Shown here piece by piece: positions 1 through 64,000 of a stretch of DNA of 64,000 bases (positions are counted from its first letter, which is position 1; every line of letters begins with the position of its first letter). The notes beneath the pieces are model-generated. The model was not told where the DNA came from. It made no database searches and worked only from the letters and a program-made list of their open reading frames with translations. The stretch lies in assembly GCA_020201525.1 (NCBI GenBank), contig JAIVGO010000094.1, positions 4,126-68,125 on the forward strand, given 5' to 3'. The stretch comes from Actinomycetota bacterium (GTDB lineage Bacteria > Actinomycetota > AC-67). A program made the translations under genes and the position numbers.

Positions 1-675
1 ACGCGCGCCGAAAGACCCGAGCCGGAAACATGTGGAACACGTACGAGACCTCCACGAACGAAGCGGGCGCGTTGCGCCACTTGGGCGCATCGGTGCCAAA
101 AATGTGAACGGTGACAATGTCGACCGCGAGCTTCGGCCTCTGAACATTGAGGTTGCATGCTTGTCCCCTCTCGTTCCAAATCGACTGCGAGTTCCGATAG
201 GCGGCACTCCAGCTGGCGGCCGCTCAGTCCGGTCCGCCACTTGTGGGGCGCGCGGTGGAGGAGTTCACGGGCCAGTCCGACCTAAGATCCACGGAGCCCG
301 CCTCTGCCAAAACAGCCGGGCTCGTAGGGCTCCGCTCTTCGCATCTCGAAGCAGACATGGCGGGCGGGCCGCTGTTCGAGGTCGTCCTCGAGCGGTCGCA
401 TCGGTGTCGCCATCGGCCGGCGACAGCCGGGCACCTTGAGCGATCGTCAGCCGATTCTGTGATTCCGCGACGGCAATGGTTTCGAATGTCCCCTTCGCGT
501 TCTCGCCGGGCCCTCCGAGCCACATCTTTGGGGGATTGATAGGGAGTTTCGACCGGAATAAGTGGGGGTTCCGACCGGTCGAGCGGAACCAAGGCGCACA
601 AACCTGATGAAGCTGAGGAGAAGGTCGAAGTCCTTTCTTTAGTGCCGAAGGTCACCAGTCGATCCCTCCTCCCGA

Positions 676-3600
676 ATGCTTACGGATCGGAAGGACAACG
701 GCGGAATGCGACAGGGGCGTTTGGCGCGGGCAACAGCCCGGTTGGTTGCGGCGATGGTGGCCATCACCATGGGGATCCCGGGACTTCCGAGGGCGGCTGA
801 CGCGCTCAGCTTGCCGCAGCCCGACCCGGGGCCGGGAGTGTCGGCGGCGGTGGCTCTCGATGTGGGCCCGCTCGACCCGCCCGATGCGCCGTTGGTGTCC
901 CGCTCGGAGACGACCAACGTGTTCCACCTGCCGGACGGGAACGGCGCCCTGTACTCCTACGCCGGGCCCGTCAACTGGCTCGCCCCCGATGGGCGCTGGG
1001 TGCCGTTCGACACGTCGGTCATCGCCGACGGGCTCGGCCGGTTCCGGAACCGGTCGGGGCCGGTGACCGTCAGTTTCGCCGGCCTGTCAGGGGCCGATCC
1101 GCTGGTGCGGGTCGGCACCGACGCCTGGTCCGTCGGCTTCACCGCGGAGGGGATGCTGCCCACGATCGCGCTCGGCGTCGACGGCGGCACGGCCCGTTAT
1201 CCGGGCCTGGTGGGAGGCGCTGACCTCGAGTACACAGTCGGACGCAGCAACCTCCGAGAAGTCATCACCGTCCCCAACCGGGCCGCCGCCGGCAGCGGCG
1301 TGTTCCGCTTCCCGCTCCAGCTGTCCGGCGTCATCGCCCACCAGGACGCCGACGGAACCATCGGCTTCTACGACGCAGCCGGGGTGCGTCAGGCGTGGAT
1401 CCCGCCGGGGATCGCCATCGACTCCAGCGGCGATCCGGGCGCTGGGGTTCAACCCCGCAGCGGACCGGTGACGGTGAACCTGGTCGATGACGGCGTCGAG
1501 CAGGCCGTTGAGGTTCACGCCCCCCAGGCCCTGCTCGATGACCCGGCGGTGGTCTGGCCGATCAAGGTCGACCCCGATGTTCGCTTCCCCCGGGATACCG
1601 GCACCGGGTCGTGGGACTCCTATGTCCGCAGCAACTGCGGGACCTGCAACCAGACCGGCACGAACGTCGAGGCGCTCGGCGGCCAGCTCGACGCGGCCCA
1701 AGGCGGCTATGTCGCCAAGGTCGGCTGGAGCGGCGGGGTGGAGTACGACAGCTACTTCCTTTACGATCTCTCTCCGGCCAACAACCAGAACATCCTCACC
1801 GCCACCTGGAACCCTTATCTCTATCTGCAGTCGCAGAACCCGAGCAGCCGCTACGTGCTCTGGCCGGTGGCCGACCCGTACGATCCCAACACGGTGACGT
1901 TCAACACCCGCCCGAACCACTTCACCAGCGGCCTGTGCGACGGCAACAACTCGAAGTGCTACGGGCCGGGCCCGGGCGGCGTGTTGGCGCATGACATCCG
2001 CGCCTGGGTGCACAACTGGACCCACTCGGTGTGGAACAGCCGGGGGATCGTGGTGGACACCGGCGGCGACGCCACCGGCTACTGGACCTTCCTGGCCAAC
2101 GAAGATCCCACCAACGCTTCGTATATCCGGGTGGTCTATAACCTGCCGCCGACCGCGACGTCGCTGGCGCCCAACGGCGGTTACCAGGCCACGACGACCC
2201 CGCAACTGTGCGGGACGTGGACGGACCCGAACCAGCAGTTCCAGAACGACACCGGCTACATCGCCTTCTCGGTCTACAACGGCGGCGGGGGCCTGGAGTG
2301 GTCCGGGAACAGCGCCACGGTCGCCAACAACGGGCGGGCCTGCGCCACGACCGGCGGCCTCAGCCAGGGATATCACACCTGGTCCGCCCAACCCTACGAT
2401 GGCCGGGAATGGGGAGCCACGACATCGGCCACGTTCACGGTCGACACCGTCAAGCCAGGGAACGCGGCGGTGACGAGCTCGACGCACGGCGTTGAGAGCC
2501 CCCCGGGGAGCCAGTGGTACGCGGGGCGGACGGTGGCCGGCTCGATCAGCGGACCGGCCGGCGACACCAGCGGCATCAATGGCTATTCCGTGTCGATTGA
2601 CCAGTCGTCTGCGACGGTGCCCGCCGCTACCGTGAACAGCACCGGCAGCTATAGCGTCACAGCCACGAATAGCAACGACGGGCAGTGGTATGTCCACGCT
2701 CGAGCCAAGGACAACGCCGGCTGGTGGTCGGACACCGCTCGCTACTACGGCGTTCTCATCGACAGCACGCCGCCGACGGCGCCGACGGTCCCCACCAGCA
2801 GCCACGGCATCGGTGTCTGCACCTCGAACCGGACGATCACCATGAACTGGGCGCCGGGCACCGACGTCACCTCGGGGGTGCTGGGCTACTCCTGGGTGTT
2901 CAACAACGACCAGGCCGCCCGTCCCGACAACAGCGTGGAGCCGACGGGGCTGAACACCAGCGCCACCTACACCGTGCCGGTCAACGCCGATGGGACCTAC
3001 TGGTTCCATGTCGTGACCGTCGACAAGGCCGGCAACATCAACCCGCCCGGGACCGGCGATCTTGTCTACGGGCCGATCTGCATCGACAGCACCGCCGATC
3101 CGGTCACGCTCTCCCCGACGCTGCTGCCCGACATGGTGGCCCAGTCCGACCAGGTCGGCCTGGAGCAGTTCGAACCGTACAGGTCGTTCCCTCTCGGCAC
3201 CGGCACCGCTCAGGTGCAGCTGCGGTCGGGGAACCTGGTTGCCCGCTTCGAGGACACCTCGATCCCCAACCAGGGGCTGAATACCGTCATCTCCCACGTC
3301 TACAACTCCCAGCGGCAATCGGGCGTGTTGCACACCAACGGGCTGGGCCAAGGCTGGTCGCTGTCGATCTCCGACCTCACCGCCGGTCTGGAGGGCGTGG
3401 ACGGGGCGCTGGAGGACTTCGACCTCGCCGCGCCCATGACCACGGCCAGCGCCACTGTGGTCAACGGGGCTGGCACCATCGCCGGGTACCTGCTGGAGTT
3501 CACCGACGGGGACGGGACCACCCACCGCTTCATCCGCAAGGGAGGCGTGGGTTCCCGTTGGGATTCCCCGCCGGGCGTGAGCCTGCGGGTGCGGGAGATC

Positions 3601-6600
3601 TCCAGCGGCGGTGTCGTCTCGGCCTACGAGTTCATCCGCCCCGACGGGGTGATCTACATGGCCGAGAACATCAAGACGACGCTGGGCCTGTCCACCAACA
3701 CGTGGAAGATCACCTCCATCCGCGACCGCCGCAGCAACACCGTGACCTTCGCCTACAGCGCCGTGGTGGGCCAAGCCCGCCTCACGTCGATCAGCCACAA
3801 CCGCAACGGGGTGGTGGCCACCCTGACCTGGGACGCCACCACGGGCCGGCTCACCCAGATCACGTCGTTGCCGGGCGTCAGCGCCGTCGACCCGGTGACC
3901 GGGACCAACCGCTCCTACGAGCGGTGGGTGACCTTCACCTACGACGGCAACGGCCAGCTCTGGAAACGCACCGAGAACGCCCAGGCCGGCAGCGACGGCC
4001 CCCGTGTCACCGAGTACCTCTACACCAACGGGCTGCTCACCTCGGTCAAGGACGGCAAGACCCCAGCTCAGACCACCACCTTCGCCTATACCGGCAGCGG
4101 CTACACCGTCCAGCTCACGTCGCTGACCGACCGCCGCCAGACCCCCCAGCCGACCCCCAAGCCGTGGACGTTCGCCTACGGGATCCCCGACCCGAGCAGC
4201 GGCCAGCAAGACACCGTCGTCACCTCCCCGGTGAACGACCAGGTCACCTACCGGACCTCGGGGCGGGCGGCCATCGAACCGACGGGCGCCGACCGGCGCA
4301 TCGCCGGGGGCAACATCATCGCCATCACCGACGCCGGCTACGGCCCCCCCACCCCCGGACAGGTCATCTCCGAGTTCGAATGGACCGAGAACCGCCTCAC
4401 CAAGCGCTACCAGCCCCGCCTGGTGGCCACCCCCCGCGGCGGCGGTGATCCGGTGTGGTCCTACCGCTACAACGACGTCGGGTTCCTCATCGAGACCACC
4501 GAACCCGCCCCCAACGACCCGACCCGCGCCGATCTCCCCACCGGCGCGCCCATCGCGTCGATCACCACCAAGCTCACCTACCTGCCGGTGGTGGCCGGGT
4601 CGCCCGACTCGTTCCGGTACCCTCCGAGCTGTGTCGATCCGGCCGCCGACACCAAGACCATCAGCGAGGAGGGGTACTGCCTCGCCGTCATGGAGCTCTC
4701 CCGGACGGCCGCCGACGCCCTCCCGGGCACTGGGGATACTGCCCGCCGGTACACGGACCTCACTTACAACGGCGACGGCACCCTGGCCTCCCAAACCCAG
4801 CGGGCCAAGAACGACGGCACCGCCGACGGGACCAACGACCGCACCACCACGTTCACCTACTACACCCGGGGCGGGCTCAAGACGTCCGATGGGCCCCGCA
4901 GCGACGTCGCCGACGTCACCACCTACGGGGATACCGCCGATGCCACCTACGGCGGCTACGACCGCACCGGCCAGCCGCCGACCATCAAAGACGCCCAGAA
5001 CAAGACGACGACCGTCACCTACAGCCCCTACGGCCCAGTGCAGAAGACCATCGACCGAGACGGGCGGGTGACCATGGCCCGCTACGACGACCGCGACAAC
5101 CCCGTGGAATCGGTCGACCCCTCCGGTCGCCACACGACCGCTGCCTACGACGGCAACGACAACAAGACCCGCCAGACCAGCCCACGGGGGGTCGCCACCA
5201 CCGGCGTATCTGACGACTTCACCACCATCTGGACCTACGACAATAACGACTGGGTCACCCAGGCCTCCGAGCCCGGCGCGAACCCGGCCGACGCCCGGCG
5301 GGTGGCGACGACCACCTACGCCGACGATGGCCAGAAACTGAATGAGACCACCCCCCGGGCGGGCAGCCAGGTCAACTACACCTACACCCCGAACCGGACC
5401 CTCAAGACCGTCGACGCTCCCGGCCAGACCGCCAACGCGCCAGACCGGGCCGTCACCGACTACTCCTACGACCCGGTCGGCCGGGTGACCCAGCTCGACC
5501 GGCCCGTCACCAACACCGCCGGGGAACGGCCCCGCACCACGACGACGTACACGCCGTCGGGGGCGGTGGCCAAACAGCAGGTGATCGCCAACGCCACCCA
5601 GACCCAGGTCACCACGTACTCGTACAACGCCCACGGCGAGGTCCTCCGGACCGACGGGCCCCGCACCACCCCGGTCACCGCCCAGACCAGCAGCGTCTAT
5701 GACGCCTTCGGGGAAGTGACCAAGACCAGTCGGCGGATCGACACCAGCCGCACCATCGACTCCACCGTCGGCTACGACCGGGCCGGCAACCAGATCCAGG
5801 TCATCCAGCCCAGCGCCACGACCGCCGCCAGCGACGACCTCGAATCGCTCTACAGCTACGACCCCCTCAACCGGCTCTCGGCCCAGACCAAGGACCCCGC
5901 CAACCCGACCCACACCGTCGCCTACAGCTACGACGGCGAGGGCAACCAGACCGAGCGGCTCGATAAGGCCAGCAACGTCACCGTGCGCCGGGTCAGCACC
6001 GTCTACAACCCCGACGGCACCGTCCAATCCGAGGTCGACAAAGATGAAGCGGCCGGCACCACCCTGGCGGCCTGCAACTATCCCGCCGGGGCTGGCGACC
6101 TGACCACCGGCTACGACGCCGACAGCCAGCCGCTCGTCAGCCGCAGCGTCTCGGGCACGAACGGCTGCGCCGGGACGACGACCCTGGAGACCCAGACCTT
6201 CTCTTACGCCGCCGCCAACAACTGGATGACCGGCTCCACCCAGACGCTGCGCTCCCCCGAAAACGGGACCAACTACAGCCGGACCGAGGCCTACAGCTAC
6301 GATCCCGACGGCGCCCGGGCGTCTGTCACCCACGACGGGCTTGCCACCAGCTACGGGCGGTCCCCCGCCGGCTGGGCCACCACCATCACCGACTGGCGCA
6401 GCCGGGCCTCCACCATGGCCTACTTCCCCTCGGGCGCCACCAAGACCGCCCAGCTCAACAACGCCACGGTCACGGGCACGTCGGACTACCAGCGGGATGG
6501 CGCGCCCACCTCGCTGACCTGGCAGGCCGGGGCCACCGTGCTGCGCTCGCATACCGCCATCGGCTACGACCTCGGCGGCCAGCGCACCGCCGAGACGATC

Positions 6601-8187
6601 GCCGTCCGCCAGCCCGGCGCCACCGGGACCACCACCGGCACGGCCAGCTTCGCCTACGACGCCATGGACCGGCTGACCAGCTGGGTCGCCCCCTTCGCCG
6701 AAACGGACGGCTCCCAGAACACCACCTACACCCTCGACGACGGCGGCAACATCACCGAAGAGCAAGCCAACACCGGCACCACCGCCGGGAGCGGAGCCAT
6801 TCGCACCGACATGCTCAACACCTACACGACCGGCCGCCTCACCCAGCGGACCACTAACATCTACAACTCGCTGGGCGTGCTCACTGGGACGGTCTGCAAC
6901 ACGCTGCAGTACGACGCCCTCGGCGAGGAAACCCGCCGCTACACCGACCAGCCCCTGTTGGGCTGCGGCGGCGCGGCCAGCGGCACCTGGGTGGACACCA
7001 CCTACGACCCCGCCGGGCACACCGCCACCGCCGACGACAGCCGGGTCGGAGCGGAAATCACAGACCCCCACGTCCGCTACACCTACGACGCCATCGGCCG
7101 GACCATCGCCAGCACCAACCCCAACCGAAGTGGCTCCGCCAAGACCACCCTCTACTTCTCCCAAGCCGGCGGCGACACCCTCGCCGAAGAAACCGACGGC
7201 ACCGGCCAGACCATGATCCGCTACCTCGACGATGACAACGGCGCCGCCATCGCCCAAGAGTCCTACCGCACCTCCACCGGCAGCCGAACCGCCACCTCCA
7301 CCTGGAACTGGCTCCTCCACGACACCGCCGACAACGTCGCCACCACCTGCGACGACAGCGGCGCCGTCCTCCAACAAGCCGCCTACGACCCCTACGGCCA
7401 ACCCAAAACCGGTGGGGCCGGCAAGACCACCAACACCACCTACGGCGGGTCCTCCCTCGGTCACCAAGCCGCCCTCACCGTCCGCGACGCCAACGGCAAC
7501 ACCCGCGCCGAAATCCTCGGCGACCGCCAATACGACCCCGGAATCCGAAGATTCACCACCCCCGACACCTACGCCGCCGCCACCGCCGACCTCGCCCTCG
7601 GCACCGACACGCTCACCGGCAACCGATACCTGTTCGCCGCCTCGAACCCCGTCGGGTTCTTTGAAGACGGTCACAGTAGCGGTTGCCGCCCCGGATACAG
7701 ACGAGTGAAAGGCCCATTCGGTATCCCAGCTTGTGCTCCCAATGGGCCAAGAGGACCGATCAATATCGATCGCATTGCGAACCATTTTCTAGTCCATTGG
7801 TCGGGAGGAACGGTCCGCACATGCGGCACTAGCGGCAGTGGAAGAACGGTGGTTTGCGTCGAGGACGTTCGCCGACTTCCGAGCGCTGACAGCGGATCCG
7901 ATGCTGTCACCTACGGTCACTACATCTTCTGCTATGGCTCCTGTAACCTGCGCTACGCGCATGAGATTGTGCACGTCGGGCAGTGGGAAAGGTACGGCGA
8001 CTATTTCGGTATCAGATATCTCCGGGAAGCCCGGAAACACGGTACGAAGTGCCGAAACAAGTACGAGCGAGAAGCGTACACGGCACCGGGTGGCGGCCCG
8101 TGCCCTTACGAAACACACGAACCCCCGCACGAGAATACCGAGCCTGATCCACGCATCAACAGAGGCTATGGCCGGGCATCCATTTGA
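676..8187 (+). CDS. Secreted RHS/YD-repeat polymorphic toxin (RHS1), 2503 aa. Order: signal peptide, shared N-terminal module, DNRLRE-like domain, FN3/Ig-like domains, YD-repeat shell, RHS core, C-terminal toxin domain.
   Basis: N-terminal signal peptide (MRQGRLARATARLVAAMVAITMGIPGLPRAADA). Dozens of YD repeats (YTYDGNGQL, YSYDPVGRVTQ, YSYDPLNRL, YSYDGEGNQTER). RHS core near the C-terminus (LTGNRYLFAASNPVGFFEDG). Variable tail with HEIVHVGQ. The 2232-aa antisense ORF is a high-GC artefact. Confidence 0.85.
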   Translation: MLTDRKDNGGMRQGRLARATARLVAAMVAITMGIPGLPRAADALSLPQPDPGPGVSAAVALDVGPLDPPDAPLVSRSETTNVFHLPDGNGALYSYAGPVNWLAPDGRWVPFDTSVIADGLGRFRNRSGPVTVSFAGLSGADPLVRVGTDAWSVGFTAEGMLPTIALGVDGGTARYPGLVGGADLEYTVGRSNLREVITVPNRAAAGSGVFRFPLQLSGVIAHQDADGTIGFYDAAGVRQAWIPPGIAIDSSGDPGAGVQPRSGPVTVNLVDDGVEQAVEVHAPQALLDDPAVVWPIKVDPDVRFPRDTGTGSWDSYVRSNCGTCNQTGTNVEALGGQLDAAQGGYVAKVGWSGGVEYDSYFLYDLSPANNQNILTATWNPYLYLQSQNPSSRYVLWPVADPYDPNTVTFNTRPNHFTSGLCDGNNSKCYGPGPGGVLAHDIRAWVHNWTHSVWNSRGIVVDTGGDATGYWTFLANEDPTNASYIRVVYNLPPTATSLAPNGGYQATTTPQLCGTWTDPNQQFQNDTGYIAFSVYNGGGGLEWSGNSATVANNGRACATTGGLSQGYHTWSAQPYDGREWGATTSATFTVDTVKPGNAAVTSSTHGVESPPGSQWYAGRTVAGSISGPAGDTSGINGYSVSIDQSSATVPAATVNSTGSYSVTATNSNDGQWYVHARAKDNAGWWSDTARYYGVLIDSTPPTAPTVPTSSHGIGVCTSNRTITMNWAPGTDVTSGVLGYSWVFNNDQAARPDNSVEPTGLNTSATYTVPVNADGTYWFHVVTVDKAGNINPPGTGDLVYGPICIDSTADPVTLSPTLLPDMVAQSDQVGLEQFEPYRSFPLGTGTAQVQLRSGNLVARFEDTSIPNQGLNTVISHVYNSQRQSGVLHTNGLGQGWSLSISDLTAGLEGVDGALEDFDLAAPMTTASATVVNGAGTIAGYLLEFTDGDGTTHRFIRKGGVGSRWDSPPGVSLRVREISSGGVVSAYEFIRPDGVIYMAENIKTTLGLSTNTWKITSIRDRRSNTVTFAYSAVVGQARLTSISHNRNGVVATLTWDATTGRLTQITSLPGVSAVDPVTGTNRSYERWVTFTYDGNGQLWKRTENAQAGSDGPRVTEYLYTNGLLTSVKDGKTPAQTTTFAYTGSGYTVQLTSLTDRRQTPQPTPKPWTFAYGIPDPSSGQQDTVVTSPVNDQVTYRTSGRAAIEPTGADRRIAGGNIIAITDAGYGPPTPGQVISEFEWTENRLTKRYQPRLVATPRGGGDPVWSYRYNDVGFLIETTEPAPNDPTRADLPTGAPIASITTKLTYLPVVAGSPDSFRYPPSCVDPAADTKTISEEGYCLAVMELSRTAADALPGTGDTARRYTDLTYNGDGTLASQTQRAKNDGTADGTNDRTTTFTYYTRGGLKTSDGPRSDVADVTTYGDTADATYGGYDRTGQPPTIKDAQNKTTTVTYSPYGPVQKTIDRDGRVTMARYDDRDNPVESVDPSGRHTTAAYDGNDNKTRQTSPRGVATTGVSDDFTTIWTYDNNDWVTQASEPGANPADARRVATTTYADDGQKLNETTPRAGSQVNYTYTPNRTLKTVDAPGQTANAPDRAVTDYSYDPVGRVTQLDRPVTNTAGERPRTTTTYTPSGAVAKQQVIANATQTQVTTYSYNAHGEVLRTDGPRTTPVTAQTSSVYDAFGEVTKTSRRIDTSRTIDSTVGYDRAGNQIQVIQPSATTAASDDLESLYSYDPLNRLSAQTKDPANPTHTVAYSYDGEGNQTERLDKASNVTVRRVSTVYNPDGTVQSEVDKDEAAGTTLAACNYPAGAGDLTTGYDADSQPLVSRSVSGTNGCAGTTTLETQTFSYAAANNWMTGSTQTLRSPENGTNYSRTEAYSYDPDGARASVTHDGLATSYGRSPAGWATTITDWRSRASTMAYFPSGATKTAQLNNATVTGTSDYQRDGAPTSLTWQAGATVLRSHTAIGYDLGGQRTAETIAVRQPGATGTTTGTASFAYDAMDRLTSWVAPFAETDGSQNTTYTLDDGGNITEEQANTGTTAGSGAIRTDMLNTYTTGRLTQRTTNIYNSLGVLTGTVCNTLQYDALGEETRRYTDQPLLGCGGAASGTWVDTTYDPAGHTATADDSRVGAEITDPHVRYTYDAIGRTIASTNPNRSGSAKTTLYFSQAGGDTLAEETDGTGQTMIRYLDDDNGAAIAQESYRTSTGSRTATSTWNWLLHDTADNVATTCDDSGAVLQQAAYDPYGQPKTGGAGKTTNTTYGGSSLGHQAALTVRDANGNTRAEILGDRQYDPGIRRFTTPDTYAAATADLALGTDTLTGNRYLFAASNPVGFFEDGHSSGCRPGYRRVKGPFGIPACAPNGPRGPINIDRIANHFLVHWSGGTVRTCGTSGSGRTVVCVEDVRRLPSADSGSDAVTYGHYIFCYGSCNLRYAHEIVHVGQWERYGDYFGIRYLREARKHGTKCRNKYEREAYTAPGGGPCPYETHEPPHENTEPDPRINRGYGRASI
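7671..8187 (+). other. C-terminal toxin (CT) domain of RHS1: predicted zincin-like metallopeptidase toxin with an HExxHxxQ motif.
   Basis: Follows the RHS core. Motif YAHEIVHVGQWERYGDY (HExxHxxQ, as I recall for the DUF4157 zincin-like family). Several Cys residues. Local GC drops visibly relative to the upstream RHS body. Confidence 0.5.
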
Positions 8188-8243
8188 TGCGTCTATTCAT
8201 CCGTTCGGGCCGGAGTTCGAGCTTCCCTCGGCATAGGAGGCCG

Positions 8244-8600
8244 GTGGGACGACATCGGCTTGGCCTGGTGGCCTACCTGCTCGGTGTAAGCATCCTGACA
8301 GCTGCCTGCATCCCTGGGGATCAGGGCAAGCGAGTTTGGGTGGTTAGTCGTTGCCCTGGCACCGTTTGGATCAGAGGCTCGGAGACTGGCAACGCGTCCC
8401 CAGCCGATCTTATGAAGGGTCCTGGTGGCGTCCGCTTGGAGCCTAATGAGCGAGAACTTTTCCCCGTCTTTGACAACGACGCTGATGGCGTGACTTTTAG
8501 CGTTTCGGCCGTTCAGGGCGACATCGGTGGGTTGACTACCGTTCCTCATTCAAATGACAAGGTCCGCACGCTCGAAATCCAGGGCTCAATGTGCCCTTGA
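8244..8600 (+). CDS. Putative cognate immunity lipoprotein for the RHS1 CT toxin.
   Basis: AGGAGG at 8235-8240, then GTG at 8244. N-terminus VGRHRLGLVAYLLGVSILTAAC has a lipobox (LTAAC). Lies immediately 3' of the RHS stop. GC is lower than surrounding DNA. In-frame with the track ORF 8184-8600. Confidence 0.55.
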   Translation: MGRHRLGLVAYLLGVSILTAACIPGDQGKRVWVVSRCPGTVWIRGSETGNASPADLMKGPGGVRLEPNERELFPVFDNDADGVTFSVSAVQGDIGGLTTVPHSNDKVRTLEIQGSMCP

Positions 8601-8803
8601 TCATGTCGAGACGTTTTCATACTTGTTTGGGAGGTGCGGCCCCACTTCGCGCCGGCCAACCGGTCACCGCTCTCGACTAGGGTGAGCGCCGGGTTCGCTG
8701 CAGCTCCGCTTCTAGCCCACTTCCGCTTTGGGCCAAAAGCGTGAGTCTATGATGGGACTTCGGTGACGCTCCGGGGCCGGATAGCAGAACCGTGAGTATT
8801 CCG

Positions 8804-9022
8804 CTAGCCGGCGGCGTAGATGGCGGGCCGGTAGCGGGGCGGGGGCACGGGGTCCCCGTGGGCGCGGACGGAGTCGAGCCAGGCCTCTTTGGCTTGGAGG
8901 ACCTCGGCGAGGGCTTCCTGGGGTGTGTCCCCGAAGGCCGAGCAGTGCTGAAGGTCGGGGATGTCGGCCACCCAGCTGTCGTCCTCGGCGCTCCAGAACA
9001 CATTGATGTGGTACTCGCTCAT
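8804..9022 (-). CDS. hicB: HicB-family antitoxin (type II TA).
   Basis: 72 aa, MSEYHINVFWSAEDDSWVADIPDLQHCSAFGDTPQEALAEVLQAKEAWL, matching the HicB N-terminal RNase H-like fold pattern. Overlaps hicA by 4 nt. Confidence 0.8.
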   Translation of the reverse strand: MSEYHINVFWSAEDDSWVADIPDLQHCSAFGDTPQEALAEVLQAKEAWLDSVRAHGDPVPPPRYRPAIYAAG

Positions 9023-9306
9023 TTCGTGTCCTCCGGGAGTTGCAGGGCGTTGCGTTCCATGATCTGGAGCACCTGGCGGAGCTGGTAGGGCTTGGCGTTC
9101 CCGCCGCGGGGTTGGAGGTTGAGGCGCTCCCCAATGTCGGGGTGGCGGTAGATGTGGTGGCTGCCCTGCACTCTGTCGAGGGTAAACCCGAGCGCTACCA
9201 CCAGGCGCTGCGCGTCGGTGAAGCTCACGTTGGCGACCCCATGGGGGACTGGAGGTGGTCGAGCGAGTCGTTGTTCGGTAGCGGATTGGATTGATTGGCT
9301 CGCCAC
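9019..9306 (-). CDS. hicA: HicA-family mRNA interferase toxin. The true start may be the internal GTG at 9228, giving about 70 aa.
   Basis: Motif FTLDRVQGSHHIYRHPDIGERLNLQPRGGNAKPYQLRQVLQIME, as in HicA/YcfA (GSHH...HP...K.G.LR.IL). The GTG start at 9306 gives 95 aa. Confidence 0.75.
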   Translation of the reverse strand: MASQSIQSATEQRLARPPPVPHGVANVSFTDAQRLVVALGFTLDRVQGSHHIYRHPDIGERLNLQPRGGNAKPYQLRQVLQIMERNALQLPEDTK

Positions 9307-9442
9307 GCCCGCGAGCGCCCGGTGACGCGATTCGCTCTACAAGGGACGAACGTTCACACTGCGTTGATCCTGTCGGAGGTCGGGGCAGATGGGGTATCGA
9401 ATACGCTCTTGCACCCGCGCTCGACCGAATGGAAATAGAGGA

Positions 9443-10909
9443 ATGTCACCAGTCCTGACGCGTTGGCGGTCCACGCGTGTTCTCGGCGGGCTGAGTGTGG
9501 TGTTGCTGGTGGCCGGGACGGCCACGGCGGTCGACCGCCTGGGCAACAGCGAATCCGATTTGGCGGTGAGCACGAAGGGCGCTCCACGGGCAGCGGTGCT
9601 GCCGCCGATGGAGCTCGACACGAGCTCGTCGTCGACCTCCACGACGGCCTCGACCTTGGCTGGGTCGACATCGTCGACGACGGCGGCCCCAGTAAGGACG
9701 CTCCCCGTCCCCAAGGTGACTACGTCGACCAGCCGTCGGCCGCGGCCGGCAGCGCCGGCCGACCCATCGACACCAACCACCCTCGCGCCGGTGGTCCCGT
9801 TGCCGGTGTCATCGCCGTGCCCTGGGGCCGCTCCGGTCATCAACGCGTATGGCGTCTACGTGGCGGACCGAACCGGGGTAGTGCGCCGGGTTGGAGACGT
9901 TACCGGCGCCGACGTGACCGTGAACCAGATGAGCTGGTCGCCGGACGGGACCATGCTGGCCTTCAGTACCTGGCAGGGAACCATCGGCGGGACCGGGACA
10001 ATCAGCGTCGTCGGCCGCGACGGGCTGGGTGCCCGGGTCCTCACCAAAGGCGGCGAGGTGGGGACCGCGTTCGCCTGGACGGTGGATGGCCGCCAGGTGG
10101 TCTTCGCCACCCGGGATCCCAACACGACTCCCAACCGCTCCGCGCTGCTGGCCGCCGACGTACACAGCGGCGCCGTCCGCACGCTCATCTCCGGGAGCGA
10201 CGTCATGGCGCCCATCGCCGCGCTGCCCGACGGGCAGCGCATCCTCTTCTGGGGCGTCGGCGGTCTTGCGGTGGTCAGCCTGGACGGCAGCGGCGTCCGC
10301 AAGGTCGCCGACGCGTCCTCGATCGGGTCGCTGTCGCCCGATGGGCGTTTATACGCCTTCGTGGAGAACGCGAAGCTCAACGTCGTCGAGGTCGACACCG
10401 GCCGCTTTGTGGTCGGCGGCCCCTACTCGGGGGGCGGATCCCGCCCCGGTGGGCCGGTCCGGTGGTCCCCGGATGGACGGCTGCTGGCCTACCCCGCAGA
10501 CGAGGCCCCTCCGACATTGACGCTGGTGGTCGCCCGCCCCGACGGCTCGGTGGTGCGCAGAATCGCCGATCTCCGGGGTGACTATCAGTTCTCCCCCGTC
10601 GGCGACCGGATCGCAGTCGTGACCGGCGCCGACTTGCGCTCCGATGTCTACAACGTGCCCGGCCCCGGGAACCGGGCTGGCCTCGTGAGCGCGATGCGCC
10701 TCGCCTGGGCGCCGGGGGCGTCACTGGCCGGTATCGAATACTTCTTGGACCACCCGGAAGACTCCCCCGACGGGACCGGCGCCGTCTGCCTCAGTGCTGC
10801 CGACGGCGGCACGCCTCGCCGGCTGGTCACCTTCTCGGGACGCACGATCGGCAACGGCCTGCACTGGTCCCCTGGGGGTGAGGTACTCGCCTTCCAGGTC
10901 ACCCGCTGA
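9443..10909 (+). CDS. Secreted TolB-like PD40 beta-propeller repeat protein.
   Basis: Signal peptide MSPVLTRWRSTRVLGGLSVVLLVAGTATAV. A Ser/Thr/Pro-rich linker. Repeated WSPDG/LSPDG motifs (WSPDGTMLAF, LSPDGRLYAF, RWSPDGRLLAY, HWSPGGEVLAF). Confidence 0.6.
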   Translation: MSPVLTRWRSTRVLGGLSVVLLVAGTATAVDRLGNSESDLAVSTKGAPRAAVLPPMELDTSSSSTSTTASTLAGSTSSTTAAPVRTLPVPKVTTSTSRRPRPAAPADPSTPTTLAPVVPLPVSSPCPGAAPVINAYGVYVADRTGVVRRVGDVTGADVTVNQMSWSPDGTMLAFSTWQGTIGGTGTISVVGRDGLGARVLTKGGEVGTAFAWTVDGRQVVFATRDPNTTPNRSALLAADVHSGAVRTLISGSDVMAPIAALPDGQRILFWGVGGLAVVSLDGSGVRKVADASSIGSLSPDGRLYAFVENAKLNVVEVDTGRFVVGGPYSGGGSRPGGPVRWSPDGRLLAYPADEAPPTLTLVVARPDGSVVRRIADLRGDYQFSPVGDRIAVVTGADLRSDVYNVPGPGNRAGLVSAMRLAWAPGASLAGIEYFLDHPEDSPDGTGAVCLSAADGGTPRRLVTFSGRTIGNGLHWSPGGEVLAFQVTR

Positions 10910-11311
10910 CACTCGTCCCTGGATCGGCCCCGGCGAACGACGTCGACGCGCTCCTCCGCCGCCTCGCCGCCAGGCGGACCGCTCCACCGCGCCGCTGCCC
11001 TGTCGTTTCGGGATAGGCCACGTTGCATGTCAGCTCCAGCACCACACCTTCGTCGTCGACCTTGGCGGGGGGATCCGCCCTAGTCCCCGAGGTCCAGAGC
11101 AAAACCTGCCGAGCCCCGTGGCACCGGTTCTCCACGGCGTCAAGGTCATTCGTCCTCGGCTGCGCCTGCGGGCGCTCCACCTTGACCCCGCTCCGCCCCG
11201 GCACGCCGAGGCGGTCAGGCATCGACGCAGGAGCGTCGCTGCCAAGAGGCAACGGCAGGAGCGACGATCAAAATGCCGCGCCGACTGACTAGGGGCCATC
11301 GGAGTCGGCGT

Positions 11312-11833
11312 TCAGTCGCTGGCCGGGCGGCGAGGGCCTGATTGGTATTGCGTCCAGGCGTCGAGCGCCTCGTCGAGAGTCATGACGGCAACGGCAGCCG
11401 GATCGGCTCCGGCGGTGTGGATGAGTCGGGCGGAGAGCCAGTCGGGCGGCGAGGCCGGTTCCGGTTCGGCTACGGGGCCGGTGGGGTGGCCGAGGCGGGC
11501 GAGAACCTCCGCCAGGGCATGGGTGGCCGGGGTCGGTGGGAGGGCGGCGATCCGGTCGGCGGCTTCCTGGTAGACCTCGTCGTCGGCTCGGGCGCCGACC
11601 ACCCACACCTCGCACACCTCGACGGCACCGTCGTGGGTTTCCCGGTAGACGATGCGCCAGTCCCGGTTCCCGAGGACGAGCTTGCGGTAGCCGGTGAGCG
11701 GCCCACCAAGCGGCATCCCGGCCTGCGGGTTCTCTTCCAGGAGCAGGAGTTTTTTGAGGACCCGGAGCCGGATGGCGTGGTTTAGTCGGAGCAGGTCCTC
11801 GACGGCGGCGTCGAGGAACCGGACATCCGCCAC
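11312..11833 (-). CDS. RelE/ParE-family toxin with an unusual C-terminal extension of about 78 aa.
   Basis: The first ~95 aa have the RelE/ParE pattern (GYRKLVLGNRDWRIVYRETHDGAVEVCEVWVVGARADDEVY). The gene is 4 nt downstream of a Phd/YefM antitoxin gene. The protein continues for a further Ala/Pro-rich ~78 aa. Confidence 0.6.
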   Translation of the reverse strand: MADVRFLDAAVEDLLRLNHAIRLRVLKKLLLLEENPQAGMPLGGPLTGYRKLVLGNRDWRIVYRETHDGAVEVCEVWVVGARADDEVYQEAADRIAALPPTPATHALAEVLARLGHPTGPVAEPEPASPPDWLSARLIHTAGADPAAVAVMTLDEALDAWTQYQSGPRRPASD

Positions 11834-11836
11834 GAT

Positions 11837-12142
11837 CTAGTGGTCGTCGAGCGCCTCGAGCTCGGCCCGGTTGGTCTCGAAGGCGGCGAGGACGTCGTCA
11901 AGACTGGTTCGCCGCCCGGAATCGGTGGCCACCCGGGCCAGGACGACGACGAGATCTCGCAGGTCCTCCTCGAGCGCTTGGAGTTCGCTGAACCGGCGCA
12001 TCGACACCACGGCCGCCACGGGCTTGGAATGGCGGGCGACCACGATGTCTTCGCCGTGCTCGGCGTCGCACACCAGCCCCGACACGCCCCGGCGGGTGGC
12101 GTCGGTGACGGAGACAACGCGGCTGTCATGGAGGAGAACCAT
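11837..12142 (-). CDS. Phd/YefM-family antitoxin.
   Basis: 101 aa, VARHSKPVAAVVSMRRFSELQALEEDLRDL, the typical Phd/YefM core. Sits immediately upstream of the RelE-like gene. Confidence 0.65.
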   Translation of the reverse strand: MVLLHDSRVVSVTDATRRGVSGLVCDAEHGEDIVVARHSKPVAAVVSMRRFSELQALEEDLRDLVVVLARVATDSGRRTSLDDVLAAFETNRAELEALDDH

Positions 12143-12281
12143 AGCTCGATTCTATACAGATTTCTGTGTAGGTCAAGCGAATGTGTGTTCGGGTACGGTT
12201 TTTTCAGGGATATCCGCCTTCGGGTGGCATAGACCCGGAGGCGTCCAGAACTTCTTCTGGGGGCCGGCAGGGCGAACCTTG

Positions 12282-13040
12282 ATGGATCACGATCCTGGCA
12301 CCTCGCGCCAGCCCAGGCAGGGCTCTTACAATCGGGAACCAGGCGCGAGCATCGAACGGGACCGCAACCGCCTGCGGGAATTCCAGCTAGAGGTCAGCAC
12401 CGGGCAGCCCAGCGGGCAGGCGTGGTTGGCCATCCGGGACGACGCCTGGGTCTATGGCGTCCGGACCGTGGCTCGGATGATCCGCCAAGGAGTGGTGTGG
12501 CGCCGGTACCGCGAGCTCGGCGGCGAAGCGGCCCGAGATCTCCGCATGCCGGCCCGGGGCGTCAGCGACGAGGACGCCCATACCCTGGCGTCCCTCGCCG
12601 TCGAACGGGCCCTCGCGGTGCTGCGTCAGCAGCTGCTCGAAAACAAGTGGTGCCCGGACCGGGAGAACCCGGCCAGCATCAACACCTGGTTCGTGAACTT
12701 GGTCGTGCTCAGCCTGCGGACCCCGTGGCGGGCCTGGCGACGCCAGCAGCGAGCCCAGCCGATCTTCGTTCCGCTTAATCCCGACCGGGAAATCGATCTG
12801 CGCGACCGGCCCGAAGCCGTGATCTACGCCGTGGAGTTCGACCGTTACCTCGAATCCCTCGACCCCGAGATCGCCATCATGATCCGCCTCGACGCTGCCC
12901 AGTTCGAGGACGCTGAGATCGCAGCCCTCGTGGGCCGGACCGCCAAAGGCGTCGAATACCACTTGGCCAAGTCCCGCCGGGCGGCCCGAGCCCGCCGCGA
13001 TCGCGAAACCTTCAGGGACCACAGCACCGGCGCGGCATAG
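12282..13040 (+). CDS. Sigma-70 family (ECF-like) sigma factor-like protein.
   Basis: C-terminal region-4-like HTH (YLESLDPEIAIMIRLDAAQFEDAEIAALVGRTAKGVEYHLAKSRRA). A region-2-like segment upstream. The 422-aa antisense ORF 12387-13655 is Arg/Gly-rich junk. Confidence 0.4.
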   Translation: MDHDPGTSRQPRQGSYNREPGASIERDRNRLREFQLEVSTGQPSGQAWLAIRDDAWVYGVRTVARMIRQGVVWRRYRELGGEAARDLRMPARGVSDEDAHTLASLAVERALAVLRQQLLENKWCPDRENPASINTWFVNLVVLSLRTPWRAWRRQQRAQPIFVPLNPDREIDLRDRPEAVIYAVEFDRYLESLDPEIAIMIRLDAAQFEDAEIAALVGRTAKGVEYHLAKSRRAARARRDRETFRDHSTGAA

Positions 13041-13500
13041 GACCTCAGTCGAACCCACAAACCCAAGGAGCAAACAATGGGTCAACGTGGCGCCAGCCCC
13101 CGAGCCGCCCGATCGGCCTCCAAGGTCCTCCGCGACGGCCGCACCAGCGCCGCTTCGAAAACGGCCGCGGGCAGTGCTCTGTCGCAAGCCGCCTCGAAGC
13201 GAAAGGGCAAGTAGATGACCGTCCGGCGCACCACCCGAACCACCACGAGATCCATTCCGATCCGTACCCCCAGCGGCATCCGTCACGTCCCGGTCCGGAT
13301 CACGACCCGGGTCACCGTCACCCGGAGCCGCTAACCCAGGCGCCAGACACGCCGGCAGCCGCCAACGCACTGACCGTCCCCGTCTTCGGGTCGCCCTCGC
13401 CGGTCCGATGCGGAGAAGGCTAAGCAGAACGGGCGAAGCCTTCCGCCCAAGAAGCCGCGGGCGAGCCAGTACGGAGGACACGCCGATGGGACTGTGGGAA

Positions 13501-13594
13501 CAACGGATCGAGACCAGCCCGGCACTGGCGTTCACCCGCGAAGCGAAACAGATCCTCGAAGCTGGCGAAGCGACATCACCCGAGGAGCAGGACC
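13501..13594 (+). pseudogene. Tn3-family transposase (TnpA) C-terminal remnant, part 1, cut by the IS3 insertion.
   Basis: Reads ...FTREAKQILEAGEATSPEEQD and continues in frame after the IS3 element at 16345. Confidence 0.45.
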
Positions 13595-13648
13595 TGAACC
13601 GCCCTGGGATCCGCGGAGGCTCCATTCTTTGGACGGAGGATGGAGTCC

Positions 13649-13966
13649 ATGGCACGACCGAACAAGTACCCGAAAGAGTTCCGGGAGCGGGCAGTCCGGT
13701 TGGTCTTCGAGTGGCGTGAAGCTCGTGGGGTGACCATCGGCGGGGTGAAGGACGTAGCGACGCAGCTGGGGGTGAATCCCGAGACGCTGCGCAACTGGCT
13801 CAAGCCCGTGGAGATCGACACCGGCCTGAGGCCGGGGACGACGACTGAGGACAAGGAACGCATCGCCCAGCTCGAGCGGGAGAACCGGGAGCTGCGCCGG
13901 GCGAACGAGATCCTCAAGCGGGCCTCGGCTTTCTTCGCGGCGGAGCTCGACCGCCCACAGAAGTGA
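13649..13966 (+). CDS. IS3-family transposase OrfA (HTH).
   Basis: MARPNKYPKEFRERAVRLV...LKRASAFFAAELD, the classic IS3/IS911 OrfA. The stop overlaps the OrfB GTG start. Confidence 0.8.
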   Translation: MARPNKYPKEFRERAVRLVFEWREARGVTIGGVKDVATQLGVNPETLRNWLKPVEIDTGLRPGTTTEDKERIAQLERENRELRRANEILKRASAFFAAELDRPQK

Positions 13967-14556
13967 TCGTCGAGTTCATCGACGCCAACCGGGAGGAGCT
14001 TGGGGTCGAGCCGATCTGCCGAGTGCTGCAGGTCGCCCCGTCCACCTACTACGCGGCGAAGAGCCGGCCGCCGTCGGCCCGGGCCCTGCGGGACGCGGTG
14101 ATGATGCCGGTCCTGCTGGCGCTGTGGATGGCCAACTACCGCGTCTACGGCGCCCGCAAGCTGTGCAAGGCGGCCCGCCGGGCCGGCCATGAGATCGGCC
14201 GGGACCAGGTCGCCCGCCTCATGCGCCAGTTGGGAATCCGGGGCATGCGCCGGGGTCGGCGGATGATCACCACCCGACGGGACGACAAGGCCGATCGGCC
14301 GCCCGACCTCGTCAACCGGAAGTTCTTCGCCAGCGCTCCCAACCAGTTGTGGGTCACGGACCTGACCTACGTGGCCACCTGGTCGGGGATGGCCTACGTC
14401 TGCTTCATCGTTGACGCCTTCAGCCGCAGGATCGTCGGCTGGCGGGTGGCAGCCAACATGCGCACCGACATGGTCCTCGACGCGTTGGAGATGGCCCGGT
14501 GGTCCCGCGGCACCCACCTCGAAGGGCTGGTGGCACACTCCGACGCCGGGTCGCAG
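13963..14556 (+). pseudogene. IS3-family transposase OrfB, 5' part (integrase core), interrupted after HSDAGSQ by the IS30 insertion.
   Basis: LWVTDLTYVATWSGMAYVCFIVDAFSRRIVGW...LVAHSDAGSQ, then the sequence diverges at 14557. Confidence 0.8.
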
Positions 14557-15996
14557 GGCGGACTCAACCGGCCGTCGCAACACCTCGATCACGGAGGTGC
14601 CGGTGGCGACGCAACGGGAAGTTCGGCTTTATCGGGGTCAGATCCCGTCGCCGGGTCGGCCGACGGTGGCCTGGCGCGAGGACCGGGTTCGCTTCTGGTC
14701 GGCTATCGCGAGCGGGACAACGACCGAGGACGCTGGTGTCGAGGCGCGCGTGTCAGTCCCCGTCGCGTGCCGATGGTTCCGACACGCTGGCGGTGTGAAC
14801 CCCTGCCTCTCATCAACAGTTTCGGGTCGCTACCTGTCGTTCCCCGAGCGCGAAGACATTGCGATCTTCCACGCCCAGGGATGTGGCGTGCGCGAGATCG
14901 CTCGGCGTGTGGGCCGGAGCCCGTCGACGATTTCCCGAGAACTGCGGCGCAACGCGTCGACACGGACTTGCCGGCTTGACTACAAGGCATCGATCGCGCA
15001 ATGGCACGCCGAGCGTCGAGCTCGACGGCCAAAGATCGCCAAGTTGGTCACCAACGACCTGCTCCGCGAGTACGTGCAGGAGCGCCTCTCCGGATCGGTG
15101 CGGACCGCTGATGGACGGGTCGTCGGCCCGGCCGGACCAGAATGGAAGGGTCGCAACAAGCCCCATCGAGGGGATCGGCGGTGGGTGAAAGGCTGGAGCC
15201 CCGAACAGATCTCCAAGCGCCTCAGGGTCGAGTTTCCCGATGATGAGTCCATGCGGATCAGTCATGAGGCCATCTACCAGGCCCTCTACGTGCAGAGCCG
15301 AGGAGCGCTGGAACGGGAGCTGGTCGTGTGCCTTCGCACCGGGCGGGCGCTCCGGGTCCCCCGACCTCGCTCCCGGCAGAAGGCGTGGGCCCACGTCAAA
15401 CCCGAGGTGATGATCAGCGAGCGTCCGGACGAGGCCCAGGACCGGGCCGTTCCCGGCCACTGGGAAGGGGATCTGCTCATCGGTCTGCAGCGTTCGGCGA
15501 TCGGCACGGTCGTTGAGCGCACGACCAGGTTCACGATGCTGATCCATCTGCCACGTGAGGACGGCTTCGGTGTCATCCCCCGAACCAAGAACGGACCGCC
15601 GCTCGCCGGCTACGGCGCAGTCAAGATGAAGAACGCCCTCGCCGCAACGATGACCACGCTGCCCGAGCAGCTGCGCCGATCGTTGACATGGGACCGAGGC
15701 AAGGAGCTGTCCGCTCATGCAGCGTTCCGAGTCGAGACCGGCATCCCGGTCTACTTCGCCGACCCCCGCAGCCCCTGGCAGCGCGGAACGAACGAGAACA
15801 CCAACGGCCTCCTGCGCCAATACTTCCCCAAGGGGACCGACCTCTCCCGCTGGACCGCTGAAGAAGTCGAGGCCGTCGCCAACACCCTCAACAGTCGGCC
15901 CCGCAAGTCCCTCGGCTGGAAGACCCCCGCCGAGGCTTTCGACGAACAGCTACGCTCCCTCCAACAGGCCGGTGTTGCCACGATCGATTGAGCCCA
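14557..15996 (+). mobile_element. IS30-family insertion sequence nested inside IS3 orfB.
   Basis: Imperfect terminal IRs: ggcggactcaaccggccgtcgcaacacc at the left end versus ggtgttgccacgatcgattgagcc at the right end (equivalent on reverse complement). Candidate 3-bp target duplication cag at 14554-14556 and 15997-15999. The IS3 OrfB reading frame resumes exactly after it (FTSIRYGE...). Confidence 0.7.
14603..15991 (+). CDS. IS30-family transposase.
   Basis: GGAGG at 14593-14597, then GTG at 14603. Two N-terminal HTH regions (RVRFWSAIASG..., GRSPSTISRELRRN). DDE region with GHWEGDLLIG and NENTNGLLRQYFPKGTDLS, as in IS30 transposases. Confidence 0.8.
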   Translation: MATQREVRLYRGQIPSPGRPTVAWREDRVRFWSAIASGTTTEDAGVEARVSVPVACRWFRHAGGVNPCLSSTVSGRYLSFPEREDIAIFHAQGCGVREIARRVGRSPSTISRELRRNASTRTCRLDYKASIAQWHAERRARRPKIAKLVTNDLLREYVQERLSGSVRTADGRVVGPAGPEWKGRNKPHRGDRRWVKGWSPEQISKRLRVEFPDDESMRISHEAIYQALYVQSRGALERELVVCLRTGRALRVPRPRSRQKAWAHVKPEVMISERPDEAQDRAVPGHWEGDLLIGLQRSAIGTVVERTTRFTMLIHLPREDGFGVIPRTKNGPPLAGYGAVKMKNALAATMTTLPEQLRRSLTWDRGKELSAHAAFRVETGIPVYFADPRSPWQRGTNENTNGLLRQYFPKGTDLSRWTAEEVEAVANTLNSRPRKSLGWKTPAEAFDEQLRSLQQAGVATID

Positions 15997-16313
15997 GTCA
16001 GTTCACCAGCATTCGTTACGGCGAGCGCCTGGCCGACCTCGGGGCGTTGCCCTCCATCGGCAGCGTCGGGGACAGCTTCGACAACGCGCTGGCCGAAGCG
16101 GTCAACGGGCTCTACAAAGACGAGCTGATCCGCGGTCCCGGTCAGGGACCCTGGCGGACCGTTGAGGACGTCGAACTCGCCACCCTCGGCTGGGTCCACT
16201 GGTTCAACACCGGCCGGCTCCACGGCTACCTCAACGACGTCCCACCAGCCGAGTTCGAACAGGCCTACTACCGTGACCTCAACGACAATGACGAGCTCGT
16301 TGGAATCCAATAA
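15997..16313 (+). pseudogene. IS3-family transposase OrfB, 3' part.
   Basis: FTSIRYGERLADLGALPSIGSVGDSFDNALAEAVNGLYKDELIRGPG...EFEQAYY is the canonical end of an IS3 OrfB. Confidence 0.75.
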
Positions 16314-16344
16314 ACCGAGCCTCCATCAGACCCAGGGCGGTTCA

Positions 16345-16581
16345 CTGGTGGCGAACTGCGTGATCTTCCACACCACCCTCGACATGATGGCCGTGCTCCG
16401 CCAACTGGTCGACGAGGGCTGGACGATCGACCCAGAGGACCTCGCCGTCCTCTCCCCCTACATCAGGGAGCGGATCAAACGCTTCGGTGAATACGTCATC
16501 GACGGCCTCGCCGACCCACCCGAGGCGTTCGACCCGCATCTCGACCTCCCCGACGTCGTCGTCGCCAGCCAGGCCGCTTGA
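16345..16581 (+). pseudogene. Tn3-family transposase (TnpA) C-terminal remnant, part 2.
   Basis: LVANCVIFHTTLDMMAVLRQLVDEGWTIDPEDLAVLSPYIRERIKRFGEYVIDG resembles the extreme C-terminus of Tn3-family TnpA (NT..Y......L...G....EDLA.LSP....HIN.LGRY). Confidence 0.5.
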
Positions 16582-16826
16582 GCAGGAACGGAGGCACGGT
16601 GGGTCCTGACCGGCAACCCAACTGGCAGCCGATCAGTGCCCTGGCCACGATCGGTTCGCTCATCGACGGCGAGGTCGATGGCGGCCGGGACCAGTACCAG
16701 CGGCTCCTGCGGACCGCCGAGCGGCCCTACGTCCTCGATGACGCCACCGTCGCCTGGGTGCTGCGGGTCTATGGCTTTAACCGCCGCCGATCTGTGGCCT
16801 TCGCCAGCCAGGCCGGCCGCTAGGGC

Positions 16827-17252
16827 CTACCGTGTGAAGGTCAGTGTCTGGGGGGTGGGGAGCTCGTTCTTTGGGTTCTTCTCGCCGGTTGCGACCGTCA
16901 CGCGGTACTCGCCGGCGGGCAGCTTGTGGAGATAGGTGATGCCGTAGCGGTATTCGCCCGAGGGCGGGAGCTCGATGAGGTCGGCTGTTCCGGCTACGGC
17001 ATCGACCCCAAGGAGTCGAGCCAGGGTGCTATCGGCGTTGACCCAGCCTGACCCCGAGCGTTCCTCCAGGCCAAACGTAGACCCGGCGAGCATCGGCCGG
17101 CCGGTGTTGTTGGTGAGAACGATTTGGCTTGTAGAGTCGTCAAGGCGAAGAGTCGGGTTGCCTTGGCTCGAGTGAGAGGACGATGGTCCCGCTCCGCATG
17201 CGGTGAGTACCAGTGAGAGCCCGAGGTAGACGGCCCAGCGGTGGCGGCCCAT
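16827..17252 (-). CDS. Small lipoprotein immediately downstream of the S1 protease gene. Candidate protease inhibitor or partner.
   Basis: MGRHRWAVYLGLSLVLTACGAGPSSS has a lipobox (LTAC). A 1-nt gap separates it from the protease stop. The 202-aa ORF in the track has a spurious upstream extension. Confidence 0.5.
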   Translation of the reverse strand: MGRHRWAVYLGLSLVLTACGAGPSSSHSSQGNPTLRLDDSTSQIVLTNNTGRPMLAGSTFGLEERSGSGWVNADSTLARLLGVDAVAGTADLIELPPSGEYRYGITYLHKLPAGEYRVTVATGEKNPKNELPTPQTLTFTR

Positions 17253-17253
17253 A

Positions 17254-18720
17254 CTACGAGGCCGTTTCGAAGACATGGACACCGAGTTCCGCTTCGATGT
17301 CGGAGAGGATGTTGAAGTACGCCACGGGGGAAGGCCTGCAGTGGCCGGTTGCGGGATCGAGGTTCGACAGCGACATGATTCCGTGACCGACGTATCCCCA
17401 GTGGACCGGGCCGCCGCTGTCGCCGTGTTCCGCACACAGGCTGGCTGCCGTCATGTTGTGGAACGTGATGTCTCTGCCATCCCCTTCGCAGTCACGACAT
17501 GTCACCGTGAGCCCCGTTGCTTGGATCTGTCCGAAGGTCTGGTTGGTGGTGATGCCTTCTTTGGTCATGGGAGCGGAGATCGTCCCGCCGGTTGTTTCGG
17601 AGCGGGAGAAGACCCTCAGGATCTGCTGCGTTTGGGAGTCGTCGGCGTAGACCCAGTTGTTGGGCACCCAATGGGCACTACTGGAGTCATCGAGTTTGAT
17701 CACTTCGCCGTCGGTATTCGACCCCGTCTTGTCACCGAACGCCCTCGTGGTGACCTTGCCCAGATTGTAGTCGCCGTGGGTCACTGTCGGGCCTTGGTCG
17801 AAGCAGTGGCCGGCCGTGAGTAGGACGGTGGCGCCGTCGGAGTCTCGTCGGGCGGCGAAACCCGAGGTGCACGACCTCGTGTAGGTCGTCTGAATGGGCC
17901 AGATGCCGCTCGTGGTCTGAGTCTGGAGGCGGACGCCTCCCCGCATCTGCTCGTTGGGCGGGCCGGTGATGATGCCGGTGGTGGCGGTGGTCGTTGTGCT
18001 CTGGGGGCAGGCAGATCGAGACGTGCAGGCACTCATCGCGTGCAGATCCGGCCCTTGCTGGACGACGAGGTTGGCGGCGTCCTGGGGGAACAGCTGGCGC
18101 AAGATACGTTCGGCTTGAGCGAGGTCGGAGATCACCCCCACGACCACCTTGTTCGTCGGGATGTCCTCGCCGACCGTGACGACCTTGACCCCCTGCACGT
18201 CCAGGTTGTGGAACTGGTCATCCACCGACCGATGGAGGGCACGGAGCGCGGTGAGCGACCGATCGACTTTGACAATGACCACGTCGGGGAGGCTTGCCGT
18301 CAGGACAGCGCTCACGGTGGCGAAGTCCTGGCCGGCGAGAAACAAGTGGATCCGCTGACCGGGCACGTCGAGGGCGACGCCCGCGAAGCGCTCGTCACCG
18401 ACGAGACCGAGGACGTGGCGACCGAGTACGTCGGCAGCGTCGGCCTGGAGGAGGTAGGTCGCCACGGTGTCGTCGCTGGCAGCCTCGTTGTGGAGCGCCT
18501 TGCGGCCACGGGCAAGCTCGTTGGCACCAACCGGCCGTGCCAGCGCCTGGCGCATCTCGGTGGCGGCTTGCGCGAGGGGGGCCGAGGGGACGAGCGGGTC
18601 GATTCCGTCGGCGGCTCGGGCGGCGACCGACCCGACGGGCGATCCACCCATCGCCGCCATGGTCAACAGCACGGCAAGCCAGCGGCGCCGGGCCGCGCGG
18701 GACGACAGGGCAAAAGGCAC
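17254..18720 (-). CDS. Secreted S1-family (chymotrypsin fold; alpha-lytic/streptogrisin-like) serine protease with an N-terminal pro-region.
   Basis: Signal peptide. LLTAGHC (His) and GDSGGP (Ser) motifs. A pro-domain of about 180 aa precedes the catalytic domain. Confidence 0.8.
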   Translation of the reverse strand: MPFALSSRAARRRWLAVLLTMAAMGGSPVGSVAARAADGIDPLVPSAPLAQAATEMRQALARPVGANELARGRKALHNEAASDDTVATYLLQADAADVLGRHVLGLVGDERFAGVALDVPGQRIHLFLAGQDFATVSAVLTASLPDVVIVKVDRSLTALRALHRSVDDQFHNLDVQGVKVVTVGEDIPTNKVVVGVISDLAQAERILRQLFPQDAANLVVQQGPDLHAMSACTSRSACPQSTTTTATTGIITGPPNEQMRGGVRLQTQTTSGIWPIQTTYTRSCTSGFAARRDSDGATVLLTAGHCFDQGPTVTHGDYNLGKVTTRAFGDKTGSNTDGEVIKLDDSSSAHWVPNNWVYADDSQTQQILRVFSRSETTGGTISAPMTKEGITTNQTFGQIQATGLTVTCRDCEGDGRDITFHNMTAASLCAEHGDSGGPVHWGYVGHGIMSLSNLDPATGHCRPSPVAYFNILSDIEAELGVHVFETAS

Positions 18721-19007
18721 GGAAGGGGTCCTCCAACGACCGGGAGCGGGAACGCTCGGGTCTCTCGGAGCAAAAGATCGTCACGACTCCCTTCCGCCTA
18801 AATGGTCCGACCGCGTCATTTCGGGGCTAGTCAGCCCGCTGGGGCTGCCCTCCGGTCGCCCGGGCGAGGTCCGATGCACTTCAGAGAACCCGCGCCGGCG
18901 GGGCCCACAAGGCCCCGGGACCACTTCAGAGAACACGGCCGCACCGCCACGGCCCGTGATGTACGGCGAACAGCGGCGGGGATGGCCAGAGCCACGATTA
19001 TGCTATC

Positions 19008-19036
19008 TAGACACTATAGTATTTGGATGGCATAAT
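19008..19036 (+). promoter_or_regulatory. Candidate sigma-70-type promoter (TAGACA, 17-bp spacer, CATAAT) driving a leaderless higB-like operon.
   Basis: tagaca at 19008-19013 and cataat at 19031-19036. An in-frame GTG at 19044 lies about 8 nt downstream of the -10 element. Confidence 0.35.
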
Positions 19037-19043
19037 CGGTGGT

Positions 19044-19481
19044 GTGAGTCGCGTTGAGTATCACCCGACGTTCGCCGCGCAGTACGAGGCGCAGTGCCGG
19101 AATGATGCGACGCTCGAGCTAGCCGGCGAGGTGACGGCTCTACTCACGGCACTTGAGGAGTTCGGCCACGAGATCGAAGGGGAGCAGCCCGAGGATGCCA
19201 GTCATCCCGTCGTCATCTCGCACTACCGCATGTTCGCTCTTCGCCGGACGCCGCCGACCGTCTACACGCCGTATGCCGACGCACCGCCGGTCATTCGGAT
19301 CCCGTATGTCTGGTTCGCGGACTCGGCAACTGGCGATGAGGTTGCCGTTGTCATGCTCATGGACGACAAGCGCAAGCTGGGCAACCAGTGGTACCCGAAG
19401 ACGGTCGCCGCGATTGAAGGTCGGATGATCCCCGATTGGCAACGCACCCATCCCACACATAAGGCGAGGAGGCGAGCATGA
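19044..19481 (+). CDS. RelE-superfamily toxin, HigB/Gp49-like.
   Basis: About 145 aa. Toxin-first gene order with a 4-nt ATGA overlap onto an XRE-HTH gene. C-terminal IRIPYVWFADSATGDEVAVVMLMDDKRK pattern (ayRilYff...vvlLhafkKk). Confidence 0.5.
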   Translation: MSRVEYHPTFAAQYEAQCRNDATLELAGEVTALLTALEEFGHEIEGEQPEDASHPVVISHYRMFALRRTPPTVYTPYADAPPVIRIPYVWFADSATGDEVAVVMLMDDKRKLGNQWYPKTVAAIEGRMIPDWQRTHPTHKARRRA

Positions 19482-20023
19482 GCGAATCGATCATTCCCGA
19501 GCCGGCGGACCAGTTTAGCGACGAGGACTTTCAGACGGCGACCAGCCGTGTCCGCGCTGCTCGCCAGCGGCTGCTCGAAGCCGATGCCGCTCGGGCCGCG
19601 CATGACGCTCTGGTTGCAACCATCGGGGAACGGGTGGAACGCCGCCGTGCCTCACTGGCCCAGCTGAGAAAGGCGCTCGGCCTCACTCAGGCCCAGATGG
19701 CCGACACGCTGGGCACCGACCAGGCCGAAGTGTCCAAGATGGAACGTCGGCTCAACCACAAGCTGGCGACCCTTGAACGGTTCATCCAGGCCACGGGCGG
19801 GGCACTGCGGGTCAGTGCCGTCTACGGCGACGTGGAGGTGGAGCTGAACCTGGGAGAGCTTTTGTCTGATCTGCCGTCAGTGGACGAGGACGTTCCAGCG
19901 AAGCCGAAGCGGGCGAAGCCGACCACGAAACGGTCCGCCAAGGCGACCGTTGTGGCTCGCCGAGCTGCCGCCGCAAAAAAGCCGCCCGTCCCTCGAAGCA
20001 AACGACGCGAGGAGCGAACATGA
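19478..20023 (+). CDS. XRE-family HTH antitoxin (HigA-like) with a Lys/Ala/Pro-rich basic tail.
   Basis: LRKALGLTQAQMADTLGTDQAEVSKMERR is a Cro/C1-type HTH. Translationally coupled to the upstream toxin gene. Confidence 0.65.
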   Translation: MSESIIPEPADQFSDEDFQTATSRVRAARQRLLEADAARAAHDALVATIGERVERRRASLAQLRKALGLTQAQMADTLGTDQAEVSKMERRLNHKLATLERFIQATGGALRVSAVYGDVEVELNLGELLSDLPSVDEDVPAKPKRAKPTTKRSAKATVVARRAAAAKKPPVPRSKRREERT

Positions 20024-20130
20024 GCAAGAAGGCAGCCATCCACGTCACTCCCGACAAGCAAGGCTGGGCTGTCATCCGGGAGGGCAGCACGCGGGCCAGC
20101 TCCGTTCATACCAGCCAGAAACAGGCCTAG
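20020..20130 (+). CDS. DUF2188-like small protein, apparently truncated by an in-frame TAG.
   Basis: MSKKAAIHVTPDKQGWAVIREGSTRASSVHTSQKQA* matches the DUF2188 N-terminus (HV.P...GWAV.REG..RASSVH.TQ.EAI.AGR). Residues after the TAG (TAGR...) still align. ATGA overlap with the upstream stop. Confidence 0.4.
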   Translation: MSKKAAIHVTPDKQGWAVIREGSTRASSVHTSQKQA

Positions 20131-20202
20131 ACGGCCGGGCGGAGCGTTCATAAAAGGAAGCGCACCCGACGGTGCACCGCCAAGGGGAGGGGCCGTCGAT
20201 AA

Positions 20203-20753
20203 ATGGCTAAGTCGGTCTTCTACAGCTTCCACTACGACCACGACGTGCACCGCGTCCAGCTCGTGCGCAACATCAACGCCTTGGAGGGCCAACCGATCCT
20301 CAACGCCAGGATTGGGAGGCCGTGCGCAGAGGTGGAACGCCGGCGATCAAGAAGTGGATCGACAAGCAGATGGCCTACAAGAAAGCCGTGATCGTCCTAG
20401 TGGGACGCTACACCGCCGGGCGGCCGTGGGTGACCTACGAGATTCAGAAGGCCTGGTACGACAAGAGGCCGCTGCTCGGCATCAGGATTCATGGCCTGTC
20501 CTCGTTCGGGAACGTCGATACGGCCGGAGCCAACCCCTTCGCGAAGGCCGATGTCGGGTCGGTCACGATCTCAGGCAAGAGCCGTCCACCTCGTGCTGGC
20601 TCGTCCGCAAATGTCCAGGTCAGAGGCCATTTCCCGCTTTCGCTCCGGCCCTTCGTGACGGTTGATTATGCCCCGTGCTGTGTCGTTCGTGACCACGGCG
20701 TGACCGTGACCCAGCCGGCGGGGCCCGCCGGCGCCCGGATAAGCATCCGCTAA
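20203..20753 (+). pseudogene. TIR-like domain protein (DUF1863 / ThsB-like TIR), frameshifted.
   Basis: MAKSVFYSFHYDHDVHRVQLVRNINALEGQPILNA, then in the -1 frame DWEAVRRGGTPAIKKWIDKQMAYKKAVIVLVGRYTAGRPWVTYEIQKAW. A single-nucleotide indel near 20308 (aacgccaggattgg) splits the ORF. Confidence 0.6.
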
Positions 20754-20984
20754 CCCACGGCCCGCGATGCTGCCACCGAACAGCTCACTGCCCGGGCCGC
20801 GAAGCACGTCGGGGGTTCGGCTACGGTCGGCAGGACTAGTCATTCGGCGCAACTGTGTCGCGGCGCGATGGACCTTGGGAAGAAAAGGGATGACCCGGTC
20901 TGACCAGCGGTTCTGGTCAACAGCGGTTCACGTCACTCTCCTTCACGGCCTGAGTTTCCACTGCCGGAAGGAACCCCTGACGTC

Positions 20985-23900
20985 ATGCGCCGTTCGTCGC
21001 CCTCTACTGCCGCGACTCGCACCTCTCTGCACCGGGCACGCCGTTGGGCCGTGCGACCTACGGCGTGGATGATGGCCTTGAGTGTGATCACAAGTGGTCT
21101 GTCGATCGTGCCGGCGGTGGCAGCCGGCGCCGAAGCGAAGTCGGGAACGGCGGGGACGACGACCTTGGCCAATGTGCCTTCCGAACCGGCTGCGGCGCCG
21201 ACGGCTCCGGCGGTGCCTCTCGGCGACTTTTCGAATCCTCCGTCGCGGGAATCCAACAAGTCGTCCATGACCACTTCGGCTGGGCCGACGATCCGCGTCC
21301 AGCCGGCGGCCGACCGATTCAGGCCGGGGAAGAGCGTCGAGCTGCCGGAGCTCCGCAAGGCGAACGAGAAGACGTTCCTCAATCCGGACGGGAGCCACAC
21401 CACCCAGGTCTTCAACGCCCCTGTCCACGTGCTCGATTCGTCCGGGAAGTGGGAGGATCTCGACACGACGCTGACCTCCGCGGTCGGCGGACGGTTCAAG
21501 TCGAAGACCACCCAGGCCCCGGTGGATGTAGCCGCGAAGGGCACCGACGCGGTCTTGGGTCGCCTGACGGTGGACGCCAACCACAGCGCCGCCTTCGCCA
21601 TGGCCGGCGCGCGCCAGGTTCCGGCCACGGTGGCAGGCGACGTGGCGACCTACACGGGGATCCAGCCGGGCGTGGATCTGCGTCTCGCCAGCCATCCCGA
21701 CGGGCTCAAGGAGGATTTGGTCCTGGCGTCGAAGGATGCCCCGGATCATTTTGTCTTCCCGTTGACCCTGAAGGGCTTGACCGCTTCCATTGATAGCACC
21801 ACGGGCGACGTGGTCTATCGCAACAGCGCTGGGACGGAGGTGGCCCGGACTCCTCACGGGTGGATGGCAGACTCCAACGTGGATCCCAAGTCGGGCGAGC
21901 CGGCCCGCAGCTTCGGAGTGGTGTATCGCTTGGTCGACATCGGCAAGGGCCACGTGGCGCTCGATGTGCAGCTCGACCGGGCGTGGCTCCAGGCCCCGGA
22001 ACGGCAATTCCCGGTGACCGTTGACCCTTCGTACTGGCTGTCGACCACGCTGTCCGACGACACCTATGTGCAACGACCGTTCGTCAACAACCAGGGGTTT
22101 TGGTCGACGGACAGTGTGCTCAAGGTGGGCCATGCCGACGACCCGGGCCTTCCGTCGGACAACTTGGCCCAGTCGTTCATGCACTTCGACGTCTCGGGAC
22201 TCAACGGCAAGCAGATCGTGGATGCCAGCTTCTACGCCTACGAGACCTGGTCATGGTCATGTGCTGCTCGGGGCGTCGGGCTGTACCGGATTACCCAGCC
22301 GTGGTCGACGTCGGACTCGTTCATGCAGAGCTTCCCCGGCGCCAGCTATGCCGACCAGGTGGCGTGGGGATCGTTCGCCATGGGCCACGACGCCGGCTGT
22401 CCGGCCGGCTGGGCGTTTTGGGACATCACCCCGACGGTGACGAAGTGGACCAATGGGACGTGGGACCAGTACGGGCTGATGCTGAAGGTCGACTCTGTCT
22501 CCGAGGGCGACGTCTACGCCTGGAAGAAGTTCGCGTCGTGGAATACGGCGCTTGCGACCAGTTCCTGCGACATCCCCGGCAACCCGAACCCCGAAGATCC
22601 CTACCTCACGAAGTGCATTCCCCACATCAACATCGACTGGCAGGACCCGGCTCCGCCGAATAATCCCCCGACTGCGCCTGCGATGGTGACGCCGCCCTCG
22701 CCCGGCAACGGCACGGGCATCGGCACGCTGACGCCGCAGCTGCAGGTGTCGTCGACCGACCCGGACGGCGACGCCATCAGCTACCGGACCGAGGTCTCGA
22801 CCGATCCGGGGTTCGGGTCATTCACGGCCGTGTGTGACTGGGGCGGCCCGACCTGCAATCCGACCGGGCTGGCTTGGAACCGCACCTACTACTGGCGGGC
22901 CTGGTCCCGCGACGCCACCCACACGACGAGTCCCGCCGCCGTGTGGTCGTTCTCGACCCCGAACGCGGCACCCAGTCCGGGCACGCCGTTGACGCCCCCC
23001 AACGGCAACGGCATCACCACGCTCATGCCGATCCTGGAAGCCAACGCGGGATCGGATCCCAACAACGATGCCTTGCGCTACTGGTTCCGTCTCTCCGCCG
23101 ACGACGACCCCGAGGTCCACACCCTGTGGGATTCCGGCTGGCTGAACTCCTCCCAGTGGGTGATCCCCGGGATTCCCAGCGCGAAGGTCGTCAACCCCGC
23201 GCAGCCGACCACGCCGATCCTCAAGGACGGCGCCACCTACTCGTGGAAGCTGTACAGCACCGACGACATCAATGGGCAGGTCCAGTCAGCGACCTGGAAG
23301 TTCAAAGTCAGCTTCCGCCTCGGTGACCAGCCCTCCAGCCCGCTCGACGCGGTCGGGCCGGTCACGGTGAATCTTGCCACCGGCAACGTGGTCGTCAAGG
23401 CCGCTACCCCGACGATGACGACGGTCAGCGGCCCGATGGGGATCAGCTTCACGTACAACTCGCTCGCGCCGGCGGCGAGCACTCCGGCGCTGCCCCAGGG
23501 CTGGTCGATGTCCCTCGACGACGAGGCCACCCTGGCCTACTCCGGTCTGCTCACCCAACCCAACGGTGAAAGCATCGTCCTTGTCAGCCCGGACGGCGGG
23601 ACAAGCGAATACCGGCGGACGGGGACGGCGACGTCGACCTGGGCGCCGCTCAACGCCGACGACAGCGCGGTCGTGACCCAGAGCAGCAACGGTGACTACA
23701 TCGTCCAGGGCGGCGACGGCATCACCTACCGCTTCGGCCCCGACGGCCAGGGCAACTGGGTCCTGCAAGACGCCACCCAGGCAGCCGACGACCAGGGCCA
23801 CCCGAGCAGCCTGTTCTCGCACTGGGACACGACCACCGGTCGTCTCAGCAGCGTCGAGGATCCGGTCTCGCATCGCAGCATGAACCTGATCTATGGCGGC

Positions 23901-26900
23901 GGCAGCCCGGATTACTGCTTCCCACCCACCGAGACCGGCATCTCCACGCCGGCGCCGGGTCGGTTGTGCCGAATCGAGTTCACCGATGGTGCCAACCCGA
24001 TCTTCAGCACCAAACTCGGCTACGACTTCGACATCTCGGGGCCCGATCAAATCATCGCGATCCAGAACCCCCCGTCGACGGCGGGCGGTGCCGACTATGA
24101 CGAGACGAACTTCGTCTACGCCAACCAGGGCGCCTACGGGCTGCGGATGACCGCCATCCGCTCCCCGTTGGCCAACGACAACAACCAGAACCCGGCCGAG
24201 CTCAAACGGACCGACAGCGACCCTCTCCAGCTCATGACCGTGCTCGGCTATTACACCAGCGGGCCGGCCGGCGGGAAGGTGGCCAGTGTCGAACTGCCCC
24301 GGGCGCTGCAGTCCGACCCGTCCCGCATCATCCACTCCTACGGCTACTCGGTCCAGTCCGTCGACGTTGCCAGCGCGCCGAATCTCTACTCCGAGCACAC
24401 CGATGTCACCGTCGACGACGCCGATCCCCAGCCGGCGCCGCCGGCGCCGGGCGCCCCGGACCTCAACCTGACGCTGGCGAAGGTTCGCCACGTCTACCTG
24501 AACCTCCTCGGTCAGGTCATCACCGACCAGGACCCTGCCGGCAACGCCACCCATTCCGACTGGTGGCCCGACGATCGCGTCCGCTGGACGACCGACGCTT
24601 CGGGACGACGGACCGGCACGGCCTATGACCCGGAGCATCGCGTCGCCCACGTCTATGGGCCCGCCCCGGTCCAGATCGGCTCGACGGCATGCTTCAGCAG
24701 CGTGGCTCCGGAGTTGCCCAGCGGGAACTGCGCCGTCCCCGACACCAGCACGGCCTACGACGGCACCGGCAAGTTCTACACCTACAACGTCAACGACTCG
24801 ACCGTGTCGCCGATCATTCCAGCCGCCGGCGCCTCAACAGGATCGCCGCTCAACGCCGACGGCAGTTCGCTGATGCGGGGCCTTATCGCTTCGTACTGGG
24901 CCGCCGATCCCAATGGCCAGTGGCCGCCGAGCCCCGGTGCGTTCATCGGTCAGCCGGTCGCCCACGAGCTGATCGCCCCGGCCAGCGGGACCTTCGACCA
25001 AACCTGGAGTAGTTCTCCGCCAGGGATCGCCGCCGGGAACCAGAAGTGGCTCGCCCGCCTCACCGGCGAGGTCGTCGCTCCTCAGCCCATCGACCTCAGA
25101 CTCGTCGCTGATGACGGCGTGCAGATCTACGTCGATGACCAACTGCAGTCAGGAGGCAATTTCTGGGGCTGCTGCGTGAACCAGCAGACCCAAAACAATG
25201 GCGTAACCATCCCCATCGGGGTTCACCGGATCAGGATCGACTACTTCCAAGACACCCTCGGTGCCCATCTCCAGCTGGTGTGCGTCAACGGCTGTTCAGG
25301 GTCGTTGCCGCTCAGTTACCTCAGCCCCCGCCTCGGTCTGGTCACCTCGACTCGAGACGCTGACGGCAAGATCACCACCACGCAGTACGGCGACACCTCC
25401 AATGCGACCTACGCCGCGGACATCGCCCGGGCGAACCCCATGATCACCACCGTCGATCCCGGCGGCGCCAATCTCAAGACGACCACGATCTACGAACCGG
25501 TGGGCGCCGGGACCTATGCCCGACTGAAGACGAAGCAGCTGCCCCGGTGGTACGGCAACCTCAGTCCCGCCACCATGACCACCTCGACCTACTACGACGG
25601 GACTGTCGGCAAGACAAACCCCTGCCTGCCCGACCCCCAGACGCCCGTCATCCAATCCGGGCTGTTGTGGAAGACCACCGGCCCCGACCCGGCCGGGCCC
25701 GACCAGGCCCGAGTCGAAGAACAGATCTACGACGTAATGGGCCGCGTTGCCGCCACCCGGGCGGCGGTCGCTGACCAGGAACCCAACGACGCGTGGACCT
25801 GCGCCGTCTATGACGACCGCGGCCAGGTGACATCGAGTTCGGACCGGCTCGGGAACACGACCACGAACACCTACCTCGGGCTGCGCACCGCCTCGACGTT
25901 CCCGGACTCGAAAGGCGTATCCCGCACCACCACCCAAGACGTCGATCTCCTCGGTCGTCCCGTCCGCTACACCGACGAGTGGGGCACCGTCACCCGCACC
26001 GTCTACGACTACCTCGGCCGGGCCGTCTCCACCTACCGGACCCTGACCGGGACCTCAACCGAGGTGAAGCTCACCGACCTCGTCTACAACGACGCCGGCG
26101 GGGTCATCTCCACCACCGAGTACAGCTCAGGCGTCGGCCGCACCAGCACCTTCACGTACGACCCCGCCGGCCGCCTCCTGAACACCAACCGCCCCAACCA
26201 GGTCAACACGGTCGAGACCTACAACGATCAAGGCGCGGTCGCCACCCTCACCGACAAGCGGGCCACGAACCCCGCCCGGCAGTTCTCCTACACCCGCACC
26301 GCCGGCGGTCGGATCGTGACCGAATCGGAAAGCGTGACTGCGCACACCACCAGCTACCTGAAGGCGGACGGCGTCACCCCCGCCTACGACGGCGCCGGTC
26401 GGCTCACCCGGGCCGTCGACGGCGCCACGATCCGAACCTACGACTACGACTCCGACAGCAACCGCTGCTCGACGTCCTCGACCGTCACGGACTGCTCCGA
26501 CACGGCCTACGAATACGACGAGGCTGACCGGATCACCGCCTCACCGTTCGCCGCGCAATATCACCATGACCTCCATGGCAACGTCGACTGGACCAAAGAC
26601 GGCGCCGGCAACTTCCTCCTGAGGTATACCTACGATGGCAACGACCACGCCACGAGCATCGACGACGGCGCCACCGTCACCACCGACACGCTGACCCCGT
26701 CCGGGCGAGTCCTCGAGCACGTCGTCGCTCCGTCCGCAGGCGGGCCGCCCACGGTGGACCTCATCTACGGCTACGCCGGCTCCGGCGACTCGCCCGCATA
26801 CCAGATCAACAACCTCGCCACCAGCGGCACGTCGTCCGGGAGTCAGCCCCGCTCGTCGGCCAGCGCCCACAACAACGCCGGCGTCGACACCACCCTGGTC

Positions 26901-28919
26901 ACGCCAACCCCCGCCGGGGTTCTGGCCGGCGACGTCATGATCGCCGCGATCGCCACCCGCGGCGTCGCCACCGTCAGCGCCCCGACCGGCTGGAACCAGA
27001 TCGGGACCGGCATCGCCAACGGCAGCAGCATGACCGTGAGGAGCTACTGGAAACTGGCCAACGGCTCGGAACCCGCCAGCTACGCCTGGACACTCTCCGA
27101 AGCGAAGGCGGCCACCGGCAGCATCGTCGCCTACAGCGGCGTCGACAGCACCAACCCGATCGACGTCACCGCCGGATCATCGAACCTGTCGAACTCGACG
27201 TCGATCGTCGCTCCCAGCGTCACCACCACCGCGGCCAACGAACGGGTCGTCGGCCTGTTCGCCACGATGGCCACCGCCACGCCGGCGCTGATCAACCCGC
27301 CAACCGGGATGGTGGAACGAGGCGAGGACAGCGCTGATGCCAACGCTCAGCCACCCGCCACCCTCGAGGTCGCCGATTTCGTCCAGTCCATGGCAGGCGC
27401 CACCGGCGACAAGACGGCCACGGCCAACGCCGCCGACCGCACCACCGGCCAGCAGATCGCCCTGCGAAACGCCCCACCCCCCACCGGTACTATCACCGCC
27501 CGGAGCTGGACCGCCGGCCACAACGACGCCACCACCACCAGCGTCGTCGTCACCAAGCCGACCGGCACTGCCAGCGGCGACGTCCTCATCGCCGGCATCG
27601 CCACCCGAGGCACCCCGACCGTCACTGCACCGACCGGGTGGACCCTCATACGGACCCGGGAAACCGGCAGCAGCTGGACCCTCCAGAGCTACTACCACGT
27701 CGCCGGCAGCAGCGAACCGACGAGCTACACCTGGACCCTCTCGGTGGCCAAAGCCGCCGCCGGGACCGTCACCGCTTATACCGGAGTGGACACGACCAGT
27801 CCAATTGACGTGACCAGCGGCCATCTCGACAACACCGCCGCGACGTCGATCACCGCCACCGGGGTTACCACGACGGCGGGCAACGACCTCGTCGTCGGCA
27901 TCTTCGAGAACACCGGAGCAGCCACCTTCACCCCACCGGCAGGGATGACCGAACGGGGCGAAGACCAGTCCAACGCCGCCGGACAGTCCCACGTCGACAT
28001 TGAAACCGCCGACATTTCCCAGACCACGGCCGGTGCCACCGGCGACAAAATCGCCACCGGCAGTGCGGCGAACACCGGCGCCGCCGAACTCGTTGCCCTC
28101 CGAGCCGCTCCGTCCGCACCGCCGGCAACGACCTCCGTCACGACCATGATCAGCGGGCCGAGTGGGCTGCTTGTCATCGATACCAATGGAACCCCCGCCT
28201 ACCCCCTGGCCAACGCCCACGGCGACGTCATCGGCACTGTCGACGCCACGGGCGTCCTGACCGCCAACCCGCTGGTAGACGAGTTCGGAAAGGCCGTCGC
28301 CAACGGCCAGCCGGTCAACGGGCTCGGCTGGCTCGGCGACAAAGAACGCTTCACTGTCGCCGGCAATGGCACCATCCGCATGGGCGTCCGCCTCTACGAC
28401 CCCAACCTCGGACGATTCCTCTCCGTCGACCCCGTCGAAGGCGGGAGCGCAAGCGACTACGATTACGCCAAGGGCGATCCCGTCAACGACTTCGACCTCG
28501 ACGGACGGATGTGCTTCGTCAGGTGCGGCTGGGGCAGGGCGGGCCGGCGAGTTGCGCGAGTCGCGAGCGTCGTCGCTAATGCGACTTCCTTGTCCAGCAT
28601 TGCACTAGTCGGCGGGTGCGCTCTTGCAACCGTAGGGAGCGCTGGGATCGCCGGCGCAGTCTGCCTCGGCGCCACAGTTACCACTTGGGCGACCATTGGC
28701 GGTCACGCCGTCGCTGCCGCAGGATACGCAGTCGATCAGGACTGGGGCGCGGCGGGTCACTCAGCCTTCAATGCTGGCTGGTCATATCTCACAAGGAACA
28801 GCGGCGCTACCCGAGCGATCTTTGGTTCTGGACGTGGCTTCGCCTTCTTTCAGGTCGGCATCCATCTTCCTATCGCCGCCTGGAAATGGGCTTACAATAT
28901 GCGGCAGGAGATGTACTAA
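20985..28919 (+). CDS. Secreted RHS/YD-repeat polymorphic toxin (RHS2), 2644 aa. Order: shared N-terminal module, DNRLRE-like domain, FN3-like repeats, PA14-like domain, YD shell, tandem inserted domains, RHS core, glycine-zipper CT.
   Basis: Signal peptide. PA14-like segment (RLVADDGVQIYVDDQLQ...IRIDYFQD). Many YD repeats. RHS core GNGTIRMGVRLYDPNLGRFLSVDP...DPVNDFDLDG. Then a 137-aa hydrophobic Gly/Ala-rich tail. Confidence 0.85.
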   Translation: MRRSSPSTAATRTSLHRARRWAVRPTAWMMALSVITSGLSIVPAVAAGAEAKSGTAGTTTLANVPSEPAAAPTAPAVPLGDFSNPPSRESNKSSMTTSAGPTIRVQPAADRFRPGKSVELPELRKANEKTFLNPDGSHTTQVFNAPVHVLDSSGKWEDLDTTLTSAVGGRFKSKTTQAPVDVAAKGTDAVLGRLTVDANHSAAFAMAGARQVPATVAGDVATYTGIQPGVDLRLASHPDGLKEDLVLASKDAPDHFVFPLTLKGLTASIDSTTGDVVYRNSAGTEVARTPHGWMADSNVDPKSGEPARSFGVVYRLVDIGKGHVALDVQLDRAWLQAPERQFPVTVDPSYWLSTTLSDDTYVQRPFVNNQGFWSTDSVLKVGHADDPGLPSDNLAQSFMHFDVSGLNGKQIVDASFYAYETWSWSCAARGVGLYRITQPWSTSDSFMQSFPGASYADQVAWGSFAMGHDAGCPAGWAFWDITPTVTKWTNGTWDQYGLMLKVDSVSEGDVYAWKKFASWNTALATSSCDIPGNPNPEDPYLTKCIPHINIDWQDPAPPNNPPTAPAMVTPPSPGNGTGIGTLTPQLQVSSTDPDGDAISYRTEVSTDPGFGSFTAVCDWGGPTCNPTGLAWNRTYYWRAWSRDATHTTSPAAVWSFSTPNAAPSPGTPLTPPNGNGITTLMPILEANAGSDPNNDALRYWFRLSADDDPEVHTLWDSGWLNSSQWVIPGIPSAKVVNPAQPTTPILKDGATYSWKLYSTDDINGQVQSATWKFKVSFRLGDQPSSPLDAVGPVTVNLATGNVVVKAATPTMTTVSGPMGISFTYNSLAPAASTPALPQGWSMSLDDEATLAYSGLLTQPNGESIVLVSPDGGTSEYRRTGTATSTWAPLNADDSAVVTQSSNGDYIVQGGDGITYRFGPDGQGNWVLQDATQAADDQGHPSSLFSHWDTTTGRLSSVEDPVSHRSMNLIYGGGSPDYCFPPTETGISTPAPGRLCRIEFTDGANPIFSTKLGYDFDISGPDQIIAIQNPPSTAGGADYDETNFVYANQGAYGLRMTAIRSPLANDNNQNPAELKRTDSDPLQLMTVLGYYTSGPAGGKVASVELPRALQSDPSRIIHSYGYSVQSVDVASAPNLYSEHTDVTVDDADPQPAPPAPGAPDLNLTLAKVRHVYLNLLGQVITDQDPAGNATHSDWWPDDRVRWTTDASGRRTGTAYDPEHRVAHVYGPAPVQIGSTACFSSVAPELPSGNCAVPDTSTAYDGTGKFYTYNVNDSTVSPIIPAAGASTGSPLNADGSSLMRGLIASYWAADPNGQWPPSPGAFIGQPVAHELIAPASGTFDQTWSSSPPGIAAGNQKWLARLTGEVVAPQPIDLRLVADDGVQIYVDDQLQSGGNFWGCCVNQQTQNNGVTIPIGVHRIRIDYFQDTLGAHLQLVCVNGCSGSLPLSYLSPRLGLVTSTRDADGKITTTQYGDTSNATYAADIARANPMITTVDPGGANLKTTTIYEPVGAGTYARLKTKQLPRWYGNLSPATMTTSTYYDGTVGKTNPCLPDPQTPVIQSGLLWKTTGPDPAGPDQARVEEQIYDVMGRVAATRAAVADQEPNDAWTCAVYDDRGQVTSSSDRLGNTTTNTYLGLRTASTFPDSKGVSRTTTQDVDLLGRPVRYTDEWGTVTRTVYDYLGRAVSTYRTLTGTSTEVKLTDLVYNDAGGVISTTEYSSGVGRTSTFTYDPAGRLLNTNRPNQVNTVETYNDQGAVATLTDKRATNPARQFSYTRTAGGRIVTESESVTAHTTSYLKADGVTPAYDGAGRLTRAVDGATIRTYDYDSDSNRCSTSSTVTDCSDTAYEYDEADRITASPFAAQYHHDLHGNVDWTKDGAGNFLLRYTYDGNDHATSIDDGATVTTDTLTPSGRVLEHVVAPSAGGPPTVDLIYGYAGSGDSPAYQINNLATSGTSSGSQPRSSASAHNNAGVDTTLVTPTPAGVLAGDVMIAAIATRGVATVSAPTGWNQIGTGIANGSSMTVRSYWKLANGSEPASYAWTLSEAKAATGSIVAYSGVDSTNPIDVTAGSSNLSNSTSIVAPSVTTTAANERVVGLFATMATATPALINPPTGMVERGEDSADANAQPPATLEVADFVQSMAGATGDKTATANAADRTTGQQIALRNAPPPTGTITARSWTAGHNDATTTSVVVTKPTGTASGDVLIAGIATRGTPTVTAPTGWTLIRTRETGSSWTLQSYYHVAGSSEPTSYTWTLSVAKAAAGTVTAYTGVDTTSPIDVTSGHLDNTAATSITATGVTTTAGNDLVVGIFENTGAATFTPPAGMTERGEDQSNAAGQSHVDIETADISQTTAGATGDKIATGSAANTGAAELVALRAAPSAPPATTSVTTMISGPSGLLVIDTNGTPAYPLANAHGDVIGTVDATGVLTANPLVDEFGKAVANGQPVNGLGWLGDKERFTVAGNGTIRMGVRLYDPNLGRFLSVDPVEGGSASDYDYAKGDPVNDFDLDGRMCFVRCGWGRAGRRVARVASVVANATSLSSIALVGGCALATVGSAGIAGAVCLGATVTTWATIGGHAVAAAGYAVDQDWGAAGHSAFNAGWSYLTRNSGATRAIFGSGRGFAFFQVGIHLPIAAWKWAYNMRQEMY
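26893..28125 (+). repeat. Tandem duplication of a ~195-aa domain of unknown function inside RHS2, between the last YD repeats and the RHS core.
   Basis: Copy 1: TLVTPTPAGVLAGDVMIAAIATRGVATVSAPTGWNQI...SYWKLANGSEPASYAWTLSEAKAATGSIVAYSGVDSTNPIDVT...ERGEDSADANAQ...AGATGDKTAT. Copy 2: TSVVVTKPTGTASGDVLIAGIATRGTPTVTAPTGWTLI...SYYHVAGSSEPTSYTWTLSVAKAAAGTVTAYTGVDTTSPIDVT...ERGEDQSNAAGQ...AGATGDKIAT. Confidence 0.5.
28508..28919 (+). other. C-terminal toxin (CT) domain of RHS2: glycine-zipper-rich hydrophobic domain, predicted membrane-inserting or ionophore-like toxin.
   Basis: After DPVNDFDLDG: ...ATSLSSIALVGGCALATVGSAGIAGAVCLGATVTTWATIGGHAVAAAGYA... (GxxxG/AxxxG zippers). GC is lower than the RHS body. 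Confidence 0.45.
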
Positions 28920-29201
28920 ATGCAGACCAGACGGGGCGATATCTTTGGCTTCAGCATCAGCGGCGTCATCGTTGCTATCCCCATCTTCATCATGGTGGCC
29001 GCGAACAAGCGTGCACCGGATTTAGCTCCGCTAGTTGCCGCCCTGGGAGGATTCGCTGGGATCATGGCTTCTGGCCTGGCATGGGCCAGCCTTGGCCGCC
29101 CTCCTGCCGAACGGCTGTTACGAGACCGGCCTGGCCTTGCGCTCTTGTGCTTCGCCCTTTTCGTCGTTGGCCTGATTCCTACAATCGTCTGGAGTAAATA
29201 G
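28920..29201 (+). CDS. Small three-helix membrane protein, putative cognate immunity protein for the RHS2 CT.
   Basis: The ATG directly abuts the RHS2 TAA. 93 aa with three hydrophobic segments (ISGVIVAIPIFIMVAA / LVAALGGFAGIMASGLAWASL / LALLCFALFVVGLIPTIVW). GC is lower. Confidence 0.6.
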   Translation: MQTRRGDIFGFSISGVIVAIPIFIMVAANKRAPDLAPLVAALGGFAGIMASGLAWASLGRPPAERLLRDRPGLALLCFALFVVGLIPTIVWSK

Positions 29202-29401
29202 CTTCGTCGAAGCCCGATCGCTCCTCTCGATACGGCCTATCCATGTGGGACCATTAAGTGCTTTTGATCTCTTCAGTGAGTGATGAGAGTGAGGAAACTT
29301 TTATGACACAACCGTTCCTCCGCACCGCGCCAAGTTGTCGGCCAGACTGCGTTTCGGTGTTATCTGGCTGACGCCGAGTTCTCAGGATTAAGCGTAGCCC
29401 T

Positions 29402-29797
29402 GTGATCAAAGAGTTCTGCCGACCACGACCGTGGGAGCCTGGGCGCCTACGGCATAGGCACTGCGCCCTTCTTCCAGCCCTTGCCCTGTTTCTGGTGGCT
29501 GGGTGCGCGTCATCGCATCATCTGAACGTTACGGCCGCGGGCTCTGCCCCAACGATTGAGATACAAGGGTCCTTCAACGGCAGCTCTACGACAGTGACGA
29601 CCTCGATCCCGACGTCGAGCACAGCGCCTACGTCAACGAGCGTGACAGTGGCGACCATCACGTCGACTACAAGAACTCCCGCAGCGACCGCCACGACGCA
29701 GAAGTATCTGGCAGGCACGACGACGAGCACTTTTCCAACAAGCGCGATCTGTCTGACGATCGTCAACGAGCACCCGAGCGCCGTGGAGTGGGCGTGA
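29402..29797 (+). CDS. Ser/Thr-rich lipoprotein. The downstream overlapping ORF 29788-30039 may be a frameshifted continuation.
   Basis: ALLPALALFLVAGCASS has a lipobox, followed by a Thr/Ser-rich low-complexity stretch. Confidence 0.35.
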   Translation: MIKEFCRPRPWEPGRLRHRHCALLPALALFLVAGCASSHHLNVTAAGSAPTIEIQGSFNGSSTTVTTSIPTSSTAPTSTSVTVATITSTTRTPAATATTQKYLAGTTTSTFPTSAICLTIVNEHPSAVEWA

Positions 29798-30382
29798 ACG
29801 GCGCCACGTACTCCTTGAGCCCGGGGAAGCACCTCGGTCCCTTGGCTGTTATTCCGAGGGCTGACCGAAACGACGCCTACTCGGCGAGAGTTCACGGCAC
29901 GCAATGCGGCGTGGGAGACTCCGGCCCTTTCTTTCAGAAGGATCCGGGAACCTCGATCACCATGCGGCTAGTGCCGGAAGGCGCCTGCGAGCCGGCCGGC
30001 ACAGACGCCCCCAACCTCGGGGTCGTTTTCGAAGGATGAGCCCGCCGAGAGCCTGACCGTACAGACATTCTGCTTCTGAGCACCGTTCTGGCCAGTTGCC
30101 ATTGGGCTTGACCCACTTCCGTTACACGCGGTTTCGGTGATCATGCCTTGAACTGAGCAGCGGACTCCACCGGGTTGTGGTGCCCAAGGGCGTCTGGTGG
30201 CTTTGACGCCGGTTATAGAACCCAACAAGTACCCGAATGACTCCCGGGCGGGCGCCGTTCGGCTGTTCTCGAGTGAAATGATGCTCGCGGCGTGTCCACC
30301 GGCGGGGTGAAGGACATCGCCGATCCGGATGAGAGTCGGCCCGCAGTTTCCTGGGCCTGGGGAAGGTCAGGTCTTCCGGGAG

Positions 30383-31372
30383 CTACGGAGCAACCGGTAG
30401 CTGACCGGCCCCGGGCGGAAGCCCCGTGGCCCCGGGGATCTGCATCGCCGGGATGGCGATCTGCTGCTGCAGCTTCACGAACGCTCGGCCAAGATGATTC
30501 TCGACGATCTTCGCCGCTGGACCGGCGAAGGTGTGCATGGTGGCGTGGAAGACGCTGAGCACCGCGTCTTGGAGCTGCTGGTCGTCTTCCAGATTTTCGA
30601 TCACCAGCCCTTGGGCCCGAGCACTTTCCCTGTCGATCCCGAGTCCATGAGATCTATGGATCGAATAGTCGCCAAAGAAGGCGGCAATTTCGGCCGCCTT
30701 CTCGGCGCCGCCCTCCTTGTCCTCTCGGAACATGTATCTCGCGAGCCACTCCGCAACCAGGTTCTTCGCCAGCTTCTCGGCGTTCTCGCACTCCTCGATC
30801 AGGGAAGTGCCGTACTGCTGCAGGATGGGGTACCACGCCCCGAGGACAGCTGGATTCTCGGCGCTCTCGCGCTTAGCGCGCTCGAACTGTTCGATGATCG
30901 CTCGAGCTGGCGCGAAACGCTGCTCAGTCGGTCGGAAGAACTGCGGACCGATCGGGCCTAGCTGGGAGTGCTTGCCCATCACGATGGCATCTCCCGCCAG
31001 CGCCCACATCGTGCCGGCGGACATCGCGGCCAAGGGGACGAGCACGCGGATGTGGTCAAACTTCTTCCGGAGGTACTTGACGATGCTGGCCGTCGCCTCG
31101 GCGCTACCACCCGGGCTGTGGATGATCAAGTCCAGGTTCGGCCCTTGGAGCCCACGGCAGACCTCCATCATTGCCTGCATGTCTTCGAGCGTGATTGACG
31201 ACGCCGGGTTGCTCCCCGCGAGCCAGTCGGTCGCGTACAGGATCGTCGGTCGGCCGGTGTAAAGGTGCAGCCGCTGTAGGTAAGCGCGCCGGATGGTGTC
31301 GAAGTCGGGTGGGCCACCTCGCGCTTGAGCCGACGCGTGGAGTTCGGCCAGGATTTCACCCCACGTTGGCAT
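30383..31372 (-). CDS. SDH-family (ClpP/crotonase-fold, S49-like) serine protease.
   Basis: LDLIIHSPGGSAEATASIVKYLRKKFDHIRVLVPLAAMSAGTMWALAGDAIVMGKHSQLGPIGPQ; compare ClpP (IN)SPGG. No signal peptide. Confidence 0.7.
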   Translation of the reverse strand: MPTWGEILAELHASAQARGGPPDFDTIRRAYLQRLHLYTGRPTILYATDWLAGSNPASSITLEDMQAMMEVCRGLQGPNLDLIIHSPGGSAEATASIVKYLRKKFDHIRVLVPLAAMSAGTMWALAGDAIVMGKHSQLGPIGPQFFRPTEQRFAPARAIIEQFERAKRESAENPAVLGAWYPILQQYGTSLIEECENAEKLAKNLVAEWLARYMFREDKEGGAEKAAEIAAFFGDYSIHRSHGLGIDRESARAQGLVIENLEDDQQLQDAVLSVFHATMHTFAGPAAKIVENHLGRAFVKLQQQIAIPAMQIPGATGLPPGAGQLPVAP

Positions 31373-31382
31373 TGCGGATCAG

Positions 31383-31589
31383 CTAGGGATTGGCGCCGGT
31401 GTCGAATCTGGTCGTGGTCGTTACGAACTGGACCTGGACACCGGTGTAGGGCGCGAGGCGCCCATAGAGCTCGGCGATCTCTGCAACGCCGGGGATCTTC
31501 TCCGCTTCCGCGAGCAGCACCGGCACTGTCCTGTCGTCCTTGCCTTCCGCCATGTCGCGGCTCGCCTCCCGTCGAGATCGCGGTGTCAC
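31383..31589 (-). CDS. Small hypothetical protein upstream of, and probably co-transcribed with, the SDH protease.
   Basis: 68-aa ORF ending 11 nt before the protease ATG. No recognisable motif. Confidence 0.3.
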   Translation of the reverse strand: MTPRSRREASRDMAEGKDDRTVPVLLAEAEKIPGVAEIAELYGRLAPYTGVQVQFVTTTTRFDTGANP

Positions 31590-31982
31590 AATTCAGAGTA
31601 CCCACGAACGCCGCGGCGGCAAGCTCGACACTCTACGTTCGCTACGCCTCGTTTACTGTGTTACCCGTGAGTTTAGTGTGGCCCGCGGGCCCGTTCGCAC
31701 AGCCGATCGAGCACTCCAACCGAAGGACGCTCGCGATGACTTATGGCAGCGACACCCTTCAGTTTCGAGTTCGAGGTGGGCCGTAGTCTTCAGTATCCTC
31801 TGGTCCCGGGAAATCCGCCGCGACCTGCGCTTTCAAGGCTGAACCCCGCATACGCGTGCCGCCTCGTGCCGCCTCGTTCTGCGGAGTGCGTTGACAAATC
31901 CGTTGACAAACGCGTCTGGCACCACTGGGGTCGGCCGAGCTTGCCAACTCGACCGGACCCACTGGTCAACGGCGTTTCGACG

Positions 31983-32365
31983 TCAGTGCGGGCGTTCAGG
32001 GGGAGGGTGGTCGTACCTGGCGTCAAGAGCGCGCTCACTCCGCTCGACGATTACAGCCAACTCCTGCCGGGGACGCTCAGCCATCATTACCGCTGACTCC
32101 AGCTCGCTCTCGTCGAGAATTAGCGGTAGCCGGGCGAAGACGTCGTCCAGCTCGCCGATCGATGGTTGAGCCGGTCGAGCACCCCCCGCAGGGCCGGACG
32201 GCGCCGCATGGATGAGCCGCTGAGGCCGGCATCGGTGGCCACCTCGACGAGCTCCCAGCCGCGATGGGCCGCTTCCGCCTCGATGGCGACTCTTTGGGCG
32301 TCCATTCCCAGGCCGGATTCGACCTGTTGGTCGGTGTTGACCCGGCTGTAGCCGATGGCCCGCAG
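31983..32365 (-). pseudogene. Serine recombinase (resolvase/invertase) N-terminal catalytic-domain remnant, frameshifted.
   Basis: LRAIGYSRVNTDQQVESGLGMDAQRVAIEAEAAHRGWELVEVATDAGLSGSSMRRRPALRGVLDRL matches the resolvase N-terminus. The nucleophile position reads N (RVNT instead of RVST). The frame breaks after LDRL. No ATG start. Confidence 0.45.
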
Positions 32366-32665
32366 CGGGGACTCCCTCGGCGGAGCGTTCTTCACCGGTC
32401 CTCCTCGGTCGCCCGCGTTCAGGGTTGGTGCCAACCCCCTGCACCCCCACCCCACGAACCCCCCACGCTGAGACGCCGATCTCCGGAAGCCAATGTTCAT
32501 TTGGCAGGTTGAGCCAGCGAAGTCCGACAAACCTCGGGCCGTGAACCGTGCGCTCGAACCCGAACGGGACGTTGCCGCGTTCACGGACGAAGGGACCTCA
32601 GAGGAAAGGCCGAACCTGATGGCGGCTCGTTACATCTTCGGTTCATCCTCTGCGGAGCGTCTTCC

Positions 32666-35600
32666 ATGGCTCGTCATCGCTCACTTGTCGCGCTGCTCGC
32701 GGCCACACTCATCACAGGCCTGCTAGCCCTGATACCTGCCACGCCAACGGCGCTGGCCGCAGCCAACAAGACGACACCCCGCCTCGTCAGGCAGACCGAG
32801 ACCACGGACGTCTACGCCAATGCCGACGGGAGCCGGACAGCGGTCTTCTATGCCGGGCCGGCGAACTTCTTCGACAAGACCACGAACCAGTGGCGCAAGC
32901 TCGACAAGGAGTTCCGTCGAGTCGGCGACCACCTCGAGAACGGCGCCGGGCCGGTGCGGGTCCAGCTGCCCAGCGATACCTCTGCCGGCAAGGTCACCGT
33001 GGCCAAGGACGACTGGTCGGCGAGCTTCGCGCTCGAGGACGCGAAACCCAACCGGCCCGGCAACGTCACCAAGGGCCAGGTCCGCTACGACGACGTCGCT
33101 GCCGCCGCCGGGGTGAGCCTCGACTATCGGATGTTGAGCAACGGCTTGAAAGAGGACATCGTCCTCGACCAGTCCCTGCCCGCCGGGTCGCCGGACCACT
33201 TCCGCTTCCGCCTCTCCGTCGCCGGAGCCACCCCGGCTGCCGTCGATGGCGGTACGGCCATCGCGCTCCAGGATGGCGCCGGCCACGAACTCGCCCGGAT
33301 CCCCCGGGGCATGATGGTCGACGCCAAGGGAGCAAAGGGCGTCGTGGACATGCATCTCGTCGAGCAGGGCGCATCCTGGTTTGTCGACGTCGCCCCAGAC
33401 CCAGCCTTCCTTCGAGGTGACCGGGCCTATCCCGTGCGCATCGATCCCAGCATCATCTACACGGCGACGGCGCCGACCGACTCCTTCACGGACTCGGTCT
33501 GCACGACCTGCAACTACAACGGCATGGCCACCCTCAAGGCCGGCTGGGCCAACGGCATGCCGGGGACCACGGAGTACTACTCGTACATCCGCTTTCCTGA
33601 CCTCACCCCCATCGTCGGCAAATGGGTCGCCAACGCCCAACTCCGTCTCGAAGCGACCTACCAGGTCGATCCGTCGAGCTACGGCGTGACCGCCTTGCGG
33701 ACCCACCAGTCGTGGAACGCCTCGACCATCACGTGGTCGAACATGGCGAACCACGGGCCCGAGAGCTCCCACGCGGCCGCCGGGGGCTACCCGGACTACT
33801 ACTTTGACGTCACCAGCTGGGCCCAGGGCTGGGCCGGCGGGCAAGACGGCGAGTGGATCAACGGCAAGTGGAGCCCCTACGGCGCCACCATCAACACCGC
33901 CGGCGCCGCCGCCTACTACCAACTCGGCGCCGCCGAATCGACCTTCGTGCCCAACATCCCCTCGCTGTCGGTCACCTACACCAACCAGAGCCCGAACCTC
34001 CCGACCGCGTTGTCGCCGGCCGACGGATGGACGGGAACCTCAACGCCCCAGCTCAGCGCCACGCTCAGCGACCCCGACGACAGCAACGGCTGGATCGAGT
34101 TCGACCTCGACAGCGCCAACACCGCCATCGTCCCAACCGTCAACGGGATCGCCTCCTTCACCCCGACGCTCGGAGCCGGCACCCACTCGTGGAGGGCTCG
34201 CGGCAGAGACTTCGATAGCGCCGGCCCCTGGACGGCCTTGCGGTACTTCACCGTCAACACCGCCCCCGCTATGCCGGACCAGCTCAGCCCCGCCGATGGC
34301 TACTACAGCACGACCCTGCCTGCCTTGTCGGCTCGCTATGTGGACGTCGACAACAACAGTGGGTCGCTCGCGTTCGAAGTCGACGGCGTGGCCCATTCCG
34401 TGACCGGAATCGCCAACGGCGCAACCGGCTCCTGCACGACAGCCAACCTGTGCCTCCCGAGCAGCCTGGCCCCGGGTCTCCACTCCTGGCGCGTCCAAGC
34501 TGTCGACGGGCTCGGGCTTCCCTCCACCTGGTCGCCGTACCAGCAGTTCGAGTACCACTATGCCGGGCAGGTTGTGCGCGAGGAATTCCCCGTCAACGGC
34601 TCGCAGTGGGACACTACGAAATGGGCGATCTCGAGCGGCCTCACCGTCTCGAACAACCAAGGTGTCTTCCCGGCCAGCACTGCATCGAAGCGGGCGACCG
34701 CGACAGCCGCCTACTTGCAGGACTCCGAAGTTTCGTTCACCTACTCCATCCCGGACCGCACGGCGGGAACCGAACTGCGCACCACGCTGCGAGGATACGG
34801 CGCCACCGGATCGGCGCAACTCCCCAACGGTTATCGCCTCGACATCCCATCAGGTCTGAATCAAGATGGTTCGACCACCATCTCACTCAAGAAGCTCGTG
34901 AACGGAGTGGTCACGCCGCTCGGATCATCCTTCAACTACACCGGGTCAGGCTACGTCAATACTCGTGTGCGGTTCCGTGTGGATGGTTCGACAATCAGCG
35001 TCAAGGTATGGCCGGCTGGAACGCTAGAGCCAACAGCATGGTCGGCTCAAAGGACTGACAGCAGCATCACTGCGGCCGGGACGCTTCAGATCGCCCAGTC
35101 CTGGCAGACCGGAAGCGGCCGCGTGATCAACGTCGACAACGTTACCTACGAAAACCGGTCCTTCTGGGGCGTTGACTCCTCGAAACCGATCAATCAGGCG
35201 AGGCTCGATGTCCTGAACACGCAGTATGGGGGAAGGCCGAACGTCTGGGGCCGGTACCTCACGACGCAAAAGTTAGACCGCCAGACATATGAAACGACGT
35301 ATTGCCCCCGGTGCGGTCTGAACGAAGAGCCTCCGGGCGACGAGATCACCTTCGCACAAAACAACAAGATCGCGATCCAAGTCATCCAACGGGCCAACAA
35401 CGGTGACATCCTCCTCGGTGAGCAACTCGGGCGCGACTACGCAAATCTCGCCCAGGAGCATGCGCAACGGCTCGGGATCCCCACCAGCGTGGCGATCTTC
35501 ATGAACATCGAGGAATGTGCGAACTCGTGTCGGGTTGATGCCGGATTCATCTGGGGGTGGTTCGATCAACTCGACCGAGTGTACGGACGCAAGGTGGGCT

Positions 35601-35989
35601 ACTACGCAAACACGACCACTATCCCGTCTCGGAGCGAGTTCGCGACTCAATTTTGCGCGGCGAACGCCGACCACGCTCGCGTCGGGTCCGACTCGTTCAT
35701 CTACGCCTCTGTGCCGTTCACCGGTCGCACGAAGGAGAGCGAAGCGCCGCCGTATGCTGCCAGCAACTTAGATTGCGGAGTCGTGTCTTCGACTGCGTGG
35801 CAGTACGGCCTCGCTGGCCAGGACCGGGCGTCGGGCTCGACCCTGACCGACCACCCTCAGGCCAAGTCGGACCCTACGCAAGGGCCGTCAGACTTCGACA
35901 CCGACCTGATCAAGCCGGAGCTGACTGACGTTCTCTGGTATCCAGGCGGCGTTTCCTGTCCCGCGCCTCGTGGCGCATACTGCATCTAG
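32666..35989 (+). CDS. Secreted multidomain protein, 1107 aa. Order: shared N-terminal module, DNRLRE-like domain, two FN3-like domains, LamG/ConA-like domain, C-terminal GH-like TIM-barrel domain (DUF1906/Rv2525c-like).
   Basis: Signal peptide MARHRSLVALLAATLITGLLALIPATPTALAAA. N-module homologous to the RHS1/2/3 N-termini. VKVWPAGTLEPTAWS LamG-like motif. C-terminal FWGVDSS...ILLGEQ...AIFMNIEE. The C-terminal third has lower GC. Confidence 0.8.
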   Translation: MARHRSLVALLAATLITGLLALIPATPTALAAANKTTPRLVRQTETTDVYANADGSRTAVFYAGPANFFDKTTNQWRKLDKEFRRVGDHLENGAGPVRVQLPSDTSAGKVTVAKDDWSASFALEDAKPNRPGNVTKGQVRYDDVAAAAGVSLDYRMLSNGLKEDIVLDQSLPAGSPDHFRFRLSVAGATPAAVDGGTAIALQDGAGHELARIPRGMMVDAKGAKGVVDMHLVEQGASWFVDVAPDPAFLRGDRAYPVRIDPSIIYTATAPTDSFTDSVCTTCNYNGMATLKAGWANGMPGTTEYYSYIRFPDLTPIVGKWVANAQLRLEATYQVDPSSYGVTALRTHQSWNASTITWSNMANHGPESSHAAAGGYPDYYFDVTSWAQGWAGGQDGEWINGKWSPYGATINTAGAAAYYQLGAAESTFVPNIPSLSVTYTNQSPNLPTALSPADGWTGTSTPQLSATLSDPDDSNGWIEFDLDSANTAIVPTVNGIASFTPTLGAGTHSWRARGRDFDSAGPWTALRYFTVNTAPAMPDQLSPADGYYSTTLPALSARYVDVDNNSGSLAFEVDGVAHSVTGIANGATGSCTTANLCLPSSLAPGLHSWRVQAVDGLGLPSTWSPYQQFEYHYAGQVVREEFPVNGSQWDTTKWAISSGLTVSNNQGVFPASTASKRATATAAYLQDSEVSFTYSIPDRTAGTELRTTLRGYGATGSAQLPNGYRLDIPSGLNQDGSTTISLKKLVNGVVTPLGSSFNYTGSGYVNTRVRFRVDGSTISVKVWPAGTLEPTAWSAQRTDSSITAAGTLQIAQSWQTGSGRVINVDNVTYENRSFWGVDSSKPINQARLDVLNTQYGGRPNVWGRYLTTQKLDRQTYETTYCPRCGLNEEPPGDEITFAQNNKIAIQVIQRANNGDILLGEQLGRDYANLAQEHAQRLGIPTSVAIFMNIEECANSCRVDAGFIWGWFDQLDRVYGRKVGYYANTTTIPSRSEFATQFCAANADHARVGSDSFIYASVPFTGRTKESEAPPYAASNLDCGVVSSTAWQYGLAGQDRASGSTLTDHPQAKSDPTQGPSDFDTDLIKPELTDVLWYPGGVSCPAPRGAYCI

Positions 35990-36267
35990 CGGACCCCTGG
36001 GTCCACCGCTAAAGGGCCCTCCTCGTAAGGCGACTCTGCTCGTGATTAAAGGCGCAGACAACCTAGCGAGGAGGGCCACGCGTTCGCCCACCGCGGCTAC
36101 CAGCGGATCGACCGGCTCACCAGCCACGACGCCGAGGTCCACCAGCACAGCGGCTTACAGGGACGCACTTCAGAGCTTGGTGCTCCCAGGCGCTGCACGA
36201 TGGTCCAACCGAGCTGTCAACGGCGCTCCACGAAGCGGACGCCCAGCCAGTTCGGATCGAGCGGGAC

Positions 36268-37533
36268 TCATGGTCCGAAGCGAATCGGTTCCCATGTCAG
36301 GCCCGAGTCGCGCGTGACGTACAGCCCCCCAGTCAGCACTACGCCATGACGGGAATCGACGAAGCTGATAGATCGGACCAGCTCGCTCTCCCCCGAGGCG
36401 TTGAACCGGACCGAGTACCGGCGGCCATCAACTCTTTCGACGTCAAGCTCCCCGGTATTCCGTGCGAGGAACTTGGCTTGCGTCGTGACGGCCACGGCGA
36501 TCACGTGAGGCACCCGACCTTGGCTCCTCCATTCCCGCCTCCAGGACTGTGCGCCGTCGGAACTCTCGTAGAGCTCGTAGACGGCCTGCTGGAAGGCGCC
36601 TTCCCCTGTCTGGCAGACGAAAACCAAGTCCCGGGGGCCACTCGCGGCCAGACTGCCGGCCCAGTCGCAGGGAGCCATTTCCCGGCGTTCCCAGTGCCCG
36701 GCGGGGGTCCGGGCGAAAAGCAGCGGCGGCTCGCCATCTTCCTTCGGCGCTCCATACCGTTGGACTGTGAGGTAAGCGGCGCCATCGTGAACCACAAGAT
36801 GGCCGTTGTGGAGTTGTCCCCCGCCGTAGGGTCGAGGCTCCACTTGCACCTCGAGGACAGAACGCCAGTCGTCGCTACCGACTTCTGCCTCGTACAGGCG
36901 CACCGGTCCGGTGCACTCCACCGCGCTGACCCCGCACGAGCCGACGACGGCATACACCCGCCCGGCGGTCGCCTCCAGCGACAGCACTGGATTGCCGAGG
37001 CGAACCGGGCGCCAGCTGGCACCGCCGTCATGCGTAGCCCACAACTCACGATCGAACACCCAGCCGTTCCGCTCATCGGCGAACCGAATGGCGCTCACAT
37101 AGCTCGCAGACCGTACCCGCTCACTCTCCCCGGCCGTCTCGGGCGCACCAGCGACCTGCCAATGCGCCCCTGCATCGCGGGTCCGAGCCACGACGGTGCA
37201 CGTTGCTTCTCCACAGGGCGCCTCGCCGAGCACCCAGCCGTCATCCTCGCTGATGAACGACACTCCCGAGGGATGAAAGCCCGATGGAGGGACAGCCCCG
37301 ACCAGCTCGCTACCCGACCTCAGCGGAGGCTGTGAGAATGCGCCGCTCGTACTGTCCTGACCCTGCGTCGGCGTGACCTTCGTCGCAGGCGCGGGGCTTA
37401 GGTGCCCCGAATTAGACACAAAGACGGCGCTCTGCGTTCCCCACCGAAGGCCTGAGACCGTGACGATGAGGACAGCGGCCAACACAAGCCATGGGGTCGC
37501 CGAACGCTGGATCCTATGCACGTCGACGTTCAT
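36268..37533 (-). CDS. N-terminally membrane-anchored BNR/Ycf48-like beta-propeller protein.
   Basis: TM helix PWLVLAAVLIVTVSGL. Repeated S/T-x-D-G-G-x-x-W-like motifs (THDGGASWRPV, SSDGAQSWRRE, TRDSGLTWEPI, TRDAGAHWQV). Confidence 0.55.
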   Translation of the reverse strand: MNVDVHRIQRSATPWLVLAAVLIVTVSGLRWGTQSAVFVSNSGHLSPAPATKVTPTQGQDSTSGAFSQPPLRSGSELVGAVPPSGFHPSGVSFISEDDGWVLGEAPCGEATCTVVARTRDAGAHWQVAGAPETAGESERVRSASYVSAIRFADERNGWVFDRELWATHDGGASWRPVRLGNPVLSLEATAGRVYAVVGSCGVSAVECTGPVRLYEAEVGSDDWRSVLEVQVEPRPYGGGQLHNGHLVVHDGAAYLTVQRYGAPKEDGEPPLLFARTPAGHWERREMAPCDWAGSLAASGPRDLVFVCQTGEGAFQQAVYELYESSDGAQSWRREWRSQGRVPHVIAVAVTTQAKFLARNTGELDVERVDGRRYSVRFNASGESELVRSISFVDSRHGVVLTGGLYVTRDSGLTWEPIRFGP

Positions 37534-37644
37534 ACCCGGCTCCCCCCGCAAAGTCCCCAGCCGTTTAAGAAAGAGTTTCGCAGGTGACCCCTCAGTTGTC
37601 AGGCCAGCCGGGTTGGGGAGTTCTGTATCACAACGGTGTAAGTC

Positions 37645-40608
37645 TCAGGGTCCGATGTCGATGCCAGCGCCCATGTCGGGCCCCGGAAGGGGCGGTCGGG
37701 CGACTTCGGCAAGGCGGTCGAGCCAGGGCGGCGTGTCTGGCGCCGCCCGGGGCAGCGATGCTTCCCGAGATTGGCTCAGTTCCGGCGACAGGCCAAGATC
37801 GGCGAGTTCGGCCTCGACGGTGCGGAGCCGGGAGTCGGGGAATCTGTGCTCGACATCCCATTTGAGGCGCTGGTCCGCTTCGGGTCGCAGCTCCTCGATC
37901 ACACGTTCGCAGCCGTCGATCTTCGCTTCGGCCTTGCGGACATCGCCGGTGAACCGGTCAATCTGATCGAGGGTTGAGGCTTTTTCTCGGCGGCCGTGAC
38001 TCCGGAACTGGGAGAGCCGGCCGAGCTGGTCGAGCCGTTCGCGGGCGTGATTGAGCCGGTAATGAGCCCAGTACAGCTCCTTCTTGGCTGATTCGAGGCG
38101 CAGTTCCGCCTGGTGCAGTGCTGGCCGGCGGTCAGGCGGGCGGTGCTGGAGGAGCGCCCGGAGCTCGGCTCGTTCGGCCAAGAGCAACTGAAGGCGGCTG
38201 GGGGCGTCGTGGATGGCGAAGCCGCTGTCGGGTTGGCGGCGGAGGGCGTCGAGGACTTCCCGGGTGGGGGTGCGCTGGTCGGCGAGGACGCCGCCGTGGT
38301 CGATGTCGGGCAGTCGGGTGACGTTCCAGGTGTGGGTGGCGTGGCGGGATCGGCTCTGGCCGGTGTAGCCGGTGAAGCGTTCGAGGGCGGCGGTGCCGAG
38401 GAGGTGGACCTGTTCCCACGTGCCGCCCTGGATGCCGTCGACGGTGCGGGCCCAGGCGTGGGAGCAGTTGGGACTGCCGTCGGCGCGGCGGCCTTCCACG
38501 AATTCGTGCGGGAGGGCCAGCCGGTGTCCCTCGCGGTCGACGGCCTGCAGCCCGTCGGCGCCGATGGCCGTGACGGTGAGGATGCTGCCGTTGTGGAGCC
38601 GCTGACCGTCGGTCCGGAGGGTGCCGTGGACGAGGAGACGGTCGCCGGCGGCGTAGCGGCGTTCGCCGTTGTTCCAGGCAGGGCCGGCCAGTTCGGGGCC
38701 GTGGAGATGGCCGGTGGCTCGGAGGCGGTGGCGGATGCGATCGGCGAGGTCTTCGCAGTCGGCGTGGGAGACGGCTAGGGCGACGAGCCCGGCGGCGCCG
38801 TGGCGGTCGATGTCGGCCATGAGGGCGTCGGCCAGCGCTTCGCGGGTGGCGTGGGGAGAGCCGAGGTCGTGTTCCCAGCCGTGGTCCTGTCGGATGGCCT
38901 GGCTGGTGGCGACGAGCCCGGCGCGGTAGCGGGCTAGGGCCCGTTGTTCGGCCGGGTCGAGTTGGCGGCGGTTCTCGGTCAATTCCGGGGCGGGGATGTG
39001 GCCGGTGGCACCGAGGCGGGCCAGTTCCGCACCGAGGCCTCCGGCCCGGACGGCTTGGGCCTGGTGGGGGTCGCCGAGGCACCACAGGGTGGCGCCGGGG
39101 GTGGCGGCGACGGCGTCGAGGACGATCTCGGCGTCGCTCGTGGCGACCTGGGACACCTCGTCGAGGACCACGACCGTCCCGGGCGGGAGGGCGGCGCCGT
39201 CGAGGGCGAAGCGGGCGATGGTCGTGGCGTCGATGCCGGCCTGGCGGAGTTCGCAGGCGGCCTGGTTGGTGGCGGCCAGGCCGAGGACGGGGTGTCCGGC
39301 CGCGCCGGCGGCCGTTGCGGCGGCGTGGACGGTGGTGGTCTTGCCGAACCCGGCGGGGGCGATGACGGTGCGGATGGCCGGGCCGGCGGCGCACAGCGCC
39401 TGGACGGCGTCGGCCTGGTCGTCGCCCAGGCCGGGCCTTTCGCCGGCGATCGCCCGCTTGACCAGTGGCGGTGGGATGGCGTCGACCGGCGTGGCGCACA
39501 GGTCAGCCACCAGATCCAGAACCCGCTCCTCGAGCAGGAGGTGGTCCGCGGTGGAGTACTGCGGCGACGTACGGCCGGTGCGGTCGGCCAGGGGGACGGC
39601 GTGCTCGGAGGCGAGAAAGGCGTCGGCCAGATCCTCGATGGCGTCGACGGGGAGGCGGCCGGCGCCAAGGGCGGCGATGTGTTCGACGACGTGCGCTTCG
39701 TTGAACCGGGCCCGCCGGGCGCACAGGCCTTCTTCCGGTTCGATGAGGGCGTCGACGAGGTCGTCCCACTCCAGCCCGGGCCGGAGCATCGGGATCGTCC
39801 GCCCGCAAACCTCGGCTTCGAGGGCGTGGCCGGTCGGCATCCCGATCCCATCGGCTTCGGCCTGCCACCGTTCCCGAAGCACCTCGGGAGTGAGGGAGCC
39901 GTCTCTGCGGGGTCGGGTGGCCAGTGATGCCGCCTCGTCCGCCCACATCCGCTGCTTGGGGTCGGGGTTCTCCGGGCCGGCGCCGGCCAGGTAGTCGTCG
40001 ATGGCGACCGTGCGCTTGGAGAACGTCCGCAGCCATCGGGGATCGAACCCGGCGATCTCCCGGCAGCCGTGGCGGTCCGGTCCCCATTCGACCCCCAACC
40101 GCTCGGTGAGACGCCGGCGGAGTTCTTCCTGGTACACCGATCCCGCCGCCCGGCCCCACTCGTAGAGCGGGGTGGCATCAAGCGCGGCGTAGGTGCCGTC
40201 GGGGCGGCGGCCGAAGTTGGCCACCACACAATGGCTATGCAGCTGGGGGTCACCATCGCGACTCGTCCGGTGAACGAAGGTGGCCGCCGCCACACCCGTC
40301 GGGATCCGCTGGCGTTCGCCCTCGACCTGGAGCCTCGTCGCTCCCGCCCGCCGCTCCAGCAGATCGAGGGCCACCGCCACGGCCTCGACATGAACGATCG
40401 ACGCCACCGATGCCACTTCCGGTGAGCCAAACGCCCACAGCAGCGACACCGATTTCGGCGCCGAGAACGTCACATCAAACGCCATCACCGTCCGGGCCCG
40501 ATGCCCGGCCAGCAGCTCGGTGTCCGTGGCCGGGTCCCGGCCGAGGAGTCCTTCACTGCCCCAAACTGGACCCCGCTCGGGATGGTCGAGGAGGCAAGTG
40601 CAACACAT
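37645..40608 (-). CDS. MobF-family conjugative relaxase with RecD-like helicase (TrwC/TraA-like). About 35-40 N-terminal aa appear to be missing, so it may be a pseudogene.
   Basis: Relaxase motifs FDVTFSAPKSVSLLWAFG and ATFVHRTSRDGDPQLHSHCVVANF. Helicase P-loop APAGFGKTT. The ORF opens at ...HPERGPVWGSEG with no upstream relaxase-like sequence; a stop lies about 100 nt upstream in frame. Confidence 0.75.
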   Translation of the reverse strand: MCCTCLLDHPERGPVWGSEGLLGRDPATDTELLAGHRARTVMAFDVTFSAPKSVSLLWAFGSPEVASVASIVHVEAVAVALDLLERRAGATRLQVEGERQRIPTGVAAATFVHRTSRDGDPQLHSHCVVANFGRRPDGTYAALDATPLYEWGRAAGSVYQEELRRRLTERLGVEWGPDRHGCREIAGFDPRWLRTFSKRTVAIDDYLAGAGPENPDPKQRMWADEAASLATRPRRDGSLTPEVLRERWQAEADGIGMPTGHALEAEVCGRTIPMLRPGLEWDDLVDALIEPEEGLCARRARFNEAHVVEHIAALGAGRLPVDAIEDLADAFLASEHAVPLADRTGRTSPQYSTADHLLLEERVLDLVADLCATPVDAIPPPLVKRAIAGERPGLGDDQADAVQALCAAGPAIRTVIAPAGFGKTTTVHAAATAAGAAGHPVLGLAATNQAACELRQAGIDATTIARFALDGAALPPGTVVVLDEVSQVATSDAEIVLDAVAATPGATLWCLGDPHQAQAVRAGGLGAELARLGATGHIPAPELTENRRQLDPAEQRALARYRAGLVATSQAIRQDHGWEHDLGSPHATREALADALMADIDRHGAAGLVALAVSHADCEDLADRIRHRLRATGHLHGPELAGPAWNNGERRYAAGDRLLVHGTLRTDGQRLHNGSILTVTAIGADGLQAVDREGHRLALPHEFVEGRRADGSPNCSHAWARTVDGIQGGTWEQVHLLGTAALERFTGYTGQSRSRHATHTWNVTRLPDIDHGGVLADQRTPTREVLDALRRQPDSGFAIHDAPSRLQLLLAERAELRALLQHRPPDRRPALHQAELRLESAKKELYWAHYRLNHARERLDQLGRLSQFRSHGRREKASTLDQIDRFTGDVRKAEAKIDGCERVIEELRPEADQRLKWDVEHRFPDSRLRTVEAELADLGLSPELSQSREASLPRAAPDTPPWLDRLAEVARPPLPGPDMGAGIDIGP

Positions 40609-42528
40609 GTTCGCGGTTGGGTAAGTGACACCAACCTCAATGGAGCGGCCACGACCGTCAAGGTCTATGTAGATGGATCCTCGACGCCGGCGGTCACCTT
40701 GACGGCCAACCTTTCTCGTGGCAATCCGTCAGTCAATAATGGCTTTGATTGGACGCCTCCATCAACGCTAAATCTCACGAACGGGACGCAGCATTCCTTC
40801 GTGGTAAAGGCGATAGATTACCCTTCGAATCCAAGTAACCCTGAGGTAGTGATCAGTAATCCGTTAACTACCTTTGTTCAGATGGATGATTCCTTCACAG
40901 GGAGCGACAATACCGACTGGTCAACTGTGAAATGGAATACGTCTGGTAACACGCTCGGCGGGACAGTGCGCGATGTTGATATCCTTTCTGGGCAAGGTCG
41001 GTTCTACGTCGCGAACGCGACTCAGGATGCCCAGGCGAAGCAGGCAACAGGTGAACCAGCCGTTCTCAACTCCGAGGCAGTAATGTCCTTGCGCTTCGCT
41101 GACCCGGGTGACTCAGCAAAAATGAAGGTCGCGCTCCGAGGAGCGAGCAACGTCTCCGGATCTTGGATGAGCGACGGCTACCAGCTGGAGATGCGTTCAT
41201 ACTCCAACCTCGTGAAGGTCTACCGAGTCGTCGGAACCGTCCGGACCGAGATCGGCGGGTTCACCTACACGTTCGGCACTGCCACGCACCGCCTGCGGTT
41301 CAAGGTCATCGGAACCAACCCGACGACCGTCTCGGTCAAGATGTGGCCGGCTGGAACAACGGAGCCGACGAGCTGGACGATACCTCCGATCGTTGACAGC
41401 ACCGCCCCAGTGACTGCGCCCGGCAAGCTCTTTGTCTCGCTAACCAATGGTGGCGGCACTCCCCGTACTGCGTATGTCGATGATCTTTCTCTGATACGGC
41501 TTAATAACACTATCGACGACGAGCCGAACAATCCGGCTGGCACTGCACCGCCGAACAGCATCTCTCGTTACGTCGACACGGCTGACCCTCAAAAGCTCCA
41601 CGACGCCGGTGCTGAAGATGCTGCCGCTGCCTTCCGGGTCATGACGGTCCTTGACTTCGGAGACCAAAATATCGACGGAGCACATTGGTACTCCCTCGGT
41701 TTGAGCGGCGACACGATTAAGAGCCTTGCCAAGCAATATATTGATGGCTTCTATAACGCCGCTGCGAGTGGGCAACAGGTAACCGTGGCCCTTGGGGTTT
41801 CGTGCAGCGGATACACCGGTAGCCGGGCAGACAAGAGGCAGAACGCCCGCGACAAGGGCGCAATTTGGGCCCAGCTCGTCAGCGATGTCTACACAACAGC
41901 TCGAGCCGATCACCCGAACACCCAAGTTCGAGTTGGCGGTGCGTATGACGTCGAATCTGAGGCAGGGTTCTGTGGTCCGCGCGTTTCCGGGAACCCGGGC
42001 GACGGCCCGAGCACTGCAGCGGCCTGGGTGGCTGGGTTCGACGAGAAGCAGACAAGCATCAGCATGAACGGAGGTTTGCCGCTCTTCTACGCGAACTTCG
42101 GTTCCGCCAACGGTTGCCCTCCCGCCGGCTCCTGTTCGGACGGCTGGACTCAGGAAGATTACTGGTCGCTCAGTACCGGTCCGAGGTCAGCGGTCGGATA
42201 CCCGGAAATCTATGGTACGAGCAACGATGAACAGTGGCAGCAGATTGGGATCTACGGTGTGGACCAGCACGGTGACAACCAGGACACGAGAATCGACTTC
42301 GTAGGTGCGATGACGCAACGCCAGGCGTGCCTGCAGGATCGACGCGACAACCCGGACCATGTCCCGGCAGACCAGATCCAGACGCATTACTGCAACGGGA
42401 CAGATCAGGACGCCCCGACTGGATGGAACGCCTTGAAGAACACGCTGGAGAGCAACCAGAAGACGGCCCAGCCAGTCGGATTCTCGACCGACATCATGTG
42501 GCTCGGCCGCGCGCCGCAGCTAGGCTGA
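40582..42528 (+). CDS. Ig-like plus LamG-like domain protein lacking a signal peptide and N-module. Likely a 5'-truncated member of the secreted-protein family.
   Basis: VSVKMWPAGTTEPTSWTIPP...GKLFVSLTNGGGTPRTAYVDDLSL (LamG-like motif shared with 32666 and 52817). Much lower GC (~50%) than neighbours. The first ~100 nt of the track ORF are antisense to the relaxase. Confidence 0.5.
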   Translation: MVEEASATHVRGWVSDTNLNGAATTVKVYVDGSSTPAVTLTANLSRGNPSVNNGFDWTPPSTLNLTNGTQHSFVVKAIDYPSNPSNPEVVISNPLTTFVQMDDSFTGSDNTDWSTVKWNTSGNTLGGTVRDVDILSGQGRFYVANATQDAQAKQATGEPAVLNSEAVMSLRFADPGDSAKMKVALRGASNVSGSWMSDGYQLEMRSYSNLVKVYRVVGTVRTEIGGFTYTFGTATHRLRFKVIGTNPTTVSVKMWPAGTTEPTSWTIPPIVDSTAPVTAPGKLFVSLTNGGGTPRTAYVDDLSLIRLNNTIDDEPNNPAGTAPPNSISRYVDTADPQKLHDAGAEDAAAAFRVMTVLDFGDQNIDGAHWYSLGLSGDTIKSLAKQYIDGFYNAAASGQQVTVALGVSCSGYTGSRADKRQNARDKGAIWAQLVSDVYTTARADHPNTQVRVGGAYDVESEAGFCGPRVSGNPGDGPSTAAAWVAGFDEKQTSISMNGGLPLFYANFGSANGCPPAGSCSDGWTQEDYWSLSTGPRSAVGYPEIYGTSNDEQWQQIGIYGVDQHGDNQDTRIDFVGAMTQRQACLQDRRDNPDHVPADQIQTHYCNGTDQDAPTGWNALKNTLESNQKTAQPVGFSTDIMWLGRAPQLG

Positions 42529-42551
42529 TCGACCCACGAGGAAGGAAGGCA

Positions 42552-43358
42552 GTGAGGACCGTGCGGCAACGTCGCTGTCGATTAACCGCAGTGCTGTTCA
42601 CTTGCGTCGCTCTGGGATTAGCTGCCTGTCGAGATGGAAGCGAGCCCCCCGCTGCGCAACGAGCCGCCGCCAAGCCAACCACCTCATCGACGCTGCTGAA
42701 CGGAGAAGCTCAAGGAACTCCACCGGCCGGAAACCGACCGACTTCGAGCTCTGTAGCCCCCGGGCCGACGACTGTTGCAAGGGTGAGGCCGGGGGTCTCG
42801 TCGCCGACCTCGTCCACTACCACTCCCAGCCAACCCGACAGACCTCTCTATGCAGCGTGCGGTGAACGGAGTTTTTCCGATATCGCTCTTCTGCGGAATA
42901 CCCCGGTTGCGAATCGAGCGCCTTGGACCAAGGTTGCCCAAGTCCTCGTAGCGAACCACTACGGTCCAGACTGCTCATATGAGGGATCCCCGCAAGTAGT
43001 TCTCGCTCGAGACCTCGCGGTTGGGGGAGAATTACCGACGCAGACAAAACACGCAGATGATTTCGAAGAACGGTGGGTCAATCTTCGCTGGACGCACACC
43101 GAGACAGGGTATGAATATAAGGGTCGGACAGGTTATTTTCTTATATACACCACAGATCGAACGGACGACGGCGCACCTTGCCCATTAACTCGGATGATCA
43201 CTGGTGAGAAGCCTCATGTGAAGTTTCCTCCGACTGACGGGAGCGGAACCTTCAGCGGAAGTCCCGTATACGACGGGCCAGTCTTAGCGTCATGTGACGG
43301 CCGGATTTCAGTCACAGCATTAGCACAAGCACCGGACTCGGTCGTCGGAGACCGTTGA
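42552..43358 (+). CDS. Lipoprotein downstream of the LamG-domain protein. Candidate partner or inhibitor.
   Basis: gaaggaagg RBS, then GTG. VRTVRQRRCRLTAVLFTCVALGLAACRDG has a lipobox (LAAC). Low GC like the upstream gene. No recognised domain. Confidence 0.5.
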   Translation: MRTVRQRRCRLTAVLFTCVALGLAACRDGSEPPAAQRAAAKPTTSSTLLNGEAQGTPPAGNRPTSSSVAPGPTTVARVRPGVSSPTSSTTTPSQPDRPLYAACGERSFSDIALLRNTPVANRAPWTKVAQVLVANHYGPDCSYEGSPQVVLARDLAVGGELPTQTKHADDFEERWVNLRWTHTETGYEYKGRTGYFLIYTTDRTDDGAPCPLTRMITGEKPHVKFPPTDGSGTFSGSPVYDGPVLASCDGRISVTALAQAPDSVVGDR

Positions 43359-44008
43359 CGGGGGGCTCGCTCCAGCGTCTCGTCGACAGTACAGACGCCT
43401 TTGGCCGCCCGGTCAGCGTGTCCCGCCCGCCGGCTGCGACTCTCGACTCTGGGCGTGGCACTTGGTTCCGCCACTTGCCGACGACGTCGCATAGGGCTTT
43501 TTTGGTGTGAATAGGGCTATCCACGGGAGCAACCCGTGGACAGCCACCTTGGCGCCGCCACCCGCCGGTCGGAGGTGATGATCGACCGGTGGCGGGGCGG
43601 GGGCCAACTCGGTCGGGTCGCCGGCCGGCCGGCGAGGGGCGGCCGGGCGGTGGGCTTCTGCCGTTCGCGGTAGCTCTCGCCCTCGACGAAAAGGTCCTTA
43701 GCCGCGCTCTGGAGACGGTCGATGACGGGACTGGGCGAGGAGCGGATCGGCATGACGGCCAACCAACTCAACTGGCTCAACGACGAGTTCGGAATTCCGG
43801 ATCGCAGCACTTGGCGTGCGGAACCAAGGCTTAGGTGGTCGGATGGCAATCGTTAGCAACAAAATGACAGCGGATTCCCCCCGAAGGTCATCATAATGGT
43901 GCCTGGTGGTCTCGCCACGTTGAGCCCTTTTGTTCTGAAGTGCAAAGCGCCGTAATCGCCAAGACAAGACGATTCGATTAGGAGCGTGTCGTACGCGCCG
44001 TACGGTTC

Positions 44009-45241
44009 GTGCGACGATCGTTCTCGATGTCTTCTCGAAGAGATAGATGCGATCAAAGATTTGGGCGCCGTTTGGGTCTGGCGATGTTATGCCTGCTAGC
44101 AGTTATCGCCGTCCCGATGACTGCCAATGCGCAACCGGGTGGCGGCAAAGCGACTGGCCACCGGGCGGTCTGCGGTCCCCCGAGGCCAGGTGGTGCTGAG
44201 TGCCACGCGCGCATCGCGACTGACGAATCAGCGGCGCCGCTCACCGCAAGCGGTCCGGTCGGGTTTACCCCGCAACACCTGCAAGCGGCTTACGTGACGC
44301 CGTCAAGCACGGCAGGCCGCGGTCAGACGGTCGCGGTCGTCGCCGCGTACGATGCTCCGAACGTGGAGGCAGACCTTGGGGTCTACCGTTCGCAATTCGG
44401 GCTTCCGCCCTGCACATCTGCCAGCGGCTGTTTCCGAAAGGTCGACCAGAAGGGTGGAACGAAGTACCCCCGGGCTGACGATCGGTGGGCCCAGGAGATC
44501 GCCCTGGACCTCGACATGGTCTCGGCCGTCTGCCCGAACTGCAAGATTCTTCTCGTCGAAGCCGCGTCGAGCAGTTTCTCTGACCTCGGTGCTGCGGTTG
44601 ACCGAGCCGCATCGCTGGGCGCGGTCGCTATCTCGAACAGTTACGGCGGGCCAGAGTTCTCGGCACAGACGACAGCCAAGTACGCCAGTCATTACAACCA
44701 CCCGGGCGTAGCGATCACGGCGAGCTCCGGCGATGGCGGTTACGGCGTCCAGTTTCCTGCCGCGTCGGCTCACGTCACCGCAGTCGGAGGGACCACGCTC
44801 GTTCCCGACTCGACAACAGCGCGCGGATTCACGGAGTCGGCTTGGGCTGGCTCCGGGAGCGGCTGCTCGGCGTACACGCCGAAGCCCGCCTGGCAGCGGG
44901 ACGTCGGGTGTCCTCGCCGGGCCGTTGCCGACGTCGCCGCGGTGGCTGATCCGGGGGTGGCGGTCTACAGCAGCTACCCCTACCAGGGCCGCAGCGGATG
45001 GCTGACGATCGGCGGCACCAGTGTGGGTGCCCCCCTCATCGCGGCGATGTACGCCCTGGCCGGTAACACCGCCCAGCTCAGCCCGCCCTATGCAGGTTCC
45101 CTCTACAGCCATCCTGACTCGCTGTTCGATGTCGCGACGGGAACGAACGGCTCCTGCGCTGTCGCCTACCTGTGCGCTGCCGGCGTGGGATACGACGGTC
45201 CGACCGGCCTGGGAGCGCCGAATGGCATCGCCGCTTTCTAG
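44009..45241 (+). CDS. Secreted S53-family (sedolisin-like) serine peptidase. The true start is probably the internal ATG at 44084.
   Basis: MLCLLAVIAVPMTANA signal peptide. SGDGGYG and IGGTSVGAPLIAAMYAL (GGTSxxAP) motifs, typical of S8/S53. Confidence 0.65.
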   Translation: MRRSFSMSSRRDRCDQRFGRRLGLAMLCLLAVIAVPMTANAQPGGGKATGHRAVCGPPRPGGAECHARIATDESAAPLTASGPVGFTPQHLQAAYVTPSSTAGRGQTVAVVAAYDAPNVEADLGVYRSQFGLPPCTSASGCFRKVDQKGGTKYPRADDRWAQEIALDLDMVSAVCPNCKILLVEAASSSFSDLGAAVDRAASLGAVAISNSYGGPEFSAQTTAKYASHYNHPGVAITASSGDGGYGVQFPAASAHVTAVGGTTLVPDSTTARGFTESAWAGSGSGCSAYTPKPAWQRDVGCPRRAVADVAAVADPGVAVYSSYPYQGRSGWLTIGGTSVGAPLIAAMYALAGNTAQLSPPYAGSLYSHPDSLFDVATGTNGSCAVAYLCAAGVGYDGPTGLGAPNGIAAF

Positions 45242-45244
45242 GCC

Positions 45245-45780
45245 CTGGGATAGCAGGCCTGTGTTCGGTCAGGGGACGACCTGGGCAGCGGCGTTGTCCC
45301 GGAAGAGGGAACCGCTGCGGATGTAGCCGCGGGCGACGACAGGGAGCGGTGGCCGGTCTGGTTCATGATGGCTCGTTCCGAAGCGCCGGCTTCGGCCGCG
45401 GCGGTGGCGAGGCCGGCTCGCAGGGAGTGGCCGGAGCAGGGGCGGGGATCGGTGCCGGTGTGTTGGACGGCGCGTTGGACGGCCCGGTTGGCGCCGGCGG
45501 CGGAGAGGCGGCCCGGCCCGATGGTGCCGTGGCGGTTGATGGGTCGGAGGCGACCCGTCGGTGATGCCCGCAGCGTCGAGCAGGCATGCAGAGCTCGGAC
45601 GGGGCAAGTGGTCGGGTTGGAGCCGTAGGGGATCCCGACTGGCACCTGGTCGGCGGCGTCCCGGTCGGTTTGGGGCGGCGAATGGTGAGCACGGCCCCTT
45701 CGTCGCGGCCCTCGATGTCTCTGACCTCGAGGGCCACGAGCTCGCTGCGGCGCAGCGCCCCAGGCAGTGACCCCCTTCAT
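45245..45780 (-). pseudogene. Tyrosine recombinase (integrase) C-terminal fragment. A frameshifted partial duplicate of the integrase at 57832-58626.
   Basis: GIPYGSNPTTCPVRAL...INRHGTIGPGRLSAAGANRAVQRAV..TGTDPRPCSGHSLRAGLATAAAEAGASERAIMNQTGHRSL in one frame and VVARGYIRSGSLFRDNAAAQV in another. Roughly 85-90% nt identity to the reverse complement of 58100-58626. Confidence 0.7.
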
Positions 45781-46143
45781 GTTGGAGCAAGGAACAACCT
45801 GCCAGCTTCGGCTCTGGATCGCTTAGCCTCTCGACGTAGGGCAGCGGGGCAGGCAGCGGCCAGGAGCTCCTCGTCGACGAGGGCTCGGTCGAGTTCGCCG
45901 CTAGTGGCAAGCATCCTGCGGAAGAAGCCAAGCCCGGTCGAGCCGGTTGTGCGGTCCCGACCGGGGCGGCCCACACGTCAGCCAGTTCTGCCCGCAGTGG
46001 CGCGAGGCGGCAGCGGGTCTCGCCTTTTCGGGGCCCGAGACATCGAGGTCCGAAGGAGGAATAGACGGAGCCAACATCGCTGGCTCCCTGCGTAGCCTGG
46101 CCCAGTGATTCGCCTCTAGCCGCGATGCAGGCAGAATACGGGA

Positions 46144-46785
46144 ATGTCAGACGAGCGTACGGCTTTGGTGCAGCAATCGTGGCGGAACATCATCGCTTGG
46201 TGCCGGGAGAACGCACCGGTGACCGCTGACACCCTGCGGGGGCCAGCGAGTGAGGAAGCTCTCGCAGCGGCACAGGCTGAGATGGGCTATGAATGGCCCG
46301 CAGAACTGTTGGCGTGGCTGCGTGTCGGCGACGGTGCTCTCCGGACACTTCAGGGCGACCTGATTCCACCAGGCTTCATCCCGATGGGTGTTGATCAGAT
46401 CATGGGCGACTGGCGACTGATGATCGAAGTCATCGGAGACATCGTGCAGCCTGAGGAGGTCAAATCAAGCGAAGGTGCGCCAGCGGGTACGTACTCAGCA
46501 GCTTGGTGCCGGTCCTTCATTCCCATTGGCGACTACACCACCGGTGATCTTCTGTTCATTGACCTCCGCTCAGGTCCCCAAAGCGGTTGCATTCGCGAAT
46601 GGGAGGACGGAGCGGCGCACCTCCGGAAACCCAATTGGGACAGCATCGCTTCGATGCTGGCGGATATCGACCAAGCTCTACGGGCGGGGCAGTGGGGAGA
46701 CGACGAGACTGGAAGGATTCCAACGGTGGAGAACGGGGCACTCAGGTGGAAATACTCCGAGGGCTGGGAAACGATCGACGGATAG
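46144..46785 (+). CDS. SUKH-1 / SMI1-KNR4 family protein (polymorphic-toxin immunity protein family), orphan.
   Basis: ...AWCRSFIPIGDYTTGDLLFIDLRSGPQSGCIREWEDG is the hallmark SMI1/KNR4 (SUKH) C-terminal motif. No adjacent toxin gene. Confidence 0.7.
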   Translation: MSDERTALVQQSWRNIIAWCRENAPVTADTLRGPASEEALAAAQAEMGYEWPAELLAWLRVGDGALRTLQGDLIPPGFIPMGVDQIMGDWRLMIEVIGDIVQPEEVKSSEGAPAGTYSAAWCRSFIPIGDYTTGDLLFIDLRSGPQSGCIREWEDGAAHLRKPNWDSIASMLADIDQALRAGQWGDDETGRIPTVENGALRWKYSEGWETIDG

Positions 46786-47335
46786 CGACGCGCCTGGCCG
46801 AATCCTCAGGGGTTCTTCCGCACCCCGACTGATAGCCAAGCTGCCAGTCCCGGTCGGGCGGGCCAACAGCTGGGACCGCGCCCAGACCGTTTCCCGATCC
46901 AGATATCGGTCTGCGATGGCCGAGCAACAGGCGTGTTCCGGCGCGTCACTCAGCGCCCCGGCGAGGCGGGCGATCTCGGCCTATAAGGTCTCGATGCGTC
47001 CAGCCTGCTCCTCGTTGAGTCGTTCCGGTGGTTGAGTTCGGCGGCCAGCTGGGCCACAGTCTCCTGCGCTCGGGCGATCGAGCTGTCTGCCATCGGCTCG
47101 GCTCTTTTGTCGGGTGGGCGGCGCTTGCCGGGCCGGCACCGGCTCCGGGACGGGGAGGCGAGGCTCGGCGAAGGCGACGAGCGGAGCGTGCTCGGACTTG
47201 CCGCCCGAGAGGGTCCCAGCGCCACCGTGGCCACCGTTGCGGCGTCCGCCCAAAGCCGCCCGAGCGCTGTGGCGCGACTCACACGCTGCTGGGGAGTCGC
47301 CAGTACCCAACGGTCTCAGTTCGTCTGGACCGTCG

Positions 47336-48085
47336 TCAGTGGTCGCGGTACCGGACCCGTCGGGGTCGCGGCTGGGTTGGCGTGGTGTGCGGGGCCCTCG
47401 GCGTCGACACCCGTAGGGGTTGGGGGTAGGCCTGCGCGGCGAGGAGCGCGGCACGGGCCGACGCGGCGTCGGAAACGCCGGCGTAGGTTGCGCTCTGCTG
47501 AACGCCTTGGGTGTGTTCGTCCACGGTGACAGTGGAGGCCACGTCGGGGGTGGCGGCTTGGTGGAGCGCTTCGCCCCGTTCGTCTCCGGCGACCGCACGA
47601 GCGGCGGCCGCACCGTTGGGGTCAGCCGGCGTCGGTGCGAGGACGACGGTGGCGGCGACCATCGCGTCGATCGGGTCCAGGCCGTCTGCGAGTCCCTGCT
47701 GGTAGCGGATGATCAGCTCGGGGTACAGGAGCCTGAGGCGTTCCTCGGCGAGCCGGACGGCTTCTCGAGCTGACGGCTCATGATCGATCCAGGGCTGGGC
47801 GGCCGCCCATATCGTCGCCGCGTCGGAAGCCGAGGCCGCCGCGATGACGGAGCGTTCCAGACCGGGAGCCCAGATGGCGCGGGCGGCGGCCTGCTCCCGG
47901 CGCAGCTCCGCCCGCTGGACGCCGGCGGCCATCTGCTCGGCGGCCTGGTCGGCTTCGAAGCGGCGCGTCCGCACGCGAAGCGTGGTTTGCGTCGCCGTGG
48001 CCAGGATCGTGGCCAGGTGGGCGGCGGTCTGGGTCGTCTCGCCGATGGCGCCGCCGAGGAGGTTGCCGTGGTGCTGTTCGTTCAT
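47336..48085 (-). CDS. Ala-rich hypothetical protein, possibly part of a conjugative element.
   Basis: 249-aa ORF with a 4-nt overlap onto the DUF4913 gene. No recognisable motif. Confidence 0.3.
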   Translation of the reverse strand: MNEQHHGNLLGGAIGETTQTAAHLATILATATQTTLRVRTRRFEADQAAEQMAAGVQRAELRREQAAARAIWAPGLERSVIAAASASDAATIWAAAQPWIDHEPSAREAVRLAEERLRLLYPELIIRYQQGLADGLDPIDAMVAATVVLAPTPADPNGAAAARAVAGDERGEALHQAATPDVASTVTVDEHTQGVQQSATYAGVSDAASARAALLAAQAYPQPLRVSTPRAPHTTPTQPRPRRVRYRDH

Positions 48086-48564
48086 TCGGCGTCACCTTCC
48101 GGGCTGGGCCAGTAGCCGGCGGGGGCGGGGAGGACCGGCAGTTCGGGCGGCGGGTTGTGTTCGGTGCCTTCGCATGCCTGGAAGGGGCCGTTCTCACTCA
48201 TGAGGACCTGGCGTTGCGGGGCGAGGTGGTCCCGGAGCCAGGTGGCCATCCCTAGGTTCGAGTCGAGCCGCAAGGTTTCCCAGGAGCGCCAGAGGGCTTC
48301 GAGGCGGACGATGGCTTCGGCGTGGAGCCACCACTGGGCGCACCAGCGGGTGGTGCCGAGCCGGCGGGCGAAGGTCGGCGCGAACCACCCGGTCACCCAC
48401 GCCTCCACGATGGGGTAGAGCGGCTCCGGCGGTGCCGCAGTCGACTCGGCACCGGTGGGGGCGGGGAGGGCGAGTGTCTCTTCCAGCGCTTCGTAGGACG
48501 ATTCGAGGCGGCTGAGCCGCGCCTCGAGCTCGGAGAGCGAAGCGGTGGTGGCAACAGTGGTCAC
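48082..48564 (-). CDS. DUF4913-like protein (family common in actinobacterial conjugative elements).
   Basis: PLYPIVEAWVTGWFAPTFARRLGTTRWCAQWWLHAEAIVRLEALWRSWETLRLDSNLGMATWLRDHLAPQ, remembered DUF4913 pattern (W.C..WW.H.EA..RL.ALWR.WE.LRLD). Confidence 0.5.
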   Translation of the reverse strand: MTTVATTASLSELEARLSRLESSYEALEETLALPAPTGAESTAAPPEPLYPIVEAWVTGWFAPTFARRLGTTRWCAQWWLHAEAIVRLEALWRSWETLRLDSNLGMATWLRDHLAPQRQVLMSENGPFQACEGTEHNPPPELPVLPAPAGYWPSPEGDAE

Positions 48565-48673
48565 GCGGCCTCCTCATCGCCGGTACGGGATTGCTGAGCA
48601 ACGGTGCCGCTGGTGTCGAGCACATCCGTGGGGGGTGCCTCGTCGCTGATCCCGTCGGCGTTGGCCCGGGCGG

Positions 48674-49130
48674 TCAGCGCGGCGATCGTCTCGTCGTAGG
48701 CGGACCGGATGTCGTCGGCCTGGGGGCCGTCGTACCAGGGCCGCAGCCCGACGAGAGCGGGGCGGCAGCCCGTGGCCAGCAGGAGCGCCTGCCTCTTGGG
48801 GAGCTGGCGGAGGTCCTCGACGGCGAGGATGCGCTGGCGCCGTACGGAGAGGTTCTCGCCGTGGCTGCCCTGGCGTCCGACTCGAGGCGCGCGGGAGTAT
48901 CGACGACGATGGTGTCGTAGTCGCCGACGTCGCGTAGACGCCCGAGTAACCCGACGTCGGTCTCTTTGGCCAAGTCGAAGGGTGGTGCCGCGGCCCCGGT
49001 CAAGCCACCAGCCGGCGGAGCCAGAGCACCCGGCGGTCCTCAGCGAAGACCGCCGGCAGGTTATCGGCGGTGGTGGTTTTGCCCACGCTGCCCTTTCCGT
49101 TGACGACTGCAAGTACCGAAGTCATGGACT
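48674..49130 (-). pseudogene. ParA/MinD-like partition ATPase fragments (frameshifted).
   Basis: MTSVLAVVNGKGSVGKTTTADNLPAVFAEDRRVLW (Walker A KGxVGKTT) ends at 49000. A second frame continues ...DLAKETDVGLLGRLRDVGDYDTIVVDTPA. At least two frameshifts. Confidence 0.45.
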
Positions 49131-49395
49131 CTGGAACTAACGGAGTCTGTGACCGATGTGGTGGATGGTGTGAGGGGCTAATCGTTCCGTCCAATGGCCG
49201 CCATGACCGGAATGTGTAGTTGGAGCGGTAGGTCCGAGACTGGTCGGACTTCACTGCCTCGGGTTTGTTGCGCTTTTGCAGCAACATGTGACGATCTGCA
49301 GGGACGGGCGAACAGGGGACGAATCTAACGGTGCGATCGCCGCCGCCGGACCCCCCGGCTTGCTCCCGGCGGTCCCCCTCATCAAGGAGCCCATC

Positions 49396-49728
49396 TTGAA
49401 GAAGCACTTTGCCGCCGCCCTGATCGCGGCCGCCGTGCCGGCCCTCTTCGTCTCGCCGGCTGGTGCCAGCTCGGCCCGCACCACCTGGGAGCACTGGTCC
49501 CAGCCCTGCGCAACTGGCCACAAGTCGGCCACCCTCGTCTCGAAGCGGGTCGACGGCGCCGTGACCAAGGTCTGGTACAACAACCCCTGCAAGGGCCAGT
49601 GGCTCGGGCTCGTCCGCTGCCAGCCCGATAGCCAGAGCGACTGCACGAGTGACGCCATCGCGCCGCACCACAAAGGCAGCAGGGGCGGCGAGTGGATCGC
49701 CGTGCTGATGAACACCAAGAACGGCTGA
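49396..49728 (+). CDS. Small secreted Cys-containing protein.
   Basis: aaggag RBS, then TTG. LKKHFAAALIAAAVPALFVSPAGASSA signal peptide. 4 Cys in about 85 mature residues. Confidence 0.45.
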   Translation: MKKHFAAALIAAAVPALFVSPAGASSARTTWEHWSQPCATGHKSATLVSKRVDGAVTKVWYNNPCKGQWLGLVRCQPDSQSDCTSDAIAPHHKGSRGGEWIAVLMNTKNG

Positions 49729-49787
49729 CCCCGCAGACACGACGAAGCCCCCGGTCCCATCGGACCGGGGGCTTCTTTCGTTTCTGG

Positions 49788-51800
49788 CTACGGGGTCGGG
49801 TTGAACACGTAGCTGTGCGCTGTCGTCAGGAAGTTGGCGTCGCTTCCGAACGTGTTCTTGTAGGTGGTCAGGCCCCGAGTGTCCGGGGACAGGTTGTTGC
49901 TGGTCGGGATGAACCGCCAGTCGTAGGTCGAGCTGGTCGGGCCGACGTGGAAGTAGGCGAAGCCGATCATGTACCGGAGGATCAGCGGGTTGGTCGTCAT
50001 CTCCGTGTACATGTCCGAGAACCAAGTGCCTCGGTCCATGCTGGTGAAGGTCTTGTTGCAACCGTGTGCCGTCTCGGTGCTCCCGTCGCAGCCGGGGTGC
50101 GAAGCCACCTCGGCGACGATGACCGGCTTGTCCTTCAGCTCCGCGAGCCCCATGAGGGTCTTGTGGTGGCCGTTGGTGTCGGTCCCGGCGCTGGGGTTGT
50201 CGACCGTCTTCTGGAACGAGTCCCAACCGTTGGCCGTGGAGCACTCACCAGGGGCCGGTGTAGTGTTCAGCACGCCGTCACCGTTCGACGCGTTCTTGCG
50301 GAAGCAGCCGTAGTTGTACGGGTCGCCGCCGATCACGTCGATGTAGGACCAGAACGCCGACGGGTTCATCAGGTCGCCGGAGCCCACAGTCGTGCCGACG
50401 GTCATGTTATCGGGCACGCCGATGTAGGCGATCTTGACCTTGTTGCAGGCGTAGCCGGTGCCGGTGATCCCGCCGTTGATGTCGCACTGCGTGTCGCGGG
50501 CAGTCTTCATGGCGTTATACAGCGCGGCGAACTCGGCCACGGTCCCGAAGCAGGCGTCGTTGCCCGCCGAGGGGGCCGCTGAGTTACCGGGCACGCCGTG
50601 CTTGACATCGAGGTTGGTGACGGGGTCGCCGCACTTGGCGCTGGCGGCGCCGCCGTTCCAGCCCTTCGCCGTGTCGGACGTGTTGTCGTGCGGCTCGTGC
50701 GTGATCGTCCAGGTCATGAAGGACGGGCCGTTGGTCTGGTTGGCGTCGTCCTGCAGGGCCCGGACCTGAGCGTTGAGGCCGTTCGTGCCGATGACGTCGG
50801 CCGCTGCCGCCGCCCAGGGCGACTGCGACAGGTTCGACCATGCGCCGCCGGTAGTGGTCGTGTGCTTGGTGAAGCCGGGCGGAACCACGGACCAAACGAC
50901 GGCCTTGCCCTGTCCGGCCAACGTGCGAACCTGGCTGCTCGGGGTGCTCCACGAGGACTCGAACCACCGGACCAGGCTGTAGTTCTTGTTGATGCCGGTG
51001 GTCGCACCCTGCTGGTCGCCAAGGTCTGTGAGCTTCAGCGCGCCAGTGCTCCCCATGCCCGAGGCACCGAACAGGTACTGGTAGGCGGGGGTCACGGTGA
51101 AGTACCCCTGCCCGGCGTGGTAGGTGAACCCGCCGCCGAGGGTCGAGCAGGCGGTGGGGGTGCAGTAGTTCTGCGTCTTCAGTTCCACCACCATTTGGTA
51201 GGTGCCAGGCGTGAGCGGGGGATCTGCCGTGCTGTTGAACGGCGACGTGTCCATCTGCACGTTGATGGAAGCCGACTGCTGCTGGTGGAAGCTGCCCGGG
51301 TTGGTCATGGTGTACGAGCCCGGCAGGATCGTGCCCGTCGCCGCGTCACGGATCTTGAGCGTGACGGTCGTGTAGAAGTCGAGGTTCGTGGTCGACGTGT
51401 CGTCGCCCCAGCCCTCGTTCACTTCGAGACAGAAGTTCCCGCTGGTACCGGTGCGGTAGGCCGTCTGGACTGTGCCGCCGAGGTCGCTCTTGTCGTCGGC
51501 CTGGTTGGCGAGGTTCGTCCCGGCATCACAGGTCGAGTACTGCTGAGGGTGGGCGATAGCGAAGGACTTCCAGTAGGTGCCTCCGGTGTCGACCCTCATG
51601 TCGACCTTGGACAGGCCGAGGCCGTTGAAGGTCGTCCACCACTGCTGTTCCGGGTAGACAGTCGCCCAGGCGCCGGGGGCAGCGACGACCCCAGCCACGA
51701 GGGTGGATGTCAGGAGGGCGACCGCCGTGAGGGCGCGTCGGATGCGGTATTTCAAGAGGTCTCCTTGATGCTCACGCGTGGAGGTGGCAGCCGCGGACAT
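49788..51800 (-). CDS. Secreted protein with a C-terminal glycoside-hydrolase-like domain (possibly GH26-like).
   Basis: Signal peptide MSAAATSTREHQGDLLKYRIRRALTAVALLTSTLVAGVVAAPGAWA. WTITHEPHDN resembles the GH26 (F/W)xxHE(M)N acid/base motif. The assignment is weak. Confidence 0.45.
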   Translation of the reverse strand: MSAAATSTREHQGDLLKYRIRRALTAVALLTSTLVAGVVAAPGAWATVYPEQQWWTTFNGLGLSKVDMRVDTGGTYWKSFAIAHPQQYSTCDAGTNLANQADDKSDLGGTVQTAYRTGTSGNFCLEVNEGWGDDTSTTNLDFYTTVTLKIRDAATGTILPGSYTMTNPGSFHQQQSASINVQMDTSPFNSTADPPLTPGTYQMVVELKTQNYCTPTACSTLGGGFTYHAGQGYFTVTPAYQYLFGASGMGSTGALKLTDLGDQQGATTGINKNYSLVRWFESSWSTPSSQVRTLAGQGKAVVWSVVPPGFTKHTTTTGGAWSNLSQSPWAAAAADVIGTNGLNAQVRALQDDANQTNGPSFMTWTITHEPHDNTSDTAKGWNGGAASAKCGDPVTNLDVKHGVPGNSAAPSAGNDACFGTVAEFAALYNAMKTARDTQCDINGGITGTGYACNKVKIAYIGVPDNMTVGTTVGSGDLMNPSAFWSYIDVIGGDPYNYGCFRKNASNGDGVLNTTPAPGECSTANGWDSFQKTVDNPSAGTDTNGHHKTLMGLAELKDKPVIVAEVASHPGCDGSTETAHGCNKTFTSMDRGTWFSDMYTEMTTNPLILRYMIGFAYFHVGPTSSTYDWRFIPTSNNLSPDTRGLTTYKNTFGSDANFLTTAHSYVFNPTP

Positions 51801-51963
51801 CAAGAAGTCCGAGTAGCGACGAAGCCTTGTCCCGCTTAGTTCTCTGGCCTCCGTGTTCGGTGGCCCAGAGATTCCTTGAGAGTCGAGACTCTGGATCGGC
51901 GGCGAACAGCCTCGGCTAAATCGTCGGTTGCACAAGTGTGCCTATGAATGCGGCGATGGCCGG

Positions 51964-52497
51964 TTACTCCGCCAGAAACTGCCAGCGGAGACCTGTGGCG
52001 TCCGATACGGACAGATCGGCGCCTGCGATTGCTGAAATTCCCCACCGGGTGGCCATCACGGGAACGCGGACGCGGCAGCATTGCTCGAGCGGAGCGTGGC
52101 GCGTAACGAGCTCGTTGGCCTCAACCTGCCCCGCCGGCAGCTTGACCCAACCGATGGGCAGCGCCGTGGTCGTGATCGTCTGCCAGCCGCTCAGGTTCGC
52201 CGCCAATGGGTGATGCGGCAGTGTCACCTGAACCTGGTCGGTGGAGAACGTACCGTGGTCGACGGTCGCAGTCGGCCCGGCCATCTGGAGGCCGTCCTGC
52301 TCGTACGCCTTCATCGAGATGATCGGCACCGACACCTTGACCAAGTCGTCAGCGGTGAACTCCGTCGACGCCACCGTCGGGGCCACGACCACCAGCTGCA
52401 CCCCACGAGTGCTCGCCGCCCGGACCGCCTCGTCCGCGACCGACTCCAGAACGCCACCCGACGTCGTGGTGGTGCTGACAAACGCTGGGGTGCACAT
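51964..52497 (-). CDS. Hypothetical protein.
   Basis: 177-aa ORF with plausible globular composition (VQLVVVAPTVASTEFTADDLVKVSVPIISMKAYEQDG). No motif identified. Confidence 0.3.
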   Translation of the reverse strand: MCTPAFVSTTTTSGGVLESVADEAVRAASTRGVQLVVVAPTVASTEFTADDLVKVSVPIISMKAYEQDGLQMAGPTATVDHGTFSTDQVQVTLPHHPLAANLSGWQTITTTALPIGWVKLPAGQVEANELVTRHAPLEQCCRVRVPVMATRWGISAIAGADLSVSDATGLRWQFLAE

Positions 52498-52816
52498 CGC
52501 CGGAATCCGGTCCGGACCGTCGACAACCCGCCAGAGCAGCGCGGTGCCATACAGCAGTTACGGCCAGGTTTCGCCACCGGCATGCCCGCAGTTCAGCCCT
52601 GGTAGCAGCTCGATCCCGCGAGCGAGGCCTTCCCAGAGGCCTCGCCGCGGCGAGTTCACGTCCGAGATGAAGACGTGATGAAAAGCCGACAAAGGCTTCG
52701 GTGCGAACAGCGCGTTGCGAGTCGAAGTGGACTTCGCGCGCTGATCGGCCGAAGGCATCGCGATTTTCCCGCCGAACCTCAGACGGCGGCCGGCACTCCG
52801 TGTTCCGGCCCAGTCA

Positions 52817-55800
52817 GTGCGTCGAGAGGAACGGGTTGGATTCGTGAGATTCTTTACGGCAGTCCGGAAGACGAAGCGGAGCCGTCGGGCTGGCGGCCTC
52901 CTTGCCGTGTCGTTGCTTGTCAGCGCGTTGCCGGCGGGCGCAGCCGACGATGGGACCACTCTGGCTGTCTCTGCCGCCTCGACCGCTCCTGCCGCAGCGG
53001 TCGGCGCCAAGCCCTTCATCGGCTTCGTGCCAGGGCAGAGCGTCGAGGACGTTTCGAAGCGAACGGCGCAGTCAAAGACCTTCCGGAACCCCGACGGGAC
53101 CTATACGGCTCAAATTTCGTCCGATGTCGTGCACTACTGGACCGGCACCGGATGGGCCGAGATCTCCAACCGGCTCGTGCCCGACGGGCCCGGCAGTTAC
53201 CGCAACGAGGCCAACTCCTTCACCGTTCGTTTCGGGGCAGCAGACGTCGTGCTGGACACGCCGCAAGGCGCAATGAACCTGGGGCCGTCCGGCGCGTCGT
53301 TGCGTGCTCCCGTGCTCGACCCAGTGGGCGAGACCGTCACGTACGCGGACGTATGGCCCGGAGTGGATGTCCGCTATCGAGTCGTCAGCACCGGCGTAAA
53401 AGAAGAAATCGTGGTCCGGCGGCGGCCAACGATCAGCCAATTTCCGTTCCGCCTCCAAGGCGCGGCGATGACCGTCCAGGCCGACGGCAGCGTGGCCATG
53501 GGCGGCGCCTTCGCCGGCACGTGGAGGATCCCCGCACCGCAGGTGTTCGCCAAGGACGGACAACTCATCAGCAAGACTGGCGCCCGCTTCACCGTGACCG
53601 GAAACACCATCACCCTGAATGTCGACCGCAGCTGGCTTGCCGGTCTGGACGAGACGAAAGATCTGCCCGTCGTTCTCGATCCGCCAATCCTCTCCGTCGG
53701 GTCGACGACCGGCCGTTCCTACGAACGCCTCTCTTCGGACACCGACTACGGCACGTGCGACAGCATCCCCACGCCCTGCCAGGTAATGGTCGGCATCCGC
53801 AACACCACGAACGGCTGGCACCCCTGGCGGTCGGTGCAGTACTTCCCCTACGAGTCGCTGTACGGCAAGCAAATCCTCAAAGGACAGGTCATCCTGCAAG
53901 CTCGCCAGGAAGGCACGCCCGACCCGAAGGTCATGAAGATCTACGGCGACGACGTCAACGGCCAGTTCGGCGGCGTCTGGAACTGGGTGAACCTCGGCGG
54001 CTTCATCGCCTCCGGTACGGCGCAGGACGACACGTTCATCTACGACGAAGCCGAGAGCGGACCGCACCCGCTGGCCGACTACTACCAGGATCTCGTCAAC
54101 CGCAACCTGCCCGGCATGGCGATCAAGTTCCTCGGGGACGAAACCCCGGGCAACTCAACGTTCAAGCGATTCGCCTGGTTCCAGCTCCAACTCACGTACA
54201 ACACGCCGCCGAATGTCCCCGACACACTGAGCCAGACCTGGTCGTCTGGGTTCACCGCGCCGGAACTCTCCGCCCGGTTCACCGACCCCGACGGCGACAA
54301 CGGCAACGTCGACTTCGAAGTCACCCGCCCGGACGGCTCGAAACTCCTCGTGCCGGTCGGGACGACCAACGGAGGGACCGCCCGGACCACGCCCGCTGTG
54401 AGCGCCGCCGGCACATACTCCTGGCACGTCCGAGCCTGGGATGGAAGGACCCTGTCCCGCAATCCCGAATGGTCGAGCGATCAGACCTTCACGGTCATTA
54501 CCGACGTCGCCCCGAACGTTCCAGACAACCTTGCCCCTGACAACAACGCGGCCAGTGCGTCAGCCCCCACGCTCTCCGCCCGGTACACCGCCAACGATGG
54601 GCAAGGCGGATGGATCGAGTTCGACCTCGGCAGTGAAGACCAGGTCATTTTAGTGCCCGCTGCGCACAACCAGACCGTGAGCTTCACTCCAGACACGCTC
54701 ATGGAGGGGAACTATTCCTGGCGGGTTCGAGCCACTGACGGAACCTACGAATCTGCTTGGACGCCATGGCGCTACTTCAACGTGAGAAAAAACCTTGTTT
54801 GGTACGAGAACTTCACCGGTAACAATGGCGATCTTTGGAACAGCTCCCGCTGGAGCACCGGGACGAATAGTCTCACGAGGACAGTCGATATTCAAAGTAA
54901 CGAAGGGCGGCTCTACGTTAACGGCTCCTCGGCAGGGGCGACCGCTCGACAGGCCGGCTCGAACATCAACCTTGCGGATATCGACGTCGCGTTGACGTTC
55001 CGGTTCGAAAACACCAACACTCGAAGCTTCCTGCGGCTCAGGGCACGAGACTCAGGCACGAACGCCTATCGTGTCGAACTCCGCAACGACTCCACCACCG
55101 TCAAGTTGCAAAACATTCTCAACGGCGTATCCGGCGCGATCACACAGTTCACGTACAACCCCGATGGCCAAGCCGGCTTCGATCCTGGAAGCCATCGCCT
55201 GCGTGTTCAGCTCACGGGCAGCACCGTCCGAGTGAAAGCGTGGCCGGCGAACAGCGCCGAACCAGACACCTGGCAGATCGATCGGACCGATACGTCCGTC
55301 ACCGGCCCAGGCGTCCTGAAGATCGACCACAATTACGACACCGGATCACGCAGCATCTACCTCGATGACGTGGCGGTCGCGAATCTCCAGGTCCAAGGGG
55401 GAACTCAGCCAGAGCTCAAGATGTGGGATGAGTATCCCAACCACGGGTACGCCGACATGGCCAGAGTGACGGACGGCGGAACCCTCCTTGGGTTCACCTC
55501 CGACCGATGCAAGGCGGTTGAAAACGACCTCATCGCCCAAGTCAAAGCGACCACGGAAGGAAGCCAACCGGAATTCCGGGGTGCCTGGCCGAGCGGACTA
55601 ATCCTGCACCGAGGCTCCGACTGCATCGGCCGGGTCGGCGACGGCGTCCATATCACGCTCGACTACATGACCGACAGCGAATGGACCCAGTCGGGTCCGG
55701 GGCATGGAAAGAACGGTGGCCATGTCCACTCCTTCCTAGCCGCCCCAGAATGGTGCGATGTTCACGGATACACCAAGATCAACGGAAGATGCGGCTTGGA

Positions 55801-56029
55801 ATTCAGCCGGGTCCACCTCAAGGAATCGAAGTTCGACACCGTGTACCCGAATGACACCGTCAGGCGGAACGTTCTCATCCACGAGACCGGCCATGCTTTC
55901 GGCTTCAAGGACGACTGCTCCACGAAGGCGATCACCAATGACGGATCGTGCGGTCTCCCTCAAGGCTGGACATCCATCGACAGGCGAGAGATGCGGGATC
56001 ACATCTACACCAACTTCCCGTACCCGTGA
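52817..56029 (+). CDS. Secreted multidomain protein, 1070 aa. Order: shared N-terminal module, DNRLRE-like domain, two FN3-like domains, LamG-like domain, C-terminal snapalysin/M7-like metzincin (HExxHxxGxxD).
   Basis: Signal peptide. N-module homologous to the RHS N-termini. VRVKAWPANSAEPDTWQIDRTD LamG-like motif. C-terminal VLIHETGHAFGFKDDCS. The C-terminal third is lower in GC. Confidence 0.8.
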   Translation: MRREERVGFVRFFTAVRKTKRSRRAGGLLAVSLLVSALPAGAADDGTTLAVSAASTAPAAAVGAKPFIGFVPGQSVEDVSKRTAQSKTFRNPDGTYTAQISSDVVHYWTGTGWAEISNRLVPDGPGSYRNEANSFTVRFGAADVVLDTPQGAMNLGPSGASLRAPVLDPVGETVTYADVWPGVDVRYRVVSTGVKEEIVVRRRPTISQFPFRLQGAAMTVQADGSVAMGGAFAGTWRIPAPQVFAKDGQLISKTGARFTVTGNTITLNVDRSWLAGLDETKDLPVVLDPPILSVGSTTGRSYERLSSDTDYGTCDSIPTPCQVMVGIRNTTNGWHPWRSVQYFPYESLYGKQILKGQVILQARQEGTPDPKVMKIYGDDVNGQFGGVWNWVNLGGFIASGTAQDDTFIYDEAESGPHPLADYYQDLVNRNLPGMAIKFLGDETPGNSTFKRFAWFQLQLTYNTPPNVPDTLSQTWSSGFTAPELSARFTDPDGDNGNVDFEVTRPDGSKLLVPVGTTNGGTARTTPAVSAAGTYSWHVRAWDGRTLSRNPEWSSDQTFTVITDVAPNVPDNLAPDNNAASASAPTLSARYTANDGQGGWIEFDLGSEDQVILVPAAHNQTVSFTPDTLMEGNYSWRVRATDGTYESAWTPWRYFNVRKNLVWYENFTGNNGDLWNSSRWSTGTNSLTRTVDIQSNEGRLYVNGSSAGATARQAGSNINLADIDVALTFRFENTNTRSFLRLRARDSGTNAYRVELRNDSTTVKLQNILNGVSGAITQFTYNPDGQAGFDPGSHRLRVQLTGSTVRVKAWPANSAEPDTWQIDRTDTSVTGPGVLKIDHNYDTGSRSIYLDDVAVANLQVQGGTQPELKMWDEYPNHGYADMARVTDGGTLLGFTSDRCKAVENDLIAQVKATTEGSQPEFRGAWPSGLILHRGSDCIGRVGDGVHITLDYMTDSEWTQSGPGHGKNGGHVHSFLAAPEWCDVHGYTKINGRCGLEFSRVHLKESKFDTVYPNDTVRRNVLIHETGHAFGFKDDCSTKAITNDGSCGLPQGWTSIDRREMRDHIYTNFPYP

Positions 56030-56095
56030 TAGTGGCCGGCCTTCTAGCGGAATTCAAACGAACCGAAGCAGAAGCCGATTCGGAGGTAACCGGTA

Positions 56096-56554
56096 ATGAA
56101 AGCCCGCAATAGGATGCGCTGGGCAAGTGCTCGCTTCTTCATTCCCGTGCTCGCCATTCTCGCGGGTCTGGTTGGGATGGCGTCGCTCGCCAGCGCCGGC
56201 CCTGACAAGGCGCCCTCCAAGGGGCGGCCGATGCTGGGTTGCTCAAAGCTCGTTCCCGGGGCGGGATCGCAAGAGAGCCAGGACCTCTTCGACCCCGAGA
56301 GCGGGCAGCTGGTGGTATCGACGCCTAGCGCCGACTACCTTCTGTCCGAGAATGACCCTGAGTGCAAAGCGAATCCCGAAGCCCGAGGTCGGCTCGCTGA
56401 GGCCCGGTCCATGGCGAACGAGAACCACAGGGCCATGTGCGAGGACTTCAACCGCTATGTGGCAGAAGGCACCACCGAAGTGAACGGCCGCCCCATCAAT
56501 CTTGACGCTGCTCGGCAAGCTCTCCAGGGAGGATGTGTCGGTTGGCTTCGCTGA
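56096..56554 (+). CDS. Small secreted Cys-containing protein immediately downstream of the metzincin-domain gene. Candidate inhibitor or immunity protein.
   Basis: GGAGG, then ATG. MKARNRMRWASARFFIPVLAILAGLVGMASLASA signal peptide. 4 Cys. Lower GC. Confidence 0.55.
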   Translation: MKARNRMRWASARFFIPVLAILAGLVGMASLASAGPDKAPSKGRPMLGCSKLVPGAGSQESQDLFDPESGQLVVSTPSADYLLSENDPECKANPEARGRLAEARSMANENHRAMCEDFNRYVAEGTTEVNGRPINLDAARQALQGGCVGWLR

Positions 56555-57561
56555 CACGTCGACTGCGACGACCTTTGGTCGCAGCAGCATGTCTCACGCT
56601 GGCTCTCACCGCCTGTCGTTCGTCGAGTTCGCCGCCCAGCGCCTCGCGGGGAGAGGAAGCAGCGTCCACAACCTCCAGCGGGCGGGACGAAGCGCCGGGG
56701 GTTCCCGATCGTAAATCGTACGGACCCTTTATTCGCTTAGCGTCCATGGGGGCTACGGCCTGGGATGGCCACCGAGTCTGGATTACCGACTCTGACCATG
56801 GCCGGCTCCTGGCTGTCGATGGCGACTCCGGCAAAGCGGTCGTCGATAGTCACGTCGATTGGTTCTCCGAGCCTGGCAGCATGGCAGTCGCCGATCGCGA
56901 ACTGTGGGCCATCGCCCAGGATGCGGATGGGGCAAACGTACGCGTCCTCCGAATCAACAGTGCCGATGGCCACATCAAGAGCAGCCGGATCGACGGAGGA
57001 CGACCACTCGGGCAAGCCCTCCGTAAGGACAACAGCCTCCTTGTCGCCGATTACGAGCGGGCCATTGTCTCGATCGATCACGACACCGGCACGCGGCACG
57101 TCAAAGTGCCGCTTGACGTCATCCCGAACCTCCTTCAAGCCGCACCCAACGACACTTACTGGGTCGTAGACGACAACCGCACACGGGTAGTCCGGGTTGA
57201 CGCTGGAGGCAAACGTCTGGTCGACTCAACGCAGTCTCGCTACGTGGCTGGAATCGTCACTGATGCCGCGGGTAACGCCTGGTTAGCTCAACGTTCGGCC
57301 GTGGCCGTCTTGAACCTCGCCGGTGCGACAATCCGCGAATTCGACGGGTTCAAGAACGTCGTGGCTGTCCTATGGTGCGAAGGAGCAGCTGTGGCTTCGG
57401 ACATCGAAACCGGGGAGCTCGCGTGGCTTGATGGCTCCGGACGTGACCAGCGCGTCCAGACAGGGACCTCCGGGCGTGCCATCGCATGCGCGCCAGATGG
57501 GATCTGGTTCGTATCCGCCGACGGATACCTCTCACGGATCACGAAGCCGTCCAACCCCTGA
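56533..57561 (+). CDS. Lipoprotein with a predicted beta-propeller-like fold.
   Basis: RRPLVAAACLTLALTACRSSSS has a lipobox. Repetitive DG/DxxG segments. Overlaps the upstream gene by about 20 nt. Confidence 0.5.
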   Translation: MCRLASLTRRLRRPLVAAACLTLALTACRSSSSPPSASRGEEAASTTSSGRDEAPGVPDRKSYGPFIRLASMGATAWDGHRVWITDSDHGRLLAVDGDSGKAVVDSHVDWFSEPGSMAVADRELWAIAQDADGANVRVLRINSADGHIKSSRIDGGRPLGQALRKDNSLLVADYERAIVSIDHDTGTRHVKVPLDVIPNLLQAAPNDTYWVVDDNRTRVVRVDAGGKRLVDSTQSRYVAGIVTDAAGNAWLAQRSAVAVLNLAGATIREFDGFKNVVAVLWCEGAAVASDIETGELAWLDGSGRDQRVQTGTSGRAIACAPDGIWFVSADGYLSRITKPSNP

Positions 57562-57602
57562 AGTCGTCTACCACCAGCCGTCGGTAGTTAACTCACACGC
57601 TT

Positions 57603-57633
57603 TGACGCGCGATAAGCTTCCCTTATCGCGCGT
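57603..57633 (+). terminator. Perfect 13-bp stem / 5-nt loop hairpin (rho-independent terminator-like; no U-tract).
   Basis: gacgcgcgataag-cttcc-cttatcgcgcgtc lies 42 nt after the stop at 57561 and before the integrase reading frame. Confidence 0.5.
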
Positions 57634-57831
57634 CAGAAACAGAGGTCAGAACCGCCGGCCGAGGAGCCGGGAGCGGTCGAGCTCCAGGCCGTCGACGATC
57701 TCGCCCTCGAGGCGCTCACCGCCCGAGCGGCGGAGTATGTCGACGCCGGCCGAGCCCCCAACACCAAGAAGGCCTACCGCACGGACTGGGCCGAATTCAC
57801 CGCCTGGGCCGGCCAACGCGGCCTGGCCGTC

Positions 57832-58626
57832 ATGCCTGCGGAACCGGCCACGGTTGCCATCTATCTGACTGACCTCACCGAGGTCGCCAAGACGTCGACG
57901 GTCGAGCGACGCCTGGCATCGATCGCCTTCGCTCATCGAACCGCCAACCTTGCGTCGCCGACCGACGACCCGATTGTCAAAGCGGTCTGGGCCGGGATTC
58001 GCCGTGTCCATGGCACTGCCGAAGCCCAAGCCGCCCCCATCACGGTTGGGTTGTTGCGCCGCATGATCGCCAACCTCCCGTCGGGACCCGGCGGAACCCG
58101 AGACGCCGCCCTCTTGCTCGTCGGATTCGCCGGCGCGCTGCGCCGCTCGGAGCTCGTCGCCCTCGACGTGGCCGACCTCGAGGACCGCCACGAAGGACTG
58201 GTCCTTACCCTGCGCCGCTCCAAAACCGATCAGGAGGCTGCTGGCCGTCAAGTCGGCCTTCCCTACGGCTCCAACTCCGCCACCTGTCCCGTCCGCAATC
58301 TCACCGCCTGGCTCGACGTCGCCGGCATCATCGACGGGCCCGTGTTTCGGCCCGTCGACCGCCACGGCCGCATCGCCACCACTCGCTTGTCCGCCGCGGG
58401 CGCGAACCGCATCGTCCAACGAGCCGTCGGCCGCACCGGCACCGACCCCCGCTCCTACTCCGCCCACTCGCTTCGGGCCGGGCTGGCCACCGCCGCCGCC
58501 GAAGCGGGGATCTCTGAACGGGCCATCATGAGCCAGACCGGACACCGGTCCCTCGTCGTCGCCCGCGGCTACATCCGCAGCGGTTCACTGTTTCGCGACA
58601 ACGCCGCTGCTCAGGTCGGTCTGTAA
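57832..58626 (+). CDS. Tyrosine recombinase (phage-integrase family). Integrase-like sequence continues about 200 nt upstream of the first ATG without a canonical start codon.
   Basis: Catalytic-domain motifs ...LLVGFAGALRRSEL..., HSLRAGLATAAAEAG, GHRSLVVARGYIR. In-frame upstream AVELQAVDDLALEALTARAAEYVDAGRAPNTKKAYRTDWAEFTAWAGQRG looks like the N-terminal core-binding (SAM-like) domain. Confidence 0.8.
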   Translation: MPAEPATVAIYLTDLTEVAKTSTVERRLASIAFAHRTANLASPTDDPIVKAVWAGIRRVHGTAEAQAAPITVGLLRRMIANLPSGPGGTRDAALLLVGFAGALRRSELVALDVADLEDRHEGLVLTLRRSKTDQEAAGRQVGLPYGSNSATCPVRNLTAWLDVAGIIDGPVFRPVDRHGRIATTRLSAAGANRIVQRAVGRTGTDPRSYSAHSLRAGLATAAAEAGISERAIMSQTGHRSLVVARGYIRSGSLFRDNAAAQVGL

Positions 58627-58826
58627 ACGCTGAGGTAATTTCGTCCGGGCATTCGGCTTCCAGCTTCTGGACCATTAACCGGGCGAGCCGACCGGCCCGG
58701 CTTCATGGCATTTCGGGCAGCGGGCACGCAACCGCCGCAAGGGTTCGACGAGTCCTCTCCAGCGCGTCGCAGCAGCGGCCGATCCTGCCTTTCGGCTTAG
58801 CTCCCGCACGAAGGGCCTGTTCGCTG

Positions 58827-61800
58827 ATGCGCGTTTCGCTGAAGATCTCCGTCGACTCAAGCGCTCGCCGCCCATGGCATCGGGGGCTGGTCAGCACCCT
58901 GGTGGTCCTCGTCAGCCTCGCTGCTACCAGCTTGGTCGCCGTGCCCCTGACCGCGGAAGCGGCCGACCGAGGCGACGCGCACAAGCAGATGAGCCCCCAA
59001 GAGCTCCCCGCCCTCCATTCGGACGCCCCCACTCCCAGAGCGTTGGACATCCCGCAAGGCGACTTCAGCAATCCTCCCGCCCAACACGCCGACGACGTCA
59101 GCACCGACCGCAGCGGCGTCAAGGCCGGAGCAACACTGGTCGGCCGGTCCGCGGGCAGCGAAATCTGGGACAATCACGATGGAACCTCGACCGCGGTCGT
59201 ACATGCGCGACCCTCCACGTGGGCTGATCGCGACGGCAAGCACAAAGTGATGGATAGCCGCCTGACTCGTCAGGGTGCACGCCTGAAGAACACCGGCGGA
59301 CCGGTCGGCTTCGACCTGCCAGCCGCAACAACAGCGAACGAAGTAGTAGTCGCCTCAGCCGACGGCTGGTCCTTGGGTTTTGCCATGGACGGCCTCGCCG
59401 CTGGACGAAATGGCGAAGTCGACGGAGCTTCCGTTCGCTACCGCGCGGTTCAGCCTGGCGTCGACCTCGTCGAGACCATCGAAGGCGACACCCTCAAAGA
59501 GACGGTCGTTCTAACTGAACTGCCTCGGCCCGGTAGTACCAACCGATTCCGCTTCCCGCTCACCATGAGCGGGCTGACCCCGAAAGAACAGGCGGACGGT
59601 TCGATCCGCTTCTACGACCGGGCCGGCACCGAGGTCGCCGCCATGCCGGTCGGCGTAGCGTTCGACGGTAGCGGCGATGCTGCCCGCGGTACGCAGGCCC
59701 AGACTCCGGTCCATCTCGACCTCATAAGAGTGGCGGGCCAGTGGACTGTGGAGCTTTCGGTTGACCGCACCTGGCTGTTGGATCCGAGCCGTGTCGCTCC
59801 GATCTCGATCGACCCGTCGGCGACCTTCAATGCTGGCCGCGACAACGGCTCGACTCACTCGGACGCCTTCGTCTCGCAGGCCGCCCCGACCACGAACTAC
59901 AACACGCTGCTCGACTCCGGCTCCTACGTCGACAAGGTCGGCTACGGTTCCTACCCCACCGACCAGTTCAACACCTTCTTGAAGTACGACGTCTCCGCAT
60001 TGGCCGGCAAGACCGTCAGCGCCGCCACCTGGAACGGCTACTTCCTCTCCGCCGCCGCCTACCCCAGCACCTACGCCCTCACCCAAGCGGCAGCGTCGTG
60101 GACCGACTCCACCTTGACCTGGAACAACCAGCCCGGCGCCACGGGCTCGGCTGCCACGGGCTCCGTCACTGCCGCGAATCAATGGGCGACAAAGGACATC
60201 ACCGGCTGGGTGCAGGGCTGGCTGGCCACGCCCACTTCGAACAACGGCATCAGGCTTGACAGCAATGGCACCAACGCCTACCTGCGCCTAGCCGCTATGG
60301 AGCAGGCGGCGCAGGACTCGTATATAGCGGTCACCTTCGCGAATACGGAGCCGTCCGCACCGACCGCTGTACAGCTGACACCGGCCGACCAATCGACCGT
60401 CATGTCGCTCACACCGACGCTCACATCGGCGGCGATGACCGATGCCGAGGGCGACGCCGTCCAGTATTGGTTCCGAATCGCCACGGGCACCGACGGGCAG
60501 ACCGGACAGTTGATCAACTCGGGTTGGCTCACCACCCCGTCGTACCAGGTTCCGATCGGTGCCTTCCAGGACGGCATGACGTACCACTGGGAGGTCTACA
60601 CGCGAGACGCCTGGGCCACCGGTCCTCCCACCACCGTCTCCCCCACGGTGTCCCTGACGGTGGACCAGGGGCTAGGGCGAGGCGCCAGCGACAACGTCGG
60701 ACCGGTCTCTATAAACCTAACCAACGGCAACGCCACGGTCAGTGTCGCGTCACCGAGCTTCCAGACGCTCGGGGGATCAATCGGGCTCAGCTACACCTAT
60801 AACTCGCAGACGCCAGTTCCCAGCGGCCTCTCCGGCTCGTACTACCCCTGCACCGCAGCCGCAGGTACCGGCTCGGCCGGTCCGACGTTCCCGGCCACGG
60901 GCACGCCTCCGGCCCTCGTCCGACCGGACACCACTCTGAACTTTGCGTGGAACGCCACGTCTCCTTTGCCGGCACCGGGACCGAACGCCGACCCGACGAA
61001 CTTCTGTGTCCGGTGGAGCGGATATGTCACCGTGCCTACGACGTCGACGGCGTGGTCGTTGAGCGACACCCATGACGGCGGAGCTCGCATCTACCTGAAC
61101 AACAACTTCACGACGCCTTACGTCGATGCGTGGTCGAATTCGTCCGGGACGGTGACCGCCAGCGGTGCAGCCGTCGCGCTCACCGCCGGCGTGCCCACAC
61201 CGATCACCATCGACTACTACCAGAGCGACACCGCCGCCAACTTCTCGTTGTCCGTAGCCGGTCCGATCACCGGCATCGTCCCGTCCAGCTGGCTCACGCC
61301 GAGCTCATCGTCTGTCGTGCCCAGCGGCTGGTCGGTCTCGACCGGCGGAAGCCGCACCCTGGCCTACACCGCCGCCAAGGTTGGCAACGACTCGTTCGTG
61401 CTCACCGACCCAGCGGGGGGTGCGCACGAGTACCGCAAGGTAAACAGGGCCTGGAAGCCCACCAAAACTGAGCAGGCCGTCGTCACGCAGAACTCCGACG
61501 GCACGTTCACGGTGCTCGCGCCCGACGGCCTGAACTACTTCTTCAGCACTGCCGGCAAGCTCAGCTCGGTCATGTCAGCCAGCGATGACAGCAACAGAGC
61601 GGCACCGACCTACTCCTTCGACCCTACGAGTGGCAACGTCACCGCCCTGACCGACCCGCTCAGCGGCCGCGCCCTTAGCCTGACCTACGCCACCACCCCC
61701 AACCCGTGTGCCACCCCGCCCAGCGGGTTCGACAGTTCCCCGCCGGCAGGCATGCTCTGCAAAGTCTCCTATCCCGACGGATCGGTCACGAATCTTTTCT

Positions 61801-64000
61801 ACATGGCTGGGCAGCTCGGCCGCATCGTCGATCCGGGATCTTCCTCGATCGGGTATCCGACGACGGACTTCGCCTACGACTCGAGCGGTCGGCTCACCAA
61901 GGTCCGCGACCCCCTCGGATACGACAAGGTTCAGACGAGTCCTGGCACGCTCGACAACGATACGACCCGCACGGTGATCGCCTACGACACCGGCGGGCGG
62001 GTGACCACACTCACCGCACCGGTCCCGAACGCTGGAAGCACCCCCGCCTTGCCCGCCCCGCAGCGCACTTACTCCTACCCCACCGCGGGCGAAACCCAGG
62101 TCAACGTCATCGGGTTGACCCCGTCGAGCGGCTTTTTCCGCAAGGTGACCTTCGACCCTGGAACGGGAGTTCTCCTCTCGGACACGGACGCGACGAACCG
62201 CACAACCAGCTACGAGTACGACACTGACGAGCGACTCGTCATCACGACGGACCCAGGTGGGCTCAAGACAACCACGGTCTACAACGCCCAGGGACAGGTG
62301 AGCGACACCTACGGTCCCGCACCGGCCACCTGCTTTACCGGCCAGACACCTAACGGCGCCTGCACCAACCCGGCCGTGCCGCATGCCACCAGCGCTTACG
62401 ACGAAGGAATCAAGGGGCTCGCCGCCGTCTACTGGAACAACCAGACCCAGACCGGCCCGGCGATCATGCACGCCACTGGGGTGGGGGACTCCACCGGCGC
62501 GCTCAACAAGGACTGGGTCGGCGGGACGCCATTCGACTCGAACTGGACATCCGCCTGGTCCGGGCGATTCACCGGCGACATCACCTTTCCGCAGGTCGGT
62601 ACGTACAGCATCGCTCTCGACAGCGACGACGGCGTCCGGCTCTACCTGGACGACTCCAGCTCGGCGCTGATCGACTACTGGCGCGACCACCGAGGCTTCT
62701 CCCCCAGCGCCACCTTCACCAACACCGTCGCCGGGTCACGCCACCGCATTGACATTGAGTACTACGACAACACGCAGGGCGCCAAGATTGGGCTGTACTG
62801 GACTCCGCCCGGCGGCACCCAAGCTCTGGTCCCCGGCGATTATCTTTCCCCGAGTTATGGGCTCGTCACCTCAACCACCGACGCCGACGGCAAAAAGACG
62901 GCGACTGAGTACAGCAACGGCAGCATCGGCCCCGAGTACGGGCTGGCGACTGCCACCGTTCAGGACCCCGCCGGACTGAACCTACGGACAAGCACGTCCT
63001 ACGAGGCGCCCGGTGCAACGGGAAGCTACCTGCGCCCCTTGACGAAGACGCTTGCGAAGAGCTCGGCACACAAGACGACCAACAGCTATTACGGCGCCAC
63101 CGAGGCCGCCCCGACGAACAACTGCGGCATTGGTTCATCGACCGTGCAGGCGGGGATGCTGAAGCAGACCGCCGATGCCGACGGCGTCACCAAGCAGTTC
63201 CTCTATGACGGCTCGGGCCGGTTGGCTGGAGCCAAATACAGTGGTGACGCCAACTGGTCGTGCACCGGCTATGACGCTCGGGGCCGGGTGACTTCGGCGG
63301 CGGATCGCAACCTCGCCTCGGCCGCTACCGACTACAGCACCGTGGGGCAAATCACCACCACTTACACCGACTCGTCGGGGATTGTCCGCTCCACCCTGGC
63401 CAAGGCCGACCTGCTAGGGCGGTCCATCTCCTACACCGACGAGCTGGGCACGAACACCCGGAGCTTGTACGACCAGGCCGGGCGGGTCACCGCGATGTAC
63501 CGGACGTTTGCCGGCGCCAGCGAAGGTCAGTTGAACGGTACGGTCTACGACGACGCCGGCCGGCCGACCAGCGTCACCGACTACACGTCTGGCACCGGAC
63601 TAACGACGATTTTCGCTTATGACACCGCAGGGCGGTCGCAGACGCTGACTCGGCCCAATGGAGTCGTCACCACGGCCACCTACGATCCCAACCAGGGCCG
63701 CCTCACCGGCCTGTCCAACAAGGCCGCGGGCACGACGGAACTCTCGCCCTGGACGTACACCCTGAGCGCTGCAGGACGCATTGCCTCCGAAACGACAACG
63801 GGTCGGAGCCGCTCGTTCACGTACGACGGTGCCGGTCGCCTCGTAACTACCAGTGAAAACAGCGGGACGACCATCCGCAACTACGCCTACGACGCGAACA
63901 CCAACCGCTGCGCGAACACCACCAGCTGCACGACCCCGACGTTCACGTACGACAACGCCGACCGAATCACCGCCTCGCCTTACGCCAGCGCCTACGGCTA
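58827..64000 (+). CDS. Secreted RHS/YD-repeat protein (RHS3), 5' portion. Order: shared N-terminal module, DNRLRE-like domain, FN3-like domains, two PA14-like domains, YD repeats. Continues beyond the window.
   Basis: ATG at 58827, MRVSLKISVDSSARRPWHRGLVSTLVVLVSLAATSLVAVPLTAEAAD signal peptide. N-module homologous to the RHS1/RHS2 N-termini. PA14-like segments (HDGGARIYLNNNF...ITIDYYQS; DSDDGVRLYLDD...IDIEYYDN). YD repeats to the last base (FTYDNADRITASPYASAYG). Not in the ORF track because it lacks an in-window stop. Confidence 0.8.
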   Translation, partial: MRVSLKISVDSSARRPWHRGLVSTLVVLVSLAATSLVAVPLTAEAADRGDAHKQMSPQELPALHSDAPTPRALDIPQGDFSNPPAQHADDVSTDRSGVKAGATLVGRSAGSEIWDNHDGTSTAVVHARPSTWADRDGKHKVMDSRLTRQGARLKNTGGPVGFDLPAATTANEVVVASADGWSLGFAMDGLAAGRNGEVDGASVRYRAVQPGVDLVETIEGDTLKETVVLTELPRPGSTNRFRFPLTMSGLTPKEQADGSIRFYDRAGTEVAAMPVGVAFDGSGDAARGTQAQTPVHLDLIRVAGQWTVELSVDRTWLLDPSRVAPISIDPSATFNAGRDNGSTHSDAFVSQAAPTTNYNTLLDSGSYVDKVGYGSYPTDQFNTFLKYDVSALAGKTVSAATWNGYFLSAAAYPSTYALTQAAASWTDSTLTWNNQPGATGSAATGSVTAANQWATKDITGWVQGWLATPTSNNGIRLDSNGTNAYLRLAAMEQAAQDSYIAVTFANTEPSAPTAVQLTPADQSTVMSLTPTLTSAAMTDAEGDAVQYWFRIATGTDGQTGQLINSGWLTTPSYQVPIGAFQDGMTYHWEVYTRDAWATGPPTTVSPTVSLTVDQGLGRGASDNVGPVSINLTNGNATVSVASPSFQTLGGSIGLSYTYNSQTPVPSGLSGSYYPCTAAAGTGSAGPTFPATGTPPALVRPDTTLNFAWNATSPLPAPGPNADPTNFCVRWSGYVTVPTTSTAWSLSDTHDGGARIYLNNNFTTPYVDAWSNSSGTVTASGAAVALTAGVPTPITIDYYQSDTAANFSLSVAGPITGIVPSSWLTPSSSSVVPSGWSVSTGGSRTLAYTAAKVGNDSFVLTDPAGGAHEYRKVNRAWKPTKTEQAVVTQNSDGTFTVLAPDGLNYFFSTAGKLSSVMSASDDSNRAAPTYSFDPTSGNVTALTDPLSGRALSLTYATTPNPCATPPSGFDSSPPAGMLCKVSYPDGSVTNLFYMAGQLGRIVDPGSSSIGYPTTDFAYDSSGRLTKVRDPLGYDKVQTSPGTLDNDTTRTVIAYDTGGRVTTLTAPVPNAGSTPALPAPQRTYSYPTAGETQVNVIGLTPSSGFFRKVTFDPGTGVLLSDTDATNRTTSYEYDTDERLVITTDPGGLKTTTVYNAQGQVSDTYGPAPATCFTGQTPNGACTNPAVPHATSAYDEGIKGLAAVYWNNQTQTGPAIMHATGVGDSTGALNKDWVGGTPFDSNWTSAWSGRFTGDITFPQVGTYSIALDSDDGVRLYLDDSSSALIDYWRDHRGFSPSATFTNTVAGSRHRIDIEYYDNTQGAKIGLYWTPPGGTQALVPGDYLSPSYGLVTSTTDADGKKTATEYSNGSIGPEYGLATATVQDPAGLNLRTSTSYEAPGATGSYLRPLTKTLAKSSAHKTTNSYYGATEAAPTNNCGIGSSTVQAGMLKQTADADGVTKQFLYDGSGRLAGAKYSGDANWSCTGYDARGRVTSAADRNLASAATDYSTVGQITTTYTDSSGIVRSTLAKADLLGRSISYTDELGTNTRSLYDQAGRVTAMYRTFAGASEGQLNGTVYDDAGRPTSVTDYTSGTGLTTIFAYDTAGRSQTLTRPNGVVTTATYDPNQGRLTGLSNKAAGTTELSPWTYTLSAAGRIASETTTGRSRSFTYDGAGRLVTTSENSGTTIRNYAYDANTNRCANTTSCTTPTFTYDNADRITASPYASAYG

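Follow-up and report, generated by a model that had tools for sequence, protein, structure and literature searches.

A metzincin-like peptidase domain encoded with a small four-cysteine protein and a beta-propeller lipoprotein: a candidate peptidase-inhibitor cassette in a rare Actinomycetota lineage

Genes and features of the locus

Three consecutive forward-strand open reading frames, closed by a hairpin, lie in a 64,000-nucleotide stretch of an Actinomycetota contig (the whole stretch analysed here, termed the window). A sequence-only reading had placed the three genes and the hairpin here, and translation and folding agree with it. The features are:

52817..56029, + strand: gene for a large exported protein of several domains, the C-terminal one a zinc peptidase (ORF, 1070 codons from GTG 52817)
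52844..52942, + strand: predicted Sec signal peptide
53330..53626, + strand: DUF7948 domain (Pfam PF25778, 29.2 bits; cut-off 27)
54185..55390, + strand: two Ig-like repeats and a beta-sandwich module of ~195 aa (in-window tblastn; Big_13 only weak)
55412..56026, + strand: metzincin-like zinc endopeptidase domain, ~205 aa, 6 Cys (whole-length alignment to stand-alone enzymes)
55880..55912, + strand: zinc-binding/catalytic motif HETGHAFGFKD (HExxHxxGxxD), read from sequence
56096..56554, + strand: small secreted protein, 152 aa (ORF), which may be the peptidase domain's cognate partner or inhibitor
56533..57561, + strand: lipoprotein, 342 aa, candidate beta-propeller (ORF; lipobox LALTAC, Cys28)
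57601..57637, no strand assigned: hairpin with a perfect 16-bp stem, closing the three-gene unit (folding)

The product of the large gene ends in ...NVLIHETGHAFGFKDDCSTKAITNDGSCG...FPYP, followed by the stop. Its true start is likely GTG 52844, located 12 nt past a GAGGAA (52826-52831), which would give a protein of 1061 aa opening with a signal peptide of the classic Sec type, read as MRFFTAVRKTKRSRRAGGLLAVSLLVSALPAGA with cleavage before ADD. DUF7948 is shared with the N-termini of an RHS giant (20985-28919) and of a third giant starting near 58820, with in-window tblastn matches at 21318-22028 and 59076-59816. The Ig-like/beta-sandwich block is also present in a 1107-aa protein (33965-35170), and its last part recurs in a 675-aa protein (40888-41505). 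Pieces of the scaffold are common to neighbouring RHS and other giant secreted proteins. The module had been called LamG-like; it does occur in several window proteins, but Pfam did not confirm LamG. A full-length homologue of the large protein is encoded at locus L005 (48% identity over 1156 columns). The two giants are mosaic, with identity along their length of 28%, then 60-92%, then 46-74%; the 60-92% stretch is the 54185-55390 block, and its flanking regions show 28-56%.

The usual form of the protease domain is a stand-alone secreted enzyme of ~200-285 aa, mostly ~240 aa (P0011, P0012, P0013, L011-L014), and fusion to a giant scaffold of ~850 aa is seen in the window and at one other locus. 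Alignment of the stand-alone enzymes to the fused domain starts at the first residue past their signal peptide. Because their mature chain begins at the cleavage site, they have no propeptide, which makes some other means of latency plausible. Members of the window clade carry HExxHxxGxxD and have Thr, Ser or Ala in place of the Met-turn Met; in the window, the Thr within AITND (55928-55942) aligns with the Met of distant homologues. The distant members L012 and L014 have a HExxHxxGxxH motif, and a Met stands 8 residues past its third His (HETGHxxGLxHHCxxxS[VI]M). In Pfam, the peptidase domain gave a sub-threshold Reprolysin_5 match (E 6e-5), and in distant members the motif region matched M54, M10 and M12 weakly, always below curated cut-offs and only over the zinc-binding helix region; nothing matched the N-terminal ~150 residues. 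The domain had been described as snapalysin-like. Its motif fits that description, but no Peptidase_M7 match was obtained even at E <= 10, and we reject membership of family M7. Neither did the tip match any Tox-MPTase or other toxin family in Pfam. The domain is a member of an undescribed metzincin-like family. Peptidase activity is read from the motifs, since the fold model failed (pLDDT 31).

The small gene begins 66 nt past the stop of the large gene, adjoining it as claimed but one nucleotide closer than the 67 nt first given, and is preceded by GGAGG 8 nt upstream. As proposed, its product appears to be a secreted four-cysteine protein: a predicted signal peptide (residues 1-34, ending ASLASA/GP) would leave a mature chain of ~118 aa, and there are exactly four Cys (49, 90, 115, 147), invariant among homologues. 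An AF2 model built from 3 sequences (pLDDT 69 overall, 80-93 in the core) predicts an alpha/beta protein. A Foldseek search with this medium-confidence model gave no match, no Pfam family matched, and a profile search of PDB sequences retrieved no known inhibitor or solved structure. The calculated pI values of the peptidase domain (6.0) and the mature small protein (5.0) are not complementary.

The first 22 nt of the lipoprotein gene lie within the small gene. In the NCBI annotation its product is just 226 aa long (P0005); the full length and the lipobox Cys of the 342-aa form are conserved in eight homologues. The beta-propeller call is based on sub-threshold Pfam matches to Vgb_lyase and NHL and on similarity to Pizza6, a designed propeller of the NHL type (E 1.3e-5), from which a 7-bladed NHL-type propeller is probable. 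Its motifs GRPLGQ, ADY and WVVDDxR are very strongly conserved and could form a ligand or catalytic site. For the 89-nt region of the hairpin, the folding energy is -32.6 kcal/mol (z = -4.1), which none of 200 shuffled sequences equals; the hairpin is not listed by a terminator scan because it has no T-run.

The sequence-only reading had seen the same pattern, a secreted enzyme followed by a small lipoprotein, twice elsewhere in the window:

18720-17254, - strand: streptogrisin-like S1 protease with an N-terminal pro-region (ORF)
17252-16827, - strand: 141-aa lipoprotein with lipobox, 1 nt past the S1 protease (weak Ig-like Big_14 match)
40501/40582-42528, + strand: 649-675-aa protein, the 'LamG protein' (ORF)
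42552-43358, + strand: 268-aa lipoprotein with lipobox, 23 nt past the 'LamG protein' (ORF)

Both pairs exist and both lipoproteins are lipoboxed, but the 'LamG protein' has no visible signal peptide, and Pfam did not confirm a LamG domain in it. The beta-sandwich module is the sole part it shares with the main large gene, and it carries a C-terminal region of ~340 aa. Extending the inhibitor idea to these two pairs is conjecture.

Gene order and genomic surroundings in related loci

Considering the 11 loci with readable downstream sequence, the window included, an intact homologue of the small four-Cys gene lies directly 3' of the protease domain in 10 (window, L001, L006, L007, L008, L009, L011, L012, L013, L014), at protease identities of ~25-82%. 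The two genes overlap by 4 nt in L006, L008 and L009 and by 1 nt in L007; the widest spacing is a gap of 66 nt. The small gene is followed by the propeller gene in the window, L002, L003/L004, L006, L007 and L008, and these two overlap in the window and in L002. A lipobox beta-propeller is third in most loci, and the propeller lipoprotein is a frequent third member of the set. L011 and L013 have divergent lipoproteins at this position, the L013 one overlapping the small gene, and the third gene of L014 is unrelated.

This conservation of gene order across about ten divergent loci is far beyond chance. The trio recurs in a few uncultured actinobacteria and belongs to a rare Actinomycetota lineage. 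The small-protein family comprises 27 clusters in 1.84 billion representatives, and all members with readable context lie within this cassette; for these reasons, the small protein is not an unrelated envelope protein conserved outside this context, the outcome that would have undone the original proposal. The protease tip and the small protein form a conserved, tightly coupled pair, often joined by the propeller lipoprotein, and so make up a functional set and not unrelated neighbours.

Incomplete versions of the set also occur. In L003/L004, the small and propeller genes are paired without a peptidase, and a MarR gene takes the peptidase's place. L002 has the same pair, with no peptidase within the 128 nt of available upstream sequence. 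L004 and the full-trio locus L006 derive from the same sequencing run. Conversely, L005 has an intact giant peptidase gene and a propeller gene, but its small gene is a 41-codon 3' remnant.

The window also holds two RHS giants, SUKH-1 and a TrwC relaxase, and a tyrosine recombinase lies immediately downstream. An integrase fragment is present in L005 and a transposase-like ORF in L007. On a 159-kb contig, the L013 trio has Tat, helicase and lipid-metabolism genes around it, a neighbourhood that looks housekeeping rather than conflict-related. From the RHS giants, SUKH-1, relaxase and integrase of the window, the 'effector' label is plausible.

Proposed role of the small protein and competing explanations

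Given the gene context, the small protein is probably a binding partner or inhibitor of the peptidase, with inhibition or self-protection as the role that fits best. We tentatively favour, at somewhat less than an even chance, a three-gene extracytoplasmic cassette in which the small protein is a latency or self-protection inhibitor of the peptidase and the propeller its surface partner. Gene 1 would encode a metzincin-like zinc endopeptidase that is exported by Sec and has three disulfides; in the window it is fused to the C-terminus of a mosaic scaffold of DUF7948, two Ig-like repeats and the beta-sandwich module. Gene 2, tightly or translationally coupled to it, would supply the ~118-aa secreted protein with two disulfides, which most likely binds the peptidase domain 1:1 and holds it inactive near the producer. 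Gene 3 would provide a beta-propeller held by a lipid on the external face of the membrane; at the cell surface it most likely acts together with the small protein, serving as docking platform or second shield. Sec or lipoprotein signals and conserved Cys pairs suggest that all three products share one compartment; binding, inhibition and the role of the propeller are what we infer. The small-propeller pairs without a peptidase complicate the inhibitor reading, and they would fit orphan protective genes. Unless the L005 copy is degenerating or a product of misassembly, its small-gene remnant speaks against an essential immunity role. The non-complementary pI values, the unrelated third gene of L014 and the setting of L013 also count against the favoured explanation, as do the lack of resemblance between the small protein and known inhibitors or solved structures, the medium confidence of its model, and the failed fold model and replaced Met-turn Met of the peptidase.

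An interbacterial toxin with its immunity would be a sharper version of this explanation and not an exclusive alternative, and we consider it unlikely. The giant would be a polymorphic-toxin-like effector whose peptidase tip attacks the envelope of competitors (cell-wall peptides or surface proteins), the small protein and propeller would confer extracytoplasmic immunity, and the peptidase-less pairs would be orphan immunity genes. Such a role is consistent with a tip found both stand-alone and fused to a modular scaffold, with scaffold modules that recur in RHS giants and in two proteins with other C-terminal regions, with the mosaic window and L005 orthologues, and with the RHS, SUKH-1, relaxase, integrase and transposase-like genes described above. 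Polymorphic toxins with zincin tips are on record, as are secreted immunity proteins for toxins that act at the surface (PMC3482391), and a partial beta-propeller immunity protein, Tsi1, is known (PMC3391265). However, the tip lacks any Tox-MPTase or other toxin match in Pfam, the family consists mostly of plain stand-alone secreted enzymes, including one in the housekeeping neighbourhood of L013, L005 has no intact small gene, and no dedicated delivery system beyond Sec is visible.

It is distinctly improbable that the small protein is instead a folding or secretion helper, a separately encoded, pro-domain-like chaperone for a propeptide-less metzincin that aids post-export folding or formation of the three disulfides, with inhibition perhaps a transient by-product. 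The missing propeptide of the stand-alone enzymes, the disulfide-rich nature of both proteins, and a gene order with start/stop overlaps that suggests stoichiometric co-synthesis would all suit a helper. Yet small-propeller pairs persist without an adjacent peptidase (L002, L003/L004), L005 has a peptidase without the small gene, and the link of the small protein to the propeller is no weaker than its link to the peptidase.

We are just as doubtful of an envelope housekeeping module for surface processing or sensing, in which the small protein and/or propeller would be substrates, regulators or a receptor of the peptidase, conflict and inhibition would play no part, and the giant fusion in the window would be secondary. 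The chromosomal setting of L013, the coupling of a MarR regulator with the small-propeller pair of L003, and the conserved propeller motifs, as a possible ligand or catalytic site, point this way; against it, the rarity of the family is unusual for a housekeeping function, mobile-element genes adjoin several loci, and the third gene is replaceable (L014). Finally, chance adjacency of three unrelated genes is rejected by synteny and can be practically dismissed: about ten loci, with protein identities as low as ~25%, keep the gene order, and every small-family member with readable context lies in the cassette.

Comparison with known systems

Serralysin is encoded next to its secreted inhibitor Inh/AprI, which is MEROPS I38. 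In our candidate peptidase-inhibitor set, too, the gene for a secreted metzincin-type peptidase adjoins one for a small exported protein, which could neutralise the enzyme close to the producer. Co-transcribed secreted inhibitors of bacterial peptidases are known from serralysin inhibitors, staphostatins and potempins, and the serralysin-Inh/AprI, staphopain-staphostatin and streptopain-Spi operons share with the trio a tight arrangement of a peptidase and a small exported protein (PMC9890683). In contrast, the small protein resembles no solved inhibitor in sequence or structure, the trio peptidase is of a different, undescribed family, and the trio adds a beta-propeller lipoprotein gene. Moreover, since the actinobacterial host is monoderm, there is no periplasm to protect, unlike in serralysin systems.

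In Tannerella forsythia, several secreted peptidases of one genome, the KLIKK-peptidases, each have a partner gene with start/stop overlap that encodes a small lipoprotein or secreted inhibitor of ~100-130 residues; the potempins are lipoproteins of 98-132 residues with Ki of 2-10 nM, and orphan inhibitor-like ORFs also occur (PMC9890683). This arrangement is the pattern that the sequence-only reading proposed across the whole window. Potempin genes, however, lie upstream of the peptidase genes, whereas the small gene is downstream here. Potempins are beta-barrel lipoproteins, whereas the small protein has a predicted alpha/beta fold and no lipid anchor. The lipoprotein of the trio is a separate 342-aa propeller, and homology between the two systems is absent.

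The trio peptidase resembles snapalysin (M7) in several ways: both have the Asp-variant zinc motif HExxHxxGxxD and a short C-terminal subdomain whose disulfide-bridged loop follows the third ligand, and both are actinobacterial and secreted by Sec. It differs in size (~205 against ~130 aa), and its clade has Thr/Ser/Ala at the position where snapalysins retain a Met, some ten residues past the third ligand (PMC3890501, which also gives the motif definitions), and the stand-alone members are set apart by their lack of a propeptide. The Met spacing of L012 and L014 equals that of the archaemetzincin signature HEXXHXXGXXHCX4CXM (PMC3427221). Likeness to archaemetzincins (M54), matrixins (M10) and reprolysins (M12) is confined to the zinc-binding helix region, below cut-offs.

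Polymorphic toxins with zincin tips (Tox-MPTase1-5, HopH1-like; PMC3482391) share with the trio a modular secreted giant with an enzymatic C-terminal tip that is found as a stand-alone cassette too, a small gene immediately downstream, and RHS and SUKH immunity-type genes in the same island. The trio tip matches no Tox-MPTase family, its candidate immunity proteins are exported, and no releasing peptidase or pre-toxin domain was seen in the giant. In the polymorphic-toxin survey, beta-propellers were not found among immunity proteins, and only one immunity family is a lipoprotein (PMC3482391). Tse1/Tsi1 pairs a type VI amidase effector with an immunity protein of the periplasm. It has no homology to the trio but likewise involves an exported (partial) beta-propeller, Tsi1, by which a hydrolase that acts on the envelope is blocked (PMC3391265). 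This propeller is small and fragmented and acts alone, whereas the propeller of the trio would be a full-size lipoprotein accompanied by a second small protein.

Gene order and rarity of the cassette

In the window, which has a G+C content of approximately 66%, the three ORFs of the set lie at the positions first assigned to them and a hairpin follows.

52817-56029, + strand: large ORF ("giant") ending in a peptidase tip; probable start GTG at 52844, 12 nt after GAGGAA, with a typical Sec signal peptide from that start
56096-56554, + strand: small ORF (LC750_09245 at NCBI); GGAGG 8 nt upstream, signal peptide, four Cys
56533-57561, + strand: third ORF, 342 aa, lipobox LALTAC; 22-nt overlap with the small ORF
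57601-57637: hairpin with a 16-bp stem; the surrounding 89-nt region has z = -4.1 against shuffles

The sequence-only reading had described a giant directly followed by a small secreted four-Cys protein, an overlapping lipoprotein and a strong hairpin. This description is borne out, including the predicted signal peptide, overlap and lipobox, except that the first intergenic gap is 66 nt rather than 67 nt. The hairpin has no T-tract and was not reported by an intrinsic-terminator scan, and its identity as a canonical intrinsic terminator was rejected on both counts. It may nevertheless act as a terminator, because U-tails are frequently missing from those of actinobacteria.

Each of the three families is extremely rare. 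A word-indexed search of 5.8 billion proteins returned three matches for the small protein, three for the peptidase domain and seven for the third gene product, a probable propeller lipoprotein. When 1.84 billion representatives were scanned in full by HMMER with the small-protein profile, only 27 clusters emerged at E <= 0.001, all of 96 to 206 aa and none within a larger multidomain protein. Scanning genomes added one MAG contig (L008), while a metagenome scan with a 4-sequence peptidase alignment returned only a contig already known (L009). A metagenome scan with the small-protein alignment and a tblastn search of a plasmid collection with the peptidase domain gave no match.

Despite this rarity, an intact small gene lies immediately 3' of the peptidase domain in 10 of the 11 related loci with readable downstream sequence (the window, L001, L006-L009 and L011-L014); relative to the window, their peptidases range from 82% down to about 25% identity. 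The two genes overlap by 4 nt in L006, L008 and L009 and by 1 nt in L007, and are otherwise separated by gaps of 26-66 nt. The exception is L005, in which all that is left of the small gene, between a full-length giant homologue and an intact propeller gene, is its last ~41 codons (L005 4113-4229). Either this copy lost the candidate inhibitor naturally or the gap was introduced in assembly. Next after the small gene comes the propeller gene in the window, L002, L003/L004, L006, L007 and L008; in L005 it comes after the remnant. Divergent lipoproteins of similar size take its place in L011 and L013. In L014, the third gene (1630-2532) encodes no propeller; its product, a secreted protein of 300 aa, is unrelated, contains the motif YYCGPGSG and has no match in Pfam.

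Small and propeller genes also occur as a pair lacking the peptidase. In L003 (3799-5815) and L004 (311-1814), a MarR-family regulator gene occupies the peptidase position, 9 nt upstream of the pair; the complete trio L006 was obtained from the same sequencing run as L004, SRR28401823. In L002, where the available upstream sequence is 128 nt, an opposite-strand gene lies 22 nt upstream of the small gene. From the gene order over the loci read, peptidase and small gene form the tightest pair, followed by small gene and propeller. Chance adjacency of the three genes is excluded. We conclude that they form a real, conserved and very rare cassette of undescribed families, and the original observation of the trio is sound.

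The three protein families

The peptidase tip comprises the C-terminal ~205 residues of the giant, from ELKMWDEYPNHGY, and contains six Cys. Its zinc motif, HETGHAFGFKD (aa 1022-1032, nt 55880-55912), fits the metzincin pattern HExxHxxGxx[H/D]. In an alignment of 10 homologues, the H, E and H are invariant and the G of HExxHxxG nearly so; several Cys plus a C-terminal D and Y are also invariant. The third zinc ligand is D in eight homologues and H in two. The two with His, L012 and L014 (HETGHSHGLAHH and HETGHGNGLSHH), carry S[VI]M with the Met 8 residues later, the same third-His-to-Met spacing as in the archaemetzincin motif (PMC3427221). Judged by its sequence, this signature is that of a canonical metzincin. 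At the Met-turn column, the window tip instead has Thr (AITND, 55928-55942), and Asp as third ligand is accompanied by Thr, Ser or Ala at this column throughout the window clade, L011 and L013. The family as a whole would thus be placed in metzincin clan MA(M) by its Met, the window member being one without it. In the family alignment A4, third ligand and Met-turn residue change together, His occurring with Met (L012 359-1066, L014 319-1041) and Asp with Thr, Ser or Ala.

The tip had been called snapalysin-like, which holds for its HExxHxxGxxD motif. Snapalysins keep the Met of the Met-turn (PMC3890501), unlike the window clade, which lacks it, and none of four members matched Peptidase_M7 at E <= 10, in a search whose HMMER filters discard most matches above E ~0.1. 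The Pfam profile Reprolysin_5 reached 23.8 bits around the HExxH helix against a cut-off of 27, and all Pfam matches to the peptidase (M12, M10, M54, M66 and Zincin_1) were below cut-off and confined to the zinc helix. Peptidase profiles retrieved nothing among PDB sequences, and an AF2 model of the domain from a 4-sequence alignment (mean pLDDT 31) was unusable for fold assignment. Most relatives are stand-alone proteins of ~200-285 aa in which the region homologous to the window tip begins at once after the signal peptide (alignments A3 and A4), leaving no room for a conventional propeptide. We read the tip as a member of an undescribed metzincin-like family, whose Asp/Thr clade is probably catalytically competent.

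Among 21 members of the small-protein family, Gly131 and all four Cys show no variation and Asp66 and Ala138 almost none; a G-R-x-V-N loop is well conserved. An AF2 model built from three sequences (pLDDT 69 overall, 80-93 at residues 60-140) predicts three short strands, a long helix (94-124) and one more helix. Foldseek found no PDB match for this model at E <= 0.001 (best TM-score 0.27), profiles of 6 and of 21 members gave no relevant match to any PDB chain sequence at E <= 10, and there was no Pfam match; the small protein therefore falls outside any known inhibitor family. We rejected SSI, SMPI, Inh or potempin identity, as neither sequence nor fold is similar, and comparison with the solved inhibitors I38 Inh/AprI, I36 SMPI, I16 SSI/sermetstatin, the potempins and TIMP revealed no resemblance. 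Charge complementarity between peptidase and small protein was looked for and not observed. Some relatives are half-length, consisting of the N-terminal half only, and are themselves lipoproteins (P0022, P0023, P0026, P0029 and P0034); another, P0030, apparently carries this half twice in tandem.

The third gene product begins with a signal peptide, RRLRRPLVAAACLTLALTAC|RSSS, whose terminal lipobox conforms to [LVI][ASTVI][GAS]C and predicts lipidation. NCBI calls only 226 aa of this ORF (P0005), omitting signal peptide, lipobox and first blades. The homologues (n = 8), in which the lipobox Cys is invariant and conservation extends over the full 342 aa, support the longer form. About seven repeats of ~40 residues are visible by eye, and a stretch of ~70 residues matches the PDB sequence of Pizza6, a designed propeller of the NHL type (E 1.3e-5). 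Profile matches remained below cut-off (Vgb_lyase, 22 bits against 50; NHL, 15.5 against 20), and one homologue is named 'lactonase YvrE' in its source. A propeller fold is likely on these grounds.

The giant, its neighbourhood and the other enzyme-lipoprotein pairs

While the peptidase is fused to a giant in the window and L005, it stands alone in P0011-13 and L011-L014. Among the Pfam matches of the large ORF, DUF7948 exceeds its cut-off, Ig-like matches being weak. By tblastn within the window, the DUF7948 region recurs at the N-terminus of the RHS giant at 20985-28919 and of a third giant near 58820, and an Ig-Ig-sandwich block recurs in a 1107-aa protein with CBM96 and an Rv2525c-like glycoside-hydrolase-like domain. 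The large protein has scaffold modules in common with an RHS giant and two proteins with other C-termini. Between the giant and its L005 orthologue (52844-56026 against L005 781-4107), identity is ~28% over aa 1-450, 60-92% over aa 450-850 (the Ig-Ig-sandwich block) and 46-74% over the tip. This uneven pattern points to module recombination, and the middle block suggests recent recombination or gene conversion.

The surroundings include a subtilase gene and the following features.

676-8187 and 20985-28919: RHS-repeat giants of 2503 and 2644 aa
37645-40608, - strand: TrwC relaxase/helicase
46144-46785: SUKH-1 (SMI1/KNR4) immunity-type gene
57832-58626, + strand: tyrosine recombinase (Phage_integrase, E 2e-14), directly after the trio hairpin

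The cassette may lie at a mobile-element junction, and the island looks like a mobile, conflict-related region. An integrase fragment lies upstream in L005 and a transposase-like ORF downstream in L007. A Gly/Arg/Ala-rich minus-strand ORF (57646-58545) overlapping the recombinase looks spurious. The reading frame of the third giant (+ strand) stays open from 58602 up to the window end at 64000; with a likely start near 58820 it encodes a signal peptide, a DUF7948-like N-terminus (59076-59816) and at least 1,700 aa.

Two further pairs of a secreted enzyme and a small lipoprotein had been taken as recurrences of the same pattern. The ORFs exist, but their partners were found to have no paralogy with the main trio, and the recurring pattern is an observation of gene layout only. 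In the first pair (16827-18720, - strand), the enzyme is a streptogrisin-like S1 protease (E 2e-4 to 1e-3 against PDB) with a long N-terminal pro-region; its 141-aa lipoprotein, which starts 1 nt after the S1 stop, has a weak Ig-like Big_14 match and gave no tblastn match in the plasmid collection. In the second (40501-43358, + strand), a protein of up to 675 aa had been identified as LamG, a label for which we found no support in Pfam or in an empty PDB profile search; the sole hint was one weak 3keto-disac_hyd match in a paralogue. This protein has only the sandwich module in common with the main giant, and neither its C-terminal 340 aa nor the 268-aa lipoprotein matched anything. Its ORF begins within or right next to the start of the divergent relaxase gene (40501-40608) and no signal peptide is visible, so this may be a copy, truncated at the 5' end, of a gene for a larger secreted protein.

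Function of the cassette

The cassette families are confined to uncultured actinobacteria, and their function is predicted from gene context only. Tentatively, we hypothesize that a secreted peptidase is co-produced with a cognate extracytoplasmic binding partner, the small protein, which would hold the enzyme inactive near the producer, and that the lipid-anchored propeller would act with the small protein at the membrane surface. We regard this reading as the best supported of those considered, and as quite possible, because gene order is strict and genes often overlap, because all three products share a compartment, because the stand-alone enzymes lack a propeptide and because peptidase-less small-propeller pairs exist. 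Co-transcribed peptidase inhibitors provide a precedent (PMC9890683). The interpretation given in the sequence-only reading is supported in part: the conserved three-gene cassette stands, with inhibition as a candidate function of the small protein.

The neighbourhood favours, without proving, a role in inter-bacterial conflict (PMC3482391), and a version of the cassette as toxin and immunity factor would fit such a role. In 10 of 11 loci the small gene lies where a cognate immunity gene would be expected; the tip matched no known toxin-domain profile, and we consider this version unlikely. Two observations count against the binding-partner reading, the loss of the small gene in L005 and the housekeeping neighbourhood of L013, where Tat, helicase and lipid genes surround the stand-alone trio on a contig of 159 kb. 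That the cassette is an envelope housekeeping module, as the setting of L013 might suggest, is quite improbable. Equally doubtful is a small protein serving as a folding helper for the peptidase next to which it is encoded, given the pairs in which a MarR gene stands at the peptidase position.

Less probable still, and speculative, is a surface-anchored two-component trap in which the small protein, as a new inhibitor fold docked on the lipid-anchored propeller, would neutralise propeptide-less metzincins used as secreted antibacterial effectors. Such effectors of actinobacteria would be deployed alone or grafted onto polymorphic giants, and the peptidase-less pairs would represent community-level orphan immunity. 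If true, the small protein would found a new family of protease inhibitors, the propeller would be the first lipoprotein immunity factor built as a full beta-propeller, and monoderm bacteria would have a metzincin toxin system that depends on Sec.

Returning to the binding-partner reading, the small protein, if it is an inhibitor, would provide a new scaffold for metzincin inhibition and a natural example of linked change at the third zinc ligand (His to Asp) and the Met-turn methionine. Fusion of the enzyme to a recombining giant scaffold beside RHS toxins illustrates a route by which stand-alone secreted enzymes can join polymorphic surface or toxin proteins. To our knowledge, protein inhibitors co-transcribed with bacterial peptidases are regarded as rare, and every family discovered, the potempins among them, has brought a new mechanism of inhibition to light. 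Here, neither the peptidase nor the small protein belongs to a family with a curated profile or a solved relative, and the pair is joined by a lipoprotein as conserved third member. The layout of the trio resembles that of known peptidase-inhibitor operons, whereas its proteins are unlike theirs.
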